Shown: piece by piece, positions 1 through 57,545 of the stretch
How positions within the stretch are numbered: position 1 is the stretch's first letter
Layout of the letters: each line of letters starts with the position of its first letter
From: a virus
Taxonomy: Duplodnaviria > Caudoviricetes
Direction: 5' to 3' (one strand)
Length of the DNA: 57,545 nucleotides
IMG/VR virus record: IMGVR_UViG_3300032285_005159
Span: 1-57,545 of that record
Notes under the pieces: model-generated
The model's input: the letters and a program-made list of their open reading frames with translations, nothing else
What the model was told of the DNA's origin: nothing
Database searches by the model: none
Translations under genes and position numbers: made by a program

Positions 1-123
1 CACTCCGGCCGTGTGGCTTTTGCAAACAAAGCCAGCAAAGCCGTGGTCCTTAATTGCTTTTTCGTACATGGTATTGGCAGCACGGTCGTCAAACCTTGCG
101 TAACCTGCTGCAACACGTTCGTC
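1..123. repeat. Terminal direct repeat, copy 1 (assembly circularisation overlap)
   Basis: Bases 1-123 are identical to 57423-57545 and lie inside a coding sequence, so this is an assembler overlap rather than a biological terminal repeat. Confidence 0.95.
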
Positions 124-3100
124 ACGGCTTGGGTACAGGTCCAGAGGGTCAGCCTCGTAGTCGTACAAACTGTCTCCTGCCACCTTAATTTGGTAGCGGA
201 ACGGTCCAATAATGTACTCGCGCACGTAACTGCTATAACCAAAGTACGTTCTTGGTTGGTAGATCTTTTTGTAGTCACGCTTGCGATCCTTTTCAGCACC
301 AATGCCGCCAGTGCCGTGCATGGTTGGGTCAGTTGTTTTAAGGTCCGAGTCGAACGACCAATGCGTAAGCTGAACTTCTTTGCCTCGGAACAACGCTGGC
401 GCAGCGGACTTGCTATAGCGCATATCAATTTCTCCAGTAAGTTCTCCGGCCAAGTTAACGCGCGGCTGCTGGTAACGCGGCTTTGAGTCGTACGTAGGGT
501 TCTTCATAAACACCCGCGAACCAACCATAATGGCATCGCTAAACGTAAGAACTGGGAGCTTGGTACGTACGTCAACGAACTCACTTGATCGTGCTGGGTT
601 GTACGCAATTTCTGCCCATACCGTTGGATCGTTAATGTCGGACGGCAATCGGTCAATCTTAACGTTCTCGCCCTGCACAGTTGCCAGCGGGAACTTGCCA
701 CCGCCCTGCGCAATAGTCATTGGGTTACCCTTTTCAACTCGAGTCATTACTCGGCCGTTCCTAACTCTGGCAATATTAGTGTATCCAATTGTTTTGCCAA
801 CATTGTTTAGCGGATGCGCCGTAATTGCGTACGTTACTTCACCGTGCTTAAGAGATTCATTGTATGTCGGAATATCAATTCGCCAGTCAATTACCTGACC
901 TTCGGGAATACCCAAGTCCTCCATTACTTTGCCAACCTTTTTTTCCTCGTCAGCAGATAAAATCTTACCGTCGCGGCGAGCAACAATGTATCGCTTAACT
1001 TGCTCAATGGGTGGGATTGCACGCGCACCCTTAACTACCCAAGGATCTAGTACTTCAACCAAGTCAGCAAACGTTGCGTTATCAATTTGACCTTCGGCCA
1101 AACGAATGGCAGCAACGGCCAGCTCGCCAGAACGTTTGTTCTTGGTTGCGCTAGCAAAAGCCTTGCTTTCTTGCTCGGTAGTCGGGGCTAAAGCTGCGCG
1201 GCTAAACTGAATCGTTGGGGCGTTGTCGTCCACGGTTAAAGAATCACGGGTCCAAGCAACAGACTCCGCAATGGTTCCGTCCGTGTTAAGAATTACAAGG
1301 CCGTCGTAGCCTTGCTTTTCACCCAAGCTCTTAAAGTGTTTTCCAATGTTGCCGTACTGCTCGAACAAGTGCTCGGCTTTAGCTTCTGCCTTTTCTCCGG
1401 ACAACCCTAACGCTTCGAATACCAATGCTGGACCCCTTGCTTTGTTTGACACTTTAACAACCAACGGCTTCTTAAGCAACAAGTCAAAGGTAGTCACTTC
1501 GGCTTGGCCCATTTCTTTTCTAGCTGCTACTGCGTAGTCTTTGGCTCGCGTAACGTCTGGGGTAGTGTAGTACCCGTAACCGTACACGCCTTCCGAGCTA
1601 GCCTTCATTGGTGTGCGGCCGTCGAAAGTTCCGCCGTGGTATCCAGTAACGTAAAGCGGTTGTCCGTTCGGTGGGTTAACTGATACCTTGGGTGTTCTAA
1701 GCCTGTTAAGGATACCTTCTTCGGTTACCACAGCGCGGCTACGGCGAATGTCTGCTGTACCTTGGTTGAACCGCTCGCTCAGCGGGATCACATTGCCATT
1801 CTCATCGCGGGTTACGGGGTCGGCGGATTTGATTTGGCTTGGGTCGAAGACTACCGTAGATACAGACGCGTCCCGCTCTCCCTCAACTGAAGGCTCGTCT
1901 ATTACGGCAGAATCATAACCCAAATCGCGAAGTGTTTGGACGAATACCTTGCCGTCTTCTTCATCAAAAAGTGCCCAAGTTTCAGTAGCGCGTAGCCACC
2001 TGTCTGAAATGCCAGCATCTACAAGCCTCACATGAACGCTGTTGTCTAGCTTGGTTAGGTCTGCCGTATTTGACGATTTAAGATAATACTTTCCGACATT
2101 CTTGCCAAAAGATTGAGCAATTTCTGGATCATTAGAAAAGTAGAATCCCTGCCTATCAACATTTTCAACACTGAATAGAATGTAAACCTTCCCGCCCCTA
2201 TTCTCAAATACTGTAAACCCTTTTTTATCAGTGCCATGATATTTTGGATTTGCGGAGTCATACCCCGCAGCCTTAGCTGCCTCGTCCACCATGCGCTGTG
2301 CCGTTGCTGTATCCCCAGCGTCTACTGCTGCAAGGTAATCAGCATCCATTTTCGTAGCAGCGTCACGATTATCTACTGGCTTGCGAACTGTAAAACCACC
2401 TTCTGGATTTGAAGTTTTAGTCCAGCCTTGCGCTTCTAGTTGCTTAATCCAGTTCTTAACTGCAACAATATATCCTTTTGGTGCTTGAACTTTATTTAAA
2501 GTTATAGCCGAAATATGTTTCTTTAACTCGCTCGGTTGGATATATGCAATAAGCTCTTCACCGCCGCCACTTGCAGCAACAAAAGCTGATCCGGGTTTTG
2601 TTGCTCTAGGGACTTGTGTACTAAAGTTATTATCAAACTCTAAAAGAACCCCAGCATTTTTACGCTGGCTCAATGCTAAATCTTTGTTAGTAGCAAAGTA
2701 AGTTTCTGGTGGTCCAAACGGTAAATCGCTATAAGTCTGTGGCAACAACATCATAAGACCATCAATGTCTGTTTGATGGTACAGTGTGGTCACATTTGCA
2801 CGACTGCGTTGAATTGTAGGAGCGGCTTGCTCCAACGGTACTTCTCCGGCTTCGCCCTTGCGCAGCTCAACTTCGGCCCAGCTTGGGAACCCAAGACTCA
2901 GGGCTAAGTCTTCGGTATTTGCGTAGGCTTGGTTAATGTCCTTGCCTGTGGCCAGTTGGAACACAGCAGCGCGTACGTCTTCAATTGTAAAGTTCTTGTC
3001 CTGTTCGTACTGGGCCCACACCGCGCGAACCGCGTCCACGTTCTTCTTGTTAGACTTCCACTTTGCGGGGAACAATAACCTTACGGCTTCCCAAGTAATG

Positions 3101-6100
3101 GACTGGATTTCGCGCGGCAACAAGCCAAAGTTCTGGGCAGCAGCGCGGTAAGCCTCGGCGTTGGCCGCATACATTCCGTTAACACCCAGAATTGAGTTGT
3201 TAGTAACGTTACTTGAACCAAAGTTCTGGCTAACTTCAAAGCTATTTCCGCTTAGGGCTTGCCAGTACAACGCAGCAACAGCGTGCGTATCCATTGTTAC
3301 GTGGCCGTCCTCGTTGTTAGGATCCACAATGTTATTGTAGAAGCTGCGCACCTTGTGCATATTGCCGAGCTCTTTGCTAACTACCTTGAGCTTGGTATTT
3401 TTGTCCGAGCTCATAATGCGGATTGCTTTCTGAACGGTGCTGTAGCTGCCCCAGCCAATCTTAATTTCTTTACCGCTAGTTTCGCTGCGCGACGCTTCTT
3501 GCGTGTTGGTTCCGTCCGGCGCGTACTTCATAAACGCTGGGCTATCGTTTACTTCCGAGTACATCCGAATAAACCGTGCTTGGTCTTCAATTGCCAAGTC
3601 CTTAAGTGCCCGGCCTTCCACGTTTTTTAGAACTTCGCGTGCCTTGGCTCGGCCAGCTTCCGCGTTTGCGTTGGACCATCCGGTAAACATTGGGTTACCT
3701 TGCTCGTCCAGAACGTGTTCGCCGTTGCTATCGTACACGGCCTTGACCTTACCCTTTTCGTAAATTGGCTTAGTTCCGTCTGTGGCCTCGGTAGTAATTT
3801 GTGGTTCGCCTCCACGCTTAAGCCACTGCGCAGTCATAGCTGGACTCCACACAAGTCCATTTGGATTACCCAAAATTACTTGTTCGTGCCAGATCTTCAT
3901 GGTGCGCTCGGCCAGCGCAATGTTCATAAACCAATCCTTCTGTGGGCTAAACACGGCTAGCACACCGCTGGCTTGCTCAATGTCTTGTGCGTACTGTGCG
4001 CCAAACTCATTTGCAATTTTGTTAGCACCATCGTACCAGAGCTTGGCTACGTTTCGCAAGCTCTTGGGGAACAAGTTAATTAACGCTTCCAAGTTGGACT
4101 GCGTGTTTTGAATTACAACGTCGTAAATCTGCGGCGCAAGTTTAGCAATTGGATGGTTTGGATCCGATGCAAACTCAGCTAGCTTTTTAGTCATTGCGGA
4201 CTTTTGCTCGGTACCCAACGCCTTTAGCTTAGTTGATTTTGCTAAGCACTTTTCAAGAGCTGCTTGGTTCTTTGCAAAGTCTTTACCGGCTTGTCCGGTA
4301 AGCCCTCCGTTTTCCAATAGCAAAGCGTCTTCGAACTGAGCGTCGGTTGCCTTTACCTTATCCACGGTAAGCAAGTCCTTTAAGACTTTCTTGTACCGTT
4401 TAATTTGATCGGCGTTAACACGAATTTCACCTGAAGTCTTTTCGTGCTTAGTCCGCAACTTGCGAACCATTGCAGCTAGCTCGGGAAACTCACGCGCAAC
4501 AATTGGGTACTCAGTTAGGTACAGTGCATTGGTGCGATAAGCCTTTGGATCCCGCGCCATTACGTCCAAGCTAATTAAAGACATTGGGTCAATGCCGGAC
4601 TCGGTAGCACTTTTGCCTGTTGGGTTACGGGTACCTAAAGCTTGGCCGGGCTTAAGATCAGCCGCGTTAAAACCGCTGTATGCTTTCGAGAAAAACTTTG
4701 TGGGCTCAACTGGGCGCAAACGCTCAGCAATTGCTACGTCAGTATCGGAAAGAGTATCTGAGAAGTTCTCAGCTTCTTGGGGGATATCATCTCCGTTGCG
4801 TTGCAAGTAACGGTACAAGTCACCCAAGCGGTTTTGCGCTACAGCCAACCTTTCGTTTTCTCCGGTATTGCGCTTTCCAATTTCAGCAAAAGCTGCGGCA
4901 ACAAAGTTTTTTGATTGATCTCCAAGCGCAAGCAAGTCTTGTAGGTCAGAAGCGGTAAGTTCATTATTCGCAGCACCTTCAATAACTTTAGCTGGAGTAA
5001 GGCCAACGTCTTCTAGTGCAACGTGCGTATCGTACCCAACCTTTTGAATGGCCAGTTCGTGCGCCACGGCTACGGCAAGGTCCCGCTCGACCAAGCTGGT
5101 TTGCTCGTCGAATCCGTAATTGCCGTACACTTCGTTAACTAAGCCTTCGTTTACTAGCAACGTGTTACCGTCCAACACAAACGGCTTGGCAGTATCCTTT
5201 GAAAGTACGGTTGCAAATTCCTTTTGGTTTTGAACGTTACGGACAATTTGGCTCTCTGAACCCGTGGCCGTAATAACGTCCTTTGAAGGACGCAAGCCAG
5301 AGTCTAGTTTGTAGTCCGCGTACATAACGCGAACCGTAATAATTTTACCTTCGGTTGTACGTACATTGGTAAAGTAATTGTCGTCTGAAGCTTCATCTGC
5401 TGGAATGTCTAGCTCTTCCCCATCTCTGGGCTGGTACATACCATCTTGGTAGAACAAACCTTTATCGGTTGCCATGCTTTCTTGGCCAAACTCGTTGGCG
5501 AAATCCACTGCATCTTGATCCGTGAATCCTTCAACTAGAAAACTATTTTCACCGTTGCCGTAACGACCAACAACCAAGTCGGCCACGTAGCCACGATCAG
5601 CCAGCCACTGCTTAGCCCGTTCGTTAAACGCTGCGTTAGCTTCTTCGGTTTGTACGGTAACGTCTGGATTCTCGGCCGTAAATGCACCAAACTTTCCGGT
5701 TTTAATAAGTGCGCGGAGTTGGTCTTCCGAGAAAATACCATCCTGCAACGAATCGGTTTGGTGGTTAATCCACTTAAACGAAGTGCGCGGGTGCGGGTTA
5801 GGCACTCCGTACATTGGGCCAAAACCATCTTCGCGTGCAACTGCTGCGCGGCTAGCCAAAATTTGCTGGACCGAACGTGCTGGCAAACCATTGCCTTCGG
5901 CCACTGCCTTTTTAAGATCCAACATTGCTTCGGCCAATGCACGGCTTTCTGGATCTGCCAAACGCTTGCCGCTAAACCAGCTACCAATAATGTCTACGAA
6001 CTTTTGGAACAAGCTACGTTCACCCTTGCCGTTAAGTTCGTCGAGTTGGTTTCGGAAAGTCTGCGATGCAAAGTAGTGCGCAACGAATTCGTTAACCGCG

Positions 6101-9100
6101 TACGTTTCATCGAACGCTTCGTTTTCGTTCATGCGGCCTTCAACCGCGTAACGCAGATTTTCTGGAATAGCAGTGCCGTACTTGGCTTCAATTCTAGCCT
6201 GAGTTTCTGCACGTAGGGCCAAAAGCCTTGCGCGAACTTCGCGTTCGAACTCGGTCTTTGGATTGGTTAAAATTTCGGAAGTGCCAAAGTGACCAAGCTC
6301 GTGCAGCAACGCGTCAACAATTCCTCCGCCGTTGTCCGACGCAGCGTTTAGCGCAATGATTTTGCTGGAACCCAAGTAGCTTCCGGTTGTGGCAACATCG
6401 TTTGGTGCGTTGTACACAAAAACTGGGCACTGGTCCACCCCCACGCTTAGCAAGAACTTTGCGGTTTCACGGTGCTGCTTGCTTTTACCAGACCGAATAA
6501 TGCTTTGCAGTACGGCCTTAACGTCCATTGCGCCTTCCTTAATTCCGTGCTTGGCGAACTGGGTACGGTGCTGGGCCCGGAGCTTAGCAAAGTGGTTCGC
6601 TTGAATAGCCCGATTAGCCGGGGTCATTGCGTCCTGCTGAACCAAGAAGTCCAGTAAGGTATTGGTTCGGCCTTGCTGTACATTTTGAATTGCAACCGCA
6701 ACTTGCGCTTGTGAAAAAGCAGCGAGATCCAAACCAGCGGCTAGCTCGGGCCCTACAATTCGGAACAATTCTTCGGTAGTGGTAAACGATTCAGGATCCA
6801 AGCCAAGCTGCACAGCAACTGCCTTTAGCTCTTCAACTAGTTTTGGGTTAACGGTGTTATCCGTAATGCGGCTTAGCGCGTAGTTGGCCTCGGACTCCAC
6901 AGCGGCTTGGCCTTGGTCCGAAACTACTGGTGCGCCATTTTTTGTACGCTTGTTTTTGCGGCGTTGGTTTGACTGCTTTTGCTTGGCTGAAGCAGCGGCT
7001 TGGTTACGTTGTACGTCAACGGCCTTTGAGTTTGCCACTGCGTTAGCAAAAGAATCTGCGGATTCTTGACCACGGCCTTCGTAAACTTGGCGCAGCTTTT
7101 GCGCGTTTTCGCCAGTAACGTACGCGTAAACGGCCTTGCCATTTTTATTCTGGACCAACACGTACATTGAATCAATGTCACCGTTGTCCGCAACCTTTAC
7201 GTTAACCAAGCTAGGCGTTGTTGGCGCGTTGTACCGAGTCTTACCATAAACAATTTCGCCAGCGTCAGAAACGGTAAGGGCAACTCGACGGACTCCCCGG
7301 CGCGGGCTAACCAAGCTAGGCTCTGCAACGGCTCCTTCGAAACCTTCGAACTCCGTGGCTGGCATATCAGCGTTTGGAGTAACCTCAATTGGCGGCTCGT
7401 TAGTTTCTGGGTCCAGCAGCACGCCGTCAGCCTCAACACGAACGCGGCCGCGTGTTCCGTTAATAATTACTAACTGACCGTTAAGATCTTTAAAGGTACG
7501 AGTTTCGTCAACAGTTGGCGTTGGCTCGTTACCTTCGCTTACAAACTTAACTCCGTTGCGGGTAAGGTAAGCCTCAACCTGAGCTTGGTCGTTCCAGTCA
7601 ATGTCGCTTTCTGCGGCTACGCGGTCCGCACGTTGGGCAACGTACGCTTGTATATCGTTTGGCGTAATTGTTGCGTTGCCTTTTTTATTAGCTTTTCCTG
7701 AACCCTGAATCGAGTTTAGCTCTTCTTGGCTAACGCCAAGTTCAGCGGCTTTCTTTGCAGCTAAGGCCGTGGGCACCGATCCACTTGGGGTAAGCACGGT
7801 TGGCTTTTGGCCAATGTTTAAGGGTTGCTCTGGAGCTTCATCCAAAGCAGTAACAAGGTCAGCCGAGGCTGGACGAACTGGAATGCGTTCGCTTACTGGT
7901 TGAAAGTTACGGTTTGCAATTTGCAAACGGTTCTTTAGCGCAGCAACAGTTTCTGGACTTTGGCCGTCGGCTTCTAGCTTACCAATAATGTTGCTTAAGA
8001 ACTCGCCTTCAACTGACTGCGCAACGCCTTGTTGGCGATCTCTAATTTCATTTACTTTGCGTGCATTGCCAAATGCGGGTACGGCTGTACCATAAGCAAA
8101 ACCAATAACACCAGCTTGGAACGCGTCTTTTAAGGCATCTACCAAGTTAAGGTTTTCGTTATCCAGCATTGCATTGGCAACTGACTGGCCAAGCTGGTCT
8201 ACAAATTCTTCTGAAAATTCACCAACACCTTCTTTAAGAATACCGTAACCAGATTCTTTGGCAGCCTCACGTACCACAGACTTAATTACCCCCAATACTT
8301 CTTCGCCGCCCAAGCTGCTACGCTCTAACGCACCGCTTACACGGCTGGTATAGTACTTAAGCTGGCGCAAGTTTACGTTGCCGTAGTTTACTGCGTCGGC
8401 ACCTTCACCAAAAACTTTACCGGAAGCTTGCTCAACTAACGCAGTAATAGTTCCTGCAACTAGCGAGTGCGTAAGTGCTGCCTTATGAATTTCTTCGTCA
8501 GTAAATTTGCGCGAACCGTCTGGGTTAAACTCAGAACGCATTGCAATTGTGGTATCCACGTACTGACTTTCAGCAGAACGAGCAAAGCTCGTAGCGCGTT
8601 GTGCGGCTACGCCAGCAGCTTGTGGAATTATACGGTTACTAAGGTCAGCCTTAATCCCTTGGAATACTTTATTTACCAAAGCAGAGTCTGCTTTAACTGC
8701 TGCTGCCCCAACGTCGGCAAAGTTACGAACGTAGCTTTGTCCAAAAAGAGCGCGTGTTTCGGGGCTTAATGCTTTTGCAATCCAGTTCTTACCAACGTTA
8801 CCAGCAAAGTCTTTTACGGAAGTTGGTATTAAGTTCCGCATACTTGCGGTTGCCCCAGCCTCTGCTCCAGCTACCAAAGTTTCTTTTAAGGCTGCACGGC
8901 CAAAACCTTTTGCAAGGCCACTAACGCCTCCTGAAATTGCAATGTCTGCAATCATAGGTGTGGCTTGGCTTAGGAACTGATAACCCGTTCCAAGATCAGA
9001 ACCATAAAGGTTCGCGTATTTACTGCGCGACGCTTCTAACTCTGCATCGCCAACAGCCCAGTCCAAGAAAAAGTTTTTTCCATTTTCAAAGCCAACGGCG

Positions 9101-10662
9101 TTGCTAACGCCTCCACCAATTGCCTGAACAATTGGGTTAAATGATTTACCAACTGATGCAAGCACACCGCTAGCTTTTGCAGCTAAAACATTCCAGTCCT
9201 TACGGTTAGAAACCTCGGACATATAGTCTTCAACTAACTGAGTCTGGCTAGGCTTTTTAGTTGGGTCTTGCTTTGCAAGCCATTCAATACGGTAGTTATT
9301 AAACTTATCTCCGTCGAAGTCCTCGAACGCTTGAGTAACAGCGTCTACGTCTCCAGCCAAGTAACCCTTGCGTGTAATTTCAGCAGCAGCTTTTGCTCGG
9401 TCGTCTAAGCCAAGCTTATCCATAGCTTCCGCAAATTTTTCTTTTGGCAGCAAAGCAGTTGATGCAAGCGGCGCGTACGTGCCGTTACTAAGCTTAACAA
9501 AGTTCTTTGTTGGATCTTCGTTGTTAACGGGTACTTGCAAGCTTTGCTTTACCAAGTCTCCAGCAGCATTAACGAATTGTTGCTTGGTGTATTGCGAAAA
9601 AATTTCGTTGTTTGGGTACGCTTGCTTAAGCGAATCGTAAAGACCATTTAGTTTAGCCTCTGCAATTTTGCCTGTGTTTATAACTTTAGCGGGGCTAACA
9701 AGAATATTACGTCCACCAAGTGACTCGTACTCTGAAGGTTTTTTTACAGTAATTTCTCTACGTAACGCTTCTTCAGAAGTCGCTCCTTGACCGTATGCCT
9801 CTTGCTGAATTTCTTTTGCTGAATTAAGCGCGTCTTGTACTTGCTGTGCAGCGTTTGCTGATGCTGGGTTTTTGGAGCCAACGCGCTCATTAGATCCAAT
9901 AATCCATTGCTGAAGAGTTGAGTGAAGATTGTCTTCGTAAGGAGCTGTGTCCCGGCCGGGAGTTTTCTGAACTTGCGTTTGCGCAAACTTTAAAGTTGCG
10001 GGACTATTAAGCCCGTCCGAACGCTTGTACGAATCCAGAATAGAGTTAGCGTCCTTTGCAACTGCGGGGTCCGGGTTAATCCAAATGCTGCGGTCGCCCT
10101 TATCATTGGCAGTATACTCAACGTAGCTTAGGCCCTTTTCCTTTGCTGCCCGAATCCGTGCATCACGAATCTGGTCTGGTGTACCGTACTGCGTTTTATA
10201 GGTATTAAAAGTAGTTTCTTGTTCGGGAGTCTGCACAACCAACTGGCCAGTTTTTTTAGCCTCGTTTGCTTGGTCGTAATAACTTTGAAAAGCTGCGGAA
10301 GCTTCTGGGTCGGTGTCGCGCAAAGAGCTGGCCAAAACGCCGTAGTCCTGCAATGGGTTTTTAGTAACTTGGTCCGAGAAGGTACGGAAAGATTCATTGA
10401 GCTTAGACTCTGCTTCTGGATCGTCTTGCGCAGGTGCCTGTACAAAGCCACGCTTAACGGCCGTACCAAAAAGATTTTGACTAACTGTGCGGTAAGCCTC
10501 GTCCGGGTCTTGTCCAGCTTCGACCAATGCTCCTGTGGAGTAGCCAAGATAACCGCCAAAATCTGCGGCACTCTGTGCTGTTGTACCTTGCTTGGCCTCC
10601 CACTCTTTTAAAGTAAGAATTTCATGGTCAACCCCGTTCTGATCTTTTTGAATTACCGACAT
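1..10662 (-). CDS. Giant polyvalent virion/ejection protein, N-terminal 3554 codons (continues across the junction to 54075; ~4669 aa total)
   Basis: ATG at 10662 (MSVIQKDQNGVDHEILT...). No ORF-track entry terminates in this frame, so it runs off the window, in frame with the 54075..57491 ORF (position 69 = 57491). Motifs: HELGH (6289-6303), YHGT...GFYFS...VVFDPSQIKS (~1815-2241), YHGGT...GYGYYT...GYDGLVI (~1290-1641). Confidence 0.9.
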   Translation of the reverse strand, partial: MSVIQKDQNGVDHEILTLKEWEAKQGTTAQSAADFGGYLGYSTGALVEAGQDPDEAYRTVSQNLFGTAVKRGFVQAPAQDDPEAESKLNESFRTFSDQVTKNPLQDYGVLASSLRDTDPEASAAFQSYYDQANEAKKTGQLVVQTPEQETTFNTYKTQYGTPDQIRDARIRAAKEKGLSYVEYTANDKGDRSIWINPDPAVAKDANSILDSYKRSDGLNSPATLKFAQTQVQKTPGRDTAPYEDNLHSTLQQWIIGSNERVGSKNPASANAAQQVQDALNSAKEIQQEAYGQGATSEEALRREITVKKPSEYESLGGRNILVSPAKVINTGKIAEAKLNGLYDSLKQAYPNNEIFSQYTKQQFVNAAGDLVKQSLQVPVNNEDPTKNFVKLSNGTYAPLASTALLPKEKFAEAMDKLGLDDRAKAAAEITRKGYLAGDVDAVTQAFEDFDGDKFNNYRIEWLAKQDPTKKPSQTQLVEDYMSEVSNRKDWNVLAAKASGVLASVGKSFNPIVQAIGGGVSNAVGFENGKNFFLDWAVGDAELEASRSKYANLYGSDLGTGYQFLSQATPMIADIAISGGVSGLAKGFGRAALKETLVAGAEAGATASMRNLIPTSVKDFAGNVGKNWIAKALSPETRALFGQSYVRNFADVGAAAVKADSALVNKVFQGIKADLSNRIIPQAAGVAAQRATSFARSAESQYVDTTIAMRSEFNPDGSRKFTDEEIHKAALTHSLVAGTITALVEQASGKVFGEGADAVNYGNVNLRQLKYYTSRVSGALERSSLGGEEVLGVIKSVVREAAKESGYGILKEGVGEFSEEFVDQLGQSVANAMLDNENLNLVDALKDAFQAGVIGFAYGTAVPAFGNARKVNEIRDRQQGVAQSVEGEFLSNIIGKLEADGQSPETVAALKNRLQIANRNFQPVSERIPVRPASADLVTALDEAPEQPLNIGQKPTVLTPSGSVPTALAAKKAAELGVSQEELNSIQGSGKANKKGNATITPNDIQAYVAQRADRVAAESDIDWNDQAQVEAYLTRNGVKFVSEGNEPTPTVDETRTFKDLNGQLVIINGTRGRVRVEADGVLLDPETNEPPIEVTPNADMPATEFEGFEGAVAEPSLVSPRRGVRRVALTVSDAGEIVYGKTRYNAPTTPSLVNVKVADNGDIDSMYVLVQNKNGKAVYAYVTGENAQKLRQVYEGRGQESADSFANAVANSKAVDVQRNQAAASAKQKQSNQRRKNKRTKNGAPVVSDQGQAAVESEANYALSRITDNTVNPKLVEELKAVAVQLGLDPESFTTTEELFRIVGPELAAGLDLAAFSQAQVAVAIQNVQQGRTNTLLDFLVQQDAMTPANRAIQANHFAKLRAQHRTQFAKHGIKEGAMDVKAVLQSIIRSGKSKQHRETAKFLLSVGVDQCPVFVYNAPNDVATTGSYLGSSKIIALNAASDNGGGIVDALLHELGHFGTSEILTNPKTEFEREVRARLLALRAETQARIEAKYGTAIPENLRYAVEGRMNENEAFDETYAVNEFVAHYFASQTFRNQLDELNGKGERSLFQKFVDIIGSWFSGKRLADPESRALAEAMLDLKKAVAEGNGLPARSVQQILASRAAVAREDGFGPMYGVPNPHPRTSFKWINHQTDSLQDGIFSEDQLRALIKTGKFGAFTAENPDVTVQTEEANAAFNERAKQWLADRGYVADLVVGRYGNGENSFLVEGFTDQDAVDFANEFGQESMATDKGLFYQDGMYQPRDGEELDIPADEASDDNYFTNVRTTEGKIITVRVMYADYKLDSGLRPSKDVITATGSESQIVRNVQNQKEFATVLSKDTAKPFVLDGNTLLVNEGLVNEVYGNYGFDEQTSLVERDLAVAVAHELAIQKVGYDTHVALEDVGLTPAKVIEGAANNELTASDLQDLLALGDQSKNFVAAAFAEIGKRNTGENERLAVAQNRLGDLYRYLQRNGDDIPQEAENFSDTLSDTDVAIAERLRPVEPTKFFSKAYSGFNAADLKPGQALGTRNPTGKSATESGIDPMSLISLDVMARDPKAYRTNALYLTEYPIVAREFPELAAMVRKLRTKHEKTSGEIRVNADQIKRYKKVLKDLLTVDKVKATDAQFEDALLLENGGLTGQAGKDFAKNQAALEKCLAKSTKLKALGTEQKSAMTKKLAEFASDPNHPIAKLAPQIYDVVIQNTQSNLEALINLFPKSLRNVAKLWYDGANKIANEFGAQYAQDIEQASGVLAVFSPQKDWFMNIALAERTMKIWHEQVILGNPNGLVWSPAMTAQWLKRGGEPQITTEATDGTKPIYEKGKVKAVYDSNGEHVLDEQGNPMFTGWSNANAEAGRAKAREVLKNVEGRALKDLAIEDQARFIRMYSEVNDSPAFMKYAPDGTNTQEASRSETSGKEIKIGWGSYSTVQKAIRIMSSDKNTKLKVVSKELGNMHKVRSFYNNIVDPNNEDGHVTMDTHAVAALYWQALSGNSFEVSQNFGSSNVTNNSILGVNGMYAANAEAYRAAAQNFGLLPREIQSITWEAVRLLFPAKWKSNKKNVDAVRAVWAQYEQDKNFTIEDVRAAVFQLATGKDINQAYANTEDLALSLGFPSWAEVELRKGEAGEVPLEQAAPTIQRSRANVTTLYHQTDIDGLMMLLPQTYSDLPFGPPETYFATNKDLALSQRKNAGVLLEFDNNFSTQVPRATKPGSAFVAASGGGEELIAYIQPSELKKHISAITLNKVQAPKGYIVAVKNWIKQLEAQGWTKTSNPEGGFTVRKPVDNRDAATKMDADYLAAVDAGDTATAQRMVDEAAKAAGYDSANPKYHGTDKKGFTVFENRGGKVYILFSVENVDRQGFYFSNDPEIAQSFGKNVGKYYLKSSNTADLTKLDNSVHVRLVDAGISDRWLRATETWALFDEEDGKVFVQTLRDLGYDSAVIDEPSVEGERDASVSTVVFDPSQIKSADPVTRDENGNVIPLSERFNQGTADIRRSRAVVTEEGILNRLRTPKVSVNPPNGQPLYVTGYHGGTFDGRTPMKASSEGVYGYGYYTTPDVTRAKDYAVAARKEMGQAEVTTFDLLLKKPLVVKVSNKARGPALVFEALGLSGEKAEAKAEHLFEQYGNIGKHFKSLGEKQGYDGLVILNTDGTIAESVAWTRDSLTVDDNAPTIQFSRAALAPTTEQESKAFASATKNKRSGELAVAAIRLAEGQIDNATFADLVEVLDPWVVKGARAIPPIEQVKRYIVARRDGKILSADEEKKVGKVMEDLGIPEGQVIDWRIDIPTYNESLKHGEVTYAITAHPLNNVGKTIGYTNIARVRNGRVMTRVEKGNPMTIAQGGGKFPLATVQGENVKIDRLPSDINDPTVWAEIAYNPARSSEFVDVRTKLPVLTFSDAIMVGSRVFMKNPTYDSKPRYQQPRVNLAGELTGEIDMRYSKSAAPALFRGKEVQLTHWSFDSDLKTTDPTMHGTGGIGAEKDRKRDYKKIYQPRTYFGYSSYVREYIIGPFRYQIKVAGDSLYDYEADPLDLYPSRDERVAAGYARFDDRAANTMYEKAIKDHGFAGFVCKSHTAGV

Positions 10663-10675
10663 AGCGTATGCCGTC

Positions 10676-10705
10676 AAGGTACGCTAAAAACGGTTCAAGA
10701 GTCAA
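10676..10705 (-). promoter_or_regulatory. Sigma70-like promoter of the giant gene
   Basis: TTGACT-N18-TACCTT, 13 nt upstream of the ATG at 10662. Confidence 0.55.
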
Positions 10706-10710
10706 GTAAA

Positions 10711-11787
10711 TTATTCGTCAGAACCTAGAGTAGACGCTGACGGTGCTACTGGGCCAGTATACTCTGCGGGTGTACTTTTAGCGAGCTCAAGACCTTTTCT
10801 GGAAGCAGCGGTACGCGCGGCACTAGCAACTTTTCTAAGAACCGATAATTGTTCTTCAGTTTTTACTGGAGCTTTTTTCACGGCTCCAGTACTTTTATCT
10901 TTTACACCCGCATAAACGTCAGTTTTTTCTTGTGCGGGCACTGATTCTTCTAGGGCGTAAATACCTTTTTCGCGAAGCTCTTTCTTTAGAGCTGGGGTAA
11001 CGTATCCGGTATCGTTAAGGTCACGTAGTTGCTGATCAACTTCATCAAAGTTAGCTGCAAGATCAAAGTCTTTACTCTTAAGAATATCTTGTAATCCAGT
11101 TGCTGCCGTATTGGCACTGCTTGCAATTGCACTTTCAACTCCACGCTTTTGCTTTACGGCAGCAATATCTTGCTTTTTAGCGTACACGTTATGGGCAGCT
11201 TGCCACTCTGCTGTACCTGTAATACCGGGATAAATACGTTCGGCTTCTGCTTGATCCATTGACGCGGCGTTACCAATAAAACCAGCGGTTAATCCGCTTG
11301 AACGGCGCGTGGTTTCAAACGCGTTGTTGAAAAGATCTAGCTTGGCCTTAGCCGCAGGAACAGCCGCAACTACGTCTGAGTACTGGCTACCAAGCAAGTT
11401 AACGCGCTTCTTGGCTTCTTCAGGGTCCAAGCCCGGCAACTCGTAATTGCGCAAGTTATCAAAAGCTGTATTGAACTCTTGAGCTTTTGCGGTGGCCTCT
11501 TGTTGTTGCCGAACCTTGTCTCGGGCCAAGCCAAGCTCTAAACGACTGTTATCCAACTGAGCCCTACGTAGTTCAATGGTAGCTGCGCGGTCTTCTTCTT
11601 CCTGTGCCTTGGCTCGTTGAATGTCTCTGGCTTGCTGGATTCCGCCAAAGGTAGCGCGTACCTTGTCGTAAAGCTGACTGCGCAGCTTTGGGTCAGAGAC
11701 GTTCTGAGCTACGGATTCGAAGTATCGGCCCTGCAAGGGCGTAATATCCGAATCAACTGCAAAGGGAGTTGGGGCAGCTTGAGCCAT
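10711..11787 (-). CDS. Putative internal virion (ejection) protein, 358 aa
   Basis: Long Ala/Gln/Lys-rich helical ORF directly upstream of the giant gene; assigned from position. Confidence 0.55.
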   Translation of the reverse strand: MAQAAPTPFAVDSDITPLQGRYFESVAQNVSDPKLRSQLYDKVRATFGGIQQARDIQRAKAQEEEDRAATIELRRAQLDNSRLELGLARDKVRQQQEATAKAQEFNTAFDNLRNYELPGLDPEEAKKRVNLLGSQYSDVVAAVPAAKAKLDLFNNAFETTRRSSGLTAGFIGNAASMDQAEAERIYPGITGTAEWQAAHNVYAKKQDIAAVKQKRGVESAIASSANTAATGLQDILKSKDFDLAANFDEVDQQLRDLNDTGYVTPALKKELREKGIYALEESVPAQEKTDVYAGVKDKSTGAVKKAPVKTEEQLSVLRKVASAARTAASRKGLELAKSTPAEYTGPVAPSASTLGSDE

Positions 11788-12524
11788 TAAGAAAAGAATT
11801 TACGAAGAGGACTTGCGACTTTACGTACGCCCAGTTTTTTAACAAGCTCATAATTTGGAGCTTGAATTTCACCACGGGCAAATTGTTCTTCACGGTTTTT
11901 CTGTGCTTCAAAGCCAGCGAGGTTTCGCGTACGCTCAGCAGCAAATTTTCCAGCTTCGGCGGCACGGCGATCATAAGCGTCTTGTCCGCCAATACGAGCT
12001 AACGCAGCTTGCTGCGCAGCTTTTTGAGTATATGCCTTTGCATATTCTGGACTCCAGTACGTTTGTGCAGGTTTGCCGGGAGCCATTGCAGCAGCGGCAA
12101 TAGGAGCTTGCTTGGCTTGGTAAGCGGCGCGTTGTTCTTCCCGCGTTTGTGGCGCAAGCATAACAGGCTTTGTTGAATCAGCCGTTAAAGGCGTCTGTGC
12201 AATGGTAGCTTGTACTGATGGTTTAGCGGTACCGTAAACGTCGGTTGCGTCCGCGTAAATTGGAACGCCGGAGCGCATACCAATTAGTTCTTTCCCGGCT
12301 GGAGTTGCACCGAGTCGTGCACCGCCACGAGTTTGGGTACCCTGCGTTTCACCTTGGCCAAGCGGAACTGTTGCGGGGCGATCAGCAGTTTGTTTTGCTA
12401 AACGACTTGCTGCAAGGGCTTCGTCACGCAAGCGTTTAGCTTCGATTTCATCGGCAGCTTGCTTAGTGCTAGGTCCTTGCGTAACTGCATCTGCCAATTT
12501 TTGCGGTATTGTTTTTTCAGGCAT
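11787..12524 (-). CDS. Putative internal virion protein, 245 aa
   Basis: Ala/Gln-rich; its stop overlaps the next start; assigned from position. Confidence 0.5.
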   Translation of the reverse strand: MPEKTIPQKLADAVTQGPSTKQAADEIEAKRLRDEALAASRLAKQTADRPATVPLGQGETQGTQTRGGARLGATPAGKELIGMRSGVPIYADATDVYGTAKPSVQATIAQTPLTADSTKPVMLAPQTREEQRAAYQAKQAPIAAAAMAPGKPAQTYWSPEYAKAYTQKAAQQAALARIGGQDAYDRRAAEAGKFAAERTRNLAGFEAQKNREEQFARGEIQAPNYELVKKLGVRKVASPLRKFFS

Positions 12525-12534
12525 TTTGTTAAAT

Positions 12535-13032
12535 TTAAATTGGTCGTGCAGTGCTCATTCCGCCAGTAGCACCTTGTATACCAGAGGCACCCTGTACGCG
12601 CGGAGTAGACCCATAGCTTAGGTTCTTCTTCTTAAAGAAGTTTGCAAGGTCTGCTGGGTTAACGCCGAACTTAGGTGCTTCGGCCAAACTCTTTTCATAA
12701 AGGTTTTCGCCCGGCGTAAGATTCTTAGCGCGGTCTTCAATGCTCTGAGCAAAGTTAACGCGTCCTTGTAGCATGGACGCTTGATCTTTCTTTTGCTGTG
12801 CAAGTTCAACGTCTTGCAAGCTGGAACCAAGCTTTTCAGCAAACGCCATGTTTTCAGAAGACGTAATGGATGGCTCCAAAGACTTCTGGGCCGAGCTCGC
12901 CATTGCAAGTTCTTCAGCGGTGCGGCCGAACCCTTCCTTTTTCATGCGCCGTGCTTCGCGCAACAAGCGTCGGCTTTCTGGGGCAATGCTCCGCGCGGGT
13001 TGGCTTAAAGGATTTTCAGGTGCACCAAACAT
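12535..13032 (-). CDS. Putative internal virion protein, 165 aa
   Basis: First gene of the operon ending in the giant gene; preceded by TTGCAT-N17-TACATT (13045-13073). Confidence 0.5.
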   Translation of the reverse strand: MFGAPENPLSQPARSIAPESRRLLREARRMKKEGFGRTAEELAMASSAQKSLEPSITSSENMAFAEKLGSSLQDVELAQQKKDQASMLQGRVNFAQSIEDRAKNLTPGENLYEKSLAEAPKFGVNPADLANFFKKKNLSYGSTPRVQGASGIQGATGGMSTARPI

Positions 13033-13094
13033 AATATGCCGCTTAATGTACTAGCCAACCGCGCAGAATGCAAGCAAATTCTTTTTGTGTTTAG

Positions 13095-13310
13095 AAACTG
13101 TCTACCACATACACTCTTATATATTCTTTTTTCTAAACATGGCCCAAGGTAATGTACTAGACAGTTTTAGACTTTTTTGTAACAATGTGACTTTTGTTGG
13201 TAAATCAATGGTTTATAAAAATAACTGTCTACAACAAATGTCCACAGTGTTCCTTTTTCCTTTTTATTTTGAAATACTTTTCAAAGTGGTAGGTGTGCGT
13301 GAAGACAGTT
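13095..13310. repeat. 216-bp dispersed repeat, copy 1 (alternating AACTGTCT/AGACAGTT motifs, central IHF consensus)
   Basis: Aligns end to end with 46780-46995. Motifs at 13096, 13158 (inverted), 13223 and 13303 (inverted). AATCAATGGTTTA at 13203-13215 fits WATCAANNNNTTR. Confidence 0.9.
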
Positions 13311-15090
13311 AATCCATATAAATAAGGTCCGAGTAACTGGTACGGTCTTGGATTTGCAGGTCCCGCATTGAAACTTGTCTGCGCATAACTTGGTTGTCTG
13401 GTGCGTCCTTTAAAGGCTCCAACGCAATTAAGCCGTGGCGGTTCCGAGCCAAGTCAATTAACAAGAAAGCAGCGTCGGCTCCGTCCGGCGAGTAACCCGT
13501 GCGCTTTTTAAAGTCCGGCTTTGACTCCACCTTCATGCGCAAGCCCTCGCCGCCCTTAATAGTTTCGTACTGCCGCGCCGTCATTTCTCTGGCCAGTTCT
13601 TGGTCCACCCCACGCAACTGGCCGCAACGGATTAGCTCTTTACCAGCGAACCAGATTTCGCTTACGCGGTTGGCGTAAAGGTCGTGGCAAGGAGTCTGGT
13701 TGTTCATGCTTACCCTGCGGTCCGTGGCCTTACCCGCAAAAACCACTCGCAGAATTTCTGGGCTCCAGTCCGCAGCCACAACGTCGCAGAAAGGAGCTCC
13801 GGCACCAGTTGCGTCAATGGCCACGTTTTCGGCCTTTACCCCGCGCTTCTGGCACTGGGCCTTTAGCTGCTGAACAATTTGGTATGTTCGAGGCACGGCC
13901 TTGTTCGTTTCGTCCTCGTAAAGCAAGACCGAGTCCTTGAACTGCAAAACGTACTGGCCTCGCTGGTCATAGCCGATTTCACCGAACCGCAACATGGTTC
14001 GGTCTCCACCGTTTGTAAAGGCTGGATCCAGCGCGGCAATTGGCGTAACGTCCCGCAGCACCTCGTTTTGCAAGGCTCCGCCACGCATAAGTTCGTTTTC
14101 GCCGTACACGCCTTCGGCCTCGTCCGAGTCAAAGAACACGGCCCGGTACATACGCATATAGCCCCGGCTGCTTTCGCCCAAGTTCTGCTTGGCCTCCTCG
14201 ATCCGTTTCTTTGTTGGCAGCCAAGGGTACGGGTCGCCTTCGGTTAAAAGGTTTGGGCTTTGCTCAGCGTCAAAGCGCAGGTACAGCCCGTTGTACTTGG
14301 TTCGCCAGCTAAGGTCCCGCTCAGTAACAATTGAGTCCCACCCAGCCTTTGGTTCGCTCCAGTCCCCAAAAGCGTCGAACCTGCTGCACGGATTACTCAT
14401 TGCAACTACCCGCAGGTTTTGGTTGGCACTTAAGTTACTTAGCGCGGTTTGCATAATTGAGTGGCTTAGCTCGCTTAACTCGTCCGCCACCAAAATAACT
14501 CGCTCTTGCTTAATACCAATTAGCTTGCCGCTAGCTTCGCGGGTCTTACTCTTTTCCGCAGCAATAAGGCTTAGCCCGGCCCGGTCAAAAATAACGCCGT
14601 TGTTATCCACGTAATTTGCAGACCCAATTGAATCTCGTATCTTAATTGGTAAACCGGGAACCGACGTTAACAGAGTAATAACTGCGCCCCAAATCCGTTT
14701 ACGTGCTTCCCGCAACGTGGTTGACGTTACAAGAATCAAGGTTCGGTCCGGAGCGGCTAGCCAGTTAACCACGGCCCAGCCAGCCATAACGTAGCTTTTT
14801 CCGCTACTTGCCGCTCCACCAATTGCCAAGTACTTTTCCTTTGCCGCTGCGCTAATCATTTGCTCGGCCCAAGGGTGCCGTTCGAACAAAGGCTGGGGCC
14901 TATCTTCGCCGTTCCAAAGAACGTCTGCAATTCGCCAGAACAAGTACGCACGTGCGCTAGGAATTGTGTGTTCAGCAAACGCGCAAAGCATTGCGCTAAG
15001 CTCGTTGCACGGTTCGTTTACCAAAATTCCGCCAACGTCCCAGTGCCCGTTAGCCAGCAAAACAGGGTCATATTTATTTTTCACTTGCAA
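13309..15090 (-). CDS. terL: Terminase large subunit
   Basis: Walker A GAASSGKS, Walker B ILVADE, coupling motif MSNP, RNase H-like nuclease LDPAFTNGGD...IDATG...SPDGADA. Start codon uncertain. Confidence 0.9.
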   Translation of the reverse strand: MQVKNKYDPVLLANGHWDVGGILVNEPCNELSAMLCAFAEHTIPSARAYLFWRIADVLWNGEDRPQPLFERHPWAEQMISAAAKEKYLAIGGAASSGKSYVMAGWAVVNWLAAPDRTLILVTSTTLREARKRIWGAVITLLTSVPGLPIKIRDSIGSANYVDNNGVIFDRAGLSLIAAEKSKTREASGKLIGIKQERVILVADELSELSHSIMQTALSNLSANQNLRVVAMSNPCSRFDAFGDWSEPKAGWDSIVTERDLSWRTKYNGLYLRFDAEQSPNLLTEGDPYPWLPTKKRIEEAKQNLGESSRGYMRMYRAVFFDSDEAEGVYGENELMRGGALQNEVLRDVTPIAALDPAFTNGGDRTMLRFGEIGYDQRGQYVLQFKDSVLLYEDETNKAVPRTYQIVQQLKAQCQKRGVKAENVAIDATGAGAPFCDVVAADWSPEILRVVFAGKATDRRVSMNNQTPCHDLYANRVSEIWFAGKELIRCGQLRGVDQELAREMTARQYETIKGGEGLRMKVESKPDFKKRTGYSPDGADAAFLLIDLARNRHGLIALEPLKDAPDNQVMRRQVSMRDLQIQDRTSYSDLIYMD

Positions 15091-15147
15091 AGCAAAACAT
15101 TTTTTGCTTGCAAAAGCAAGCCCGTTTTGGTTTTAATGTAACAGCTA

Positions 15148-15354
15148 ATGGAAACACGGTTCATAGAACACCTTGTTGCTTATCGTTCTGAGTACGATGA
15201 GTTACGGGAATACGTACGTGAATTTGGCTGGAGCCTTAGACTTGAAAAGCTCTTTGATCGGCTAGTTGAAAGAACTCACTTACCTGAGTTCTTAGATGAC
15301 TTTGCGTACGCATACGTTTTTAACGAGTACGATCCCTTACCAGAAAACGAATGA
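15148..15354 (+). CDS. Hypothetical protein, 68 aa
   Basis: ATG after a promoter-like TTGCAA...TTTAAT; ATGA overlap with the next gene. Confidence 0.6.
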   Translation: METRFIEHLVAYRSEYDELREYVREFGWSLRLEKLFDRLVERTHLPEFLDDFAYAYVFNEYDPLPENE

Positions 15355-15947
15355 TTGGAACAAAACCAAAAACCGGACGCATTCAGCCAGCCATTGTGCG
15401 CAAACGTGCGGTAGACCTTTACACGCAAGGCCACGCCATTCCGGATATCGCCAAGTCAATTGGCGTTGACTCGAGCACGGTTCGGCGTTGGTGCCGCGCA
15501 ACCGGAGCAGTTCACGGCGGAGCGTTGGCTGACGCACTGCCCCCGGAAAGCCCAGAAGAAATCCTTAACCCGGCCGTGGTTGTTGTTGCGCAGCCCGAGC
15601 CCCACATAAACGGTGACTTGGATCCTAGCCCCGTACAGCGGCTATTAAACGCTGAGCAAGTAATGGGGGCCATTGAAGACGCAATGGCTCGGCCCGGCGA
15701 CACGGCCGATAAGTACCAAGCCATTATTGTTGCGTTAGGGCTTAATATGCTTAAAGGCGTTGCCGCAATGCCTCCGGCTGTAAAAACCGTGCGGGACCTT
15801 GCAACCTTAAACGACATGATCCGGCAGAACTTGGGCTTAAATACCAAGGGCAGCGGAGGGGGTGCTTTGGCAATTAACTTAAACGTGTTAACTAAAGGAT
15901 CACCAAAGACTTCTGGCGTTACAGTTGACGCCGAATTCACTGACTGA
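15351..15947 (+). CDS. HTH protein, probable terminase small subunit
   Basis: N-terminal HTH (AVDLYTQGHAIPDIAKSIGVDSSTVRRW), helical middle, C-terminal 'ININLNVL...VDAEF'-type tail; next to, but divergent from, terL. Confidence 0.55.
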   Translation: MIGTKPKTGRIQPAIVRKRAVDLYTQGHAIPDIAKSIGVDSSTVRRWCRATGAVHGGALADALPPESPEEILNPAVVVVAQPEPHINGDLDPSPVQRLLNAEQVMGAIEDAMARPGDTADKYQAIIVALGLNMLKGVAAMPPAVKTVRDLATLNDMIRQNLGLNTKGSGGGALAINLNVLTKGSPKTSGVTVDAEFTD

Positions 15948-16002
15948 AAAATTTTTTACATTTTTCTTGCTTTCATAGTTCGGTTCGAGTATGAGTCTGA
16001 AC

Positions 16003-16215
16003 ATGAGCTTTGGAACTGGAGCAGGAAAAGGGGATTTGCCGCGTGCCGTAAAGGGCGAAGCATTCCGTGCCGCATACGACAGCATTAAAAAACCTGAATC
16101 GTTGGACGTGCTTCTGGCACAGTTCGATGAATCCGTGAACAACAGAGACTCTGCGCTTGTTGAAGAACTACACGCGCAGATTAAAGCCCATCCTTATTAC
16201 AGAGGAAAACCATGA
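16003..16215 (+). CDS. Small phage protein (GKGDxPR motif)
   Basis: MSFGTGAGKGDLPR...; TTGCTT-N17-TATGAG sits 7 nt upstream, so the 16003 ATG is preferred over 15991. Confidence 0.6.
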   Translation: MSFGTGAGKGDLPRAVKGEAFRAAYDSIKKPESLDVLLAQFDESVNNRDSALVEELHAQIKAHPYYRGKP

Positions 16216-16369
16216 ACAAAACAGCGGTGGACTTGATCGAAGTCGCCCTGACCGATAAACAGGGAAACGTGCGTCGCTAACCGCACTCGCTGACCAATTT
16301 TATGAGAGAACAATACTACTACTACGACGAAAACGGAAGACTTAGACTAAGCCGCTAAACAAAAACACA

Positions 16370-16729
16370 ATGTATATGCAAACTGAATTCGAACTAGAGT
16401 CTAGCTACTTAGACCTTGTACCCGCCACAGAAAATACTGGGGAACGCTTAACGATCCAACAACGGTTTGAAGAGTTCCACTACAATAACCCAATGGTATA
16501 TCACAACTTAATGCTGCTAATTAACAGTGCGAAGTTAAGGGGAATGAAGAAAATTGGAATTGGCATGGTCTACGAAGTTCTTCGATGGAACTACTACATG
16601 AGAACAAGTGATCCGAACTCGTACTGCAAACTGTCAAACGATTACAGAAGCCGTTACTCACGACTAATTATGCAGAAGAATCCTGAACTAAAAGGCTTTA
16701 TTACCACAAGAGAAATTACAACACCGTGA
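16370..16729 (+). CDS. Conserved-looking phage hypothetical protein, 119 aa
   Basis: A-rich leader; FEEFH.NP...VYEVLRW...NDYRSRYSRLIM pattern familiar from phage proteins. Confidence 0.65.
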   Translation: MYMQTEFELESSYLDLVPATENTGERLTIQQRFEEFHYNNPMVYHNLMLLINSAKLRGMKKIGIGMVYEVLRWNYYMRTSDPNSYCKLSNDYRSRYSRLIMQKNPELKGFITTREITTP

Positions 16730-16842
16730 AAGAAGTACTAACATTCGGCCTAATCTGGATCTTCGCTGCATTAGTTACGGCTACTCTGTGGCACGCAGCA
16801 GTTGGAGGAAACGATGACGATAACTACCCACCAAAAATATGA
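16726..16842 (+). CDS. Small membrane peptide, 38 aa
   Basis: GTG start; VLTFGLIWIFAALVTATLW hydrophobic stretch; overlaps both neighbours by 4 nt. Confidence 0.5.
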   Translation: MKEVLTFGLIWIFAALVTATLWHAAVGGNDDDNYPPKI

Positions 16843-17525
16843 ACGCACCAAATGACCCCAAAGGCGCGGCTGGCGCACTGAAAACGCCATTAGGCTTAAT
16901 CCCATCCTACGCAATGGAACAAACTGCGTGGGTACATAAGTTAGGCGCAGAAAAATATGGGCCTTTTAACTGGCGCAAAACAGGAGTTTGTGCCAGCACT
17001 TACGTCAACGCTATTCTGCGACACTTAAACGCATGGCGTGATGGTGAAACAGTCGATCCTGAATCTGGCATCAGCCATCTGGCACACGTTGCCTGTAGCT
17101 GTAATATCTTACTTGATGCAGGATTCTGTGGCACGTTGCAGGATGATCGTAACATTACGCTGCCTAATACGGCTGTAAGTAAAATGGATAGGCCCATGCC
17201 GATTCAGCATACAGAGTACAGGTTTCTTGAAATAGGAGAGTTTATACAGGAAGGCGACGAATATTACGGTGGCGATAAGTGGTACGTCACAAACTATAAT
17301 CCAGCTTGGAAGTGTACAGCAGCGGCATCAAATGTTTACCGCCGCAAAGTTGAAACAAGCAACGAGCCTGAATTCCACAGCACCACATTCAATTGGCTTA
17401 ATCTCATGTCTGATTCCAAAGACAATGAGCCTGATCTTTGCACGTGCGGCAGGATCAAGATAAACCACTTCATGTTGGGCCTAATCTGCGAAGACTGCGA
17501 AATCCGTTGGCAAGATCCCTATTGA
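16839..17525 (+). CDS. dATP/dGTP diphosphohydrolase domain protein (DUF5664-type) with C-terminal extension
   Basis: KTPLGLIP...GAEKYGPFNWRK...AILRHLNAWRDGETVDPESGISHLAHVAC is the family signature. Confidence 0.8.
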   Translation: MNAPNDPKGAAGALKTPLGLIPSYAMEQTAWVHKLGAEKYGPFNWRKTGVCASTYVNAILRHLNAWRDGETVDPESGISHLAHVACSCNILLDAGFCGTLQDDRNITLPNTAVSKMDRPMPIQHTEYRFLEIGEFIQEGDEYYGGDKWYVTNYNPAWKCTAAASNVYRRKVETSNEPEFHSTTFNWLNLMSDSKDNEPDLCTCGRIKINHFMLGLICEDCEIRWQDPY

Positions 17526-17553
17526 TTTTGCTGCACACTAATTTTACTAAGCT

Positions 17554-17925
17554 ATGAAAATACCAGAACCAATTAAAATCAAAGGCCATTACGGCAACCA
17601 TACGTGTACGGCAATTCCGCTTTCGGATTCACTGTTCCAGCTAAAATTTGAAGGCTATGGAGATGTTGTTCGTTGTGGCGGGTTTGCTGACGATCCAACA
17701 GGCAAACAGGGCTTGAGCTTCATTGATCCTGCTGGCGGACCATTTATCGGCGTTGGCTCCATTGCACAGCAGTACCATGCTTCGCTGCCGAACCGCCGCA
17801 TTAAGCGGATCGTAAGCAACGAAGGCGCAACGCTTATCCACATCGAGTCCATTGACGACGATCTGGACGAGCCGTTGGGCGTTGCTTGTTCGCTCGATGA
17901 TCCTGAATGCGAAAGCTGCCAATAA
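17554..17925 (+). CDS. Hypothetical protein with C-terminal CSLDDPECESCQ tail
   Basis: FIDPAGGPFIGVG phage-type core plus an acidic Cys-rich tail. Confidence 0.7.
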   Translation: MKIPEPIKIKGHYGNHTCTAIPLSDSLFQLKFEGYGDVVRCGGFADDPTGKQGLSFIDPAGGPFIGVGSIAQQYHASLPNRRIKRIVSNEGATLIHIESIDDDLDEPLGVACSLDDPECESCQ

Positions 17926-17946
17926 GAAAATAATTTTAAATTTTTC

Positions 17947-18080
17947 TTGCGCTCCGCTGGCAAAAGAACTATGACTGATTCTGTTGGTGCTGTTGTGGGC
18001 TTGGCCCGTCCCACAACGTAAAAGTTCCATGCGGATTCCAAATCCACAGAAAGTCAACTGGCCGCCACTCTACTAAAACT
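17947..18080 (+). promoter_or_regulatory. Promoter plus structured ~100-nt leader
   Basis: TTGCGC-N17-TATGAC with an AT-rich upstream tract like that at 15947-15995; hairpin GTTGTGGG/CCCACAAC (17992-18017). Confidence 0.45.
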
Positions 18081-18389
18081 ATGAACATTACACTTACAAA
18101 AGAACAAGAGGATAGCGTTATTGCAAGCTATCAGGAGGCTGTTGCCACTGCAATTAAAACCACAGTAGAAACTGAACTTCGCTCAATTAGGACTAACTGG
18201 AGACTTCAAGAACAAGTGCAACAACTGCTACAAAAACAGTTTGGTGATATTCTGAATGAAGTCATTACTGAAAAGCTAAAGTACAAAAAAGTAGTGGAGG
18301 AATTAGTTAGCGAAAAACTGGCAGCATCAATCCAAAACCGTTTGACCAGACAACTAAACGCTCTATCTAAAACCGAAACACAAGCATGA
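18081..18389 (+). CDS. Hypothetical helical protein, 102 aa
   Basis: ORF in a tightly packed + strand array. Confidence 0.65.
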   Translation: MNITLTKEQEDSVIASYQEAVATAIKTTVETELRSIRTNWRLQEQVQQLLQKQFGDILNEVITEKLKYKKVVEELVSEKLAASIQNRLTRQLNALSKTETQA

Positions 18390-18577
18390 AAATTACTTTA
18401 GAACTTTGGGATGACCAGAGCTGCATTACGGAAGAAACCAACTCATCACTTTGGGTGATGAGTCTTAACGGGAAAGATTTCCCGCCAAATAAGGACTCAC
18501 TAATGACATTGGAAACCGCTCACAAGATTGTGGGTAAATTACTGGAAATTGAAGAACTAACAAACATCGACGCATGA
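18386..18577 (+). CDS. Hypothetical protein, 63 aa
   Basis: ATGA overlaps at both ends. Confidence 0.6.
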   Translation: MKITLELWDDQSCITEETNSSLWVMSLNGKDFPPNKDSLMTLETAHKIVGKLLEIEELTNIDA

Positions 18578-18858
18578 ACAAAAAAAACGCACACAAATTC
18601 CTGCCAATCGTCCAAGCATTGATTGATGGCAAGCAAATACAATATAAACAAGGATGTAAAGACAACTCATATTGGGTGGACTTTGAACATGACGAAGAAA
18701 TCGGATTTTACGACGATCCAGAAGATTACCGCATCAAACCAGAACCGCGCACGTTTGAAATGCATATTAACGAAAAAGGCGTAATGTATCCAGTGGCATC
18801 CTATCCGTTAACAATGAATGGATTTGAACGCATCAAAGTGCAGGAGGTGCTAGAATGA
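18574..18858 (+). CDS. Phage hypothetical protein, 94 aa
   Basis: VQALIDGKQIQ...YRIKPEPR pattern common in phage accessory proteins. Confidence 0.7.
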   Translation: MNKKNAHKFLPIVQALIDGKQIQYKQGCKDNSYWVDFEHDEEIGFYDDPEDYRIKPEPRTFEMHINEKGVMYPVASYPLTMNGFERIKVQEVLE

Positions 18859-19175
18859 CTGACGAACAAATCAACATAGCAATCGCTGAAGCGTGTGGGT
18901 GGAGACAAGTAACTCTAGATAATAAACCAGAAGAAATATGGGAACATGAAAGCCCATCGTATCGGTGTAGAGCCGAATCAAAACTTCCCAATTATGCAGG
19001 ATGCCTAAATGCGATGCATGAGGCTGAGAAGACGTTGAATAGAGATTCTCGCTATGACCTAATTGGGGGATATGGCTTATATTTAGTTGCATTAGAACAT
19101 AATGTATCCGCAACCGCTCGCCAACGAGCAGAAGCCTTTCTACGAACACTTGGAAAATGGGAGGAGGAAGCATGA
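18855..19175 (+). CDS. Phage protein, NinX/ABA-sandwich-like
   Basis: INIAIAEACGW...PNY...LNAMHEAE...ATARQRAEAFLRTLG. Confidence 0.55.
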   Translation: MTDEQINIAIAEACGWRQVTLDNKPEEIWEHESPSYRCRAESKLPNYAGCLNAMHEAEKTLNRDSRYDLIGGYGLYLVALEHNVSATARQRAEAFLRTLGKWEEEA

Positions 19176-19459
19176 GAAGCAGCACAGAAACAATTATCGG
19201 CGCACTACGCATTCTCGCTGGTGATATACTAAGCGAAGAAGGAGTCGCCAACGCAGCCATTGCAGAAGCAGCGGATCGGATGGAGGAACTATGCAGCGAA
19301 CTGCTATTTCAAAAACGACTAGCTGAGAAATACGTCGAAGCAGGAAAGATCTGTGCGAAGATCTACATAGCGCGGAACATTACACTTTCAGAAAAATGCA
19401 TTGTTTCAGCACTTGCTGAAATCGACAAAGTTTATCGAACACAAAACGATGGAAACTAA
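19172..19459 (+). CDS. Hypothetical protein
   Basis: MRSSTETIIGALRILA...AIAEAADRMEEL; ATGA overlap with the previous gene. Confidence 0.65.
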   Translation: MRSSTETIIGALRILAGDILSEEGVANAAIAEAADRMEELCSELLFQKRLAEKYVEAGKICAKIYIARNITLSEKCIVSALAEIDKVYRTQNDGN

Positions 19460-19479
19460 ATGAGCGATACACCAGAAAC
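19442..19479 (+). repeat. 38-bp direct repeat, copy 1
   Basis: CAAAACGATGGAAACTAAATGAGCGATACACCAGAAAC, identical at 19787-19824. Confidence 0.9.
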
Positions 19480-19804
19480 GGACGATTGCGTAAAAGAAAA
19501 TAAGCATATCAAATTCTTGGAAGAAGATCATTGGTCTTTAAATGGTAAATTTACATTTACGCATCCAATCGTTGCTTTATGCCGAAAGTTGGAACGCCAA
19601 CTGTATGGATTGGGGTCAGCGGCAGATTGTGTAAGTGATTTGCTTACCGATCAGCGAAACAGATTTATCAAAGCTATTGAGGCATTAAAATATTGGAGAG
19701 ATATTTCTGAATGCGATTGCAGTAACTCTCTGCCACACGGAGGATGTCTGCGGTGCGATTTAGACCGCATATTAAAAGAAACCAACCAAAACGATGGAAA
19801 CTAA
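19460..19804 (+). CDS. MSDTPETD-start phage protein with C-terminal Cys cluster, 114 aa
   Basis: Shares its N-terminus with the next gene; CDC...CLRC. Confidence 0.7.
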   Translation: MSDTPETDDCVKENKHIKFLEEDHWSLNGKFTFTHPIVALCRKLERQLYGLGSAADCVSDLLTDQRNRFIKAIEALKYWRDISECDCSNSLPHGGCLRCDLDRILKETNQNDGN

Positions 19805-19824
19805 ATGAGCGATACACCAGAAAC
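19787..19824 (+). repeat. 38-bp direct repeat, copy 2
   Basis: Identical to 19442-19479. Confidence 0.9.
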
Positions 19825-20056
19825 CGACAAACTAATACGAACGTATCACACGGTAATTGGAACCGATGCCATTGGGCTAGCTTCCAAACTCACATTAAAA
19901 TGCATGGAATTAGAACGTGAACGCGATGAAGCAGTACAAGCACTACGCAACATCAGAGCGGATTGGGGCGGAATGGTTATTGATGATGGATGCTATTGCT
20001 CAGACTGTGAATTTCTACGGCCTATTGATGCGATCCTAAACAAGTATAAAGTATGA
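19805..20056 (+). CDS. MSDTPETD-start phage protein, 83 aa
   Basis: MSDTPETD...LERERDEA...CYCSDC. Confidence 0.7.
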   Translation: MSDTPETDKLIRTYHTVIGTDAIGLASKLTLKCMELERERDEAVQALRNIRADWGGMVIDDGCYCSDCEFLRPIDAILNKYKV

Positions 20057-20400
20057 GAACAGTAAAAGAAGAACAGTTGCAACAAGAAGTCAAAATCTGG
20101 AAATCAAGAGCGCAAGCACATGAGGAAAACTACTTGCGGATGCTCAAGCGCATTGATGAAGTTGTTGCAGAACGCAATGAAGCAGTTCGTAGTTGTCATA
20201 TCTGGCAGAAAGGACACTCCGATATTGTTACCGAACGTGACTTGTGGCGAGAAGAAGCAGATCGTTGGCGCAATATGTATTTGGAGTACGACGAGATGCT
20301 GGAGTGTCAAGTGCAGGAAGCTGTGGACAGGCTTAACAAAGTTTGGGAAGATTTGGATAAGCTCAAGAAGAAAGTACAGGATGATCTACGGGAAGACTAA
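20053..20400 (+). CDS. Coiled-coil hypothetical protein, 115 aa
   Basis: ERNEA/ERD heptad-like repeats; ATGA overlap. Confidence 0.65.
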   Translation: MRTVKEEQLQQEVKIWKSRAQAHEENYLRMLKRIDEVVAERNEAVRSCHIWQKGHSDIVTERDLWREEADRWRNMYLEYDEMLECQVQEAVDRLNKVWEDLDKLKKKVQDDLRED

Positions 20401-20590
20401 ACTGCAATGGTGCAGACGCTGCCAGCAGGACAAGCCAGTACGAGAATTCTACGAAAGCCACCGCACGCGCTGTATGCGCTGCATTTCTGAATGTAAAAAA
20501 GAAGCTTATAAAGACCCCGTAAAAAGGCAACAGCAAAGGCTTCGATGCAAGAAGAACTACTACGAAAACAAAATTAAAAATGACCAATAA
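20381..20590 (+). CDS. Small zinc-finger protein
   Basis: CRRC...EFY...CMRC; ATG at 20381 preferred to the longer ORF-track start. Confidence 0.55.
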   Translation: MIYGKTKLQWCRRCQQDKPVREFYESHRTRCMRCISECKKEAYKDPVKRQQQRLRCKKNYYENKIKNDQ

Positions 20591-20715
20591 CGAAATAGAA
20601 GAACCGTTTAACTTAGGTTTGCTACAACTCTGTTTAGACGTATGCTTAACTACGCAAAACTGGAGTGAAGCTGAAAAGTACCAAGCACGAATTACAGACT
20701 TTATTCGCAAACTAA

Positions 20716-20946
20716 ATGTCCACAACTAAAATTCTTTTGAACCAAGAGTCTTACCAAGACCTATATTCTTGGGAACACGCAGTAATTTGCGCGTACGCGG
20801 ACCTTGGTTTACGGTTAGATCCAAACTTGGACGCTTACGCAGCCATTGGAAACCTATTGACTTTAGTAAGGAAATATGGTAATACCTGCGAATGCAAACC
20901 ATTATTGGAATTGACAACGGTCTTACCGGAGGCTTGTGTGCCTTGA
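20716..20946 (+). CDS. Hypothetical protein, 76 aa
   Basis: ORF in the packed array; overlaps the RuvC start. Confidence 0.45.
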   Translation: MSTTKILLNQESYQDLYSWEHAVICAYADLGLRLDPNLDAYAAIGNLLTLVRKYGNTCECKPLLELTTVLPEACVP

Positions 20947-21443
20947 ACCGTGAATCTTTGGAAATTGTTGGGCTGGCCCCAATGCCTTGCAAACCGTTTG
21001 GATTTAAAAACGAAGTTAACGTGCAAACCGTTTTGGACTGGATCCAACAATTTCCAAACCCAACCGTTGCAATTGAAGAGCCTTTGCACTTTGCTGCAAC
21101 GTTGGCGTCTATGCGTAGCATGATGCTAAGCTTTGGCAAAATAGTGGGAGCGTGCACCGTGCTTCAAGTACCTTGTATCAGGGTTCAAGTAAAGGACTGG
21201 CAAGACGCAATGTTGGGTGCACGAAAGACAAAGGGCTTGACAAAAGTAGTTGCTTTAGCTAAAGCAAAACAACGTTGGCCAAAACAAAAGTGGAGCGTTG
21301 GCCGGGGCCAAGCACCGCACGATGGAATAGTTGACGCATCCTTAATAGCAGTTTACGCAAATGAAAATATTGTACTGGAACCGAGAAGACCTAGCCGTAG
21401 AGCTAAAACTACTAGAGCCCGGAAAGTGGCTAGTAAACATTGA
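20892..21443 (+). CDS. RuvC-like Holliday junction resolvase
   Basis: IIGIDNGLTGG, VAIEE, W...ML, HDGIVDASLIA acidic catalytic pattern. Confidence 0.85.
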   Translation: MQTIIGIDNGLTGGLCALNRESLEIVGLAPMPCKPFGFKNEVNVQTVLDWIQQFPNPTVAIEEPLHFAATLASMRSMMLSFGKIVGACTVLQVPCIRVQVKDWQDAMLGARKTKGLTKVVALAKAKQRWPKQKWSVGRGQAPHDGIVDASLIAVYANENIVLEPRRPSRRAKTTRARKVASKH

Positions 21444-21603
21444 CGTTGATCAACCCGCTTGGACCGAGTTCATTGTTGGTACGCGCTTGCAGTGGTACAA
21501 TCCCGCATTGCCAAACCGTGTAATACAAGCGGTTAATTTTGAGTGTTACTCCGTGGATCCAAGCGGTTACGAGTACTTTGGCTGGATCATTTATACAAAA
21601 TGA
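21361..21603 (+). CDS. Hypothetical protein, 80 aa
   Basis: Fills the gap to the helicase, with an ATGA overlap at 21600. Confidence 0.5.
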   Translation: MKILYWNREDLAVELKLLEPGKWLVNIDVDQPAWTEFIVGTRLQWYNPALPNRVIQAVNFECYSVDPSGYEYFGWIIYTK

Positions 21604-22907
21604 AAACACTTTATCCTGCGCAACAAACTGCTTTGGAGTGCTTTTTACAAGCCCAGCAAAGCGGCCTTAGCACCTTAGACTCAAGCGTTGTTGGAACTGG
21701 TAAGACCGTGGTTGCCGCTCACCTGACCCAACAGCTAGGTCAGCCTTTTGGTGTAGTTTGTCCAAAGGCCGTTATAACGAGCTGGAAGCGCGAGCTAGCC
21801 CAGCACGGCCTTACGCCGTTGTTCGTGCTAAACTACGAACAAATTCGAAACGGCAAAACAGGGTACCTGAAAAAAGCTGGTAAGAAAATTATGCGTTGGT
21901 GCTTGCCGCCGGACTCGTTATTGATTTTTGACGAGGTGCAGAAGTGCAAAAGTCCATTTACTCAAAACGCGCAGTTGCTAATATCTGCAAAGCAGCAGGG
22001 ATTTAAGCTCCACTTGCTAAGCGCGACAGCTTGCGAAGATCCAACCGAAATGCGTGCAATTGGGTTTAGCTTGGGCCTACACAGCTTAAACAACGCCAAC
22101 GGCCAGCTTAAGAGCTGGCAGAGCTGGATGTACACGGTTGGGTGCAAGCAAGACACTTGGGGCGGTTGGTACTTAAGCGACCGCAAAAAGCTCAAGGACG
22201 TTAAGGACCAAATCTACAAAAACAAACGAAATGGTTTTAGGCTTACAGTTGCGGACTTTCCTGATTCGTTCCGCGACAACCGAGTACAAGTTTTACCAGT
22301 AAACTGCGTAAAGGCCGTGGGTTCAGCGTACACCAAAAACAACTTAACCGAAGAAGCGTTGCTTAGTTACATTGACGATTCTGTGGTTATTGAAGATCCA
22401 GCACAAGAAGAGATCTTTATTGTGCGGCTTTTACGGGCCCGGCAAGAAGCTGAGCTTGGCAAGGTTCCCGAGTTACTTGCATTAGCTGACGACTACGCTG
22501 AGCAAGGCTTGGCCGTTGTTTTGTTTGTAAACTTCCGGGCAACCAGCGACGCATTGGTAGAGCACTTAAAGTGCCGCACCATTCAAGGAGGCCAAACGGC
22601 CGAGGCCCGGCAACAAGCCATTGATCGATTCCAAAACGACCAAGACCAAGTCCTAGTTGTTAACATTGAAGCTGGTGGCACAGGCCTTTCCTTGCACGAC
22701 GTTAACGGTGTACGGCCCAGAGTAAGCTTAATTAGCCCAACCTTTAACGCCAAGTCGCACTTGCAAGTTTTGGGCCGGATCCACCGAAACGGAGCTAAGT
22801 CCGACGCGCTGCAACAGATCGTTGTTGCAGCCGACACAATTGAGGAGTCAGTGGTGCAAGCAGTAGAACGCAAGTGTAAAAACTTACGAGACTTGCACGG
22901 CGAATAA
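21600..22907 (+). CDS. Superfamily 2 (SNF2-like) DNA helicase
   Basis: LYPAQ Q-motif, GTGKT, IFDEVQ, LSAT, GGTGLSL, QVLGRIHRNG; start at MKTLYP. Confidence 0.9.
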   Translation: MKTLYPAQQTALECFLQAQQSGLSTLDSSVVGTGKTVVAAHLTQQLGQPFGVVCPKAVITSWKRELAQHGLTPLFVLNYEQIRNGKTGYLKKAGKKIMRWCLPPDSLLIFDEVQKCKSPFTQNAQLLISAKQQGFKLHLLSATACEDPTEMRAIGFSLGLHSLNNANGQLKSWQSWMYTVGCKQDTWGGWYLSDRKKLKDVKDQIYKNKRNGFRLTVADFPDSFRDNRVQVLPVNCVKAVGSAYTKNNLTEEALLSYIDDSVVIEDPAQEEIFIVRLLRARQEAELGKVPELLALADDYAEQGLAVVLFVNFRATSDALVEHLKCRTIQGGQTAEARQQAIDRFQNDQDQVLVVNIEAGGTGLSLHDVNGVRPRVSLISPTFNAKSHLQVLGRIHRNGAKSDALQQIVVAADTIEESVVQAVERKCKNLRDLHGE

Positions 22908-22958
22908 TTTCTCTTGACCAAACGAAACTTTTAGAATAAGAAAATCCCCCACACAAAA

Positions 22959-24098
22959 ATGAGTAATACACCAGACCATTCAGAAAGATCCCACGCAGAG
23001 TTCGGCCCTAGCAGCCTAAAGCACGTACACGCCTGTGCAGGTTGGCAGAGCCGTGGCGGCACAAACGAAGCCGCCGAAATGGGTACACGGATTCACGAAG
23101 CCGTTGAAATCTTAAACCCTAGCGCGTTGCATAACGAGCAAGAGGTCGAGATCTACAACAAGCTAATCGAGGACATGGAAGGCGCGTTGCAATACCTACG
23201 CGACAAGGCTGGAAAAGAGCCTACCGTTCACCAAGAAATTCGCTTGGAAATGAAGTTAATTGATTGCGAAACTTTCGGTACCGCCGACATTGTAGCAATT
23301 GCCGGAACGTACGCTGTGCTGCACGACCACAAAACCGGAATCGGTAAAGTAGACGCACCGCCAAAAAACTGGCAAAGCAAAACGTACGCGGTTGGCGTGT
23401 TCCAACAATTCCCTGAAGTCCAAACTATTTTCGCGAGTTTTTCGTTGCCACAGCGCAACGAGCTTTTAATTGGCGAGTACACACGGGACCAGTTGCCTGA
23501 GTACATTGAAGAGATCTCCGCTGTAATTCAAGCTGGGCAAAGGGTCCGGCCGTTGTGGACCGACAAAACAACTCCGGACTTAGATGACTTGGACATTAGC
23601 TCTGGCTGCCAGTACTGCTTGCACCGCGACCGTTGCCCGGCCTTAGGTCATACAGCCGTAGAAATAGTTAAGCGTTCAAAGCCAGACTTCTTACCAGAAG
23701 GAACTCTAATTTCCGAAGAAATTGAAGACCTAGAAGTTTTAGCAAAGCTTTACGTAATTGCATCCATTGTTGAAAAATGGGCAGATGGTATTCGTGCTAA
23801 GGCAATTGCAAAAGCCAAAGAAGGTTTTGAACTGCCCGGCTTGCGCCTAAAAAGTATGGGCGCAACAAAAGTCGTTGTTGACAAGCAAGCATTTTACCAG
23901 TATGTAAATGAGCTCGGAATTGAAAAGGACTCGATTTTGGACTTAGTTCAGATCCCGGTTGCTAAGGTTCGCGACTTGTACGCGGCCAAGGCACCGAAGG
24001 GAAAGAAAACTGAATGGAGCCGCAAGTTTGAGCTCGAACTCGAAGCTGAAGAAATTTTGGAAAAAGGAACCGAACGGTTTACCTTGGCCCAAGACTAA
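22959..24098 (+). CDS. Cas4-like PD-(D/E)XK nuclease (DUF2800-like)
   Basis: HAEFGPSS...C, AEMGTRIHE, FGTADIV, HDHKTG, CQYC...CP. Confidence 0.8.
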   Translation: MSNTPDHSERSHAEFGPSSLKHVHACAGWQSRGGTNEAAEMGTRIHEAVEILNPSALHNEQEVEIYNKLIEDMEGALQYLRDKAGKEPTVHQEIRLEMKLIDCETFGTADIVAIAGTYAVLHDHKTGIGKVDAPPKNWQSKTYAVGVFQQFPEVQTIFASFSLPQRNELLIGEYTRDQLPEYIEEISAVIQAGQRVRPLWTDKTTPDLDDLDISSGCQYCLHRDRCPALGHTAVEIVKRSKPDFLPEGTLISEEIEDLEVLAKLYVIASIVEKWADGIRAKAIAKAKEGFELPGLRLKSMGATKVVVDKQAFYQYVNELGIEKDSILDLVQIPVAKVRDLYAAKAPKGKKTEWSRKFELELEAEEILEKGTERFTLAQD

Positions 24099-24157
24099 GG
24101 CCAAACGTGGAACGCTAGCCTAACTTAAATTGGATTGCCACAAAAGAAACTAGAAAA

Positions 24158-24859
24158 GTGAAAACAGTAAACAAAGAAGTAGAAGTAGTAACAGCCGAGT
24201 TGGTTGTCCCCGCCAGTGCAGAAGTAGCTATTGCCCCGAACTATAATTCGGGTTTTAACTCGGAGGATTTCCACATCCCTCGTCTAAACTGCATTCAAAA
24301 AATGAGCGAGATCGAAGGTAATCCCGGAGATCTTGTTTTGGACCGCCGAGCAGTAGTGCTAAAGCCCGGAAAGAAATTGCCAGTAACGGTTGTTTCAATC
24401 CGTAAAAGCTGGACTGAGAAGGTTCCGTTTGAGGGTGAGTATAAACCAAAGTACGCGAATACTCCGGAAGAAGCTGCGGACCTTAAACTGCAAAGCAACT
24501 TCCCAATTATTCCAGTTGCAGATATTATTCTGCTTGTGCCGTACGATTCCTCAATTAGTACAATTGACGAAGAAGACGCCGCCGAGCTATTCCCATTCTT
24601 GGTAGGCGATACTGCTTACCAGTTGGCGAAGCTCACGGTGCAAAGCTTCGCTTTTGACCATACGTTCAAAATCGTAAACAGCTTCCACGCTGGAAATCCA
24701 AACCTTACCTTAACTGGTCAGAGTTGGAACCTCGGTTCGCTTCTTTTGGAGCGCGGCCGTTATAGTTGGTACGTGCCAGTTCTTGGCCGTAGCAATCGTG
24801 CGCAAGACCCAGAGGTACTTGCATTCCTTAATCGCCTAGTAAACGGACAATCGAAGTAA
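24158..24859 (+). CDS. Probable ssDNA-binding/annealing protein
   Basis: DFHIPRLNCIQKMS motif; lies between the Cas4-like nuclease and PolA. Confidence 0.45.
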   Translation: MKTVNKEVEVVTAELVVPASAEVAIAPNYNSGFNSEDFHIPRLNCIQKMSEIEGNPGDLVLDRRAVVLKPGKKLPVTVVSIRKSWTEKVPFEGEYKPKYANTPEEAADLKLQSNFPIIPVADIILLVPYDSSISTIDEEDAAELFPFLVGDTAYQLAKLTVQSFAFDHTFKIVNSFHAGNPNLTLTGQSWNLGSLLLERGRYSWYVPVLGRSNRAQDPEVLAFLNRLVNGQSK

Positions 24860-25071
24860 TGAGCCTACAAATCGCAGAACACCCGAATCCACTCCCAATC
24901 CTTGAGAAAGAACTCGCAAGCGTTAACGGAGTATGTGAAGAGCTTGAAGATAACATCAGCAAGCTTATTACACAGTTGCACGGCCTTTGCGCTGTGCGAA
25001 ACGCAATTAGCAACGAAATCAAAAGGCTCGGCCCCAACGCTGAGCAGCTTGAATTCGAAATTATTGAATAA
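24859..25071 (+). CDS. Small coiled-coil protein, 70 aa
   Basis: TAATG overlap with the previous gene; followed by a terminator. Confidence 0.65.
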   Translation: MSLQIAEHPNPLPILEKELASVNGVCEELEDNISKLITQLHGLCAVRNAISNEIKRLGPNAEQLEFEIIE

Positions 25072-25089
25072 CGAATAAACTAAAAACCT

Positions 25090-25127
25090 AAAGGTGCCTA
25101 CTGCTCGGTTGCGGTAGGCACCTTTTT
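25090..25127 (+). terminator. Rho-independent terminator
   Basis: AAAGGTGCCTACTGC/GCGGTAGGCACCTTTTT stem plus T-run. Confidence 0.8.
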
Positions 25128-25140
25128 AATGCACTAAATT

Positions 25141-27837
25141 ATGATTACTTACGCTGTTGACTTTGAGTCGTACTACGACAAAGACTGTTCTATTTCTGTT
25201 TATGGGCCTCGAGGCTACTTTTCTCACCCAAAATTTGACGCTTACATGGTTTCCGTGGTTGGCGACAACGGCTACGAATTCTGTGGCCACCCCAAAGATT
25301 TTAACTGGACCTTACTTTCTGGAGAACTTGTGCTTAGCCACAACGCTTCTTTCGATGAAGGCTTGTACCTTTACGGCGTGGAGCAAGGCTGGTGGCCTTC
25401 CGTACCTTACTCAGAATGGCATTGCACCGCAGACTTAGCCGCGTTTTTAGGTAAGCCCCGCGCTTTGAAAAATGCTGTTAAGGACGTGTTTGGCGTTGAG
25501 CTAAGCAAAGAAACTCGGGACAACATGAAGGGCTTGGACTGGGCCGCAATGACGCCCGAGTTTAAAGCAGAAGTGCTAGAGTACGCTTTGGATGATAGCC
25601 GTTGGTGCTTAAAGCTTTGGCAAGAACTGCAAAGCCAGTGGCCAGAGTACGAGCGTTACTACAGCGCACACACGCGTAAGATCTGCCGTCGGGGGATTCC
25701 TGTGGACGAAAAGCTTATTGACCATAACGCAGGTATTCTACGCGTTGCCCTTTTTGAAGCCCAGCAAGCTATTCCTTGGCGCGACTCCGGCGCGTTGCTT
25801 AGCCGAACCGAAGCCAACAAGGCTTGCCGTGCGGCCGGAATTACCCCGCCAAAGAGTTGGGCAATGGGAGACGAGGAGTGCGAGGCTTGGCTTGACGCCA
25901 ACGCTGAAACGTTTCCTTGGGTTTTTGCAGTGCGTGGATACCGCCGAATTAACGCGCTTCTTAAAAAGGTTGAAGCGTTTGAAAAAGGTACGAGTAATGA
26001 AAGGTACTACGGCGGCCTAATGTACTGTGGGGCCCACACCAAACGTTTTAGCGGAAGCGGCGGCAACTTAAACCTGCAAAACTTGCCACGCAAAGAAATG
26101 TTTGGAGTTGACCTACGCGGTCAAATTAAGGCTCCAGAAGGATCCAGCTTTGTTGTTGTTGACCTTAGCCAGATCGAGGTACGTACCCTTTGCTGGTTAG
26201 CCAAGGACTGGGATACCCTAAACGAAATTCGTAACACGGACGATATGTACGAGGCCTTCGCAATTCGGTTCGGCCTTTGGAGCAAGGACCAAGGATCAAT
26301 GAAAGAGCTAAACCCAAACCTGCGCCAAACCGTAAAGGGCATGGTTTTGGGTTGCGGGTACGGTGCCTCGGCCAAGAAGTACGCAATGATTATGAAGTGC
26401 AGCTTGGAAGAAGCCACAAAAAGTGTAAGGCTTTACCAAACCAAAATGAACAAGGTTGTGGAGCTATGGCGCAAGTTTGAACGCGAAATTAAAATGTCGT
26501 CCAAGTCCGGTGAGTACCGCGTTGAGCTACCCAGCGGGAACGCCATGCACTACAAAAGCGTTAGCAAAACCGCAGATGCATTGGTTTGCACAATGGTGCG
26601 AAATGGACGGCCTGTTCTAGTACGTCCTTGGCACGGAATGCTTACCGAGAACTGCTTAATTGGTGAAACTAATATTTTATCAAAACAGCGCGGATGGATT
26701 CAAATTCAAGACGTACGTTTAGATGATAAACTTTGGGACGGTTTAGACTTTGTTGAACATAAAGGTCTAATCAACTCAGGTATTCAAGAAGTTATTCAGT
26801 GCCACGGTGTTACGTGTACCCCAGAACACCAATTCCTACTTGAAGATAATTGGACTTCTGCCGAAAAAGCTAGACATCTAAAATTAAGTTTGGTACGTTT
26901 ACCGCATGAAGTTAACAAACAAAGCAAAGAATTATGCCGGAATAAAGTTTGGGACCTGCTTAGTGGTAAGACCTATTGGGAAACACATACGAAATATTAT
27001 TTGGGAGCTACAATGCGATTGTGGCAAAAAAGTGAATCGTTTATCCGGAGAACTTGTAACTGGGAAGTTTTGCTCAAAAACTTGTCCACTGCTTTCTTCC
27101 AAAATTTCGGAACAAAATTCTACGCACAAAAAAAGCAAACACAAACTTTTTTCAGTGTGGCGTTCAATGAACGACCGTTGTCGGCTAACAACACATCAAG
27201 CTTGGAAGAACTATGGGGGTCGTGGAATTACAGTATGCCAAGAATGGCAAGATTCATTTCAGGCATTTTGGGATCAAATGTACCCATCATGGTCGGAGGG
27301 CCTTTGCTTAGACCGCATAGACAACAACAAGGGCTACTCTTTCGAAAACTGTCGATGGGCAACTTATCAGGAAAATATGCGGAACACTCGACACTCACGA
27401 ATTCCCGGTTGGGTCTTGGATCAAAGCGACAAAAATGGAATTGCACGATCAACGCTTTTATTCAGAATAAATGCTGGAGTGTCTTTCGAAATAGCAAGCA
27501 CCCTGAAACCGAGTCATTCAAACAGGTATTCGACATCAGAGACTGCGGACCTAGAAATAGATTTGTCGTGCGCGGAAGCCAAGGCCAAATTTTAATAGCA
27601 CATAATTGTAGCCAGAGCTTGGCCAGAGATATTTTTTGCTACCACCTACGCAAGATCGAGGAGGCAGGACACAAAATCATTTTGCACGTACACGACGAAG
27701 TGGTAATTGAGTGCGCGGACGCGGACGCACAAAGCACTTTAGCCAACGTGGTTGCGCTTATGCGTACGCCGCCGCCTTGGATCCCAGACATTCCTTTGGA
27801 CGCAGAAGGCCACGTTGTTAAAATTTACACCAAATAA
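25141..27837 (+). CDS. polA: Family A DNA polymerase with 3'-5' exonuclease, interrupted by an intein (~580 aa after splicing)
   Basis: Exo VDFES, HNASFD, YALDD; pol NLQNLPR, DLSQIEVR, RQTVKGMVLGCGYG, TEN[intein]CSQSLARD, HVHDEV. Confidence 0.93.
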   Translation: MITYAVDFESYYDKDCSISVYGPRGYFSHPKFDAYMVSVVGDNGYEFCGHPKDFNWTLLSGELVLSHNASFDEGLYLYGVEQGWWPSVPYSEWHCTADLAAFLGKPRALKNAVKDVFGVELSKETRDNMKGLDWAAMTPEFKAEVLEYALDDSRWCLKLWQELQSQWPEYERYYSAHTRKICRRGIPVDEKLIDHNAGILRVALFEAQQAIPWRDSGALLSRTEANKACRAAGITPPKSWAMGDEECEAWLDANAETFPWVFAVRGYRRINALLKKVEAFEKGTSNERYYGGLMYCGAHTKRFSGSGGNLNLQNLPRKEMFGVDLRGQIKAPEGSSFVVVDLSQIEVRTLCWLAKDWDTLNEIRNTDDMYEAFAIRFGLWSKDQGSMKELNPNLRQTVKGMVLGCGYGASAKKYAMIMKCSLEEATKSVRLYQTKMNKVVELWRKFEREIKMSSKSGEYRVELPSGNAMHYKSVSKTADALVCTMVRNGRPVLVRPWHGMLTENCLIGETNILSKQRGWIQIQDVRLDDKLWDGLDFVEHKGLINSGIQEVIQCHGVTCTPEHQFLLEDNWTSAEKARHLKLSLVRLPHEVNKQSKELCRNKVWDLLSGKTYWETHTKYYLGATMRLWQKSESFIRRTCNWEVLLKNLSTAFFQNFGTKFYAQKKQTQTFFSVAFNERPLSANNTSSLEELWGSWNYSMPRMARFISGILGSNVPIMVGGPLLRPHRQQQGLLFRKLSMGNLSGKYAEHSTLTNSRLGLGSKRQKWNCTINAFIQNKCWSVFRNSKHPETESFKQVFDIRDCGPRNRFVVRGSQGQILIAHNCSQSLARDIFCYHLRKIEEAGHKIILHVHDEVVIECADADAQSTLANVVALMRTPPPWIPDIPLDAEGHVVKIYTK
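26653..27606 (+). mobile_element. Intein (318 aa) in PolA
   Basis: Starts CLIGETNIL (block A), has TCTPEHQF (block B, TxxH), ends VFDIRDCGPRNRFVV...IAHN followed by +1 Cys. Removal restores the LTEN-CSQSLARD polymerase motif. Confidence 0.9.
26906..27595 (+). CDS. HNH homing endonuclease in the +1 frame inside the intein
   Basis: W.LQCDCG, WRSMNDRC, YGGRGITVCQEW, LDRIDNNKGYSFENCRWAT..EN.RN. The offset from the polA start is 1765 nt (+1 frame). Confidence 0.85.
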   Translation: MKLTNKAKNYAGIKFGTCLVVRPIGKHIRNIIWELQCDCGKKVNRLSGELVTGKFCSKTCPLLSSKISEQNSTHKKSKHKLFSVWRSMNDRCRLTTHQAWKNYGGRGITVCQEWQDSFQAFWDQMYPSWSEGLCLDRIDNNKGYSFENCRWATYQENMRNTRHSRIPGWVLDQSDKNGIARSTLLFRINAGVSFEIASTLKPSHSNRYSTSETADLEIDLSCAEAKAKF

Positions 27838-27882
27838 TTGCTTGACCAAGAATCAAGCACCAAGTAACAAGAATCAAGTTCC

Positions 27883-30021
27883 ATGAAATATTACTCAATT
27901 CCAAACCTCAGAGCCAACGCCGCCGCACCTTTTGATCCAACAACGTGGGCAGGTAATTACCCAGACCTAAAAAGCAAGTCCGCGTTTCGGGCTTGGTGCG
28001 CTAGCGTAGATACCAAGCACGCATTTATTTCAGGTGTAGAAGGTGTAAACCCAAACGAGCGTGTTGGGACCCAGAACCCACCGTGCAAAGTACACGCGTT
28101 CGTTGTGGATTACGACGTGCCAGTTGACTGGACCACGCTTAAGGATACAATAGACAAGAAGCGTGGTACTGGTCCAATGCCCACGTGGGCTATTAAAACT
28201 TGGTCCGATCACTTGCGGTTGGTGTGGGAGCTGGAAGAGCCTTTAATGGTTACCGAAGATACGGCCGAGCTAGTTCTTGAGCAGCTTAGCAAAATCGTTA
28301 ATGCGCCAAAGCTTTACGCTGGATATGATTCGGCTAGTACCAAACCAAGCCAGTACTACGAGGTTGGCACAAACTGGAAAAACTTTGGCGGTCGTATTTC
28401 TACTGGAGACGGCTTAACCGCGTTGTTTAAGGTAGGATCGGGTAAAAAAGTAGTTACGGACGTATCGGTTCCGTTGGACGTAGTGGCCGCTGAAGTTGCG
28501 GAGCGTTGGCCGAACCGTTGGAAAGGCGAGTTTGTAGAAGGCTCGCGCGGACCATTATTCTGGATCGAGGACGGCGTTGAACGCGAAGGCGCAATGGTTA
28601 AAGCTGACGGCATGATCTGCTATAGCGACCGGGCCGGAGCACCTTTTGTTACTTGGCGTGAGATCTTGGGCAACGGCTTTGTTCAGAAGTATGAAACCAA
28701 AAGGCTAGTAGAAGGCGTTAGCGATATTTGGTACGACGGCCGGGACTTCTGGATTACTGGTCCTTTGGGCCCAATCCGTAACATCCGAGACAACGTAATT
28801 CTGCATCTTAAAATGGCTGGTTTTAGCCAAGAAAAAAAGAAGGGTCAGAAAGTAACTGAAATCGAAAGCGCGTTGCACCACATTATTACGCACAACCGCG
28901 TGGACGGTGCGGCTCCTTTTGTGTTCCGTGAAGAACGTTTAATCGTTGAACCAGACGGCCGACGCTTGGTTAACACTAGCCGCTGCAAGGCCTTGGTTCC
29001 CGCCATAACTGGTGAGCCTTCTGACTGGCCATGGCTGCATAGCTTCTTCCAAAGGTTCTTTGACCCAATTGCAGACGAGCTCGGTTGTACCCCTTTGGAC
29101 TTCTGGTACGCATGGCTTAGCCGGGCTTACCAAGCGTCGTACTACAAGCGTCAGCTTAGCGGCCACGCCGTTATTATTGCTGGACCTCCCCGGCGCGGTA
29201 AGACCTTGCTTAGCCAGTTTATTGTTGGCAGCTTGCTTGGAGGCCACGCCGACGCAAGCGAGTACTTAAGCGCAAAGACTACGTTTAACAAAGCCCTAAG
29301 CGAGGTTCCAGTTTGGACCGTGGACGACTCTGTTTCGGCAACGAACTTTGCGGACCACCGTAAGTTTGTGGAAATGCTTAAGAAGCTTGTTGCTAACCCG
29401 CGCATTCAAGTTGAGGCAAAGTACGCGGACCGCACTGATATTAACTGGTACGGCCGCGCCATTATTACCTTGAACGAGGATGCCAACAGCTTAAGCATGA
29501 TTCCAACCTTAGAAAGCTCTAACCGCGATAAGCTTATGGCTTTCCGCATTGCACAGAACTCGTGCCGCGAGTTCTTGCCAAACGAACAGCAGGAGTCTTT
29601 AATCCGGCGCGAGCTTCCATTCTTTGCGCGTTGGCTATTGGACTACGAACCGAACCAAGCTGTTTTAGGTAGCGCACGTTATGGCGTGCGGAGCTACTTC
29701 CACCCAATGGTTGAGAATTCTGCACGGGATTCCAGTACAAGACAGGGATCTACGGAGCTCCTAGACATTTTCCTTAAGTACTACTCGGACGCTAATCCGA
29801 ACCATGAAGTGTGGACTGGTACCACAACCCAGCTAATTGTAGAGATTAACCGCATTGACGAGCTTCGAGGCTTTCCTGTGGTGCGCGAGCCAATGCGCTT
29901 GCAGCGGGACCTTAGCAGTGCCGAGGAGTACTCTGCAAGTAACGCTTCGGCCCGGAAGATTAGTAGTATGTCAACTGGAAGCGGCCGGATCTGGACAATC
30001 CAAATTAACAAGGATGCATGA
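27883..30021 (+). CDS. Primase-helicase (AEP-like N-terminus, SF3-like NTPase C-terminus)
   Basis: FVVDYD...HLRLVW; IIAGPPRRGKT Walker A, WTVDD Walker B, IITLN. Confidence 0.8.
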   Translation: MKYYSIPNLRANAAAPFDPTTWAGNYPDLKSKSAFRAWCASVDTKHAFISGVEGVNPNERVGTQNPPCKVHAFVVDYDVPVDWTTLKDTIDKKRGTGPMPTWAIKTWSDHLRLVWELEEPLMVTEDTAELVLEQLSKIVNAPKLYAGYDSASTKPSQYYEVGTNWKNFGGRISTGDGLTALFKVGSGKKVVTDVSVPLDVVAAEVAERWPNRWKGEFVEGSRGPLFWIEDGVEREGAMVKADGMICYSDRAGAPFVTWREILGNGFVQKYETKRLVEGVSDIWYDGRDFWITGPLGPIRNIRDNVILHLKMAGFSQEKKKGQKVTEIESALHHIITHNRVDGAAPFVFREERLIVEPDGRRLVNTSRCKALVPAITGEPSDWPWLHSFFQRFFDPIADELGCTPLDFWYAWLSRAYQASYYKRQLSGHAVIIAGPPRRGKTLLSQFIVGSLLGGHADASEYLSAKTTFNKALSEVPVWTVDDSVSATNFADHRKFVEMLKKLVANPRIQVEAKYADRTDINWYGRAIITLNEDANSLSMIPTLESSNRDKLMAFRIAQNSCREFLPNEQQESLIRRELPFFARWLLDYEPNQAVLGSARYGVRSYFHPMVENSARDSSTRQGSTELLDIFLKYYSDANPNHEVWTGTTTQLIVEINRIDELRGFPVVREPMRLQRDLSSAEEYSASNASARKISSMSTGSGRIWTIQINKDA

Positions 30022-30308
30022 AACTTCGACACTCACACACACTTATGGATAACACATTAACGTTTGCCCTTTACGGACAAGATTGGAGGCTTGAACTTAA
30101 CGCCACTATGGTTAGCGGTCCAGAAGACGTGGACGTAGACTTAGAGTGCTTTGGAGCAGTACCCGTAGAAGACCAAGAGTATGCCTTGGTTTGGGTAGAC
30201 TCTTGCGCAGACTTAGTTGTGGAAGACTTTATGGTCCCACCATTTATTGAAATCCACAGAGAATTCAAAGAGATGCTGCTTGAAGGATTCGCCTTGCAAA
30301 GCAGTTAG
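30018..30308 (+). CDS. Acidic hypothetical protein, 96 aa
   Basis: ATGA overlap; last + strand gene before the convergent structural block. Confidence 0.55.
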   Translation: MKLRHSHTLMDNTLTFALYGQDWRLELNATMVSGPEDVDVDLECFGAVPVEDQEYALVWVDSCADLVVEDFMVPPFIEIHREFKEMLLEGFALQSS

Positions 30309-31267
30309 TATTGGTTTCGCGTTGCGTAGATCCCTTCTCCGTAGAGCTGGAGGTCTAGGCTTGGGCGGGCAGGTCCTCGGTACTGATCGAGCTGCTCGTC
30401 CAAGTACTGGCGGCACTTGCCCCAATGGATTTCAGAGCGTTCCAAGTCAGCGTTGTCCTCGGCCAGAATGGCAAGCATTGCGTGCTTAAGAATGGAGATC
30501 TGCGAGATGTAAACAATGTCGTCGTCATTTTGCACGGGTACAAAGCGTCGTTTGCATAGCACGTGTACAAAGGATCCGGACCGAGCTTGTGGTACGCGGT
30601 ACCTGCGGAACCTTGCAACGCCGTCTCCGGGGCCAACCGTTGCAAAAATCTTTCCGCTAGTTCCATCATATCCTGTCATAACCAGACGAAGATCATACCT
30701 ATGTAAAAGGCCTGAGTATTTAATAGACTCAATACCATTAAAGGTCCCGCCAATATTAAAAGACCCATCATTAACATTATTTGTTTCAACTTGAAGTACG
30801 TTATCCGGATTAGAATAACTAGCTACAGTAATACGTTCATCAAGAGCAAAACTAATTCCAGTTGTATTTGGTGAGTCAGTTGCTGGTGTAACATAAATAG
30901 TTCCATCGTTCGTAAGGTCTGGATCAAGGTCCAAGATCTCGTTTAAAACTGGACGGTACCCATCGTCTACCAAGCCAAAGTTTAGGGTAGAGTCGTAGTT
31001 AGTTCCAACCGCGCGGTAGTCGTGCCAAAGGCTATGCACTCGCGTTGGTTGGCTATCTACCGAAGCAAATAGAACAGTATCGCCTTGGTCAGGCATAGTA
31101 AAGTAGCCGTTGCTACAGTCAAACGATCCTTCAACGGTAAGGTCACGCCAAATTCCCATTCCATAAATTACCTCCAAAGCTTGGTTTAATACGGGCGCAA
31201 CGCTTTGGCCGGGTCCGGTATACGTTGAAAGAGCTTGGCTTAGTTGGCCTAGGGTAGTTGCGTGCAT
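30305..31267 (-). CDS. Virion structural protein (adaptor/tail-tubular-like), 320 aa
   Basis: Helical N- and C-termini (VLNQALE...; ILKHAMLAIL...) around a beta-rich insert; assigned from position and architecture. Confidence 0.5.
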   Translation of the reverse strand: MHATTLGQLSQALSTYTGPGQSVAPVLNQALEVIYGMGIWRDLTVEGSFDCSNGYFTMPDQGDTVLFASVDSQPTRVHSLWHDYRAVGTNYDSTLNFGLVDDGYRPVLNEILDLDPDLTNDGTIYVTPATDSPNTTGISFALDERITVASYSNPDNVLQVETNNVNDGSFNIGGTFNGIESIKYSGLLHRYDLRLVMTGYDGTSGKIFATVGPGDGVARFRRYRVPQARSGSFVHVLCKRRFVPVQNDDDIVYISQISILKHAMLAILAEDNADLERSEIHWGKCRQYLDEQLDQYRGPARPSLDLQLYGEGIYATRNQY

Positions 31268-31393
31268 AATTTTACTTGGCTTTGGTGTTCATTTTCTGGC
31301 GCAAAGTAGACTTCTGGGTCGAGTCTACGCCTGTGCCCGAGTTCAAAAGATAACGAACTTTCTTTTGTACTTTGGAGCTAAGCTTGGCTAATT

Positions 31394-32050
31394 TCATTTC
31401 TGGTTAAAAGCTTGTTTGTACCGATCCTCGAATACGGTTTGGAAAGTCTTTGGCTTCTCGCTTTTAATAATGGCAGCGGCCTCATCCATGCGTTTATAAA
31501 CGCCAGTACCTTTTGCTTTTGACTTGCGGTATTCTTCGTTATCTAAGTATTCCTTTGCAGCCTTTTCAAATTCTTGGTTCTGCAAGTACTTAATGGCCTT
31601 TGGTGAACCAGTAATGTCGCCTCGGTACGCGCCGGAAACCAAGTGAGCTTGAAGCTCGGGCGAAAACTCATTGAACTTATCTTGGCCAACCAAGCCCTTA
31701 ATAAGTTTCATTTTCTCAGTAATGTCCTTTTCGGCCAAAGACTTTGCGGTAGCTTCGTCAATAGTTTTGTTGTAGTACGGACTCTTTTTAAGGTCAGCGT
31801 CTGAGCCGCTACCTATTAAAGTACCAATACCAATAGTCCACTTCTTTTTGTTAGAGTCCTTGTACGGCGCGGCCTTGTAGCCCTCGTGCTTAGTAATTAC
31901 ACTAAAAGCCTTGCTGGGCAAGTTCGGATCATCGTGCGGTGGAATAGGCTCTTCTTCGTCAGGCTTAAACTGCATTTGAATCTGCTCCTGACGCATAAGT
32001 TCCTCATACTCCGCAGGAGTAATTTTGGGCTTTACAAGAATAGGATCCAC
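31394..32050 (-). CDS. Phage lysozyme (GH24/T4-type), possibly virion-associated
   Basis: HEGYKAAPYKDSNKKKWTIGIG (E-D-T triad pattern), FEKAAKEYLD. Confidence 0.8.
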   Translation of the reverse strand: MDPILVKPKITPAEYEELMRQEQIQMQFKPDEEEPIPPHDDPNLPSKAFSVITKHEGYKAAPYKDSNKKKWTIGIGTLIGSGSDADLKKSPYYNKTIDEATAKSLAEKDITEKMKLIKGLVGQDKFNEFSPELQAHLVSGAYRGDITGSPKAIKYLQNQEFEKAAKEYLDNEEYRKSKAKGTGVYKRMDEAAAIIKSEKPKTFQTVFEDRYKQAFNQK

Positions 32051-32182
32051 TTACTTAGCGTTTGGTTTAACCTTTACAGCACCGCTGTGCAGCTCGCGCT
32101 TGAGCTTGCCTTGTTCTTTGCCAGTTAATGGGCTAACCTTGCTAAGCAGGTACGCTACTTGTTTCTGAGTCTTAGTTTTCAC
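32051..32182 (-). CDS. Small basic protein, 43 aa (leaderless)
   Basis: GTG-KTKTQKQVAYLLSKVSPL...; TTGACT-N17-TAATAT ends 6 nt before the start. Confidence 0.55.
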   Translation of the reverse strand: MKTKTQKQVAYLLSKVSPLTGKEQGKLKRELHSGAVKVKPNAK

Positions 32183-32213
32183 GGGCCAATATTACGTTAT
32201 GTAGGTACAGAAG

Positions 32214-32456
32214 TCAAGAAACTGATTTGGTTCCCCGGCAATGCCATTTCTTACGGCTTAAGTTATTTGGCGAGTTCGGGTCGCTTTTCCAGTCGCCTTT
32301 AATGTTGGCGGAACGGGCACAGTACGCGTCGCCTTTGGCTGTACCGGGCCGGATCCGGTCCACGCCGTCCTTGGCCTTACCAGCCTGTCCAAACTTAACG
32401 GTATTTTCACGACCCGTTTTCGGGTTAATAACTGTTTTCGAGAATCTTTTTTCCAT
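32214..32456 (-). CDS. Small basic phage protein (YCARS...W.C family)
   Basis: VKFGQAG...KGDAYCARS...SPNNLSRKKWHC. Confidence 0.7.
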   Translation of the reverse strand: MEKRFSKTVINPKTGRENTVKFGQAGKAKDGVDRIRPGTAKGDAYCARSANIKGDWKSDPNSPNNLSRKKWHCRGTKSVS

Positions 32457-32496
32457 AACGGTTTCTAGGTTAAACATTTAATGCGCAAAAAGCAAG

Positions 32497-32742
32497 CTAT
32501 TTAAACGGTACGGCAGCGTTCAAAGAAGCGCGTCTTCGGGCGCATCCGCCGCAGCCAACTACATTTGTGCCAGCCACAGCGTCCAAAGTTCGGGCTATGG
32601 GCTGCGCCACAGCGGCAACTACATCGCCTAATCCAGCATACTTTTTGGCGGATACTCTAGGAATCGGGTAAGGTAACGGCTTCTCCTGTAACTTGTGGTT
32701 TGTTTCCATAATCAGTTGTTCTGTAGCACTCGTAACGGACAT
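32497..32742 (-). CDS. Small Cys-containing phage protein (start uncertain)
   Basis: GLGDVVAAVAQPIA...CGGCARRRASLN. Confidence 0.55.
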   Translation of the reverse strand: MSVTSATEQLIMETNHKLQEKPLPYPIPRVSAKKYAGLGDVVAAVAQPIARTLDAVAGTNVVGCGGCARRRASLNAAVPFK

Positions 32743-33487
32743 TTACAATTCTTCGCTGGCCCACAAAATCGGGTACGGGAATCTGGTACCAGCTTGAAAA
32801 ACGGTCTGTTCCACCGCCAGCTGCGCCAGTCCATTCATAAGTCTCACCTTCAGTGAAGTATGTACGAAGTAAAGTCGTAGTATTCCAGCCAGTTGGCTCG
32901 TTCAGAATATCCCACGTGATTTTGAAGTACGTGCCTAAGTGCGCATCTGGAATTTTCCAACGGAATCTTGTTTTAGTTACGCCACCTTCAAGTTCTCCTG
33001 CGTAAAGAGATGAAGTACATGAAGTAGATGCGTAAGCACAAGAAGCTGGTTCAGTATCTGGTGGCGGAAATGTGAGATAAGTTTCAGCATCTGCTGAAAT
33101 ATCAGGTATAAATACTTCCTCACTCCATTCATCTACACCTGAATCAGCAATCCATGTAAAGTCATAGGAACAACCCGCATTAGTTCCATCAGCATAGGCT
33201 GGATCTAATCCAGCAGGACCAATTACTCCACACGGATTTTCTACACGATTAAAACCTCTGAAATTTGAAGTTCCCGTAATATAGTTATCGTCTGCGTCAT
33301 AGCAATACCAATTAGCTGTTTTCCATTTTCCAACTAATTGATAACCTTCGGCATAAGATGGTGAGTATAAAACCCAATTCGTTTCGCATTCTTTAGTAGG
33401 CTCCAAACACGAAGGCATTGGGCAGCACCCGCACTGTGCAAGACGAGCGTTCCAGTCGTCAAGAGTCTCGATAACGGGATCAGGCAT
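32657..33487 (-). CDS. Tail/receptor-region protein, 276 aa
   Basis: Cys/Trp/Thr-rich ORF within the structural operon. Confidence 0.55.
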   Translation of the reverse strand: MPDPVIETLDDWNARLAQCGCCPMPSCLEPTKECETNWVLYSPSYAEGYQLVGKWKTANWYCYDADDNYITGTSNFRGFNRVENPCGVIGPAGLDPAYADGTNAGCSYDFTWIADSGVDEWSEEVFIPDISADAETYLTFPPPDTEPASCAYASTSCTSSLYAGELEGGVTKTRFRWKIPDAHLGTYFKITWDILNEPTGWNTTTLLRTYFTEGETYEWTGAAGGGTDRFSSWYQIPVPDFVGQRRIVNVRYECYRTTDYGNKPQVTGEAVTLPDS

Positions 33488-33490
33488 GGC

Positions 33491-34027
33491 TTAGAAGCGA
33501 TGTACAGTGTATGTAGAAGGACAGAAACTCACGCTAATGTTTCCAGATCCAGCTGGCTGGAATCCTGTTTCAGTGAACACGCCTAAGTTAATGTAGCAGC
33601 GTTTTCCTGAAAGATCTGTAGCTGTTGGCACTGTGTTATCAGGGATAGCTACGTAAGCAATAGCAGAAGCCGTTGCTGTAAAACCAGCAAGTAGAACTCC
33701 GTCAACAGCGTATCCCGTTCCAGTTACGCCTAATATCATGTTCGTTCCAGCAGCGTGTTCTGGAGTACCGTCAGAAGCGATGATCTTAATGTCAGGCTCA
33801 ATAAAGTTTCCAGTTCCGCCTGATACTTGACCACCAACTAAGTACGTGTCGCCAGCATCGTCAACGTACGTACCATAAAATGCTCCGCCAGAAATGGATA
33901 CAGTTACGCCAGTAACTTGATTTCGCTCGGTAAGATCGCCTTCGATTTGGTAGCTGTGCGAAAACGAGTTTGGTTGAACTTGCGCTGCTGGCAAATTCGT
34001 ATCAATTGCCTTTACTTCAATAATCAT
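33491..34027 (-). CDS. Tail-region protein, 178 aa
   Basis: Gly/Thr-rich, beta-type; ATGA overlap. Confidence 0.55.
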   Translation of the reverse strand: MIIEVKAIDTNLPAAQVQPNSFSHSYQIEGDLTERNQVTGVTVSISGGAFYGTYVDDAGDTYLVGGQVSGGTGNFIEPDIKIIASDGTPEHAAGTNMILGVTGTGYAVDGVLLAGFTATASAIAYVAIPDNTVPTATDLSGKRCYINLGVFTETGFQPAGSGNISVSFCPSTYTVHRF

Positions 34028-35223
34028 TCGGGCTTATAAATGGTAACTTGAGTCCTTAAGTACCCACCGCGAGCTGGTTCAAGCTTGTCTTGAGCAATGA
34101 TTGAGTCAGGCCAATCCGTATAGTTAGTAGCTGGAATTGCTTTGTTAATTACGATGTAGTCCCAATCTGGATCAGAAGTTCCAGTAGAGTACGTTACTGT
34201 GGTGGCCGCACAAAGAGAAGGAGGTACGCGCAAGCCAAAGAACGGATTTGAAATATCAATGGGCAAAGGAAGCATTTGTACGGGGGCTTCTACCGTTGGT
34301 GCTGTTGCGTAGAATTTTTCAAACACTGTAGCTTTACACGGACCGCTATACTCGTAATGCCTGTACACTGGTTCAATGTACGTAGCTTGTTTGCCGTCGT
34401 TACGGGTAAATAGATTGGTAGTAAAGTAGTCAATTACTGGTGGCCAACCATAATTCATTGTTGTGCTGTACGTGCGTCCAACAGACGCAATAGAAGCTGG
34501 AATTACTTCCTGCTCAGAAATTGCGTACCACTTATCGGTAAGTTGGTCACCGCTGCGCTGCACGCCAGAGCTTTGTAAGCCCCAATACGAGTTTGTTTGG
34601 TCAGCAAAAAGCTCTTCAACTTTAGAGGTTCCCGTTACAATTTCACCTTTGTAGTAAAGAGTCTGCGTAAGAAACAATGGTTTACCGAAAGCTTGGTCGT
34701 AATCTACTTTAGTAAACGTAGCTTTTTTAATGTACGTAAGCTGCTCAGTAACGTACAGCGAGTTCAAGACTTGTTCTTGAGCATCGACTTGCTTGTACTC
34801 TGCCAGTACGTACGTGCCAGTAAAAATACCGTTTGGGCTAGTGCTCATAGCAGAACCCATTACGTAATTAGTTGGCGTAAAGCCAGCTCGTAGAGAGACG
34901 TAAGTGCGAACTACGGAGTCAAACTTCGTTCCGCCAATGTCAGCCTGACTGAACTGGTAGTTGTATAGGTCTTGGTTCTCGCGGTCCGCTGCGTAGAAGA
35001 ACTCAAAGATTTCATTCCGCTCAATGTCTACTGGCTTAATGTAGACCAGTTTGTGGTGCGGCCATTTTGCAGCGTTAGGGTATGGGGTTCCGTATTCAGG
35101 AAATGGGCTGTTGCCGCGATTGCAGTCGTGGATCTCTGAGAAAACTACGTCACCCACTAAAGGCGTAGGGAACGTCTTGCGGTCCTGCCTATACGGTGCT
35201 TGGGGTAGTGCGGAGATTGGCAT
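34024..35223 (-). CDS. Tail structural protein, 399 aa
   Basis: Long Thr/Tyr/Pro-rich ORF within the structural operon. Confidence 0.6.
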   Translation of the reverse strand: MPISALPQAPYRQDRKTFPTPLVGDVVFSEIHDCNRGNSPFPEYGTPYPNAAKWPHHKLVYIKPVDIERNEIFEFFYAADRENQDLYNYQFSQADIGGTKFDSVVRTYVSLRAGFTPTNYVMGSAMSTSPNGIFTGTYVLAEYKQVDAQEQVLNSLYVTEQLTYIKKATFTKVDYDQAFGKPLFLTQTLYYKGEIVTGTSKVEELFADQTNSYWGLQSSGVQRSGDQLTDKWYAISEQEVIPASIASVGRTYSTTMNYGWPPVIDYFTTNLFTRNDGKQATYIEPVYRHYEYSGPCKATVFEKFYATAPTVEAPVQMLPLPIDISNPFFGLRVPPSLCAATTVTYSTGTSDPDWDYIVINKAIPATNYTDWPDSIIAQDKLEPARGGYLRTQVTIYKPE

Positions 35224-35224
35224 T

Positions 35225-36181
35225 TTAGATAAGGGCTGTTACCGATACGTTCATCCAGTCTACAGTAGCATTATTTGTAGCATCCGTATTTGTAACAAAA
35301 ACTTCAATGAAGTCAGTATTAGCAAGTTCAACAATACACTGACATAACGCGTGAACTAAGTTACCTGTTCCTGTTGCAGAAGCTACAATACTTGACGACG
35401 TTATAAATGTGCTAGTGTTTTTATAAATGGCGAACTTATAGTCGTTCCCACTTGTCCCATGAAAGCTTATTGATGCCGCTACCAAAAATTTACGGGTTGC
35501 TGTTCCAGCATACGTTAGCCTATTACTGGAATGAGTAAAATTTGAAACAGTACCAACCGTTGTTGTTCCAGCAACTTTTACAAACGTGTTGATTGCAGCT
35601 ATTGTTGTAGCAGATGCCGTTGAAATATAATACTCACCGTATGCGGATTGAGTAATGCCAGTTCCTCCATTGGCTACTGGAAGAGTTCCAGTAACACCAG
35701 TAGAAAGTGGCAAGCCAATACATCCCGTTAAAGTCTTATTCGTTAAAGTGTCGGTCGAGCTTGTAGTAACTACATTAACTCCTTCAACGGCGATCTTTCC
35801 AGCAGAAACTCTTGAAATGGTTGTGTCGGTTTCGTGTCCAATTTCAATAGTACCAATACCTAACGCAGTTGATGTTGACGACACTAGACCACTAATTGGT
35901 AATCCAGTACAGCTAGTAAGCGTACCAGAAGATGGTGTGCCTAAAGCTGGCGTAGTTAAAGTTGGAGAACTTAAAGTAGGGCTGCTTGAAAGTACCACGC
36001 CACCACTACCAGTTGAAGCAGCAGTTACACCAGTGCCACCACGAGCGACTGGTAGTGTGCCAGCCGTTACTTGCGACGCGTTAATTGAAATGGCATCAGA
36101 TCCGCCGGAAGCATGACTGGCAGCATGTGCTGCTGCAATTCCTAAACCTGAAATAGTAAGTGTGTACGAGTCAGAAGGCAT
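35225..36181 (-). CDS. Tail fiber-like protein, 318 aa
   Basis: HAASHASGGSD, repeated GTLPVAxGGTG, PTLTTPALGTP, TDTLTNKTL fiber motifs. Confidence 0.75.
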   Translation of the reverse strand: MPSDSYTLTISGLGIAAAHAASHASGGSDAISINASQVTAGTLPVARGGTGVTAASTGSGGVVLSSSPTLSSPTLTTPALGTPSSGTLTSCTGLPISGLVSSTSTALGIGTIEIGHETDTTISRVSAGKIAVEGVNVVTTSSTDTLTNKTLTGCIGLPLSTGVTGTLPVANGGTGITQSAYGEYYISTASATTIAAINTFVKVAGTTTVGTVSNFTHSSNRLTYAGTATRKFLVAASISFHGTSGNDYKFAIYKNTSTFITSSSIVASATGTGNLVHALCQCIVELANTDFIEVFVTNTDATNNATVDWMNVSVTALI

Positions 36182-36186
36182 AAAAT

Positions 36187-36546
36187 TTAGACGTTGTCAG
36201 TATATTGTGGGCGAACGGTAATAGACCCGTAAACCAAACGGCGGGTTACTATATTAGGAGAAGTACCTAGTACCATAAAAATATCCCAGTTATAAAGGTT
36301 AGTTCCAGCTTTAAGTAGCTTTGTATTCGCTTTAGAAAGCGCAAACGTTACAATTCCAAGGGTCTTTGGCGTTGAAATTGTAGGCGTAAAAGAAACTGCT
36401 TGTGACTTTGAGGCCAAGCTTTGAACGTCAGCATAAAACGTTGCAGTGGTAAGATCAACGGCAGCACCACTAGCATCCTTAATTGTAAGCACGAAACTGT
36501 AATCCGCTGCGCGGTCAAGAGTAATGTCGTAGTTGGCTGCAAGCAT
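36187..36546 (-). CDS. BppU-like Ig-fold fiber adaptor, 119 aa
   Basis: YDITLDRAADY...AVDLT...YNWDI...LVYGSITV. Confidence 0.55.
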   Translation of the reverse strand: MLAANYDITLDRAADYSFVLTIKDASGAAVDLTTATFYADVQSLASKSQAVSFTPTISTPKTLGIVTFALSKANTKLLKAGTNLYNWDIFMVLGTSPNIVTRRLVYGSITVRPQYTDNV

Positions 36547-36558
36547 TAGGGTAAAGGT

Positions 36559-36954
36559 TTATGGTTTTGATTTATACATAGCCTCAAATGCAGCGTTCCA
36601 AGAAGCATTGTCAACTTCACTTCCATTATGAAGTAGATCATCAATTGACTGTGCAGACTCAATTAAAGGTATTTCATCAGTTAATTTAGCAAGTTTAGCT
36701 AATACTGTGCATGATTTTTTTACTTGAGCCAGAGTCTTATCTTGACTATAGAATGAAGAGCTACGGTCAGTGCATCTCCAAAGAGTGAGCTTTCCAATTT
36801 TAAGTTTTGCAGATACACTTACAATAATATTATTGAAACTTTCAAATGAAGATACAGATACTAAATCTGAAACTTTATCCCTACCAAAATTCTTACTTTC
36901 ACTAACATCAGCTAGCGATTGATCTGCCAAAGTTTTAAGTTCTTCGTAAGTCAT
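36559..36954 (-). CDS. Hypothetical protein
   Basis: AT-rich ORF starting right after the LamG gene stop. Confidence 0.55.
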   Translation of the reverse strand: MTYEELKTLADQSLADVSESKNFGRDKVSDLVSVSSFESFNNIIVSVSAKLKIGKLTLWRCTDRSSSFYSQDKTLAQVKKSCTVLAKLAKLTDEIPLIESAQSIDDLLHNGSEVDNASWNAAFEAMYKSKP

Positions 36955-36955
36955 A

Positions 36956-37705
36956 TTAAAAGTTTTGGTAATCAAGACCTGCTCCACCATTGTAGAGCTT
37001 AGTTATTTCAGCATTTGTCAGTGCGCGATTCCATATTGACATTGAATCCAATACTTCTGGAGCCATTCCAAAATCAAATGCATTATTTGAATTCAATCTA
37101 ATATCTCCGCCGCTAACACTTACGGTTCGTCCATTACCATAATCATTAACAGTAAATTCATCTGAATTATTAAGAGACCCATCTATATATAAGGCAATCT
37201 TTCTTCCAGTAGTAGTCTTACTAAATACACCAGTAATAAAATGCCATGCGTTATCTGATATTGGATCAGAAGATGGTATTCTACCATTCAAGATATTATC
37301 ATCATTATCAGTGCAAATTACATCAAAGTTTATTTCTCCTGCATCTGTAATGAAGAACCCAATAGCACCTTCACAACCAAATGGAACAGAATAATCAGAA
37401 TAACTATTTTGAAAAAAACCTCTCTTAACCCAAAATGAAATAGATGCCTCAATATCTCCAGAATATGGTGATGAGTCATTAAACAGTGCCTGATTATAAT
37501 TGAATGAAGCTGCGTTCCCGATTTTTCCAGCTACTACTGTTGGTGACGCATAAACAGATAAACTCAAACCTCCATGAGAATCAGGATATACTCCGTTAAT
37601 GTCAACCGAATTAAGTTTCCAATGCGATATTAAACCATTAAGCAAGTTTATACCTGCCTTTTTGGCTTTAAGATTAACTAGAGTATTTCCTAATCCTAAA
37701 CGCAT
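36956..37705 (-). CDS. LamG/concanavalin A-like lectin domain protein
   Basis: GLISHWKL, GKIGNAASF, SISFWVK, WHFITGV, ALYIDG, IWNRALTNAEITKLYN. Confidence 0.85.
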   Translation of the reverse strand: MRLGLGNTLVNLKAKKAGINLLNGLISHWKLNSVDINGVYPDSHGGLSLSVYASPTVVAGKIGNAASFNYNQALFNDSSPYSGDIEASISFWVKRGFFQNSYSDYSVPFGCEGAIGFFITDAGEINFDVICTDNDDNILNGRIPSSDPISDNAWHFITGVFSKTTTGRKIALYIDGSLNNSDEFTVNDYGNGRTVSVSGGDIRLNSNNAFDFGMAPEVLDSMSIWNRALTNAEITKLYNGGAGLDYQNF

Positions 37706-37711
37706 TTAGTT

Positions 37712-37963
37712 TTAAAGTGCGACATAGAATACAGCAGTACCTGTAAGCGATCCACCCAATAATGGTGTATAGAGAATCGTACCTGCTGGCAGTGTAACAC
37801 CGCTAAGTCCAGTGGCTAGTGGTGCTTGTGCAGCAGTTACAGTAAGCACAACATCAGTAAGACACTGTACAGCGCAGTATTGTCCAGCAGTGATTGTGGT
37901 AGCGGTAAGTACAACGCATCCTCCTTCACCGAAGGCTTGTTTGTCGATAGGGGTAATTGGCAT
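37712..37963 (-). CDS. Small virion protein, 83 aa
   Basis: GVTLPAGTILY...LTGTAVFY pattern upstream of the LamG gene. Confidence 0.6.
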   Translation of the reverse strand: MPITPIDKQAFGEGGCVVLTATTITAGQYCAVQCLTDVVLTVTAAQAPLATGLSGVTLPAGTILYTPLLGGSLTGTAVFYVAL

Positions 37964-37983
37964 AAGAGTAAGTGTGTTTAGGG

Positions 37984-38133
37984 TTACTTAGGTTTTTTTG
38001 CTGTTTTTGCAGCTTGCTTAAAATCTTTGGCTGTTGGAGCGGCTTTGCTACCAACTCGGTTCATTTTCTCGCCAGAACCAGCTTTAATGCGTTCTTGCTT
38101 TGCGTTGATATTTGCGTATAGTCCTTGTTTCAT
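37984..38133 (-). CDS. Small basic phage protein, 49 aa
   Basis: MKQGLYANINAKQERIKAGSGEKM...APTAKDFKQAAKTAKK; promoter TTGACT-N17-TACCCT upstream. Confidence 0.7.
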   Translation of the reverse strand: MKQGLYANINAKQERIKAGSGEKMNRVGSKAAPTAKDFKQAAKTAKKPK

Positions 38134-38194
38134 TCAGGTATTGTTTGTATGACCTATGCTAGATAGGGTACCGTAAACCAACTAAGAAGTCAAG

Positions 38195-38785
38195 TTATTG
38201 TACAGATTTTACTGCACTACTGGCTAGCCAGTTAAGAATGCCGTCCGCATACGCTTTAGCTAGCTCTTCACGGTGCCCGAAGAAAAATGCATTTTCCTTG
38301 GCGTTGCTGCCGAAGAAAGGCTCGCAAATAACGGCAGGGCAGTGTGTTTTACTTAGGAAAAGACCGCCGCGATCATCCGCATTGATTTGTTTCAAGCCTC
38401 TATTCTTCTGTTGCGGAAAGGCTTTGGTAAAGCTTTGGGTTAGCTCGTCAGCGAGCTTTAAACCTTTTGGACTGGTAAACCAGTGCAAGAACTCGTAGCC
38501 GTTAGCTTTGCCATCGTCGGAGCAATTGAAGTGGAGCTCTACGGCTACGTCTGCTTTAAGCTCTTGCAAGTGGCCAGCAAGCCAATTCATTGCGGTACCG
38601 TAGCCGCTGCCGTTGTATAGGCTTACTACTACAGCGTTGTGACCTGTTTGCTGGATTAGTTCGCAAACGCGTTTAGCCAAAGGCTGATTAAACGCCCACT
38701 CCGTTACGTTGTCCACGTTTACTGCGCCTTTATCACCTGCGCGGCTATGGCCTACGCATACTGCTACGAGTTTCTTATTTTGCAT
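38195..38785 (-). CDS. Endolysin, N-acetylmuramoyl-L-alanine amidase (Amidase_3)
   Basis: CVGH, TEWAFN, VELHFN, VICEPFF zinc/catalytic motifs. Confidence 0.9.
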   Translation of the reverse strand: MQNKKLVAVCVGHSRAGDKGAVNVDNVTEWAFNQPLAKRVCELIQQTGHNAVVVSLYNGSGYGTAMNWLAGHLQELKADVAVELHFNCSDDGKANGYEFLHWFTSPKGLKLADELTQSFTKAFPQQKNRGLKQINADDRGGLFLSKTHCPAVICEPFFGSNAKENAFFFGHREELAKAYADGILNWLASSAVKSVQ

Positions 38786-38999
38786 TGCCTATAATAATTG
38801 CACGTTGGTAGCTGTACTGGCTATGGTACTTTTGCAAGTTTCCAACCAATATACCTTCTTGGAAGTGGTAAACTACGCCCGGTTTAAGTGTAACGTGATC
38901 TGGACTATAAAGTGCGCTTTCGTTTGAGTCGCTGCGCGAGCCGTTCCATGCGCAGCTTGCTAGACCCATTGCCAATACTAGCGAGCCGATCAAGTTCAT
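38775..38999 (-). CDS. Lipoprotein, putative o-spanin
   Basis: MNLIGSLVLAMGLASC lipobox; overlaps the upstream ORF out of frame, as in Rz/Rz1. Confidence 0.6.
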   Translation of the reverse strand: MNLIGSLVLAMGLASCAWNGSRSDSNESALYSPDHVTLKPGVVYHFQEGILVGNLQKYHSQYSYQRAIIIGNAK

Positions 39000-39102
39000 C
39001 TTCGATCTGATCCAGCTCTGTTTCGTGCTGCCTAAGCACCCATTGCGCATACGCATTGCACGCAGCAGTAAAAGCTTGGAGTAATGCGGTCCACGCATTC
39101 AC
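38905..39102 (-). CDS. Putative i-spanin-like protein, 65 aa
   Basis: Weakly hydrophobic N-terminus plus coiled coil, between holin and lipoprotein. Confidence 0.45.
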   Translation of the reverse strand: MNAWTALLQAFTAACNAYAQWVLRQHETELDQIEDELDRLASIGNGSSKLRMERLAQRLKRKRTL

Positions 39103-39254
39103 TTTACAGAGTCAGCAGCCTTAATCAAACCGATTCCAGCAGTAACTCCGGTAAGCAAGGCACCAATATCAAAAGTGCTGGTCTTTAGAAAAGAAATCGC
39201 AGCAAACGTAACGGCAGAAATAATAGTAAGTATTCCAATTGCGGTGGTCTTCAT
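39099..39254 (-). CDS. Putative holin, 51 aa (leaderless)
   Basis: MKTTAIGILTI...GIGLIKAAD, two hydrophobic segments; TTGACC-N17-TACTTT (39261-39289) ends 6 nt before the ATG. Confidence 0.65.
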   Translation of the reverse strand: MKTTAIGILTIISAVTFAAISFLKTSTFDIGALLTGVTAGIGLIKAADSVK

Positions 39255-39295
39255 ATAGGTAAAGTACCACTTTTGGCGGGTTGGGTCAAGCAAAA

Positions 39296-39637
39296 TTACT
39301 TCCGCTTCATGCCGCGCTCAATAGCAACCATAAACGAGTTGCCGCTATTTGGTTTTTGGCTAATGTCTGGGCTTCCATACATTTTGCCGCTTCCGCCACA
39401 TTCTTGGCAGCACGAGCCTTCTTCCTCTTCCATTCCTTCGACAGCTTCATGCTCTGGACCTTCTTCAGCCTCGTGCATAGAATCCTCGCCTTGGTCCTTT
39501 GGCATAAGCACTGGCAAGCCGTTTAGCTGCAAAGGCATTAGGTGGTCACCCATAGCCACAAATGTTCCGGTAAGCTTAAAAGGCTTAACGTCGCCGTCCG
39601 CTGGAATTTGTAAACCTTCAGGAATTGGAATGTGCAT
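39296..39637 (-). CDS. Acidic protein, paralog of 39812..40105
   Basis: IPEGL.(I/V)P N-terminus and SFMxAIE C-terminus shared with the paralog. Confidence 0.7.
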   Translation of the reverse strand: MHIPIPEGLQIPADGDVKPFKLTGTFVAMGDHLMPLQLNGLPVLMPKDQGEDSMHEAEEGPEHEAVEGMEEEEGSCCQECGGSGKMYGSPDISQKPNSGNSFMVAIERGMKRK

Positions 39638-39645
39638 AGTAGTTT

Positions 39646-39810
39646 TTACAGTTTTCGAATTACGTTGTACAAGGAAATTAGACCTACAATAAGACCTAAA
39701 ACTAACGAAGCAGTACGCAAGTGCGCGTCTAACTGAGCCTGAAACGATACCACTACCCCCAAGGCGGGAACGGTAGAACCAGTGAACCAGTTAAAGCAAC
39801 GCTCGAACAT
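39646..39810 (-). CDS. Small membrane protein (holin/antiholin-like), 54 aa
   Basis: LRTASLVLGLIVGLISLYNVIRKL hydrophobic helix. Confidence 0.5.
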   Translation of the reverse strand: MFERCFNWFTGSTVPALGVVVSFQAQLDAHLRTASLVLGLIVGLISLYNVIRKL

Positions 39811-39811
39811 T

Positions 39812-40105
39812 TTACTTGTTTGGTTTTTTGGCCATTGCTTTTTCAATGGCACTCATAAATGAGTCGGCACCAGCCGCCGGGGCCGCCGGAGCTTGTTCCA
39901 TTTCTTGTTCTGCGCCGCCTTGGGCCTCGGTACCTTCGCCTTCTGCGGCCATTTCTGGCGGAGATTCTTCCCCCTCACCACCCTCAACGGGAATTCCGTC
40001 AACGGCCAATGGGTAGAGCTCGCTACCGCGAACTTCAAAGGTAGTTACCAAATCAATTTGTCCGCTTTCCGGGACCTCAAGACCTTCAGGAATTTTAATG
40101 TTCAT
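39812..40105 (-). CDS. Acidic protein, paralog of 39296..39637
   Basis: MNIKIPEGLEVP...DGIPV...DSFMSAIEKAM. Confidence 0.7.
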   Translation of the reverse strand: MNIKIPEGLEVPESGQIDLVTTFEVRGSELYPLAVDGIPVEGGEGEESPPEMAAEGEGTEAQGGAEQEMEQAPAAPAAGADSFMSAIEKAMAKKPNK

Positions 40106-40107
40106 TT

Positions 40108-40174
40108 AAAAAAAGGGGTACCTGCATCCTGTTTTAAGTTTGCCAGAGGAAAGAGTCCCGAAACAGGATGCAGG
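40108..40174 (-). terminator. Long-loop hairpin with T-run
   Basis: 14-bp stem (40121-40134/40161-40174), 26-nt loop, T7 run downstream on the - strand. Confidence 0.5.
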
Positions 40175-40182
40175 ATTAGGGT

Positions 40183-40611
40183 TTAGGATACACGATACCA
40201 GCTAGTACCATTGCTCAAGAAGCGAGCAGATGTAGCTGTAGCGATGTTCGATTGTGCGGCAAGATGACCAGTAGCAAGCGTAGAAATTGCAGCAGTTCCA
40301 GAACCACCGTTAATCACAAGAACTTCACGGAGCGTTCCAGAAGCTGTTGGAAGAGTAAGAGTACTAGTCGTACCGCTATTGATAAAGTAAACGCGAGTTG
40401 CAATAGTAGCTGTTCCCGCAGCAGCGGCAGTCAAATCAGCGGATTGAATACCACCGTAACCAGTCAAACGGCTATTGGCAGAGATAAGGCTGGTAATAGT
40501 TGCAGTCTTCGGTTTACGAAGAGCATCACTAAAGACTTGTACAAGATCGGCTCCAGCAAGATCTGCTGCGGCGATTGGAGAAATAGTAGGGGCGTCGTCT
40601 AAGGTAGGCAT
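40183..40611 (-). CDS. Probable capsid decoration/minor head protein, 142 aa
   Basis: Directly after the capsid gene; TLTLPTA...VLVINGG...FLSNGTSWY beta-rich pattern. Confidence 0.55.
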   Translation of the reverse strand: MPTLDDAPTISPIAAADLAGADLVQVFSDALRKPKTATITSLISANSRLTGYGGIQSADLTAAAAGTATIATRVYFINSGTTSTLTLPTASGTLREVLVINGGSGTAAISTLATGHLAAQSNIATATSARFLSNGTSWYRVS

Positions 40612-40635
40612 CGTTTTAAGTAGGTAAAAGATGAA

Positions 40636-40670
40636 GCTAAGGGGTATCCTTTTTAGGGATACCCCTTAGC
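40636..40670 (-). terminator. Hairpin after the capsid gene (weak terminator or mRNA stabiliser)
   Basis: Perfect 14-bp stem GCTAAGGGGTATCC/GGATACCCCTTAGC; broken T-run. Confidence 0.65.
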
Positions 40671-40679
40671 GTTTAGGGT

Positions 40680-42008
40680 TTAGGCAGCAGGAGTGGTGCT
40701 TGTCCGAGCAAAGACAATCGCATAACCGAAGTTAGTTTTGATTGGCTTCGAAGCAGAAGCAAGGATACCACGGAAGAAACCAATTGTACCGTCTGGGTTA
40801 GTAACTTCGTTAGGGATGTTAGTCCACTTGAAGTCACCCTTGTAGTTAATTGGGTTGAACTGAAGTCCAGCAACACCAGAAATTGGTTCTGGGATTAGGG
40901 CTTCCATAACTTCTTCGTGCAGCACGTAAGCAGCTTCGTAAGTAGCCGTATCGTACGCGGTATTTGGAATAATTACGCCGTTCGAGCTCGAAGTGAACAC
41001 GTAAGGTGAAACGCGGGTGTAGGTCGTACCACCGTCTTCGAAACGAGGAGCAAGATCGTCAACCAAGTGATAGTAACCACGGAACGACTTCTCAATTCCA
41101 AGAGGAGCGATTAGATCGCTAACCTTAGCAGAGTTATAACGAACGTCGTCGCGGAACCCGGCTTCGGTTTGGAGGAGATAAGAAGCTTCCGAGCTAAGAA
41201 CAAGGCCAAATACTGGACGTCCGTTTTCACGGCCGTAAGCGTTGGTACCAGCTCCAGCACGAACCAACTTGAAGTACAGGTTATCAAGAACTTTGTTCGA
41301 GATATTTGCACTTGCAACGTACGTTGCGGCGATGTTAGTAACGTCTTTGGTAGCCGTACCAGACTTAGCAAATACACCGTTGGTGAAAGTACCAGTGGTC
41401 AAGCAGTTAACCGCAGTATCACAAAGGCGGTCATACTCGTCACGGTAACGCTCTTCCCAGCTATAACGGGTAGACTGCTTAAGCAGATCCATAATAGCAC
41501 GAAGTTGTTCTTGGCGGTGAGCGGCGAAGCGAAGGTCTTCGATGTTAATCCGTGGGGATTCAATAACCGAACGAGCAAGCGAGTAGCTCTTAAGCGAACG
41601 GGTAAAATCAATGAAGCCTTTTCCGGTTCCGTCTGAAGGACCTTGTGGTCCAAGAACGTCTTTAACGGATGGGCTTGCAAGGAAACCAGTACGTGGGCCA
41701 GACTCGGCAGTACCGAGGCTACCCCAAGTTCCAAGACCAATAGCCGTATTAGCTTCATCGCCAGTTCCGTTACCAGTGCTGGTTACGTCGCGGACAGGAA
41801 GTGCACGGTCATAAATAATGGTGTTAAGCTGGTAACCCATGTCGCTTGGAAAAGCAGACTTCTTAATGAGGTCGATCCAAGGACTGGTGTGAAGCGTTTG
41901 AGCGTGGATGTCCATACCGATGCGGTTAGCTTCTTCGGTAAGGATCGTGTTAATTACTGCGGTACCGGAGCCGCCTTGGCTAAGGGTACCAACGTTTGTA
42001 AATGCCAT
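40680..42008 (-). CDS. Major capsid protein, 442 aa
   Basis: Portal-scaffold-capsid order, own promoter, downstream hairpin, size, and T-ending codon bias. Confidence 0.8.
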   Translation of the reverse strand: MAFTNVGTLSQGGSGTAVINTILTEEANRIGMDIHAQTLHTSPWIDLIKKSAFPSDMGYQLNTIIYDRALPVRDVTSTGNGTGDEANTAIGLGTWGSLGTAESGPRTGFLASPSVKDVLGPQGPSDGTGKGFIDFTRSLKSYSLARSVIESPRINIEDLRFAAHRQEQLRAIMDLLKQSTRYSWEERYRDEYDRLCDTAVNCLTTGTFTNGVFAKSGTATKDVTNIAATYVASANISNKVLDNLYFKLVRAGAGTNAYGRENGRPVFGLVLSSEASYLLQTEAGFRDDVRYNSAKVSDLIAPLGIEKSFRGYYHLVDDLAPRFEDGGTTYTRVSPYVFTSSSNGVIIPNTAYDTATYEAAYVLHEEVMEALIPEPISGVAGLQFNPINYKGDFKWTNIPNEVTNPDGTIGFFRGILASASKPIKTNFGYAIVFARTSTTPAA

Positions 42009-42239
42009 AAAAGTAGTTTAGTAAGGAGTTAAAATTAAAAAGTTGAAACACAGGGTGCTTTGTTTGAAAACCAAATTGCACATAGGCTTGGCGTTCTAAA
42101 GCGGTTTTGTTAAACAACTTCCACGGTTTTAATTTTCTTACTCCCTTTTATAGCGCAATGTGCTTTTTAAGGCGTGTCCCATTGGCAGGACGTTCAGGAG
42201 TGTAGTAGAAATTTGGAACGCGTTTCTTTGTTCGCGGGT

Positions 42240-42269
42240 AATGTAGCACTAAATGAAGCAATACGTCAA
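42240..42269 (-). promoter_or_regulatory. Capsid gene promoter
   Basis: TTGACG-N18-TACATT with extended -10 TG; gives a ~225-nt leader. Confidence 0.65.
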
Positions 42270-42270
42270 C

Positions 42271-42311
42271 AAAAAAGTTAACCCCGCCTATTTTTAATAG
42301 GCGGGGTTAAC
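42271..42311 (-). terminator. Rho-independent terminator after the scaffold gene
   Basis: 16-bp stem GTTAACCCCGCCTATT plus T6. Confidence 0.85.
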
Positions 42312-42338
42312 CTAGACACAACAACCAACAGAAATTAT

Positions 42339-43499
42339 TTAACCACCCAACGCTTGGTTAATAGCGTCAACAAACGAACCGGACATACGCGGTGCTTGGC
42401 CAGTGCTGCTTGCAGAACCGCTTCCAGTTTTTGGGCTGGCCTTCTTAAACGACTCTAGTTCGTCCAACGCGTCCTCTAGCTCGGAGCGCAAGCTAGCAAA
42501 CTCACGCACGATTTTTGGCAGCATATCCCCAGCGATCTTTGAGTACACCTTGTTATGCAAGTCCAAGCCGTCGAAGTCAGTATCTCCAGCACGTTTTGCA
42601 ACGTTGCTAAAGTCCAAGTCTTCAATGGTTTTAAGGAAAGGAACTTTCGAAACGAGTTTGTCGTGAACTTGCTGAGCGGCTTGGTGCCTACGCTCGTAAG
42701 CCTTTGCAGACTCTTGCTTTGCGTTTTCAGCGTCAATTTGCTCGAGCTCGGCCAAAGCAGCCGAAGCGTTTTCTGCGAGCATTTGTTTACGCGCAACGAT
42801 TAGCGGTACCTGCTCAGCCAAAGCATAAATGGCAAGCTTGTCGCGTTCCTTAACGCCTTCAAGCAAGTTCTCCAAAGCATCGTCTTGCTGGTCCCGGTCC
42901 GAGTACGAAAGAGCCTCAATAAGCTCGTCCGAATCAATTCCGTACTTGCTGGCAATGCTATCAGCAGTTTCAACGATTTGTACCATTGGAGCTTGAACCT
43001 CGTTTTGGTAAGCCCGAGTTGATTCCAGCTTGGTAATGGCCAAAGCTTGCTCGTACTGAGCAATGGTTTGTTCGACCTCTTCAGTTTCCTTGGTTCGGGA
43101 CTGGAGTTCTTGGACGAGCCTTTCGCGTTCTTCCAGTTGTTGCCGGACCTGAGCGAGCTCGGTGTTTGCTTGCTTAAGCTCGGTCTTAATCTGCTTAAAG
43201 CGTCGGCCAGCTTTTCCACCGATTCCGTCTTCTTGGTCCTCGGTACTTTGCTCGGAAACCTCTTCATCGATTGGCAAGGTAGATTCGGGCTCGGTTCCTT
43301 CCTCGACTTGCGGAACATCTTCAATGTTTGAAGACTTTGGATCGTAAGGTTTTTCAGGCACAGATTCAATTTCTTGAACCTGATCTGGTTGGCTTACGTT
43401 TTCTGCGGCAGCAAACGCTGCTTCGATTGAGGAGAAGAAGTCGCCTCCACCTCCTTCTGACATTGCTGCTTCTGGAGCAGATTCGGTTACTTCACTCAT
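42339..43499 (-). CDS. Capsid scaffolding protein, 386 aa
   Basis: Acidic disordered N-terminus and long coiled coils, between portal and capsid genes. Confidence 0.7.
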   Translation of the reverse strand: MSEVTESAPEAAMSEGGGGDFFSSIEAAFAAAENVSQPDQVQEIESVPEKPYDPKSSNIEDVPQVEEGTEPESTLPIDEEVSEQSTEDQEDGIGGKAGRRFKQIKTELKQANTELAQVRQQLEERERLVQELQSRTKETEEVEQTIAQYEQALAITKLESTRAYQNEVQAPMVQIVETADSIASKYGIDSDELIEALSYSDRDQQDDALENLLEGVKERDKLAIYALAEQVPLIVARKQMLAENASAALAELEQIDAENAKQESAKAYERRHQAAQQVHDKLVSKVPFLKTIEDLDFSNVAKRAGDTDFDGLDLHNKVYSKIAGDMLPKIVREFASLRSELEDALDELESFKKASPKTGSGSASSTGQAPRMSGSFVDAINQALGG

Positions 43500-43831
43500 A
43501 GTGTTAGGTTATCGTTAGGTTGTACGTAGCTCCACTCATCTTCCTGCGATTTGTCTACAGGCAAGACAGTCAAACGGCTTAAAGCATCTATAAAATCACA
43601 GTATCCAGCAAGGTACGCGTGGTTAATTGCTAGGGCATGATCGTCAGAAGAACTGAGATTAGATCCAGTTGGCATTGCCATGTGACGCACAAGCGCACAC
43701 GCCAACATAAACGAAGGATTCGAAAAGATCTTTCGAAGCTCGTCAACGTTTTGTAAGTTTGAAAACCAGTGCTGGACTGGTACCGGAACGGCCACGCCCA
43801 GCGAGCTGGTGCGCTTTTTTTGTACTGGCAT
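43496..43831 (-). CDS. Hypothetical head-region protein, 111 aa
   Basis: Between portal and scaffold genes. Confidence 0.6.
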   Translation of the reverse strand: MPVQKKRTSSLGVAVPVPVQHWFSNLQNVDELRKIFSNPSFMLACALVRHMAMPTGSNLSSSDDHALAINHAYLAGYCDFIDALSRLTVLPVDKSQEDEWSYVQPNDNLTL

Positions 43832-43846
43832 AATTTACTTTGAATT

Positions 43847-46081
43847 TTAACCTTGCAAGCTCGAGGCCATTTTAGCGTCCGCCAAAGCTCGCTCTTGCGA
43901 AGCCTTTGCAGCTCGAATTTGCAGTTCTAATTCGCCTTTTTTCTTAAGAAAGTCAAGCTTTAATTGCTGTTCCAGCATTTTTAGGTCGGTTGGGTTCTGA
44001 CCTTCAGGTGCTTGTTGCGGCTGTTGCTGGCCGTCCTTTTGCTGTTTTTGTGCAGCGCGGGTAGCGTTAAGAATCTTTTGCCCGGTTTGCTGCAACACTT
44101 CTTGCGTTTGTGCCACAATAGTAGCGGCTGTTGGGTCCTGAGCCAACTGTTGCAAGTGCTGTGAAGCATGATCGTTAAGTGCTTGCAAGGCTGGCAAGGT
44201 CTGTACAAGGTCAGCTTCGCCAGAATCAATTGCGGCGGTAAGCTGAACCAACAACGGCAAGTGCTGGCCAAGATGCGTTTCATGCATTTCACCGGGTTGT
44301 ACAGAAACAGGGTGCCCCGTTTGGAGTACGCTATTCTCGAGCTCAGCAACTTTAAGGTCCTGCGGAGGACGAGGAGCTTCTGGGCTTTGCACGTAACGGC
44401 TTGCGTTTTCGTAACCTACCCGTGCGGCAATTCGGTCGTAAACAATGTTGCGTTTGCCGACCTCGTCAAGCATAGGCATAAGAACTTCCAAGTCACCCAA
44501 GGCCGCGCTTCGGCTGCTTGCGTTGCCGTAACCAACGGCTTTGGTTGCAATGGTTTTGCTGAAGTCCAAAGTCTTAATAGCTAGCGTTTCAACTCCACGG
44601 TTTGCACAGCGGCGGTAAAAGTCACGCACGGCCAAATCGGACTTCGGTCCATTTACAATGCGGCGAACAACCTCGCGCAACAACCTGCGCCAGCTCGAGT
44701 AGAACTGGTTAATTTGTGCGGACGTAAGGCGCGTTGCTTGTTCTAGCTCGGCCTGAACTTGTTGCTTGCTACGGTACGCGCCGCCGCCTTCTGCACCCGC
44801 GCTGGTAAAGAAGTCCAAGTTCTGCTTTAGCTGGCCTTGGAGGTTTTCAAGTGCGGGCCCAACCGTTGTGGCAATGTTGGGTACGCCCTTTTCAATGACC
44901 TTGAAGTTTGGTGGTAGAACCGAGTACGGGCCGTAAAAGGTAAGGCTAAGATCGTTTAGGGCCCTTGGAGTTTCGGGCGCAAGCATAATTGAACTAGAAA
45001 GCATTGCCGAGTCAATAAGCTGGCACTGCAAACGGTTGCTTGTTTGTACGTGGTTGTAGATCCGGTGGCCCAATCCACGGATTGAGTGGTACGTTCCGTT
45101 TGTTCCTACCCCGTACGTAAACAAAAGGTAAGCTTGCTCTGGGTTGTCGAATCGGCTTGTGCCTTGGTGCAGGAAAGCTTTTGGGCTGTGCTCGGCAAAG
45201 CTAAAGTTCGAAACGGAACCGTCGAACTCGCGGACCCACAGGTTCACAACGTTTACTACGTTTGCGCGGATTCCAGTATAAAGGTCGTTATTTTTAAGCT
45301 CGCGCTGCACGTCTTCCCAGTCCGTAAATTGCCGGGCCGAGTTCTGGGTAGTTGCGGTTTTAATTACGCGGCGAACCTCTTCAACGTCCCAACCGTTTTG
45401 TGCGGCTACCGTTTCGTTTTCAATGAAGCTGTAAAGCTCGTGCACCATGTAAGCCCGGCGAGCGCAAGCAACTTCCACCGAGTGCTCGCTAGCTTGGGTT
45501 TGGCGCGGAATAAGGTAATCGCTTAGACCGCAAGCACGGAACCGGAAATTGAATTCGTCTTCGAAGTACGTAACGCCTACCCCGTGCATTAGGAACTGGT
45601 TTACCAAGCGCAAGTAAGTTCCGTAGAACTCGGGCCAGTTGCGCAGGGTTCGGGTAAGCTCTTCAGCAATTACGCCGTCGTTGTGCATACGGTCGCCCGG
45701 CTCGCCCAACGTCGTTTCGACCTGAACCAAGTTGTCAACCGAGTCAATAAGGTCAACGTAACCGCTAGCTGCAATGTCCAAGAAACGGCCAGCCTCACCG
45801 AAGTTTAGGTTGCAACGGCTTCCTTGGTTCGTTGACTTTAGCACGGCTGGGTCGTAAGGCGGTGCGCCGTCGAACATTGCTTGGATCCGGCTACGGTTAA
45901 CGTTGGCCTTTTCGTCGGCGCGGAGCAGGGCTTGGAAAATACCTACGGCCGCGTTAACGTCGGCCAAGCGGCTGCCCTTTGGCGGACGGCCCAAATCGTC
46001 CAAGTTCAAAAGCTCGATCTCGGTTAGCCCGTGCTGGGCTTGAGCTTGCTTGTTTCGTTCGAACGTTGTTGGGATCGGCAC
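43847..46081 (-). CDS. Portal protein, 744 aa
   Basis: Size, helical composition, Gln-rich coiled C-terminus (P22-like barrel); first gene of the head operon. Confidence 0.75.
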   Translation of the reverse strand: MPIPTTFERNKQAQAQHGLTEIELLNLDDLGRPPKGSRLADVNAAVGIFQALLRADEKANVNRSRIQAMFDGAPPYDPAVLKSTNQGSRCNLNFGEAGRFLDIAASGYVDLIDSVDNLVQVETTLGEPGDRMHNDGVIAEELTRTLRNWPEFYGTYLRLVNQFLMHGVGVTYFEDEFNFRFRACGLSDYLIPRQTQASEHSVEVACARRAYMVHELYSFIENETVAAQNGWDVEEVRRVIKTATTQNSARQFTDWEDVQRELKNNDLYTGIRANVVNVVNLWVREFDGSVSNFSFAEHSPKAFLHQGTSRFDNPEQAYLLFTYGVGTNGTYHSIRGLGHRIYNHVQTSNRLQCQLIDSAMLSSSIMLAPETPRALNDLSLTFYGPYSVLPPNFKVIEKGVPNIATTVGPALENLQGQLKQNLDFFTSAGAEGGGAYRSKQQVQAELEQATRLTSAQINQFYSSWRRLLREVVRRIVNGPKSDLAVRDFYRRCANRGVETLAIKTLDFSKTIATKAVGYGNASSRSAALGDLEVLMPMLDEVGKRNIVYDRIAARVGYENASRYVQSPEAPRPPQDLKVAELENSVLQTGHPVSVQPGEMHETHLGQHLPLLVQLTAAIDSGEADLVQTLPALQALNDHASQHLQQLAQDPTAATIVAQTQEVLQQTGQKILNATRAAQKQQKDGQQQPQQAPEGQNPTDLKMLEQQLKLDFLKKKGELELQIRAAKASQERALADAKMASSLQG

Positions 46082-46088
46082 AGCGCAA

Positions 46089-46118
46089 AAAGTACCTGAT
46101 TCTAGTACCGAGAGTCAA
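46089..46118 (-). promoter_or_regulatory. Portal promoter (leaderless geometry)
   Basis: TTGACT-N18-TACTTT, ending 7 nt before the GTG at 46081. Confidence 0.55.
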
Positions 46119-46269
46119 GCTTATTTTTCAAGAAAGGTGACTTAGCGCAAAAAGGTACCCTTAACGAGCTTGAATAACCTTTGACACTAAATCACCTTAC
46201 TTTTGGTTTCAAACGCGTTGGCGACCCCTTATAGGCTCAAAGAAGGGTACGTGAGTCCTGTTTCGTGAT

Positions 46270-46734
46270 TCAAATTCCTTTCTGGCCCGGAGCGAGGCTA
46301 GCTAGCCGGGTAAGAGCTGCACGAGTCAAGGTGCGTCTGCGGCCCTTGCGGTCGTACAGCACAAACCTTTCAGTTTTTGCCGATACGTCTAAGTTCAGCT
46401 TGTTAAGGATTCCGCTTGGCTTTAGGCAGTAAGGCTGGCCGCTAGCATCAACAAAGTAAGTCACGAATCCGGATAAGGGTTCAAGGCTCGGGATGAGCTC
46501 TTGGTCGTCTAGTGCGCGAACTAGCGAACGGCGCAGTACGCTTGTGCGTCGGCCGTTCTGGTCGTATAGCTTAAAAGCCTCTTCGCCGTTCGGGGTCGTA
46601 AAGCGAGTTACGGTAAGGCTGCCGGACTTGGGTCCGCGCCGGATCGTGTTCTTGCGGTACGGTTGCCCGGTCTGGTCAAACGAGTAGTCAGGGAATCGAG
46701 CGAGCTCGAGAGTTGGTTGTTCTGGTGTTTCCAT
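46270..46734 (-). CDS. Protein with two tandem NUMOD4-like repeats, 154 aa
   Basis: FPDYSFDQTGQPY...FKLYDQNGRR vs FVTYFVDASGQPY...FVLYDRKGRR. Confidence 0.55.
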   Translation of the reverse strand: METPEQPTLELARFPDYSFDQTGQPYRKNTIRRGPKSGSLTVTRFTTPNGEEAFKLYDQNGRRTSVLRRSLVRALDDQELIPSLEPLSGFVTYFVDASGQPYCLKPSGILNKLNLDVSAKTERFVLYDRKGRRRTLTRAALTRLASLAPGQKGI

Positions 46735-46779
46735 AAGTCGCGAAATGTCTTAACGCGAGTTGCGGCCGCCGTCAAGTAA

Positions 46780-46995
46780 AAACTGTCTACCCCATACCCT
46801 CTTATATAATCTTTTTTCTAGACATGGTCAAAGTTAACGTACTGGACAGTTTTAGACTTTATTGTAACAATGTAACTTTTATTGAAAAATCAATGAGTTA
46901 TACAAATAACTGTCTACAACAAATGTCCATTATGTTCGCAAATCACTTTTTTTTTGAAATACTTTTCAAAGTGGTAGGTGTGGATGAAGACAGTT
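46780..46995. repeat. 216-bp dispersed repeat, copy 2
   Basis: Same orientation and length as 13095-13310; AATCAATGAGTTA (46888-46900) fits the IHF consensus; extra AACTGTCTA at 46998. Confidence 0.9.
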
Positions 46996-47060
46996 TTAAC
47001 TGTCTAATACCGCACTTTAGGTGTTCAAGTGAACTATACGGCCTAACAGCGTTTCCGCTA

Positions 47061-47360
47061 CTATTTAGTGTCTAGTACCCGCAACACGCGGTCCCACGCT
47101 GGCCAGAAAATATTGTCTAGCGCACGCACAACTGACTCTTGTTCGTACTGCTCGCTCCAGCCGACCCCGCTAATAAGTAACGACGCTTCGACCAGCTCGT
47201 GCCGTAAAGTCTCGCGCAAAGCAACTGGATCGCGCAACAAGTCCACGTTTAACTCGATCCGCATTTTATCGTATAAGAACTGCCCGTACGTGTCCTCAAG
47301 TTCTTTAACCTGAACCTTGACTCGTGTACCGCCCACCATTATTGACTTAGGAATTTTCAT
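47061..47360 (-). CDS. Small zincin-like protein (HExxE variant)
   Basis: IPKSIMVGG...YGQF...IEL...ETLRHELVEA...EQESVV. Confidence 0.6.
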   Translation of the reverse strand: MKIPKSIMVGGTRVKVQVKELEDTYGQFLYDKMRIELNVDLLRDPVALRETLRHELVEASLLISGVGWSEQYEQESVVRALDNIFWPAWDRVLRVLDTK

Positions 47361-47974
47361 AAGAATTTCTTCGATATTATGTGAACTCGGTCCAAAAAGT
47401 CGTGCAAATCGCTGGTTCCCTTGGCGTAATTGCAAGTAATACAGCACGGAACACAGTTGTCGTACGTATAACCTAGCTTGTTTTGTAGTCGATCAATGCC
47501 CCAAGTCTTGTCTTCCGCTGGAGTTTCGCCGCAGAAAAAGCAAGGTTTCTCGAAAAACTCAAGCAATTCGTCTCGGCTTAAGTCGTGAACTAAGCCCCTG
47601 CCCTTGGCGGACGACCTATTCGCTGCCGCCCACACCTTAAAACGGGTATCGCGGTCGTTGCCCAACGCCTTTCTATACCGTTTTAGGTGCGCGTTTGCAG
47701 GTCTTTTCCTTTCGTTGTACCCCTTAATTTTGCTAACGCTGGTAAAAAATAGCCCACCAATTGAGCTCCGACTGTACGAGTAGAATACCTTGCTTCCAAT
47801 AGCCTCGTAACGCCTAAACTTCGCGTCCGGGTTCTGATCCACCCACGCGCGAAGTTGCTGCCACTGCAAGTCTGACAATGCTTTGGATCCGGGCACAGCG
47901 AACCCCGCCCGTCTATGCGCCTTGATTTTTGCTTCTACGTCCAATTCGCTGCAATTAAAGCACACCAACGTCAA
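47357..47974 (-). CDS. HNH endonuclease (start uncertain)
   Basis: PCFFCG...GIDRLQNKLGYTYDNCVPCCITCNYAKG. Confidence 0.8.
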   Translation of the reverse strand: MTLVCFNCSELDVEAKIKAHRRAGFAVPGSKALSDLQWQQLRAWVDQNPDAKFRRYEAIGSKVFYSYSRSSIGGLFFTSVSKIKGYNERKRPANAHLKRYRKALGNDRDTRFKVWAAANRSSAKGRGLVHDLSRDELLEFFEKPCFFCGETPAEDKTWGIDRLQNKLGYTYDNCVPCCITCNYAKGTSDLHDFLDRVHIISKKFL

Positions 47975-48444
47975 GTTCTAAAGAGAAATTTTTTTTGCAA
48001 GGGTGTATATATAATATATAGAGTCGAAAAAAAAATCTACCACCCCCCAGTAGCCCCACCATGCACGCTGATGCCCGCTCCAAAAATCCACCCGAACGGA
48101 CCCAAACCACCTCGAATCCGCACCTTGTACCTTGAATCTTGCCTCCAGCACCTTGGTTCTAGCTCCATAACTCATTGAACTTGAAGCACTTGCAACATAC
48201 AACTTGTAACAACATACATAATACGGAACGTGGTTTCTTTGGCAATTCAAACGGTTGTTTGAAACAGGTGCTTGATGCAGGGTTCACGGCCGCGCGGGCT
48301 TGTGGCCGTGGGGATCCAGAATGGCCGTGGTGCTCTGCTATTACACGCAACGTGATTCGTGGATCTTGCAACGTGAATCTTGAACCCAGCACCGTACACC
48401 CAAGCCGCACGGTACACTTGCTTGGTACACGGTTCACGGTGGGT

Positions 48445-48539
48445 GTACTATGGTTCTAGTACTACGAACCTAGTACTACGGATCTAGTACTACAAACCTA
48501 GTACCTGTTAGAATAATCTAACAACATCTAACAGGTACT
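48445..48539. repeat. Four 14-bp tandem repeats followed by a 13-bp inverted repeat
   Basis: GTACTAtggttCTA, GTACTAcgaacCTA, GTACTAcggatCTA, GTACTAcaaacCTA; then AGTACCTGTTAGA...TCTAACAGGTACT. Confidence 0.85.
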
Positions 48540-48654
48540 TTCCAACACCCAAACCTTGCCCGTTTTTCTAACAATTTAAAAAAAGTTTTGGCCCTGCAAC
48601 CCGCATAAAACCTAGGAAAACTGACTTTCTTGCCCCGCCGCCAAAAAAAAGTTG

Positions 48655-48715
48655 TAGACAGTTTCGGTGGGCCGTGTAGCTTGTGGTCGTTGCTGACAGC
48701 GGCAACCAACCAACC
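48655..48715 (+). promoter_or_regulatory. Early promoter, 5' hairpin and AACC-repeat initiation region
   Basis: A-tract, TAGACA-N16-TAGCTT, hairpin GTTGCTG/CGGCAAC, then CAACCAACCATG. Confidence 0.5.
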
Positions 48716-48892
48716 ATGAAAACACCAACACCAAAACCAACAGACGCCACTCACGTCAGCGGCGGGCGTTTCTTCAGAGTCACCAAGATTCAAGGCTCAC
48801 GGGTGTGGGCCTGCAAGTGGATCAAGTCCACTAACCGGTGGTCCAGACCACAGGAGTATATCAACTTTAACGTGGCGGGAGGTGACGCGTGA
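48716..48892 (+). CDS. First early protein, 58 aa
   Basis: MKTPTPKP after AACCAACC; GTGA overlap with the next gene. Confidence 0.6.
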   Translation: MKTPTPKPTDATHVSGGRFFRVTKIQGSRVWACKWIKSTNRWSRPQEYINFNVAGGDA

Positions 48893-49395
48893 GTTACGCC
48901 TCAAGAAAATGGGCGGCTGGACAAGCCGCCCGTGATGCCGCTCAAGCAGAGCGGTACGCAAGGCAGCCATCCATACCTGCCATTGACTACGTGGCTTTGG
49001 CTAATACCCAAAGCGAGGCCGAAGCCAAAGCCAAGGCCGACGCAGAGGCTAGGCTCCTGTGGGAGCAAAGCCCAGAAGGCTTGGCCCATTTCGCGGCCTT
49101 AAGAGCAGAGGTTGCCGAGGCCAAAGCCAAGGCCGAAGCCGTTGCCGCAGACAACGCGGCGGCTATTTTAGCCCTCGAAAAATTGCTCCCCTTAACTGTG
49201 GAGCAAGTGGAATCACTCCCCCACCACAAACAGGAGCTAACTGATTGCGTCTGCCCCAAGTACGGGGCAGTAATCAAGAGCCACAAGGCTCCCAGCCGCT
49301 ACGGCCACGGGAACTGCACCTATTCGTGGGTTGCAGTGGTTTCGCTCGATAAAATAACAAGTGCGGCGGTAGCTTCGCTGAAACCAACCGCCTGA
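48889..49395 (+). CDS. Early hypothetical protein, 168 aa
   Basis: Ala-rich ORF whose TGA stop is part of hammerhead 1. Confidence 0.7.
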   Translation: MSYASRKWAAGQAARDAAQAERYARQPSIPAIDYVALANTQSEAEAKAKADAEARLLWEQSPEGLAHFAALRAEVAEAKAKAEAVAADNAAAILALEKLLPLTVEQVESLPHHKQELTDCVCPKYGAVIKSHKAPSRYGHGNCTYSWVAVVSLDKITSAAVASLKPTA

Positions 49396-49439
49396 TGAGG
49401 ATCTCCGGCGGGAGATCGAAACGCCGAAAGGCGTCGCGG
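49388..49439 (+). ncRNA. Hammerhead ribozyme 1 (type I topology)
   Basis: Stem I CCGC/GCGG, CUGAUGA+G, stem II GAUCUCC-GGCG-GGAGAUC, GAAA, stem III CGCC-GAAA-GGCG, GUC cleavage triplet (cut after 49435). Confidence 0.9.
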
Positions 49440-49468
49440 ACGCAAACAATAGTCCCAACCAACCAACT

Positions 49469-49804
49469 ATGAACAAAGAAATCGACCTGAATATCGGGTT
49501 GGCCATTGGCCAGCAAAACAACGCGCTTACCAGTAGTCGCGTAAACCACGAGCTCCAGCTCTTGGGGCTCGTACAGGGTAAAAACAGGATCGCCCAAAGC
49601 GGCACCGAAACAACCTACGTTGTACGGTGCCAAGACTTGGGCGGGGCACCCATTGCGGAAAGGATCCACAAGCTGGCCGCAAGGCTCCAGCAGGACTGCA
49701 TTGCGGCTGTGCCGCGTTGCGGGGCTCCACCGTTCTTGGTGGGACCCGACGCCCACAAGTGGGGCGGGTGCTTCTTGGCCGCCCACTGGTTAAGCCTTGA
49801 CTAA
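49469..49804 (+). CDS. SAM lyase-like early protein (T3 gp0.3-related, tentative)
   Basis: TETTYVVRCQD...LAARLQQDCIA resembles the T3 SAMase segment TEEKTVRVRCKD...LACNEWEQDCVL as I recall it. Confidence 0.45.
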   Translation: MNKEIDLNIGLAIGQQNNALTSSRVNHELQLLGLVQGKNRIAQSGTETTYVVRCQDLGGAPIAERIHKLAARLQQDCIAAVPRCGAPPFLVGPDAHKWGGCFLAAHWLSLD

Positions 49805-49805
49805 C

Positions 49806-49856
49806 CCGCCTGATGATGGCCCCTTGCAAGGGCCGAAACGCCGAAAGGCGTCGCGG
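49806..49856 (+). ncRNA. Hammerhead ribozyme 2
   Basis: CCGC, CUGAUGA+U, GGCCC-CUUGCAA-GGGCC, GAAA, CGCC-GAAA-GGCG, UC, GCGG (cut after 49852). Confidence 0.9.
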
Positions 49857-49885
49857 ACGCAAACAATAGTCCCAACCAACTAACC

Positions 49886-50056
49886 ATGACCACTGAAACA
49901 ATAGATTGCACCCCAACGTGGGAGTTCGCCGCCACCGTTTACATCGCCGTACTCCAGAACCCAGAGGCTAGCTTCGAGGCCATTACAGCCGCCAAGGGCG
50001 AGCTTTTGCTGTTAGCTCGCACCGTGGACCAACTCAACTCCAACCAAGAACCTTGA
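49886..50056 (+). CDS. Early protein, 56 aa (below ORF-track cutoff)
   Basis: MTTETIDCTPTWEFAATVYIAVLQNP...; start follows hammerhead 2 and an AACC leader. Confidence 0.7.
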   Translation: MTTETIDCTPTWEFAATVYIAVLQNPEASFEAITAAKGELLLLARTVDQLNSNQEP

Positions 50057-50073
50057 ACCTTGAACCAACTACC

Positions 50074-50733
50074 ATGAAACTATCAGATAAAATCAAAATC
50101 GCCGTTGCCTTGCACGGCAACCAATTCCGCGCCGTACAAGCCCAACTGGTGCATGACCTAGGACCAACTCCCGTGGCCTTGCACCGCAGCATTAACCACA
50201 GCGGCTGGAGCCTTACCAGCGTGCACTGCGGCTTCGTTATTTGCCGAGGCACCACCAAGGCCAAGGCCGTGGCCCACTACCAGCACATACTGGCCCACCG
50301 AAGCCCAGAAGAGGTTCTGGCGCGGATCCAACTGCGGGCCCCCGCACCATGCCCAGACTCTTTGGCCGAAGCTCACTTGGGCAAGCCAAGGTCCAGCGCA
50401 CAGCAACAGCCGAGCTCGGCCGTGGCCGTGGCCGCCGCCATTGCCGAACGCGCCGCGCTTACCACGGACGAGCACCAAGCCGTGGTCCGCGCCTTGTGCA
50501 AGGCTGGACCTAACGCTGGCCGATTGCTGGCCAAGGCTCCTACTGGCTACCGCGACCCGCTAGGCCAAGCCGCTTGGAACGGGCTCCAGCCCAACCCGTA
50601 CAAGGTCCAAACCAGTAGCATTCTGTTTGCTGGACCAACGGAAAAGGCCTTGCTGGATAAACTGCACGGAAAGAACTGGCCAGTATGGCTTGACTCCGAC
50701 GCAGATGCTCTGGTAAAGCTGGGCGTGTGGTAA
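50074..50733 (+). CDS. Early hypothetical protein, 219 aa
   Basis: MKLSDKIK after an AACCAACTACC leader. Confidence 0.7.
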   Translation: MKLSDKIKIAVALHGNQFRAVQAQLVHDLGPTPVALHRSINHSGWSLTSVHCGFVICRGTTKAKAVAHYQHILAHRSPEEVLARIQLRAPAPCPDSLAEAHLGKPRSSAQQQPSSAVAVAAAIAERAALTTDEHQAVVRALCKAGPNAGRLLAKAPTGYRDPLGQAAWNGLQPNPYKVQTSSILFAGPTEKALLDKLHGKNWPVWLDSDADALVKLGVW

Positions 50734-50756
50734 AAACCAACAACCGACAACCAACC

Positions 50757-51134
50757 ATGAGCAAAACCAGAATCCAACTCGACTGGGCCCCAGTGGTCCG
50801 AAGCCTAATCCACCGCCTACAGCAAGCCAACTTCGCCGTTGTTTCAGTACACGACGGGGAAGAACGGCACAAGTACTCACCGGACGCGCCGTTGTCCAAG
50901 GTACGGGCTCAAGCCGCTAACGCCGTTTGCGTGGTGGACGAGGCAACCCTAACCGTACTGGACCTAACGTCAGTAGAAACCCGCAAGCTAGCCCTGTTTA
51001 TTGTGCTTGGCAATAGCCCCGAAGAAATCGTGGCTGACTGCTCGTGCGACAATAGGCTTGACGACGTATTGGAAGAACACCACATTGCTTGGCGCGACAA
51101 GCCTTGCCCAACCATAACCGTAACCATCAAATAA
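50757..51134 (+). CDS. Early phage protein, 125 aa
   Basis: SVHDGEE...VDEA...IVLGNSPEEIVADCS pattern; AACCAACC leader. Confidence 0.7.
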   Translation: MSKTRIQLDWAPVVRSLIHRLQQANFAVVSVHDGEERHKYSPDAPLSKVRAQAANAVCVVDEATLTVLDLTSVETRKLALFIVLGNSPEEIVADCSCDNRLDDVLEEHHIAWRDKPCPTITVTIK

Positions 51135-51135
51135 A

Positions 51136-51363
51136 ATGGCAAAACGACATAAGAAACTAACGTCCCACTACTTCGCGCAATGGCGCATTGTAGTTGCTCA
51201 CGAGGAACCCCACACCAAAGGCACCCGTTACTACGCAAGAACGTTAAACTGGTACGCCTTCCCAATTGAAAGCGAAAGCAGTGAGTTCCGCGACGCCGTT
51301 CACCAAGGCTTCGGAGGAATTGAAAAGGCCGAAACAAAATTAACGGCCCTGTACTATAGCTAA
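51136..51363 (+). CDS. Early hypothetical protein, 75 aa
   Basis: Its TAA abuts stem I of hammerhead 3. Confidence 0.65.
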   Translation: MAKRHKKLTSHYFAQWRIVVAHEEPHTKGTRYYARTLNWYAFPIESESSEFRDAVHQGFGGIEKAETKLTALYYS

Positions 51364-51422
51364 CCACCTGATGATGGCCCCCGGCGGGGGGTCGAAACCC
51401 CGAGGCAACCAGGCGGTCGTGG
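51364..51422 (+). ncRNA. Hammerhead ribozyme 3
   Basis: Stem I CCAC/GUGG (compensatory versus CCGC/GCGG), CUGAUGA+U, GGCCCCC-GGCG-GGGGGUC, GAAA, longer bulged stem III, GUC (cut after 51418). Confidence 0.85.
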
Positions 51423-51449
51423 ACGCAAACCTTAGTCCCAAACAACACC

Positions 51450-51830
51450 ATGAACAACCAATACCAATACCAAACCGAAACGCTACAGGCCAGCGAAAAG
51501 CTGTACCAAGTAGGGCCAAAGTCCATTGCAAGCCACGAGCAAAAGCTCGGGCTAAAGGAACACGAACCACTTATCGTGATTCTTGATTCGTGTATCCGGT
51601 ACGCCAAAGCGTACCAAAGTAGGTACGAAATCCCAGTTGCCAGCGACTACGTTTTAGGCCCGGCCCTACAGCAAATCCTACACGGCGTGCAATCGTTGCT
51701 GGACGGTTGCGGCGCAGTTAGCTTAGAGGCCAACCAGTACCAAGACTCAAAAGACAACGGCGTTTGCTCGACCCTAGTTGAAACCTGCCTAGCCTTGGCT
51801 GGGTACACCACCGAACACTATGACCTATAA
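51450..51830 (+). CDS. Early hypothetical protein, 126 aa
   Basis: Start follows hammerhead 3. Confidence 0.7.
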   Translation: MNNQYQYQTETLQASEKLYQVGPKSIASHEQKLGLKEHEPLIVILDSCIRYAKAYQSRYEIPVASDYVLGPALQQILHGVQSLLDGCGAVSLEANQYQDSKDNGVCSTLVETCLALAGYTTEHYDL

Positions 51831-52047
51831 ACTAAACTTGCTAACCGTGCCGCTGGTTCTAGCCTTTTTGGCTGGGACAGTGTGGCTTACCAACCACCAC
51901 CTAACCGAAACCTTACTGCAATGGCTAGCCCGTTAAACCACGCTTGTACCCTTTGCGGTAGCCGTAACTGGCCGGACCCAGAAACAACTTGTCCGTTGTG
52001 CTGGGGCCCAGCCGAACCCGAACCAGACCCAGACCAAGACCAAGACC

Positions 52048-52335
52048 ATGAAACCAACCACAGCAATTAAACAGTCACTGGCCCTTGTAGGGCCGCTCTA
52101 CCAAATAGCCAACAACTGGGCGTTCCTAACGTTTGACCCGTTCTACAACGTGCACCGTGAAAGCACTTCGTGCAATTACTGGCAAGCGTACGGCAACCGC
52201 CGCGTGGCACTTATTGAAAGCGCGTTAAGCCTGTTGTTCCCAGACCACGACCAGTACCTTAGCGTGCTCCAGCCGGAGTACCGCCACGGCCGCTGGCAAG
52301 ACTGGGTTTGGAAAATCTACCGTGAAAACACATGA
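52048..52335 (+). CDS. Early hypothetical protein, 95 aa
   Basis: Packed array with ATGA overlap. Confidence 0.6.
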   Translation: MKPTTAIKQSLALVGPLYQIANNWAFLTFDPFYNVHRESTSCNYWQAYGNRRVALIESALSLLFPDHDQYLSVLQPEYRHGRWQDWVWKIYRENT

Positions 52336-52586
52336 CTCGAAACGAACTATACCGCTCGGCATTGGACCACTTTTCAAAGCCGTTTGAAGTCCAAAGAAAG
52401 GTTTGGGCCTACTGGATCCAAAACCCAGACGGGACCCAAACCATAAGCCCCACAGGAAACTTCTACCAAGTTGCGTACCAGCGCAAAGTCCGTTTAGTGA
52501 ACCATTGCCGAGCCTTGCTCGGTTTGGGCCCACTTGCGGATGTAGACCCCACAGAAGACTGGCAAACACAAGTACCACAAACATGA
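52332..52586 (+). CDS. Early hypothetical protein, 84 aa
   Basis: ATGA overlaps; NFYQVAYQRKVRLV loosely echoes NYWQAYGNRRVALI of the previous gene. Confidence 0.6.
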   Translation: MTRNELYRSALDHFSKPFEVQRKVWAYWIQNPDGTQTISPTGNFYQVAYQRKVRLVNHCRALLGLGPLADVDPTEDWQTQVPQT

Positions 52587-52870
52587 AAACAAAAGAACAA
52601 ATCGAACAGCAAAGCAACCTAATCCATACCGCCCTGCTTTTGGGCGGATTCTACAGCGTTGAAAACGACCAACACAAAATCCTATTGCCTTGCGGCATTG
52701 AAATCCTGCTACAGTGGGAGCCGGACCAACACGTTGGCTTTACCTGTAACGGGTACCACCGAGTCCAGTACTCGTTTGCTAACCCACGCAACTTGGCTCG
52801 CCGGATCCAAAGCTACGTCTGGGTAATCTGCGACGAGTGGGATCAAACCAATTACTACCTAAACAAATGA
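52583..52870 (+). CDS. Early hypothetical protein, 95 aa
   Basis: MKTKEQIEQ start with ATGA overlap. Confidence 0.6.
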   Translation: MKTKEQIEQQSNLIHTALLLGGFYSVENDQHKILLPCGIEILLQWEPDQHVGFTCNGYHRVQYSFANPRNLARRIQSYVWVICDEWDQTNYYLNK

Positions 52871-52999
52871 CCAAACAAAGGCTTGACGCAATTGAAGCGG
52901 CGTGGCAATACCTCGTGCGCAAAAAAGCAACCAATAAACCAGATACCCTAGTGCTCGGCCGGAACGTAATATTCTGGCGCAGTACAACCAAAGTAAACC

Positions 53000-53227
53000 A
53001 TGTTTGACACACTTAAAACAACCGACAGCGGCGACCTTTTGCAGTGCATTAGCGAGCCGCACGCCGTGGACTTGTTAAGTACCTGTGGCCCAGACCACCT
53101 GTACTTGGACCGCTCCAACATTTTCGTAGACAGAGACTCGACCTTCGAGTATACTACGCTTCGAACTCTTGGCAAAGCAACAATTGCTGGCCGTAGATAC
53201 CGCAAAAACAACAACAAAAACAAGTAA
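53000..53227 (+). CDS. Early hypothetical protein, 75 aa
   Basis: AAACC-ATG context. Confidence 0.55.
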   Translation: MFDTLKTTDSGDLLQCISEPHAVDLLSTCGPDHLYLDRSNIFVDRDSTFEYTTLRTLGKATIAGRRYRKNNNKNK

Positions 53228-53231
53228 GACT

Positions 53232-53666
53232 ATGCACGGAATTAACGAAATCAAAAAGCAAAACGCACAAGCAAAAGCAAACTACGACAACAGCCGCCAA
53301 GGCACGTTCTGCGTACTTCAAAACGGTAACATCCTACTACGTTCGGGTGCCCAATCAAAGACCATTGAATGCAAGGAGGAAGCCGCTGAGTTCTTGGACC
53401 AAGTCCGAGGCCGCACCAGCGGGTTCGTTCGTGGCGTGGTGCAAGGGCACTTTCCACAGCAGGACTTGGAACAGCAGTTTGAAGACAGCCGGAACGGAAC
53501 GTACAGCGTGTTGGACGACGGGTCGATCCTAATTCGGAACGGCTTGTCCGCCCGAACCATTGACGACAAACAAAGCGCGGCCGAGTTCTTGGCCAAGGTT
53601 TTGGACCGCCCTACCGAATTCGTTCGCGGCGTGGTGAAATCGTACTTTGAGCCAGCCACTGCATGA
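53232..53666 (+). CDS. Early protein with an internal ~60-aa tandem duplication
   Basis: SRQGTFCVL..G.ILLR.G...AAEFL...FVRGVV occurs twice. Confidence 0.75.
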   Translation: MHGINEIKKQNAQAKANYDNSRQGTFCVLQNGNILLRSGAQSKTIECKEEAAEFLDQVRGRTSGFVRGVVQGHFPQQDLEQQFEDSRNGTYSVLDDGSILIRNGLSARTIDDKQSAAEFLAKVLDRPTEFVRGVVKSYFEPATA

Positions 53667-53743
53667 CCCTACTACTATTCTGGGTGTTTCTAGTGTGCTC
53701 AATTTTGGGCATTGTGGATGCAGTCATTAGCGTATTCTGAAAC

Positions 53744-54025
53744 ATGACTCGTGAATCTTGTATGGCGTCTCAAGTATTTTGGGACCGCACCAACCACGAC
53801 CGAATTATGATTGAGGTCCACCGATTCAAGGTTCGAGAAGAGGACGATCCAAACGCCGAGCGTTTGTACGTGTTCTACAAAAGCAAGCTAGCCACAATCC
53901 GTTCAGTACCCGCCGCCATTGACGCGGTAGTTGCTAACCGGATCCACCGATTCTTTGGCAGTCTACACCCAGACGTGCCGGAACTGACGGAACAGCTTGA
54001 CCAATGGCTCGAGCAAAACGTTTAA
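53744..54025 (+). CDS. Early hypothetical protein, 93 aa
   Basis: Last + strand ORF before the terminator. Confidence 0.6.
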   Translation: MTRESCMASQVFWDRTNHDRIMIEVHRFKVREEDDPNAERLYVFYKSKLATIRSVPAAIDAVVANRIHRFFGSLHPDVPELTEQLDQWLEQNV

Positions 54026-54033
54026 CCAAAACC

Positions 54034-54070
54034 AAAGCCCCAAGGTCTAATAAACCTTGGGGCTTTTTTT
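54034..54070. terminator. Terminator between the convergent early region and giant gene
   Basis: AAAGCCCCAAGGT/ACCTTGGGGCTTT stem with a long T-run on + and A-runs upstream. Confidence 0.85.
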
Positions 54071-54074
54071 GTTT

Positions 54075-57000
54075 TTACTGGTTCAGCGGAATGTTGCGCG
54101 GGGTATCCCGAATAACTTGCTTTAGGAAGTCCACTCGGGCTTGGCCATTAGCTTCACCCCCGCGCTCTAGCATATCCTTAAACAGGTCCGGCGGAAACAC
54201 CACGCGGTCAACAGCGTTTCGGTTTAGGATTTGGTTAACGCGGTCGCGGCTAAAGCCAGCGTCGGTAGCTTGTTTCTTAAGCTCCTGCATTGATACGCCA
54301 AGACTTTCGTAGCCAGCCATAGTTTTCTTTAACTTCTGGGCCGCGTACACACGGGCGTCTTGCAAGGTTCGGTACGTGTTTTCAATGTCTTGCTTGCCCA
54401 AAGTAGAGTAGCTTAAGAACTTGCCACGCTCTGGGCTTACGTCGTCCAAGTCACGCTTGGCCTTTGCAAACGCTTGGTGCGCTAGCTTGGTTAAGTCGTA
54501 CCTACGTGTTTGGAAAGGGCTGAATTCGTTAGCCACAAGCTCGGCCGCCGTGGCCAACCTTGCGTCCTTATCGTACACGCTTCCGTTGGTATACGCCTCG
54601 AACGCTTCGTAGAACTTCTGTGGAGTCTTTAACCTGTACGCGGTGCTGGCCAAGAACTTACCGATCTTTAGCGCGGCCGTGGCAGTGCTATCGTTTTCGT
54701 AGTAGATCTTACCGCCTCGGTCGTCCACGTTGTTAAGGACCTTTGCAAAAGCCTGTACCGCAATTTGTGGGGAAAGAAACGCTTCGGCAACCGCTTTAAT
54801 TGCTACCATTGGAGCTTCTGAGCCTCGCTTATTAGCTATTAAGTGCAAGCTACGAATAACCGGATCCATAATAATTGAGAACGGTAGCACGTAAGTAAGG
54901 TTCCACATCTTTACCTTGTTTGGATCCTTCGAGTCCTTGGTAAAGTAGTAGTTAACGTTCTGCGCCCAAGCCGGAAGACCATTACGGATCGCTTGTTCTT
55001 TTTCGTCATCGTAACCGCCAGCAAGCTTAACAAGTTCTGGTACAGTACTTAGTGCAAGCGAAGTCATTAAACCACCAAGCCTTAAACGGCCACGCGTTTT
55101 TAGTACTGGGTTACCAGAATTCATTTCCTGAAAGGACAGTTGTCCAGTTGCGAAAACAATACGTGCTGCTTCAGTGGTAAAGCGGAAGAAGCTATTAAAC
55201 AAGGTAGACAACAGCTTGCTCTTTTGGAACGCTTTAACTAGCGCAGGATTTTCCGAGTTACCTTGAGTTGTTTTACGTACCGTGCGTGCTGCCAACTGTT
55301 TAATTTGATTATCGGTCCACTTAGTGGTATTGTGCGCGTTGGCTTTTGTGTATACGCCCACTTCGTGCGAGTAGTAAGCAAACTTATAAACCAAGTCAAT
55401 TGCTTCAGCGGCTCCGGCTAACGAATCAAACACAGTATTAACCGCTTTAACTGGAGCCGTAACAGCAGTTACAGCGGCCGACGCTAACTTGCCCTTGCTA
55501 CGAATTGTTTGCTCGAGCTTGGCAACAAAGTTTTCTGGGTCGTCCCGCATTCCAGCAAGAAGCTCACGCAATACTCCAGCGTTCATTGAATCCTTAATAC
55601 CCAAAGCAATAAGGTCAGAACCCAACGGGCCCAGTTCGCTTAAGCTAAACTTCTCGTCTGGGCGCAATGCGGTTGGCATTACTTGCAAAGCTCGGTTCCA
55701 GAAGTTTGTTCCGTAGATTTCGTTAAGACCTTTAAACGCGTCTGCAATGTTTGCTGGGCTTGCAACGAAACCATTGCCAATCATAAACGCAACGTTGCCT
55801 AGCAAGTTACGGGTATAGAATCCAGCGGATCCAAGGGTAATCATACCCAGTGACTTACCAACTACGGCGGCCAATGCTTCATCAACTTTTTTAATTAGTT
55901 CAACGGCGTCGCCCTGCTTCGCTTTAAAGTCTGGTGTAAAGGATAACTGAAACGCTTCCTTAACTTCTGGCGGCGCGTAGAAGTTTGACAACGGCTCGCC
56001 GCCCAACGTTTTGGTAGAGTTTAGTAAAGGCTCGTACAGCCTATACTTCTCTGGGTCCTTTGCCTTTTCGTCGGCCGTAATTAGGAAACCATTGGCAACC
56101 CCAACGCTAGTGAACTCGTTAAGCAACCGCTGTGCGCCCACGAACTTAGCCAAGTTCGAGTAAGTACGGACGGCATTTTCAACTGGGTTCTGTACTTCAC
56201 CAAGGATCGCTACCAGCTCGCGCGGCACTTCACCTTTCTCCATGAACCGTGAAAGGTCAGTCTTGTTTGTAATTTTGCCCGGGATTTCTGGAGTATTGCC
56301 GTGCTGTTCAATGAAGTTGTCCAGCTCGATTGAGCCAACCGACTTGGCCTTAGCTTCGGCCTCGACCAAGGCTTGTACTTCGGCGTCCGAGAACACCGCG
56401 TACAAATCATTTGATCTCCAAGTCTTAAACGTACGCTTTACCCAAGCCTTTTCAAAGAAGTCTCTGGCTTCCTGCCTTGCCTGTGCAAAGGTTGGGTCTT
56501 CTTTAATCTTCTGAACGTAGCCTTCGTCGTGGTGGATTTGGTAGCTACGGGTAAGGTACACGCCCAAGTTCTCAGTAACCACCGCACGCATTGGATCGTT
56601 TGGTCCAAGCGACTCAACCAGTTGCTGGCTTAGCGAATCAATTGCAGCGCGGAACTCAGTTACAACTTCGGCAATGCGTGGACTGGTTTGCTCCAACCTG
56701 AACAACGCTTGTTGCTGCGCGGCCATTGCAGACTTAACTCCTTTAGCACGGCCAGCCTGAATTTCTAAATCGTACGCTGCGTTGGCCGCAGTAATTGCAG
56801 CGTTGCGCGTTTGCTTTTCAGACGAGTTAGCAAGGTCCGCTTGCAGTACGGTAACCTCGGCTTGGTAACGCTTAACGTCTTGGTGGACCAAGTAATCCGC
56901 ACGAGCTTGCGCTGTGGCTTTTTTGTATGTGGCGTACGCTTTGTCGGTTTGTTGGAACTGAACGTTAGCCGCTTCAATAGCCGCGTCCCGTGTTGCTCGG

Positions 57001-57422
57001 GCCGCGTCGCGGTCAGCCGCTGAAACGGTGGGGGCCGTGGTGCCCAACGCAACGTTAACGTCGTCTAAGTCTACGTTTGAATCTTTCTTTAACGCGTGCA
57101 AGAAAGTCTTGGTAAGCCCAGCAACCCGCGCGTTGGCCAAAGCCATTGCGCGCTCTTGGTACTGTTTGGCCTCGAACATCCGTGGATCCAAGTTTCCAGA
57201 TGCACGGAATAAACGGGTAAGCTTGGTTCCAAAGTTGTACTCGCCAGTAACTTCGTTAATGGCTAGGTCGTCCAACGACACGCGGTAAGCGGCCTCAATG
57301 TCCGGCGAGGTAACTGCGGTAACAGCACGGCTAAGCAATGGCTTCGGTGCTTTAGGCTTCGGACTCAAAGCAAGGCTTCGGTCGCTATCTGGAACTTTGG
57401 TAACCTTGTGCTTACCAAACAA
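54075..57422 (-). CDS. Giant polyvalent virion/ejection protein, C-terminal part
   Basis: In-frame continuation of 1..10662; helical region resembling the C-termini of podophage ejection proteins (LPD38/gp16-like, tentative). Confidence 0.9.
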   Translation of the reverse strand: MFGKHKVTKVPDSDRSLALSPKPKAPKPLLSRAVTAVTSPDIEAAYRVSLDDLAINEVTGEYNFGTKLTRLFRASGNLDPRMFEAKQYQERAMALANARVAGLTKTFLHALKKDSNVDLDDVNVALGTTAPTVSAADRDAARATRDAAIEAANVQFQQTDKAYATYKKATAQARADYLVHQDVKRYQAEVTVLQADLANSSEKQTRNAAITAANAAYDLEIQAGRAKGVKSAMAAQQQALFRLEQTSPRIAEVVTEFRAAIDSLSQQLVESLGPNDPMRAVVTENLGVYLTRSYQIHHDEGYVQKIKEDPTFAQARQEARDFFEKAWVKRTFKTWRSNDLYAVFSDAEVQALVEAEAKAKSVGSIELDNFIEQHGNTPEIPGKITNKTDLSRFMEKGEVPRELVAILGEVQNPVENAVRTYSNLAKFVGAQRLLNEFTSVGVANGFLITADEKAKDPEKYRLYEPLLNSTKTLGGEPLSNFYAPPEVKEAFQLSFTPDFKAKQGDAVELIKKVDEALAAVVGKSLGMITLGSAGFYTRNLLGNVAFMIGNGFVASPANIADAFKGLNEIYGTNFWNRALQVMPTALRPDEKFSLSELGPLGSDLIALGIKDSMNAGVLRELLAGMRDDPENFVAKLEQTIRSKGKLASAAVTAVTAPVKAVNTVFDSLAGAAEAIDLVYKFAYYSHEVGVYTKANAHNTTKWTDNQIKQLAARTVRKTTQGNSENPALVKAFQKSKLLSTLFNSFFRFTTEAARIVFATGQLSFQEMNSGNPVLKTRGRLRLGGLMTSLALSTVPELVKLAGGYDDEKEQAIRNGLPAWAQNVNYYFTKDSKDPNKVKMWNLTYVLPFSIIMDPVIRSLHLIANKRGSEAPMVAIKAVAEAFLSPQIAVQAFAKVLNNVDDRGGKIYYENDSTATAALKIGKFLASTAYRLKTPQKFYEAFEAYTNGSVYDKDARLATAAELVANEFSPFQTRRYDLTKLAHQAFAKAKRDLDDVSPERGKFLSYSTLGKQDIENTYRTLQDARVYAAQKLKKTMAGYESLGVSMQELKKQATDAGFSRDRVNQILNRNAVDRVVFPPDLFKDMLERGGEANGQARVDFLKQVIRDTPRNIPLNQ

Positions 57423-57545
57423 CACTCCGGCCGTGTGGCTTTTGCAAACAAAGCCAGCAAAGCCGTGGTCCTTAATTGCTTTTTCGTACATGGTATTGGC
57501 AGCACGGTCGTCAAACCTTGCGTAACCTGCTGCAACACGTTCGTC
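57423..57545. repeat. Terminal direct repeat, copy 2
   Basis: Identical to 1-123. Confidence 0.95.

Follow-up and report, generated by a model that had tools for sequence, protein, structure and literature searches.

The polA gene of a phage in the class Caudoviricetes very probably holds a mini-intein and an independently translated homing-endonuclease gene that share one stretch of DNA. The window (57,545 nucleotides; IMG/VR record IMGVR_UViG_3300032285_005159) is a complete phage genome of 57.5 kb, and its polA product is a family A DNA polymerase (Pfam DNA_pol_A, E 9.3e-25; phrog_17 DNA polymerase, E 6.6e-63). Inteins are usually taught as single-frame elements that carry both splicing and nuclease domains. 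In the arrangement proposed here, the polymerase frame would encode a mini-intein, with an N-terminal domain of about 85 amino acids and a C-terminal domain of about 30 linked by some 200 amino acids of disordered filler, and the +1 frame would be a separate nuclease gene (Table 1). The middle of the stretch is under purifying selection in the nuclease frame and its two ends are under it in the intein frame, and every stop in the polymerase frame is purged.

Table 1 Features of the polA locus, with positions in the window
Feature	Position	Strand	Remarks
polA precursor ORF (family A DNA polymerase)	25141..27837	+	898 aa with the intein; stop codon included
N-extein	25141..26652	+	504 aa; ends ...WHGMLTEN; junction from intein-less L028
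Intein, class-1 type, polymerase frame	26653..27606	+	318 aa; Cys1...TPEH...HN / Cys+1
Intein N-terminal splicing domain (blocks A and B)	26653..26905	+	residues ~1-85; pLDDT 81-96 (residues 1-80)
Intein filler, polymerase frame	26918..27501	+	residues ~89-283; predicted disordered; no family; 0 stops
Intein C-terminal splicing domain	27514..27606	+	residues ~288-318; VFDIRDCGPRNRFVV...LIAHN; pLDDT 91-95
C-extein	27607..27834	+	76 aa; starts CSQSLARD; polymerase motif C (HVHDEVV) inside; L028 junction
HNH-family endonuclease ORF, +1 frame	26906..27595	+	229 aa; ATG start; TAA stop within intein block G
HNH ORF C-terminal tail, non-conserved	27521..27595	+	residues ~206-229; overlaps intein blocks F-G; pLDDT <50

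An earlier note on this DNA had described a 318-amino-acid intein in PolA, and the region translates as quoted there, reading CLIGET...TCTPEH...IAHN and then Cys at the +1 position. Alignment with related inteins reveals that Cys1 is invariant in all 22 sequences, as are T56 and H59 of the block B TxxH motif (here TPEH) and N318 at the C-terminal end (IAHN/C), where H317 is conserved in at least 90%. The conserved columns are C1, G14, D29, T56, H59 and W67 in the N-terminal domain and D294, G299, F304, H317 and N318 in the C-terminal domain. An intein profile (A2) matches the solved inteins NEQ068 (E 2.6e-6) and PI-MtuI (E 1.2e-5). Likewise, the predicted structure superimposes on the gp41-1 intein over 108 residues (Z 14.9, rmsd 1.9) and resembles the Mtu RecA intein (Z 14.6), with Z values of at least 8 for 30 chains. 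In this model, a HINT fold is formed jointly by the N- and C-terminal parts of the intein.

Model confidence exceeds a pLDDT of 90 at both ends of the intein and falls below 50 at residues 89-94, 105-200 and 202-283. The filler, read in the polymerase frame, belongs to no Pfam (E<=1) or NCBIfam family; the whole intein-frame product finds no Pfam match at E<=1, and its sole PHROG match covers residues 15-84 in the N-terminal splicing part. These searches and the prediction of disorder bear out the earlier statement that the in-frame middle shows no recognisable endonuclease motifs.

The exact insertion site is provided by a 580-amino-acid polymerase (L028) that is 91% identical to that of the window, has no insert and reads LTEN/CSQSLARD across the junction (...LTENCSQSLARD...). 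Of the 16 relatives of the polymerase, L027 alone contains the intein, which is therefore present in 2 of the 17 members of the clade when the window polymerase is included. Splicing of the intein would yield a 580-amino-acid polymerase, and we infer that it occurs because the motifs are intact and because selection keeps the frame open in a polymerase that looks essential. It is extremely improbable that the insert is instead removed as RNA, being a group I or group II intron that carries an HNH gene, or retained in the protein as a tolerated insertion. The ShiLan report (PMC11855218) describes phage methylases into which an out-of-frame HNH is inserted, with the host frame open and a splicing domain lacking, which lends this option some plausibility. 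However, positions 26400-27900 have no Rfam match at E<=1, Cys1, TPEH, HN and Cys+1 are all present together with a HINT fold at Z 14.9, and 318 amino acids within a conserved polymerase motif would probably be hard to tolerate.

The separate 229-amino-acid ORF that the earlier note had placed in the +1 frame from ATG 26906 does lie in that frame, as (26906-25141) mod 3 = 1, and it contains all of the HNH motifs quoted (CDCG, YGGRGITVC and DRIDNNKGYSFENCRWAT). In profile searches of the two frames, the middle of the intein matches no endonuclease, and the +1 ORF matches the PHROG HNH families (phrog_374 'HNH endonuclease', E 2.7e-48; phrog_3377, E 8.3e-42). A family HMM covers positions 26915-27535 of the ORF (E 5.6e-86), and the HNH models of Pfam and NCBIfam have no match to it at E<=1.

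The nuclease would begin with a beta domain that bears a CxC motif, followed by a helical region, a PacI/I-HmuI-like beta-beta-alpha-metal core and a C-terminal helix-turn-helix. In the structural model (mean pLDDT 75.5), strands at residues 134-137 and 149-152 precede a helix at residues 154-159. The core (residues 79-164) gives a weak match to PacI (3m7k_A; Z 5.8, rmsd 2.8, 71 residues, 22% identity), the HNH profile gives a weak match to I-HmuI across the D-x...N...N motif (E 0.039), and a Foldseek search with the model returned nothing at E<=0.001.

At the position aligned to the I-HmuI His, the usual general base of the HNH motif, the family has Arg137, which is invariant in all 23 aligned members. 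The metal-binding pair is present as D136 (D, E or N across the family) and the invariant N160, opposite the Asp and the final Asn, respectively, in the I-HmuI alignment. Tyr144 is invariant in the family as well, and PacI is reported to use a Tyr as general base (PMC4081073). By analogy, Y144 could be a PacI-like substitute general base, and nuclease activity would need such a Tyr. Both Arg137 and Tyr144 are also invariant in a free-standing family member (L007), which argues that they are family traits rather than signs of decay.

The polymerase and HNH frames are both free of stops across their overlap (GC 0.42), where the third frame has 15-16 stops. To assess this pattern, we generated 1,000 synonymous shuffles that preserve the HNH protein and its codon usage. 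The polymerase frame has 0 stops against a mean of 15.2 expected, and none of the 1,000 shuffles is stop-free, so the doubly open frame is not due to chance. All 24 other nested loci likewise lack stops in the polymerase frame, against 3.5-14.5 expected and with a fraction of 0-0.021 of shuffles stop-free. L007, which is free-standing, serves as a comparison, with 16 stops against 19.8 expected. Polymerase-frame stops in the +1 phase take the form T/AA, T/AG or T/GA, such that a stop can always be removed through the synonymous third base of the preceding HNH codon.

Frame-specific selection is also evident from nucleotide substitutions. Between the window and L027, differences at polymerase codon positions 1/2/3 number 73/32/249 in the N-extein and 16/3/28 in the intein N-terminal domain, then 40/17/10 in the HNH core, where the excess falls on HNH-frame third positions, and 1/2/4 in blocks F-G. 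At the protein level, the HNH region is 88.3% identical when read in the +1 frame, compared with 71.7% when read in that of the polymerase, whereas positions 27521-27606 are 89.7% identical in the polymerase frame and 78.6% in the +1 frame. Two further pairs give the same picture in their N-side, HNH and C-side segments (L008/L016: 10/14/34, 97/32/33 and 6/4/11; L014/L024: 23/14/44, 92/42/37 and 4/2/5). The phase of substitution thus follows the polymerase frame, then the HNH frame, then the polymerase frame again, with HNH third positions favoured in 3/3 usable pairs. This locus is dual coding, and its polymerase/intein frame is held open by selection. The filler is a mere out-of-frame reading of the HNH gene from which stops are kept out.

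These results uphold what the earlier note had stated about the overlap, namely that both frames are open throughout it and that the intein frame has been kept open, the latter through shuffles and frame-specific substitutions alike. It had also pointed out that the HNH ORF runs into the C-terminal splicing blocks. This is real in the window, though the tail concerned (Table 1) is poorly predicted. In most relatives the HNH stop lies 62-68 nt upstream of the intein end, and in L001-L003 it lies at the aligned ...TS-stop position. The substitutions show that selection has reverted to the intein frame between the HNH stops of most relatives and the intein end, and the overlap of the HNH tail with the splicing blocks looks incidental.

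Two compensating indels, introduced by sequencing or assembly, could in principle mask an ordinary intein with an in-frame HNH domain, a possibility raised at the outset. Contigs from runs X2, X4 and X10, the latter two from other studies, span the intein (26653-27606) without an indel or gap, and their indels are limited to the pairs 26307/26310 and 27924/27927. Moreover, the same relation between frames recurs in independently assembled loci (24 of 25 and 62 of 80, as described below), including the isolates APSE-1, SFCi1 and GB2A, and substitutions switch phase as genuine out-of-frame coding would cause them to. An artefact of this kind is accordingly a negligible prospect.

The arrangement is conserved across many phages. 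Among 25 HNH relatives, 24 are nested in the +1 frame within inteins of polymerase ORFs (22 viral contigs, APSE-1, Shewanella SFCi1 and Caulobacter GB2A). Starting from the intein instead, 80 relatives have the HNH at +1 in 62 cases, at +2 in one, in frame in none and absent in 17, and the intein frame is stop-free in all 80. One polymerase lineage contains both mini-intein alleles of 135 aa and alleles of 315 aa that bear the HNH. Distances between HNH proteins correlate weakly with those between splicing domains (rho 0.27, a value reached by 20 of 2,000 permutations), which does not firmly establish co-inheritance as one unit.

This distribution bears on whether the +1 ORF might be a decaying relic, no longer expressed or active, within an intein that is now only vertically inherited. 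The occurrence of HNH-less mini-intein alleles would fit such decay, as would the Arg in place of the catalytic His and the lack of a Pfam HNH match. However, the ORF is intact in the 62 intein relatives noted above and in 24/24 nested loci, at 36-89% identity and with 35 invariant columns, and its substitutions cluster at HNH third positions in all usable pairs. The retention of Arg137 and Tyr144 in L007 and the presence of the intein in just 2/17 of the polymerase clade also speak against a relic, which we regard as improbable.

Translation of the nuclease would most likely start internally on the polA mRNA, at the start codon of the nuclease ORF. In 25/25 loci, an ATG or GTG start lies no more than 24 codons after a stop in the HNH frame (in the window, the stop is 6 codons before the ATG), and the loci keep a start codon at the corresponding place in the alignment. 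A Shine-Dalgarno (SD)-like purine run precedes the start in 20 of the 25 loci against a background of 0.16, a count for which start codons were picked by hand and the related loci do not represent 25 independent events. This run is made of intein codons, either Glu/Gly-Gly before the conserved Trp or the His-Glu-Val of block B. The conserved start just past a stop and the SD-like run are the reasons that internal initiation is favoured over frameshifting. Upstream of the HNH start in the window, promoter-like sites do not exceed chance, and folding of the start region is no weaker than that of shuffles (z 0.8). Of the sequencing runs labelled as RNA, X9 is flagged as probably DNA, and the others contain a fraction of 0.06 or less of the sequence words.

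An alternative route would be programmed +1 ribosomal frameshifting, which would produce the HNH domain as a fusion of N-extein, IntN and HNH. The window ATG at 26906 has no SD-like motif upstream, as this route would allow. In addition, a database protein of 895 aa (P0012) joins a polymerase N-extein, IntN (profile E 2.7e-30, residues 592-663) and HNH in a single frame and ends at the HNH stop without IntC. Against this, a frameshift site would have to fit between the HNH-frame stop and the start, an interval of 6 codons in the window and at most 24 in the 25 loci, and the conserved start codon and the recurrent SD-like run also count against it. Furthermore, the phage starts nearly all of its own genes without such a signal, which is found for 1 of 43 window ORFs of at least 120 aa. 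We therefore consider frameshifting unlikely, slightly less so than decay of the ORF.

Translated in this way from its own start, the nuclease would most likely serve in homing: by cutting or nicking polA alleles that lack the intein, it would allow the intein to spread. The occurrence of the intein in 2 of 17 clade members and its reported differential presence among APSE phages lend homing indirect support. Given the coexistence of mini- and HNH-bearing alleles in one lineage, along with free-standing relatives such as L007, a free-standing HNH gene may have invaded a mini-intein.

A more tentative proposal, which we hold to be possible but doubtful, is that the intein and the +1 HNH gene are old partners that adapted to each other and move as a single unit, rather than a chance pile-up, with the translation signals of the nuclease written in intein codons. 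Conserved intein codons would supply the SD, with the start a few codons on, and the filler would be kept open purely by the choice among synonymous codons of the nuclease. Either the unit itself or the habit of nesting would have colonised three or more different sites in family A polymerases as well as one or more other genes, in one instance in the +2 frame. It may have originated in a phage of high GC content, in which chance alone leaves 1-2% of synonymous versions without stops. If this proposal is true, nesting could be a general, overlooked route from free-standing to intein nuclease, and many database 'mini-inteins with long linkers' may hide nucleases.

This family shows on a broad scale that an essential-looking polymerase gene can carry a nuclease gene written over an intein linker that is kept free of stops but has no meaning of its own, both here and across the related loci, isolate phages of Hamiltonella, Shewanella and Caulobacter included. 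Three layers of selection coincide on one stretch: the protein in the +1 frame, the exclusion of stops from frame 0 and the splicing domains at the ends. This suggests a route by which free-standing homing endonucleases become joined with mini-inteins. Gene callers miss or shorten such nested ORFs, as with APSE-1 P46, and the inteins are mislabelled as mini or decaying. The Caulobacter phages offer a culturable system in which to follow intein homing as well as internal initiation within a gene that is itself being translated, and the PacI-like Arg/Tyr variant of the active site could yield new site-specific nucleases or nickases.

Out-of-frame intein nucleases on the same strand have already been reported in preprints of 2025-2026, for other nuclease families. 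Gosselin et al. (2025) describe inteins whose splicing blocks enclose a nuclease ORF on the same strand but in a different frame, with an open host frame and an in-frame middle without recognisable fold, and propose that a free-standing nuclease gene invaded an intein; the locus studied here shares the nesting, the foldless middle and the open host frame. Their nuclease is endonuclease VII-like (1E7D match, residues 1-67), in 'frame 3' of actinophage genes, and the only polymerase named in their text is DNA polymerase III alpha. In contrast, and as far as that main-text description sets the two apart, we find a PacI/I-HmuI-like HNH with a helix-turn-helix, in the +1 frame of family A polymerases of non-actinobacterial phages. 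Assignment to the endonuclease VII-like, frame-3 type was rejected, given the +1 frame and a weak match of the window HNH protein (P0002) to the endonuclease VII PHROG (E 2.5e-4, against 2.7e-48 for HNH). Phillips, DeSimone and Gogarten (bioRxiv 10.64898/2026.09.14.751524) describe a cyanobacterial dnaX intein with an out-of-frame LAGLIDADG endonuclease. As presented there, it is similarly widespread, its overlapping-frame nuclease is under purifying selection, mini and full alleles coexist, and secondary invasion of a mini-intein is likewise proposed. It differs in its LAGLIDADG nuclease, its cellular host gene and its '+2 ORF', whereas ours is an HNH in the +1 frame of a phage polymerase.

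Other systems share part of the arrangement. In ShiLan (2025, PMC11855218), an HNH is likewise concealed in a second frame, the host frame lacks stops and internal initiation is proposed, but in that account there is no splicing domain and the insert is thought to be retained in the protein, whereas a complete HINT domain flanks the HNH here. In fractured genes, a free-standing endonuclease gene lies between the halves of a split intein (Dassa et al. 2009, PMC2677866), and the host gene, as described, comprises two ORFs joined by trans-splicing. The window polA is a single uninterrupted ORF of 898 aa, and a fractured gene with a split intein was rejected for it; a PolA example of the fractured-gene arrangement is seen in another locus (L043). 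The likeness to PacI and I-HmuI concerns the core of the model and the motif region, through weak matches and with Arg at the His of the HNH motif.

A member of the same HNH-intein family is already on record. In phage APSE-1 (NC_000935), P45 (DNA polymerase) and P46 overlap as annotated, with the intein at the same site and the HNH in the +1 frame at 36% identity to that of the window. The record annotates the HNH core only (locus 2732-3154), and homology begins at GTG 2504. The intein is reported to be differentially present among APSE phages (PMC7313666). In the literature searched, outside which the 1999 APSE-1 paper lies, P46 was not found to be called an out-of-frame intein nuclease. The polA intein with its HNH gene is a new, large family of an architecture that has already been reported.

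The window is a viral record complete at 57,545 bp, bounded by direct terminal repeats and with an overall GC content of 0.48. Its polA gene encodes a family A DNA polymerase interrupted by an intein, and the middle of this intein is overprinted in the +1 frame by an ORF for an HNH protein (see table). A polymerase from a relative (locus L028) whose N-extein is 91% identical lacks the intein, is 580 aa long and reads ...RPWHGMLTEN/CSQSLARD... across the insertion site, which is exactly the spliced product predicted for the window polA.

Coding features at polA in the window, and differences from its close relative L027 by polymerase codon position
Feature	Positions	Strand	Description	Differences at codon positions 1/2/3
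polA	25141..27837	+	898 aa; Pfam DNA_pol_A E 9.3e-25, phrog_17 E 6.6e-63	
Intein	26653-27606 (polA residues 505-822)	+	CLIGET...TCTPEH...LIAHN, then Cys	
HNH ORF	26906 (ATG)-27595	+	229 aa, +1 frame relative to polA	
N-extein				73/32/249
Intein N-terminal domain				16/3/28
HNH overlap	26906-27520			40/17/10
Last 86 nt of intein	27521-27606			1/2/4

In a shuffle test that permutes synonymous codons within the HNH ORF, and thus retains both the protein and its codon usage, the polymerase frame acquires a mean of 15.2 stops and none of 1,000 shuffles is stop-free, compared with 0 stops observed; the third frame across the same ORF has 16 stops. Contigs from three other public sequencing runs (X2, X4 and X10, the latter two from other studies) cover the entire intein at roughly 92–95% identity, with no insertion or deletion within 26653-27606. 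The stop-free shuffle fraction, the gap-free contigs and the intein-less L028 junction establish that both the boundaries of the intein and its frame arrangement are real. An earlier note, made from the sequence alone, had described a 318-aa intein in polA carrying a 229-aa +1-frame HNH ORF and had proposed a check for hidden indels; its anatomy is correct in every detail, and its reading of the locus as a dual-coding intein is essentially right. The only indels in these contigs are one-base deletion and insertion pairs, 3 nt apart, that compensate each other: one at 26307/26310 in the N-extein, seen in X4 and X10, and one at 27924/27927 in the next gene, seen in X10 only. Each restores the frame locally and reflects natural variation.

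The ordered parts of the intein-frame product are predicted to form a splicing domain. A structural model built from an alignment of 22 sequences has pLDDT values of 81–96 at residues 1–80 and 91–95 at residues ~288–318, with values below 50 at residues 89–94, 105–200 and 202–283. These confidently modelled ends can be superposed on solved mini-inteins, including gp41-1 (Z 14.9, r.m.s.d. 1.9 over 108 residues), Mtu RecA (Z 14.6) and NpuDnaB (Z 14.2), with thirty chains at Z ≥ 8, and the sequence profile also retrieves the solved inteins NEQ068 (E 2.6e-6) and PI-MtuI (E 1.2e-5). The intein-frame translation matches no Pfam family at E ≤ 1 and its sole PHROG match lies on residues 15–84, which agrees with the earlier claim that its middle holds no recognizable endonuclease. 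The sole match of the intein frame in the Pfam and NCBIfam search, to IF-2 (E 0.008), was set aside as meaningless. A blastn search of 26400-27850 against the phage collection matched nothing, and 26400-27900 contains no Rfam family, and hence no recognizable intron.

The HNH ORF strongly matches two families of phage HNH endonucleases, phrog_374 (E 2.7e-48) and phrog_3377 (E 8.3e-42), and is not detected by Pfam and NCBIfam models, including those for HNH. In its structural model (23 sequences; mean pLDDT 75.5, below 50 at residues 206–229), a beta domain lies at the N terminus and helices at the C terminus, with a helical region and a beta-beta-alpha unit (strands 134–137 and 149–152, helix 154–159) in between. 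A Foldseek search of the whole model against the PDB gives nothing at E ≤ 0.001, with kinases as the top rows. When the core (residues 79–164) is aligned with VIA-align, the HNH restriction enzyme PacI is recovered (Z 5.8, 71 residues, 22% identity); residues 3–56 resemble SH3/Tudor-like folds at Z 5–7, a range common for this tool. An alignment of the family profile with the HNH motif of I-HmuI (E 0.039) places Arg137, invariant in 23 of 23 sequences, at the position of the usual general-base His. Tyr144, Asn148, Asn160 and several Cys and His residues are invariant too. Because the general base of PacI is a Tyr (PMC4081073) and Tyr144 is invariant, it is plausible by analogy that the HNH protein works by a PacI-like mechanism.

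Substitutions reveal which of the two frames is conserved. Differences between the window and L027, the only close relative with the intein, were sorted by polymerase codon position (see table), and within the HNH overlap the changes fall at HNH-frame third positions. At the amino-acid level, the +1 frame is 88.3% identical across this overlap and the polymerase frame 71.7%, and this order is reversed in the last 86 nt (78.6% and 89.7%, respectively). The same phase pattern is observed for two further pairs with gap-free alignments, L008/L016 (10/14/34, then 97/32/33, then 6/4/11) and L014/L024 (23/14/44, then 92/42/37, then 4/2/5); pairs L001/L003, L010/L019 and L006/L023 were left out as their ungapped alignments collapse to identities of 0.16–0.3. 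Because the substitution phase switches to the HNH frame, the middle of the intein frame is no more than the HNH gene read out of frame, under a constraint against stops. In this phase, a polymerase-frame stop takes the form T/AA, T/AG or T/GA across two HNH codons. The genetic code therefore always allows such stops to be avoided, by a preceding HNH codon that does not end in T.

The placement of start codons bears on how the nuclease is made. All 25 loci examined have an HNH-frame stop just upstream, followed within 24 codons by an ATG or GTG, which in most loci lies 9 codons ahead of a conserved Gly. Such starts are preceded by GAAGG- or GGAGG-like runs that are the intein's own Glu/Gly-Gly codons before a conserved Trp; in other loci the start lies at −13 or −14 codons, after a GAGGT drawn from the block B His-Glu-Val codons. 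A Shine–Dalgarno (SD)-like motif occurs 5–13 nt upstream of the HNH start in 20 of 25 loci (background 0.16) and is absent from the window, L004, L005, L023 and L024. In the window as a whole, such a motif precedes just 1 of the 43 ORFs that reach 120 aa, which suggests that the host of this phage initiates translation without one. Promoter-like sites on the + strand number 3, compared with 2.7 expected by chance, and none lies upstream of 26906. The fold of the start region is not weaker than that of shuffles (z 0.8). Contigs of run X9, which is listed as RNA and flagged 'probably DNA', cover only pieces of the window, and runs X18–X20 contain ≤0.06 of its words. Given the start codons and SD-like runs, and no promoter-like site upstream, the best-supported route by which the HNH protein would be translated is internal initiation on polA mRNA. 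Less probably, it could be made as a frameshift fusion from the intein frame. A database protein (P0012, 895 aa) joins the polymerase N-extein, the N-terminal splicing part and the HNH sequence in a single frame; it terminates at the HNH stop and lacks the C-terminal splicing part. Either a split intein or a frameshifted copy of the family would account for P0012.

The nested arrangement is widespread. A tblastn search of 50,697 phage records with the HNH ORF matched 1,099, and the best matches fall within genes annotated as DNA polymerase in Shewanella phage SFCi1, APSE-1 to APSE-7 and Caulobacter phages GB2A, RW, RLK and KcrB. The HNH match occupies the +1 frame of the polymerase coding sequence in each of three records inspected, and the APSE-1 annotation itself has overlapping P45 (polymerase) and P46 (HNH) genes. 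Among relatives on viral contigs, 21 of 22 are likewise nested, in ORFs of 885–1261 aa or ones cut by the contig end; the one free-standing relative (L007) has 11 stops across the match, and 16 over the whole ORF, in that frame. Not one of the 24 nested relatives has a polymerase-frame stop, compared with 3.5–14.5 expected (stop-free shuffle fraction 0–0.021).

The intein alignment, used as a query, retrieved 362 relatives. The best 80 of these 362, at least 5 of which are contigs already seen, are all stop-free in the intein frame; HNH lies at +1 in 62, at +2 in 1 (a partial match) and in frame in none, and 17 lack it. Among the loci without HNH are mini-inteins of 135 aa that occupy the same polymerase site, and both forms occur within one polymerase lineage (135 aa in L068, L088 and L111 versus 315 aa in L083, L102 and L108), wherein the HNH segment takes the place of a short linker that is flanked by ...GWK.AG and SGE.G..KEVYDIL. 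The L102/L088 alignment could reflect either invasion of a mini-intein by HNH or deletion of HNH from a full intein.

Within the window's clade (the window plus 16 polymerase relatives), the intein is confined to the window and L027, and several polymerase relatives have Ala at the +1 position, which is Cys in the window. Differential loss of the intein is described for APSE phages in the available text of one study (PMC7313666). Mean pairwise identity is 0.51 for HNH and 0.48 for the splicing domain, both above the 0.34 of the flanking extein. Distances for HNH and the splicing domain are weakly correlated in a Mantel-type test, and because rho is only 0.27 we do not claim co-phylogeny. Homing would be the parsimonious function for the HNH protein.

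Related elements occupy other sites. A second intein of 287 aa in L016 (1548-2408, in polymerase ORF 168-3950) sits at motif B (ELA/CLGPRTRV...VIVHN/CGFGG) and holds a related HNH ORF in the +2 frame (family HMM 1796-2290, E 5.6e-13), with 0 polymerase-frame stops against 2.1 expected (3.5% of shuffles stop-free). Another, of 259 aa in L018 (1482-2258, in polymerase ORF 444-3908), sits at motif A (SQIE/CVAEGQ...VIVSN/CRLL) with a shorter HNH-like +1 ORF (open 1549-2205; HMM match 1765-2019, E 4e-13) and 0 stops against 10.9 expected (0 of 2,000 shuffles stop-free). In another host protein (..GHP./C...SHN/S[MA][GA]HG.), a related intein has a +1 HNH in L113 (1501-2427, 309 aa, E 1.9e-40) and is HNH-less, at 145–197 aa, in L072, L082 and L095. 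At the polymerase site used in the window, L051 (1501-2823) has an intein of 441 aa that lacks a match to the HNH family and may carry a different nuclease. Extra HNH-family copies downstream of the polymerase in L021 (5628-6140 and 4548-4745, E 3e-47 and 7e-10) are apparently free-standing. In L043 (1463-4604), a family A polymerase is divided by a split intein into two ORFs with a GIY-YIG-like free-standing ORF (2692-3561) between the halves, an arrangement of the 'fractured gene' type (Dassa 2009).

Inteins with in-frame HNH or antisense LAGLIDADG nucleases are older knowledge, and same-strand out-of-frame nucleases were first reported in 2025, in actinobacteriophage inteins, according to the accessible text of a preprint (10.1101/2025.01.02.630785). 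Those nucleases are described there as endonuclease VII-like and in 'frame 3', whereas the window has HNH at +1. A cyanobacterial dnaX intein reported in 2026 has an out-of-frame nuclease that, in the portion of the preprint available (10.64898/2026.09.14.751524), is LAGLIDADG, rather than HNH in a phage polA. The ShiLan domain, as portrayed in the available part of its description (PMC11855218), is an out-of-frame HNH without any intein, whereas the window HNH sits within one. A full-text literature search, with preprint supplements, InBase and the 1999 APSE-1 paper outside its scope, returned no published description of the polA-intein HNH family. Since out-of-frame intein nucleases are already in print as preprints, we class this family with that recently described kind, to which it is a large, well-supported addition. 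Nuclease family, reading phase, host gene and the range of hosts set it apart from those described earlier, and what is new is its breadth, its three-layer selection signature, its translation signals built from intein codons and its recurrence at other polymerase sites.

Follow-up and report, generated by a model that had tools for sequence, protein, structure and literature searches.

The window, by which we mean the whole 57,545-bp stretch of DNA that was analysed, carries three type I hammerhead ribozymes (E1, E2 and E3) on its + strand, each with a complete catalytic core and three stems that can be read directly from the sequence. They lie in the sense orientation at junctions of small co-oriented genes. 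The best explanation is that E1–E3 are functional ribozymes that split a polycistronic RNA into separate units, and we consider this probable. The observations on which the explanation stands are the anatomy of the elements, their membership in a group defined by an independent model, the covariation of their stems and their conserved position. The features concerned are as follows.

48716..54066, + strand: probable transcription unit, from the first gene with an AACC-rich leader (ATG 48716) to a terminator-like hairpin
48889..49395, + strand: ORF upstream of E1, 168 aa, GTG start, stop in the E1 core
49388..49439, + strand: hammerhead E1, predicted cut after C17 at 49435
49388-91 / 49436-39, + strand: E1 stem I, CCGC/GCGG, read from the sequence
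49392-98, + strand: E1 core CUGAUGA, with an extra G at 49399
49400-17: E1 stem II, GAUCUCC/GGAGAUC, 7 bp, loop GGCG; then GAA (G12-A14) at 49418-20
49421-34: E1 stem III, A-CGCC/GGCG-U, loop GAAA
49436..49468, + strand: E1 3' product leader, predicted hairpin GGAC 49438-41 / GUCC 49452-55, then AC-rich to ATG 49469
49469..49804, + strand: gene A, 111 aa, the sole gene bracketed by E1 and E2
49806..49856, + strand: hammerhead E2, C17 at 49852, predicted cut after 49852
49806-09 / 49853-56: E2 stem I, 3' strand GCGG; core at 49810-16, then an extra U
49818-34: E2 stem II, GGCCC/GGGCC, loop CUUGCAA
49838-51: E2 stem III, identical to E1 stem III
49853..49885, + strand: E2 3' product leader, predicted hairpin GGAC 49855-58 / GUCC 49869-72, then AC-rich to ATG 49886
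49886..51363, + strand: four-gene block between E2 and E3 (49886-50056, 50074-50733, 50757-51134 and 51136-51363), with no ribozyme inside
51364..51422, + strand: hammerhead E3, C17 at 51418, predicted cut after 51418
51364-67 / 51419-22, + strand: E3 stem I, CCAC/GUGG; core at 51368-74, then an extra U
51376-93: E3 stem II, GGCCCCC/GGGGGUC, loop GGCG
51397-51417: E3 stem III, longer and imperfect, with a bulge and internal mismatches
51419..51449, + strand: E3 3' product leader, predicted hairpin GGAC 51421-24 / GUCC 51435-38, then AC-rich to ATG 51450
51450..51830, + strand: first gene after E3, 126 aa
54034-54066: bidirectional terminator-like hairpin, from a terminator scan

All three elements have the type I topology, in which stem I is open and stems II and III are closed by loops. 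The hammerhead core consensus consists of C3 U4 G5 A6 N7 G8 A9, G12 A13 A14, an A15.1–U16.1 pair and H17 (not G), and it is matched in full by E1–E3 and by 30/30 parsed copies of their subfamily. Natural hammerheads match this consensus in the passages of Perreault et al. (2011; PMC3088659) cited here. A preliminary description of this DNA had claimed three full-core, three-stem hammerheads, and every sequence or structure criterion that could be tested here bears it out. Its account of the helices also holds: stem I, which is only 4 bp long in E1–E3, covaries (CCGC/GCGG versus CCAC/GUGG), and stem II differs in sequence among the three elements yet is paired in each. E3 is the least canonical of the three; its long stem III is shared, in better-paired form, by a relative (L132:6339). 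Folded in isolation, E1 and E2 adopt the three-way junction as their minimum free energy (MFE) structure (z −3.05 and −1.94), and the MFE fold of E3 has the junction at an energy no better than that of shuffles (z +0.58).

The operon adjoins a repeat-rich upstream region. The ORF at 48889-49395 has no family match and shows no homology to its positional counterpart in the related contig L125, an ORF that likewise ends at the core UGA. Gene A is possibly a distant S-adenosylmethionine lyase, a lead only; assignment to this family (Pfam PF23780) is not established, with a score below the Pfam gathering score and a fold match that does not rise above background.

We collected relatives of the elements with a strict pattern in which the core, stem I, CGAAAC and GUC are all held constant, and the invariance of these parts in the family is therefore by construction. 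More than 122 IMG/VR loci fit this one pattern, and the family also includes Faecalibacterium phage FP_Brigit, in which an intergenic element is 84% identical to E2 over about 55 nt. Family counts refer to 58 non-redundant members, and subfamily covariation to 24 unique sequences.

Stop codons, start codons and the product hairpin

According to the preliminary description, each element begins at or within 1 nt of an upstream stop codon. This is accurate for E2 and E3, which begin right after TAA (49802-04 and 51361-63), but the stop at E1 lies inside the ribozyme, where UGA 49393-95 supplies U4-G5-A6 of the core CUGAUGA; the ORF at 48889-49395 therefore overlaps E1 by 8 nt. In 46/58 family members, the end of an upstream ORF (40 codons or more) falls in the interval that runs from 5 nt ahead of stem I to the core UGA, and 20 of these members use the core UGA itself as the stop. 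On the other side, the ATGs at 49469, 49886 and 51450 follow the predicted cuts by 33, 33 and 31 nt, confirming the spacing reported earlier, and a start codon lies no more than 150 nt downstream in 54/58 family members (median 34 nt, with 32 of the 54 at 26–46 nt). The conserved leader described behind each element is cassette-specific in one part only: the window contains GGACGCAAAC exactly three times, with one copy behind each element, whereas the AACC-rich part is also found ahead of operon genes that have no hammerhead (48716, 50074 and 50757). No Shine–Dalgarno sequence was found at any gene of the phage.

The pairing GGAC...GUCC that heads each predicted product leader is present in 29/30 subfamily copies, and the GGAC...GTCC inverted repeat never covaries. 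A hairpin at the 5' end of the product is found in 41/58 family members, compared with 10.9 ± 2.8 (maximum 22) in shuffles. In E1 this hairpin overlaps stem I by 2 nt, the product folds with −4.9 kcal/mol and the two conformers differ by 0.1 kcal/mol.

Hammerhead cleavage leaves a 5'-OH and a 2',3'-cyclic phosphate. From the features above we infer cleavage, the fates of the RNA ends, a hairpin switch and a benefit to the phage. E1–E3 would be transcribed within a polycistronic RNA of small genes (roughly 48.7–54.0 kb, + strand), and each would fold once its GCGG or GUGG strand emerges and then cut itself after C17 (49435, 49852 and 51418). The upstream RNA would end in the 2',3'-cyclic phosphate and a compact stem II/III fold that lies directly behind the stop codon or overlaps it, and the downstream RNA would begin with a 5'-OH and a fixed leader of 31–33 nt. 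After the cut, the 4-bp stem I would dissociate and its 3' strand would re-pair as the GGAC...GUCC hairpin, which would keep the cut from reversing, cap the newly made 5' end and leave the AC-rich stretch, which has no Shine–Dalgarno sequence, free for initiation. The operon would thus yield three units that are separately stable and translated (all that lies upstream of E1, gene A and the four-gene block), together with the remainder after E3.

Cleavage may instead be conditional, with the tail hairpin competing with stem I and a terminating ribosome unfolding the ribozyme. The fraction cut would then vary with folding kinetics or with translation of the gene upstream, and would set the ratio of coupled to uncoupled expression. 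Consistent with such a balance, the hammerhead and hairpin conformers are only 0.0–2.3 kcal/mol apart in 29/29 hairpin-bearing subfamily copies, the E1 centroid shows the hairpin instead of stem I when flanks are included, and in the 46 family members noted above the stop codon sits in the core or no more than 5 nt from stem I. That neither this E1 centroid nor the MFE fold of E2 with flanks is the hammerhead counts against the preferred reading. Regulated cleavage of phage hammerheads is raised in the cited part of Perreault et al. (PMC3088659). However, nearest-neighbour energies ignore tertiary contacts and co-transcriptional order, the tight spacing of stop and ribozyme may be mere genome economy, and no ligand or protein partner is indicated. 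We regard conditional cleavage as possible but doubtful, and prefer the reading in which E1–E3 divide the transcript into separate units.

Cassettes in related phages

The same cassette occurs 28 times in seven related contigs, which brings the total with the window to 31 model matches. All 31 have the full core and 30/31 have a fully paired 4-bp stem I. The cassette tail, GGACGCAA...GUCCC, is almost invariant across the related contigs, and stems II and III show compensatory changes. The model finds three copies in the window, six in L125, seven in L132 and five within 12.4 kb of L131; this phage lineage carries three to seven near-standard cassettes in about 3 kb of one operon.

Comparison of related phages, which the preliminary description had called for, reveals that the modules between cassettes differ in order and content. 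Homologues of gene A (53–71% identity) are bracketed by hammerheads in 6/6 loci where both flanks are present, and two further loci have a hammerhead on the sole available side. In L125 and L131, further hammerheads lie between the homologues of the four-gene block, whose order also differs. Cassette identity is 0.80 within genomes versus 0.72 between them, a difference reached in 0/2000 label permutations, and in 4/5 genomes the copy that precedes gene A resembles another copy of that genome more closely than it resembles its positional counterparts in other genomes. Gene A is also flanked by a 47-nt direct repeat, with 49834-49880 (E2) identical to 49417-49463 (E1). The earlier suggestion that the cassette is a recombination junction gains comparative support from the module order, the within-genome likeness and the 47-nt repeat, but the role itself would be a deduction from these patterns.

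We tentatively suggest that ribozyme, tail hairpin and leader make up a portable cassette through which phage accessory genes are expressed and exchanged, serving both as RNA switch and as DNA homology. At the RNA level, stem I and the 5' hairpin would be the two states of a balanced switch, which permits one cut and then locks the 5'-OH protectively. At the DNA level, repeats of ∼50–100 nt would offer homology for gene conversion and for the gain, loss and reordering of modules. If this is true, the operon would be somewhat like an integron cassette array without an integrase.

It seems unlikely that the cassette is mainly a self-propagating repeat or DNA recombination module, with RNA cleavage secondary or neutral to the phage. 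Ribozyme, tail and leader would in that case spread as a unit, homogenise within genomes and shuffle small genes, and the variable copy number, the changes of module order at cassette boundaries, the greater likeness of copies within a genome, the identical direct repeat around gene A and the inverted repeat that never covaries would all fit. However, the core is intact in every copy and the stems change by compensatory substitution, which implies that selection acts on more than DNA homology and extends to the RNA fold. In addition, all copies are on the sense strand at stop/start junctions, and no recombinase gene was recognised in the operon. Splitting of the polycistronic RNA by E1–E3 remains our preferred reading.

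Detection and covariation

The preliminary description had proposed a check against the Rfam hammerhead models, and this check is negative: Rfam 15 gives zero matches at gathering score for E1–E3. With RF00163 (type I), RF00008 (type III) and the other models of clan CL00010, no hammerhead appears at E ≤ 10 in 4 kb or in 91 nt, and none at E ≤ 1 window-wide. The same models find only three sub-threshold matches in 20 related loci (26.8 versus a threshold of 34; 26.4 and 25.7 versus 48.5). Because the relatives fail too, we ascribe the result to model insensitivity; the shortfall at the gathering score says something about those models and is no criterion for membership of the ribozyme class. 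The curated models miss a large phage group, of which one strict pattern collects more than 122 IMG/VR loci, and Rfam-based counts of virome ribozymes are therefore likely underestimates.

A covariance model built from 56 relatives outside the window (R1) was run, filters off, against both strands of the whole 57,545 bp. It gives exactly three matches, to E2 (49804-49868, 55.9 bits, E 8e-12), E1 (49386-49451, 51.0 bits, E 1.4e-10) and E3 (51362-51434, 41.5 bits, E 3e-8), and the next best has an E value of 1.4. An own-genome search gives the same three elements. A weak R1 match at 48636-48714 (E 3.8) is without the core and was rejected as a hammerhead. By the definition that R1 provides, E1–E3 are assigned to a large phage group of type I hammerheads with a short, open stem I of 4–5 bp.

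It is very improbable that E1–E3 are non-cleaving look-alikes, whether chance motifs or decayed relics. Such an origin could be read from the lack of an Rfam match, from the short stem I and from the bare pattern CTGATGA..GAAA..TH, which has three matches in the window and at least three in 24/100 shuffles and is therefore not significant alone; inactive hammerhead-like RNAs are also listed in the cited part of Perreault et al. (PMC3088659). Against it stand the independent-model E values of 1e-8 to 1e-11, the recurrence of full cores (31 matches) and fully paired 4-bp stems I (30 matches) in the window and seven contigs, and the compensatory changes in the stems.

Pairs were counted from parsed stems and not from MAFFT or model alignments, because the alignments set stem II in inconsistent registers owing to the extra nucleotide after A9. 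This unpaired nucleotide, located between A9 and 10.1, is present in all three window copies (G or U) and in 30/58 family members. Pairing is held through different pair types at four positions that the selection pattern does not fix: II-4 (57/58 paired versus 0.69 with permuted partners), II-5 (55/58 versus 0.44), III-3 (54/58 versus 0.46) and III-4 (52/58 versus 0.51). Of the pairs adjoining the core (N10.1–N11.1, N1.1–N2.1 and 15.2–16.2), all are intact in E1–E3, and G10.1–C11.1 and C15.2–G16.2 are kept in 24/24 subfamily sequences and 58/58 family members, a constancy partly imposed by the parsing rule. At stem I position 2, the 24 unique subfamily sequences have 13 G–C pairs, 11 A–U pairs and no mispair. 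Among the 58 family members, N7 is most often U (50), with C in 7 and A in 1, and H17 is C in 56 and A in 2. Variation among the relatives is confined to positions known to tolerate change.

A possible tertiary contact has statistical support in the wider family, where at least 4 bp can form between loop II and the strand immediately 3' of stem I in 32/58 members, compared with 21% when partners are permuted. In the window this pairing amounts to 3 bp (E1 and E3) or 4 bp (E2), and no more than 2 bp can form in the subfamily copies with a CCGCAAA (two L125 copies), GGCA or CGCC loop II. Within the subfamily the tail is invariant and loop II varies (GGCG, CUUGCAA, CCGCAAA, GGCA and CGCC), with no compensatory pattern. 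Hammerheads need a contact between the stem I side and loop II to cleave fast at physiological Mg2+; given such short pairing, fast cleavage at cellular Mg2+ is not assured. Two other candidate contacts were dropped: a distal extension of stem I (GACUA/UAGUC in E2, GCUAA/UUAGU in E3) is absent in E1 and L125, and a tail–loop III pairing (UUGCG/CGCAA) fits L125, L130 and L131 but fails in the window.

A search of 185,579 species genomes with the subfamily pattern returned three stretches, in metagenome-assembled genomes of Anaerolineae, Gemmatimonadaceae and Planctomycetaceae, none of which parses as a hammerhead; one scores weakly (21.3 bits) and by eye has no stem II. The phage DNA polymerase is at most 27% identical to those of cultured phages.

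Comparison with known systems

Gene-flanking clusters of hammerheads, and the idea that they process polycistrons, are not new, both having been published in 2011 (PMC3088659). In the passages of that paper cited here, multiple sense-strand hammerheads flank single genes or short blocks of varying identity in prophages, one bracketed gene being the anti-restriction gene ardA, and the role proposed is to divide long phage transcripts into mRNAs of single-gene or operon length. In vitro, three tandem prophage arrangements showed the expected cleavage, and one of these was also cleaved in E. coli. Prophages of Clostridium scindens, Azorhizobium and Agrobacterium supplied the tested examples, whereas the present case is a complete uncultured 57.5-kb phage with no Shine–Dalgarno sequence and an almost invariant cassette tail. 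That the gene A RNA between E1 and E2 is circularised or rejoined is scarcely credible: although its 47-nt ends are identical, so that joining would recreate an intact hammerhead, and although the 5'-OH and 2',3'-cyclic phosphate that follow from the hammerhead mechanism would be substrates for an RtcB-type ligase, the window gives no pointer to a ligase, and Perreault et al., who considered spliced or circular products, sought them and detected none, with data unshown in that paper (PMC3088659, cited part).

The loop II–tail complementarity of the wider family is the same kind of clamp as in the pseudoknot-stabilised hammerheads described in passages of PMC3088659 and PMC11300833. The window subfamily differs in having an invariant tail, a varying loop II and only 2–4 bp of pairing. 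In the crystallised pseudoknot hammerhead described in those passages the strands are connected differently, the pseudoknot taking the place of helix II (PMC3088659, PMC11300833).

Type I hammerheads of bacteria and bacteriophages are a recognised class in the reviews of de la Peña (PMC6155905, PMC13725137). E1–E3 resemble that class, as the cited passages portray it, in their type I topology, full-length helix III, flanking small non-conserved ORFs and persistent phage link; those passages give no account of a stop codon in the core, a product 5' hairpin or cassette homogenisation. In the open-access literature searched we found no description of these three features, and the figures or supplements of PMC3088659 may already show the subgroup. 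The purpose of phage and bacterial hammerheads is still called an open question in passages of two publications (PMC6155905, PMC6765202). Here the fixed start distance, the stop touching or inside the ribozyme and the invariant product hairpin make the functional questions directly testable, namely whether cleavage uncouples cistrons, whether a 5'-OH hairpin stabilises the message and whether the repeats drive gene shuffling.

Two other systems offer useful comparisons. In phage T7, the early polycistronic RNA is cut between cistrons by host RNase III, giving separately stable mRNAs with hairpin-bearing ends and leaving a 5'-phosphate and a 3'-OH. In the present phage the predicted cut would instead be RNA-catalysed and the ends would be a 5'-OH and a 2',3'-cyclic phosphate; 'early' timing of its operon would be conjecture. 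In engineered insulators of the RiboJ type, a self-cleaving ribozyme and a small hairpin standardise the mRNA 5' end and make expression independent of the upstream sequence. The cassette described here would be a natural counterpart of these insulators, repeated within one operon.

Identification of the hammerheads and their relatives

The preliminary description claimed three full hammerheads in this part of the genome, and the complete anatomy can be read in each:

E1: 49388-49439, + strand, type I hammerhead, predicted cut after 49435
E2: 49806-49856, + strand, type I hammerhead, predicted cut after 49852
E3: 51364-51422, + strand, type I hammerhead, predicted cut after 51418

Stem I has 4 bp in all three (CCGC/GCGG in two, CCAC/GUGG in one), and the CUGAUGA core is followed by a single unpaired G or U. 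Stem II comprises 5-7 bp, with G10.1-C11.1 as the first pair and GAA after it; stem III is closed by A15.1-U16.1, and C17 stands at the cleavage site. The predicted cuts lie 33, 33 and 31 nt ahead of the ATG codons at 49469, 49886 and 51450, respectively, matching the 31-33 nt originally proposed.

A loose hammerhead motif alone is not significant here, with three matches in the window and at least three in 24 of 100 shuffles. The scan against the Rfam hammerhead models that the preliminary description had suggested was negative on E1-E3 both at gathering and at relaxed E values: Rfam 15 gave no matches over the whole window at the gathering threshold, no hammerhead across the entire window at E ≤ 1, and none at E ≤ 10 in 4 kb or in the 91 nt around E1. 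Because relatives of these elements also score below threshold (three sub-threshold Rfam hammerhead matches in 20 loci, none above), this negative result reflects the limit of the models' reach. By blastn against cultured phages, E2 matches an element in the gp72-gp73 intergenic region of Faecalibacterium phage FP_Brigit, where it follows a TAA directly and precedes a ribosome-binding site and ATG. The strict pattern CCGCCTGATGA...CGAAAC...GTCGCGG occurs in at least 122 stretches in IMG/VR. With L002 and the window copies (L127-129) excluded, 131 hammerheads were parsed in 117 of 125 loci, and the parsed set was reduced to a family of 58 non-redundant sequences. R1, a covariance model built from an alignment of 56 non-redundant sequences, none from the window, was run over the whole genome with filters off and picked out exactly the three elements, at 55.9, 51.0 and 41.5 bits (E values 8e-12, 1.4e-10 and 3e-8; runner-up E 1.4). 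It is very likely that E1-E3 are genuine hammerheads.

The invariance of the core, stem I, CGAAAC and GUC proves nothing because these were fixed by the collecting pattern. Family variation at N7 and H17 falls at exactly the tolerant positions: of the 58 members, 50 have U at N7, seven have C and one has A, and at H17, 56 have C and two have A. Four stem positions that the parser did not impose keep their pairing through several pair types.

Pairing at stem positions among the 58 family members; the control is the fraction paired with partners permuted.
Position; paired; permuted
II-4; 57/58; 0.69
II-5; 55/58; 0.44
III-3; 54/58; 0.46
III-4; 52/58; 0.51

Complementarity between loop II and the strand immediately 3' of stem I is also commoner in the 58 members than with permuted partners. 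The mean longest run is 3.57 versus 2.83 ± 0.09, and runs of at least 4 bp occur in 32/58 members, compared with a mean of 21% and a maximum of 36% in 200 permutations. The complementarity draws on many distinct sequence pairs and corresponds to the pseudoknot-type clamp already described for hammerheads in the text of PMC3088659.

Homologues of gene A (49469-49804, +), which encodes 111 aa between E1 and E2, are carried by one IMG/VR contig (L125, 71% identity) and six metagenome contigs (L130-L135, identity 53-62%). Among contigs with gene A homologues are ones of 58.6 and 62.9 kb. R1 finds six hammerheads in L125 and 22 in L130-L135, and none at the distant loci L126 and L136. Hammerheads flank gene A on both sides in all six loci that include both flanks, and in two others one lies on the sole available flank. 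The hammerheads of the window and these contigs form a subfamily in which 30 of 31 copies parse cleanly, the remaining one (L132:6884) having only three of four stem I pairs. Their stem I is CCGC/GCGG or CCAC/GUGG, stems II and III vary through compensatory changes, 29 of 30 copies carry the tail G(C/U)GGACGCAA...GUCCC, and the cut-to-ATG spacing is 28-42 nt. From a below-threshold match, gene A may encode a remote S-adenosylmethionine lyase, which has an anti-restriction function in phage T3.

Placement between genes and operon context

In 46/58 family members, the stop of a preceding ORF (40 codons or longer) falls in the interval from 5 nt ahead of stem I to the core, and 20 of these 46 ORFs terminate at the UGA within CUGAUGA; across the family, the core UGA serves as the stop whenever the reading frame permits. 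Downstream, 54/58 members have a start codon opening an ORF no more than 150 nt away (median 34 nt; 26-46 nt for 32 of the 54). The window matches this placement. Each hammerhead had been described as starting at or beside an upstream stop, which holds for E2 and E3, directly preceded by TAA, but not for E1, where the stop is the core UGA (49393-95). We consider it probable that E1-E3 process the operon RNA as described.

Related arrangements were seen on other phage contigs. On L066 (IMG/VR, 347 kb), two hammerheads of the family, one with a CUGGC/GCCAG stem I, lie at 349-561 within a tRNA array of eight or more genes, and it may be tRNAs, not mRNAs, that are separated there. Sub-threshold twister-P1 matches a few hundred nt from hammerheads (L069 208-262 and L046 1030-1066; 34.8 and 23.9 bits versus a gathering threshold of 67.2) hint at mixed ribozyme classes within the same operons.

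The 57,545-bp window is a virus record bounded by 123-bp direct terminal repeats, has a CheckV completeness of 100%, and carries recognizable tailed-phage genes (terminase, DNA polymerase, helicase, exonuclease and endolysins). Only genes at 48.7-52.3 kb have AACC-rich leaders, which are found with or without a ribozyme from 48716 to about 52048. The conserved leader noted after each ribozyme is present, but it also precedes genes without a ribozyme and is therefore a feature of the operon, not of the cassette. The transcription unit probably extends from about 48.7 kb to 54034-54066, where a hairpin of 13-15 perfectly paired bp, flanked by T-runs on either side (both strands), is likely to terminate transcription in both directions, separating the + strand operon from a giant - strand ORF. 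None of 33 inspected start codons of the window is preceded by a Shine-Dalgarno sequence, which suggests that the host initiates without such pairing. No convincing promoter candidate for the ribozyme-bearing operon was found in the window. Four direct CTAGTAC(TAC) copies, repeating every 14 nt at 48456-48507 (+), lie about 200 nt upstream of ATG 48716, where the first AACC-leader gene starts, and may be operator or regulator-binding sites for this operon. The preliminary description's proposals that the operon is early and that protein-free processing is a strategy of the phage are still hypotheses, and no feature of the operon dates it as early.

Two ORFs run out of the window, one of 3559 aa (1-10677, -) past its start and one of 1156 aa (54075-57545, -) past its end; closing the record via the terminal repeat would give a single frame of 4,676 codons, whose sole family match is phrog_3842 (function unknown). 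At 42271-42310 (-), a GC-rich hairpin and U-run followed by TTGACG gives weak rnk-leader and rncO look-alike matches (E 0.6-0.95) and is most simply a terminator and then a promoter between late genes.

The product hairpin and possible exchange at cassettes

The 5' end of the 3' product contains a hairpin, GGAC...GUCC, that borrows two nt of the stem I 3' strand. Such a 5'-terminal hairpin, mostly GCGG...CCGC, is found in 41/58 family members, compared with 10.9 ± 2.8 (maximum 22) for shuffled tails. In explicit structures, the hammerhead and an alternative fold that keeps stems II and III but forms the hairpin are only 0.0-2.3 kcal/mol apart in all 29 hairpin-bearing subfamily copies, and when E1 is folded with its flanks, the centroid already has the hairpin. 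From these models, we infer that the hairpin and stem I may act as a switch. Stem I would form first, leading to cleavage; the short stem I helix would dissociate after the cut, and its freed 3' strand would be captured by the hairpin, capping the 5'-OH end. The hairpin could equally brake cleavage instead, making the ribozyme a tuned or conditional cutter. A natural variant in L131 (8057-8131) has lost the GUCC arm (tail GUGGACGCAACCACAACC...) with its ribozyme intact.

Module order varies among the relatives, and the ORFs upstream of the first cassette are unrelated between the window and L125.

Module order in the window and three relatives (HH, hammerhead; dot, unmatched ORF).
Window: HH-A-HH-I-C-D-x-HH-J
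L125: HH-A-HH-z-HH-C-HH-I-W-HH-X-D...HH
L131: HH-A-HH-.-HH-C-HH-.-HH-I...
L132: HH-.-HH-D-HH-.-HH-A-HH-.-C-HH-J

With L130 dropped as a duplicate of L131, stem II-to-stem III identity is 0.804 within genomes (52 pairs) versus 0.722 between them (326 pairs), a difference reached by none of 2000 label permutations. In four of five genomes, the copy preceding gene A resembles another copy of that genome more closely than it does its positional counterparts elsewhere, and 47 nt are identical between E1 and E2, forming direct repeats around gene A. These comparisons, from a handful of partly overlapping contigs, fit concerted evolution together with module shuffling. The earlier suggestion that the cassette is a recombination junction gains some comparative support from module order and within-genome likeness, but is still a hypothesis.

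Comparison with published hammerheads

In the open-access texts consulted, we found no description of the core UGA serving systematically as a stop, of the balanced product hairpin, of the subfamily's invariant tail or of a signal of cassette homogenization or shuffling, and no mention of the blindness of Rfam to this phage group. The text of Perreault et al. 2011 (PMC3088659) reports hundreds of bacterial hammerheads near prophage genes, with clusters that flank single genes or short blocks, proposes the processing hypothesis and shows cleavage of three tandem arrangements. Passages of later reviews describe type I hammerheads as typical of bacteria and phages (PMC6155905) and their role as remaining open (PMC6155905, PMC6765202), and cyPhyRNA-seq has caught phage-associated type II hammerheads cleaving in vivo (PMC8782182). 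The idea of processing by clustered phage hammerheads is already published, and the elements of the window join that known kind.
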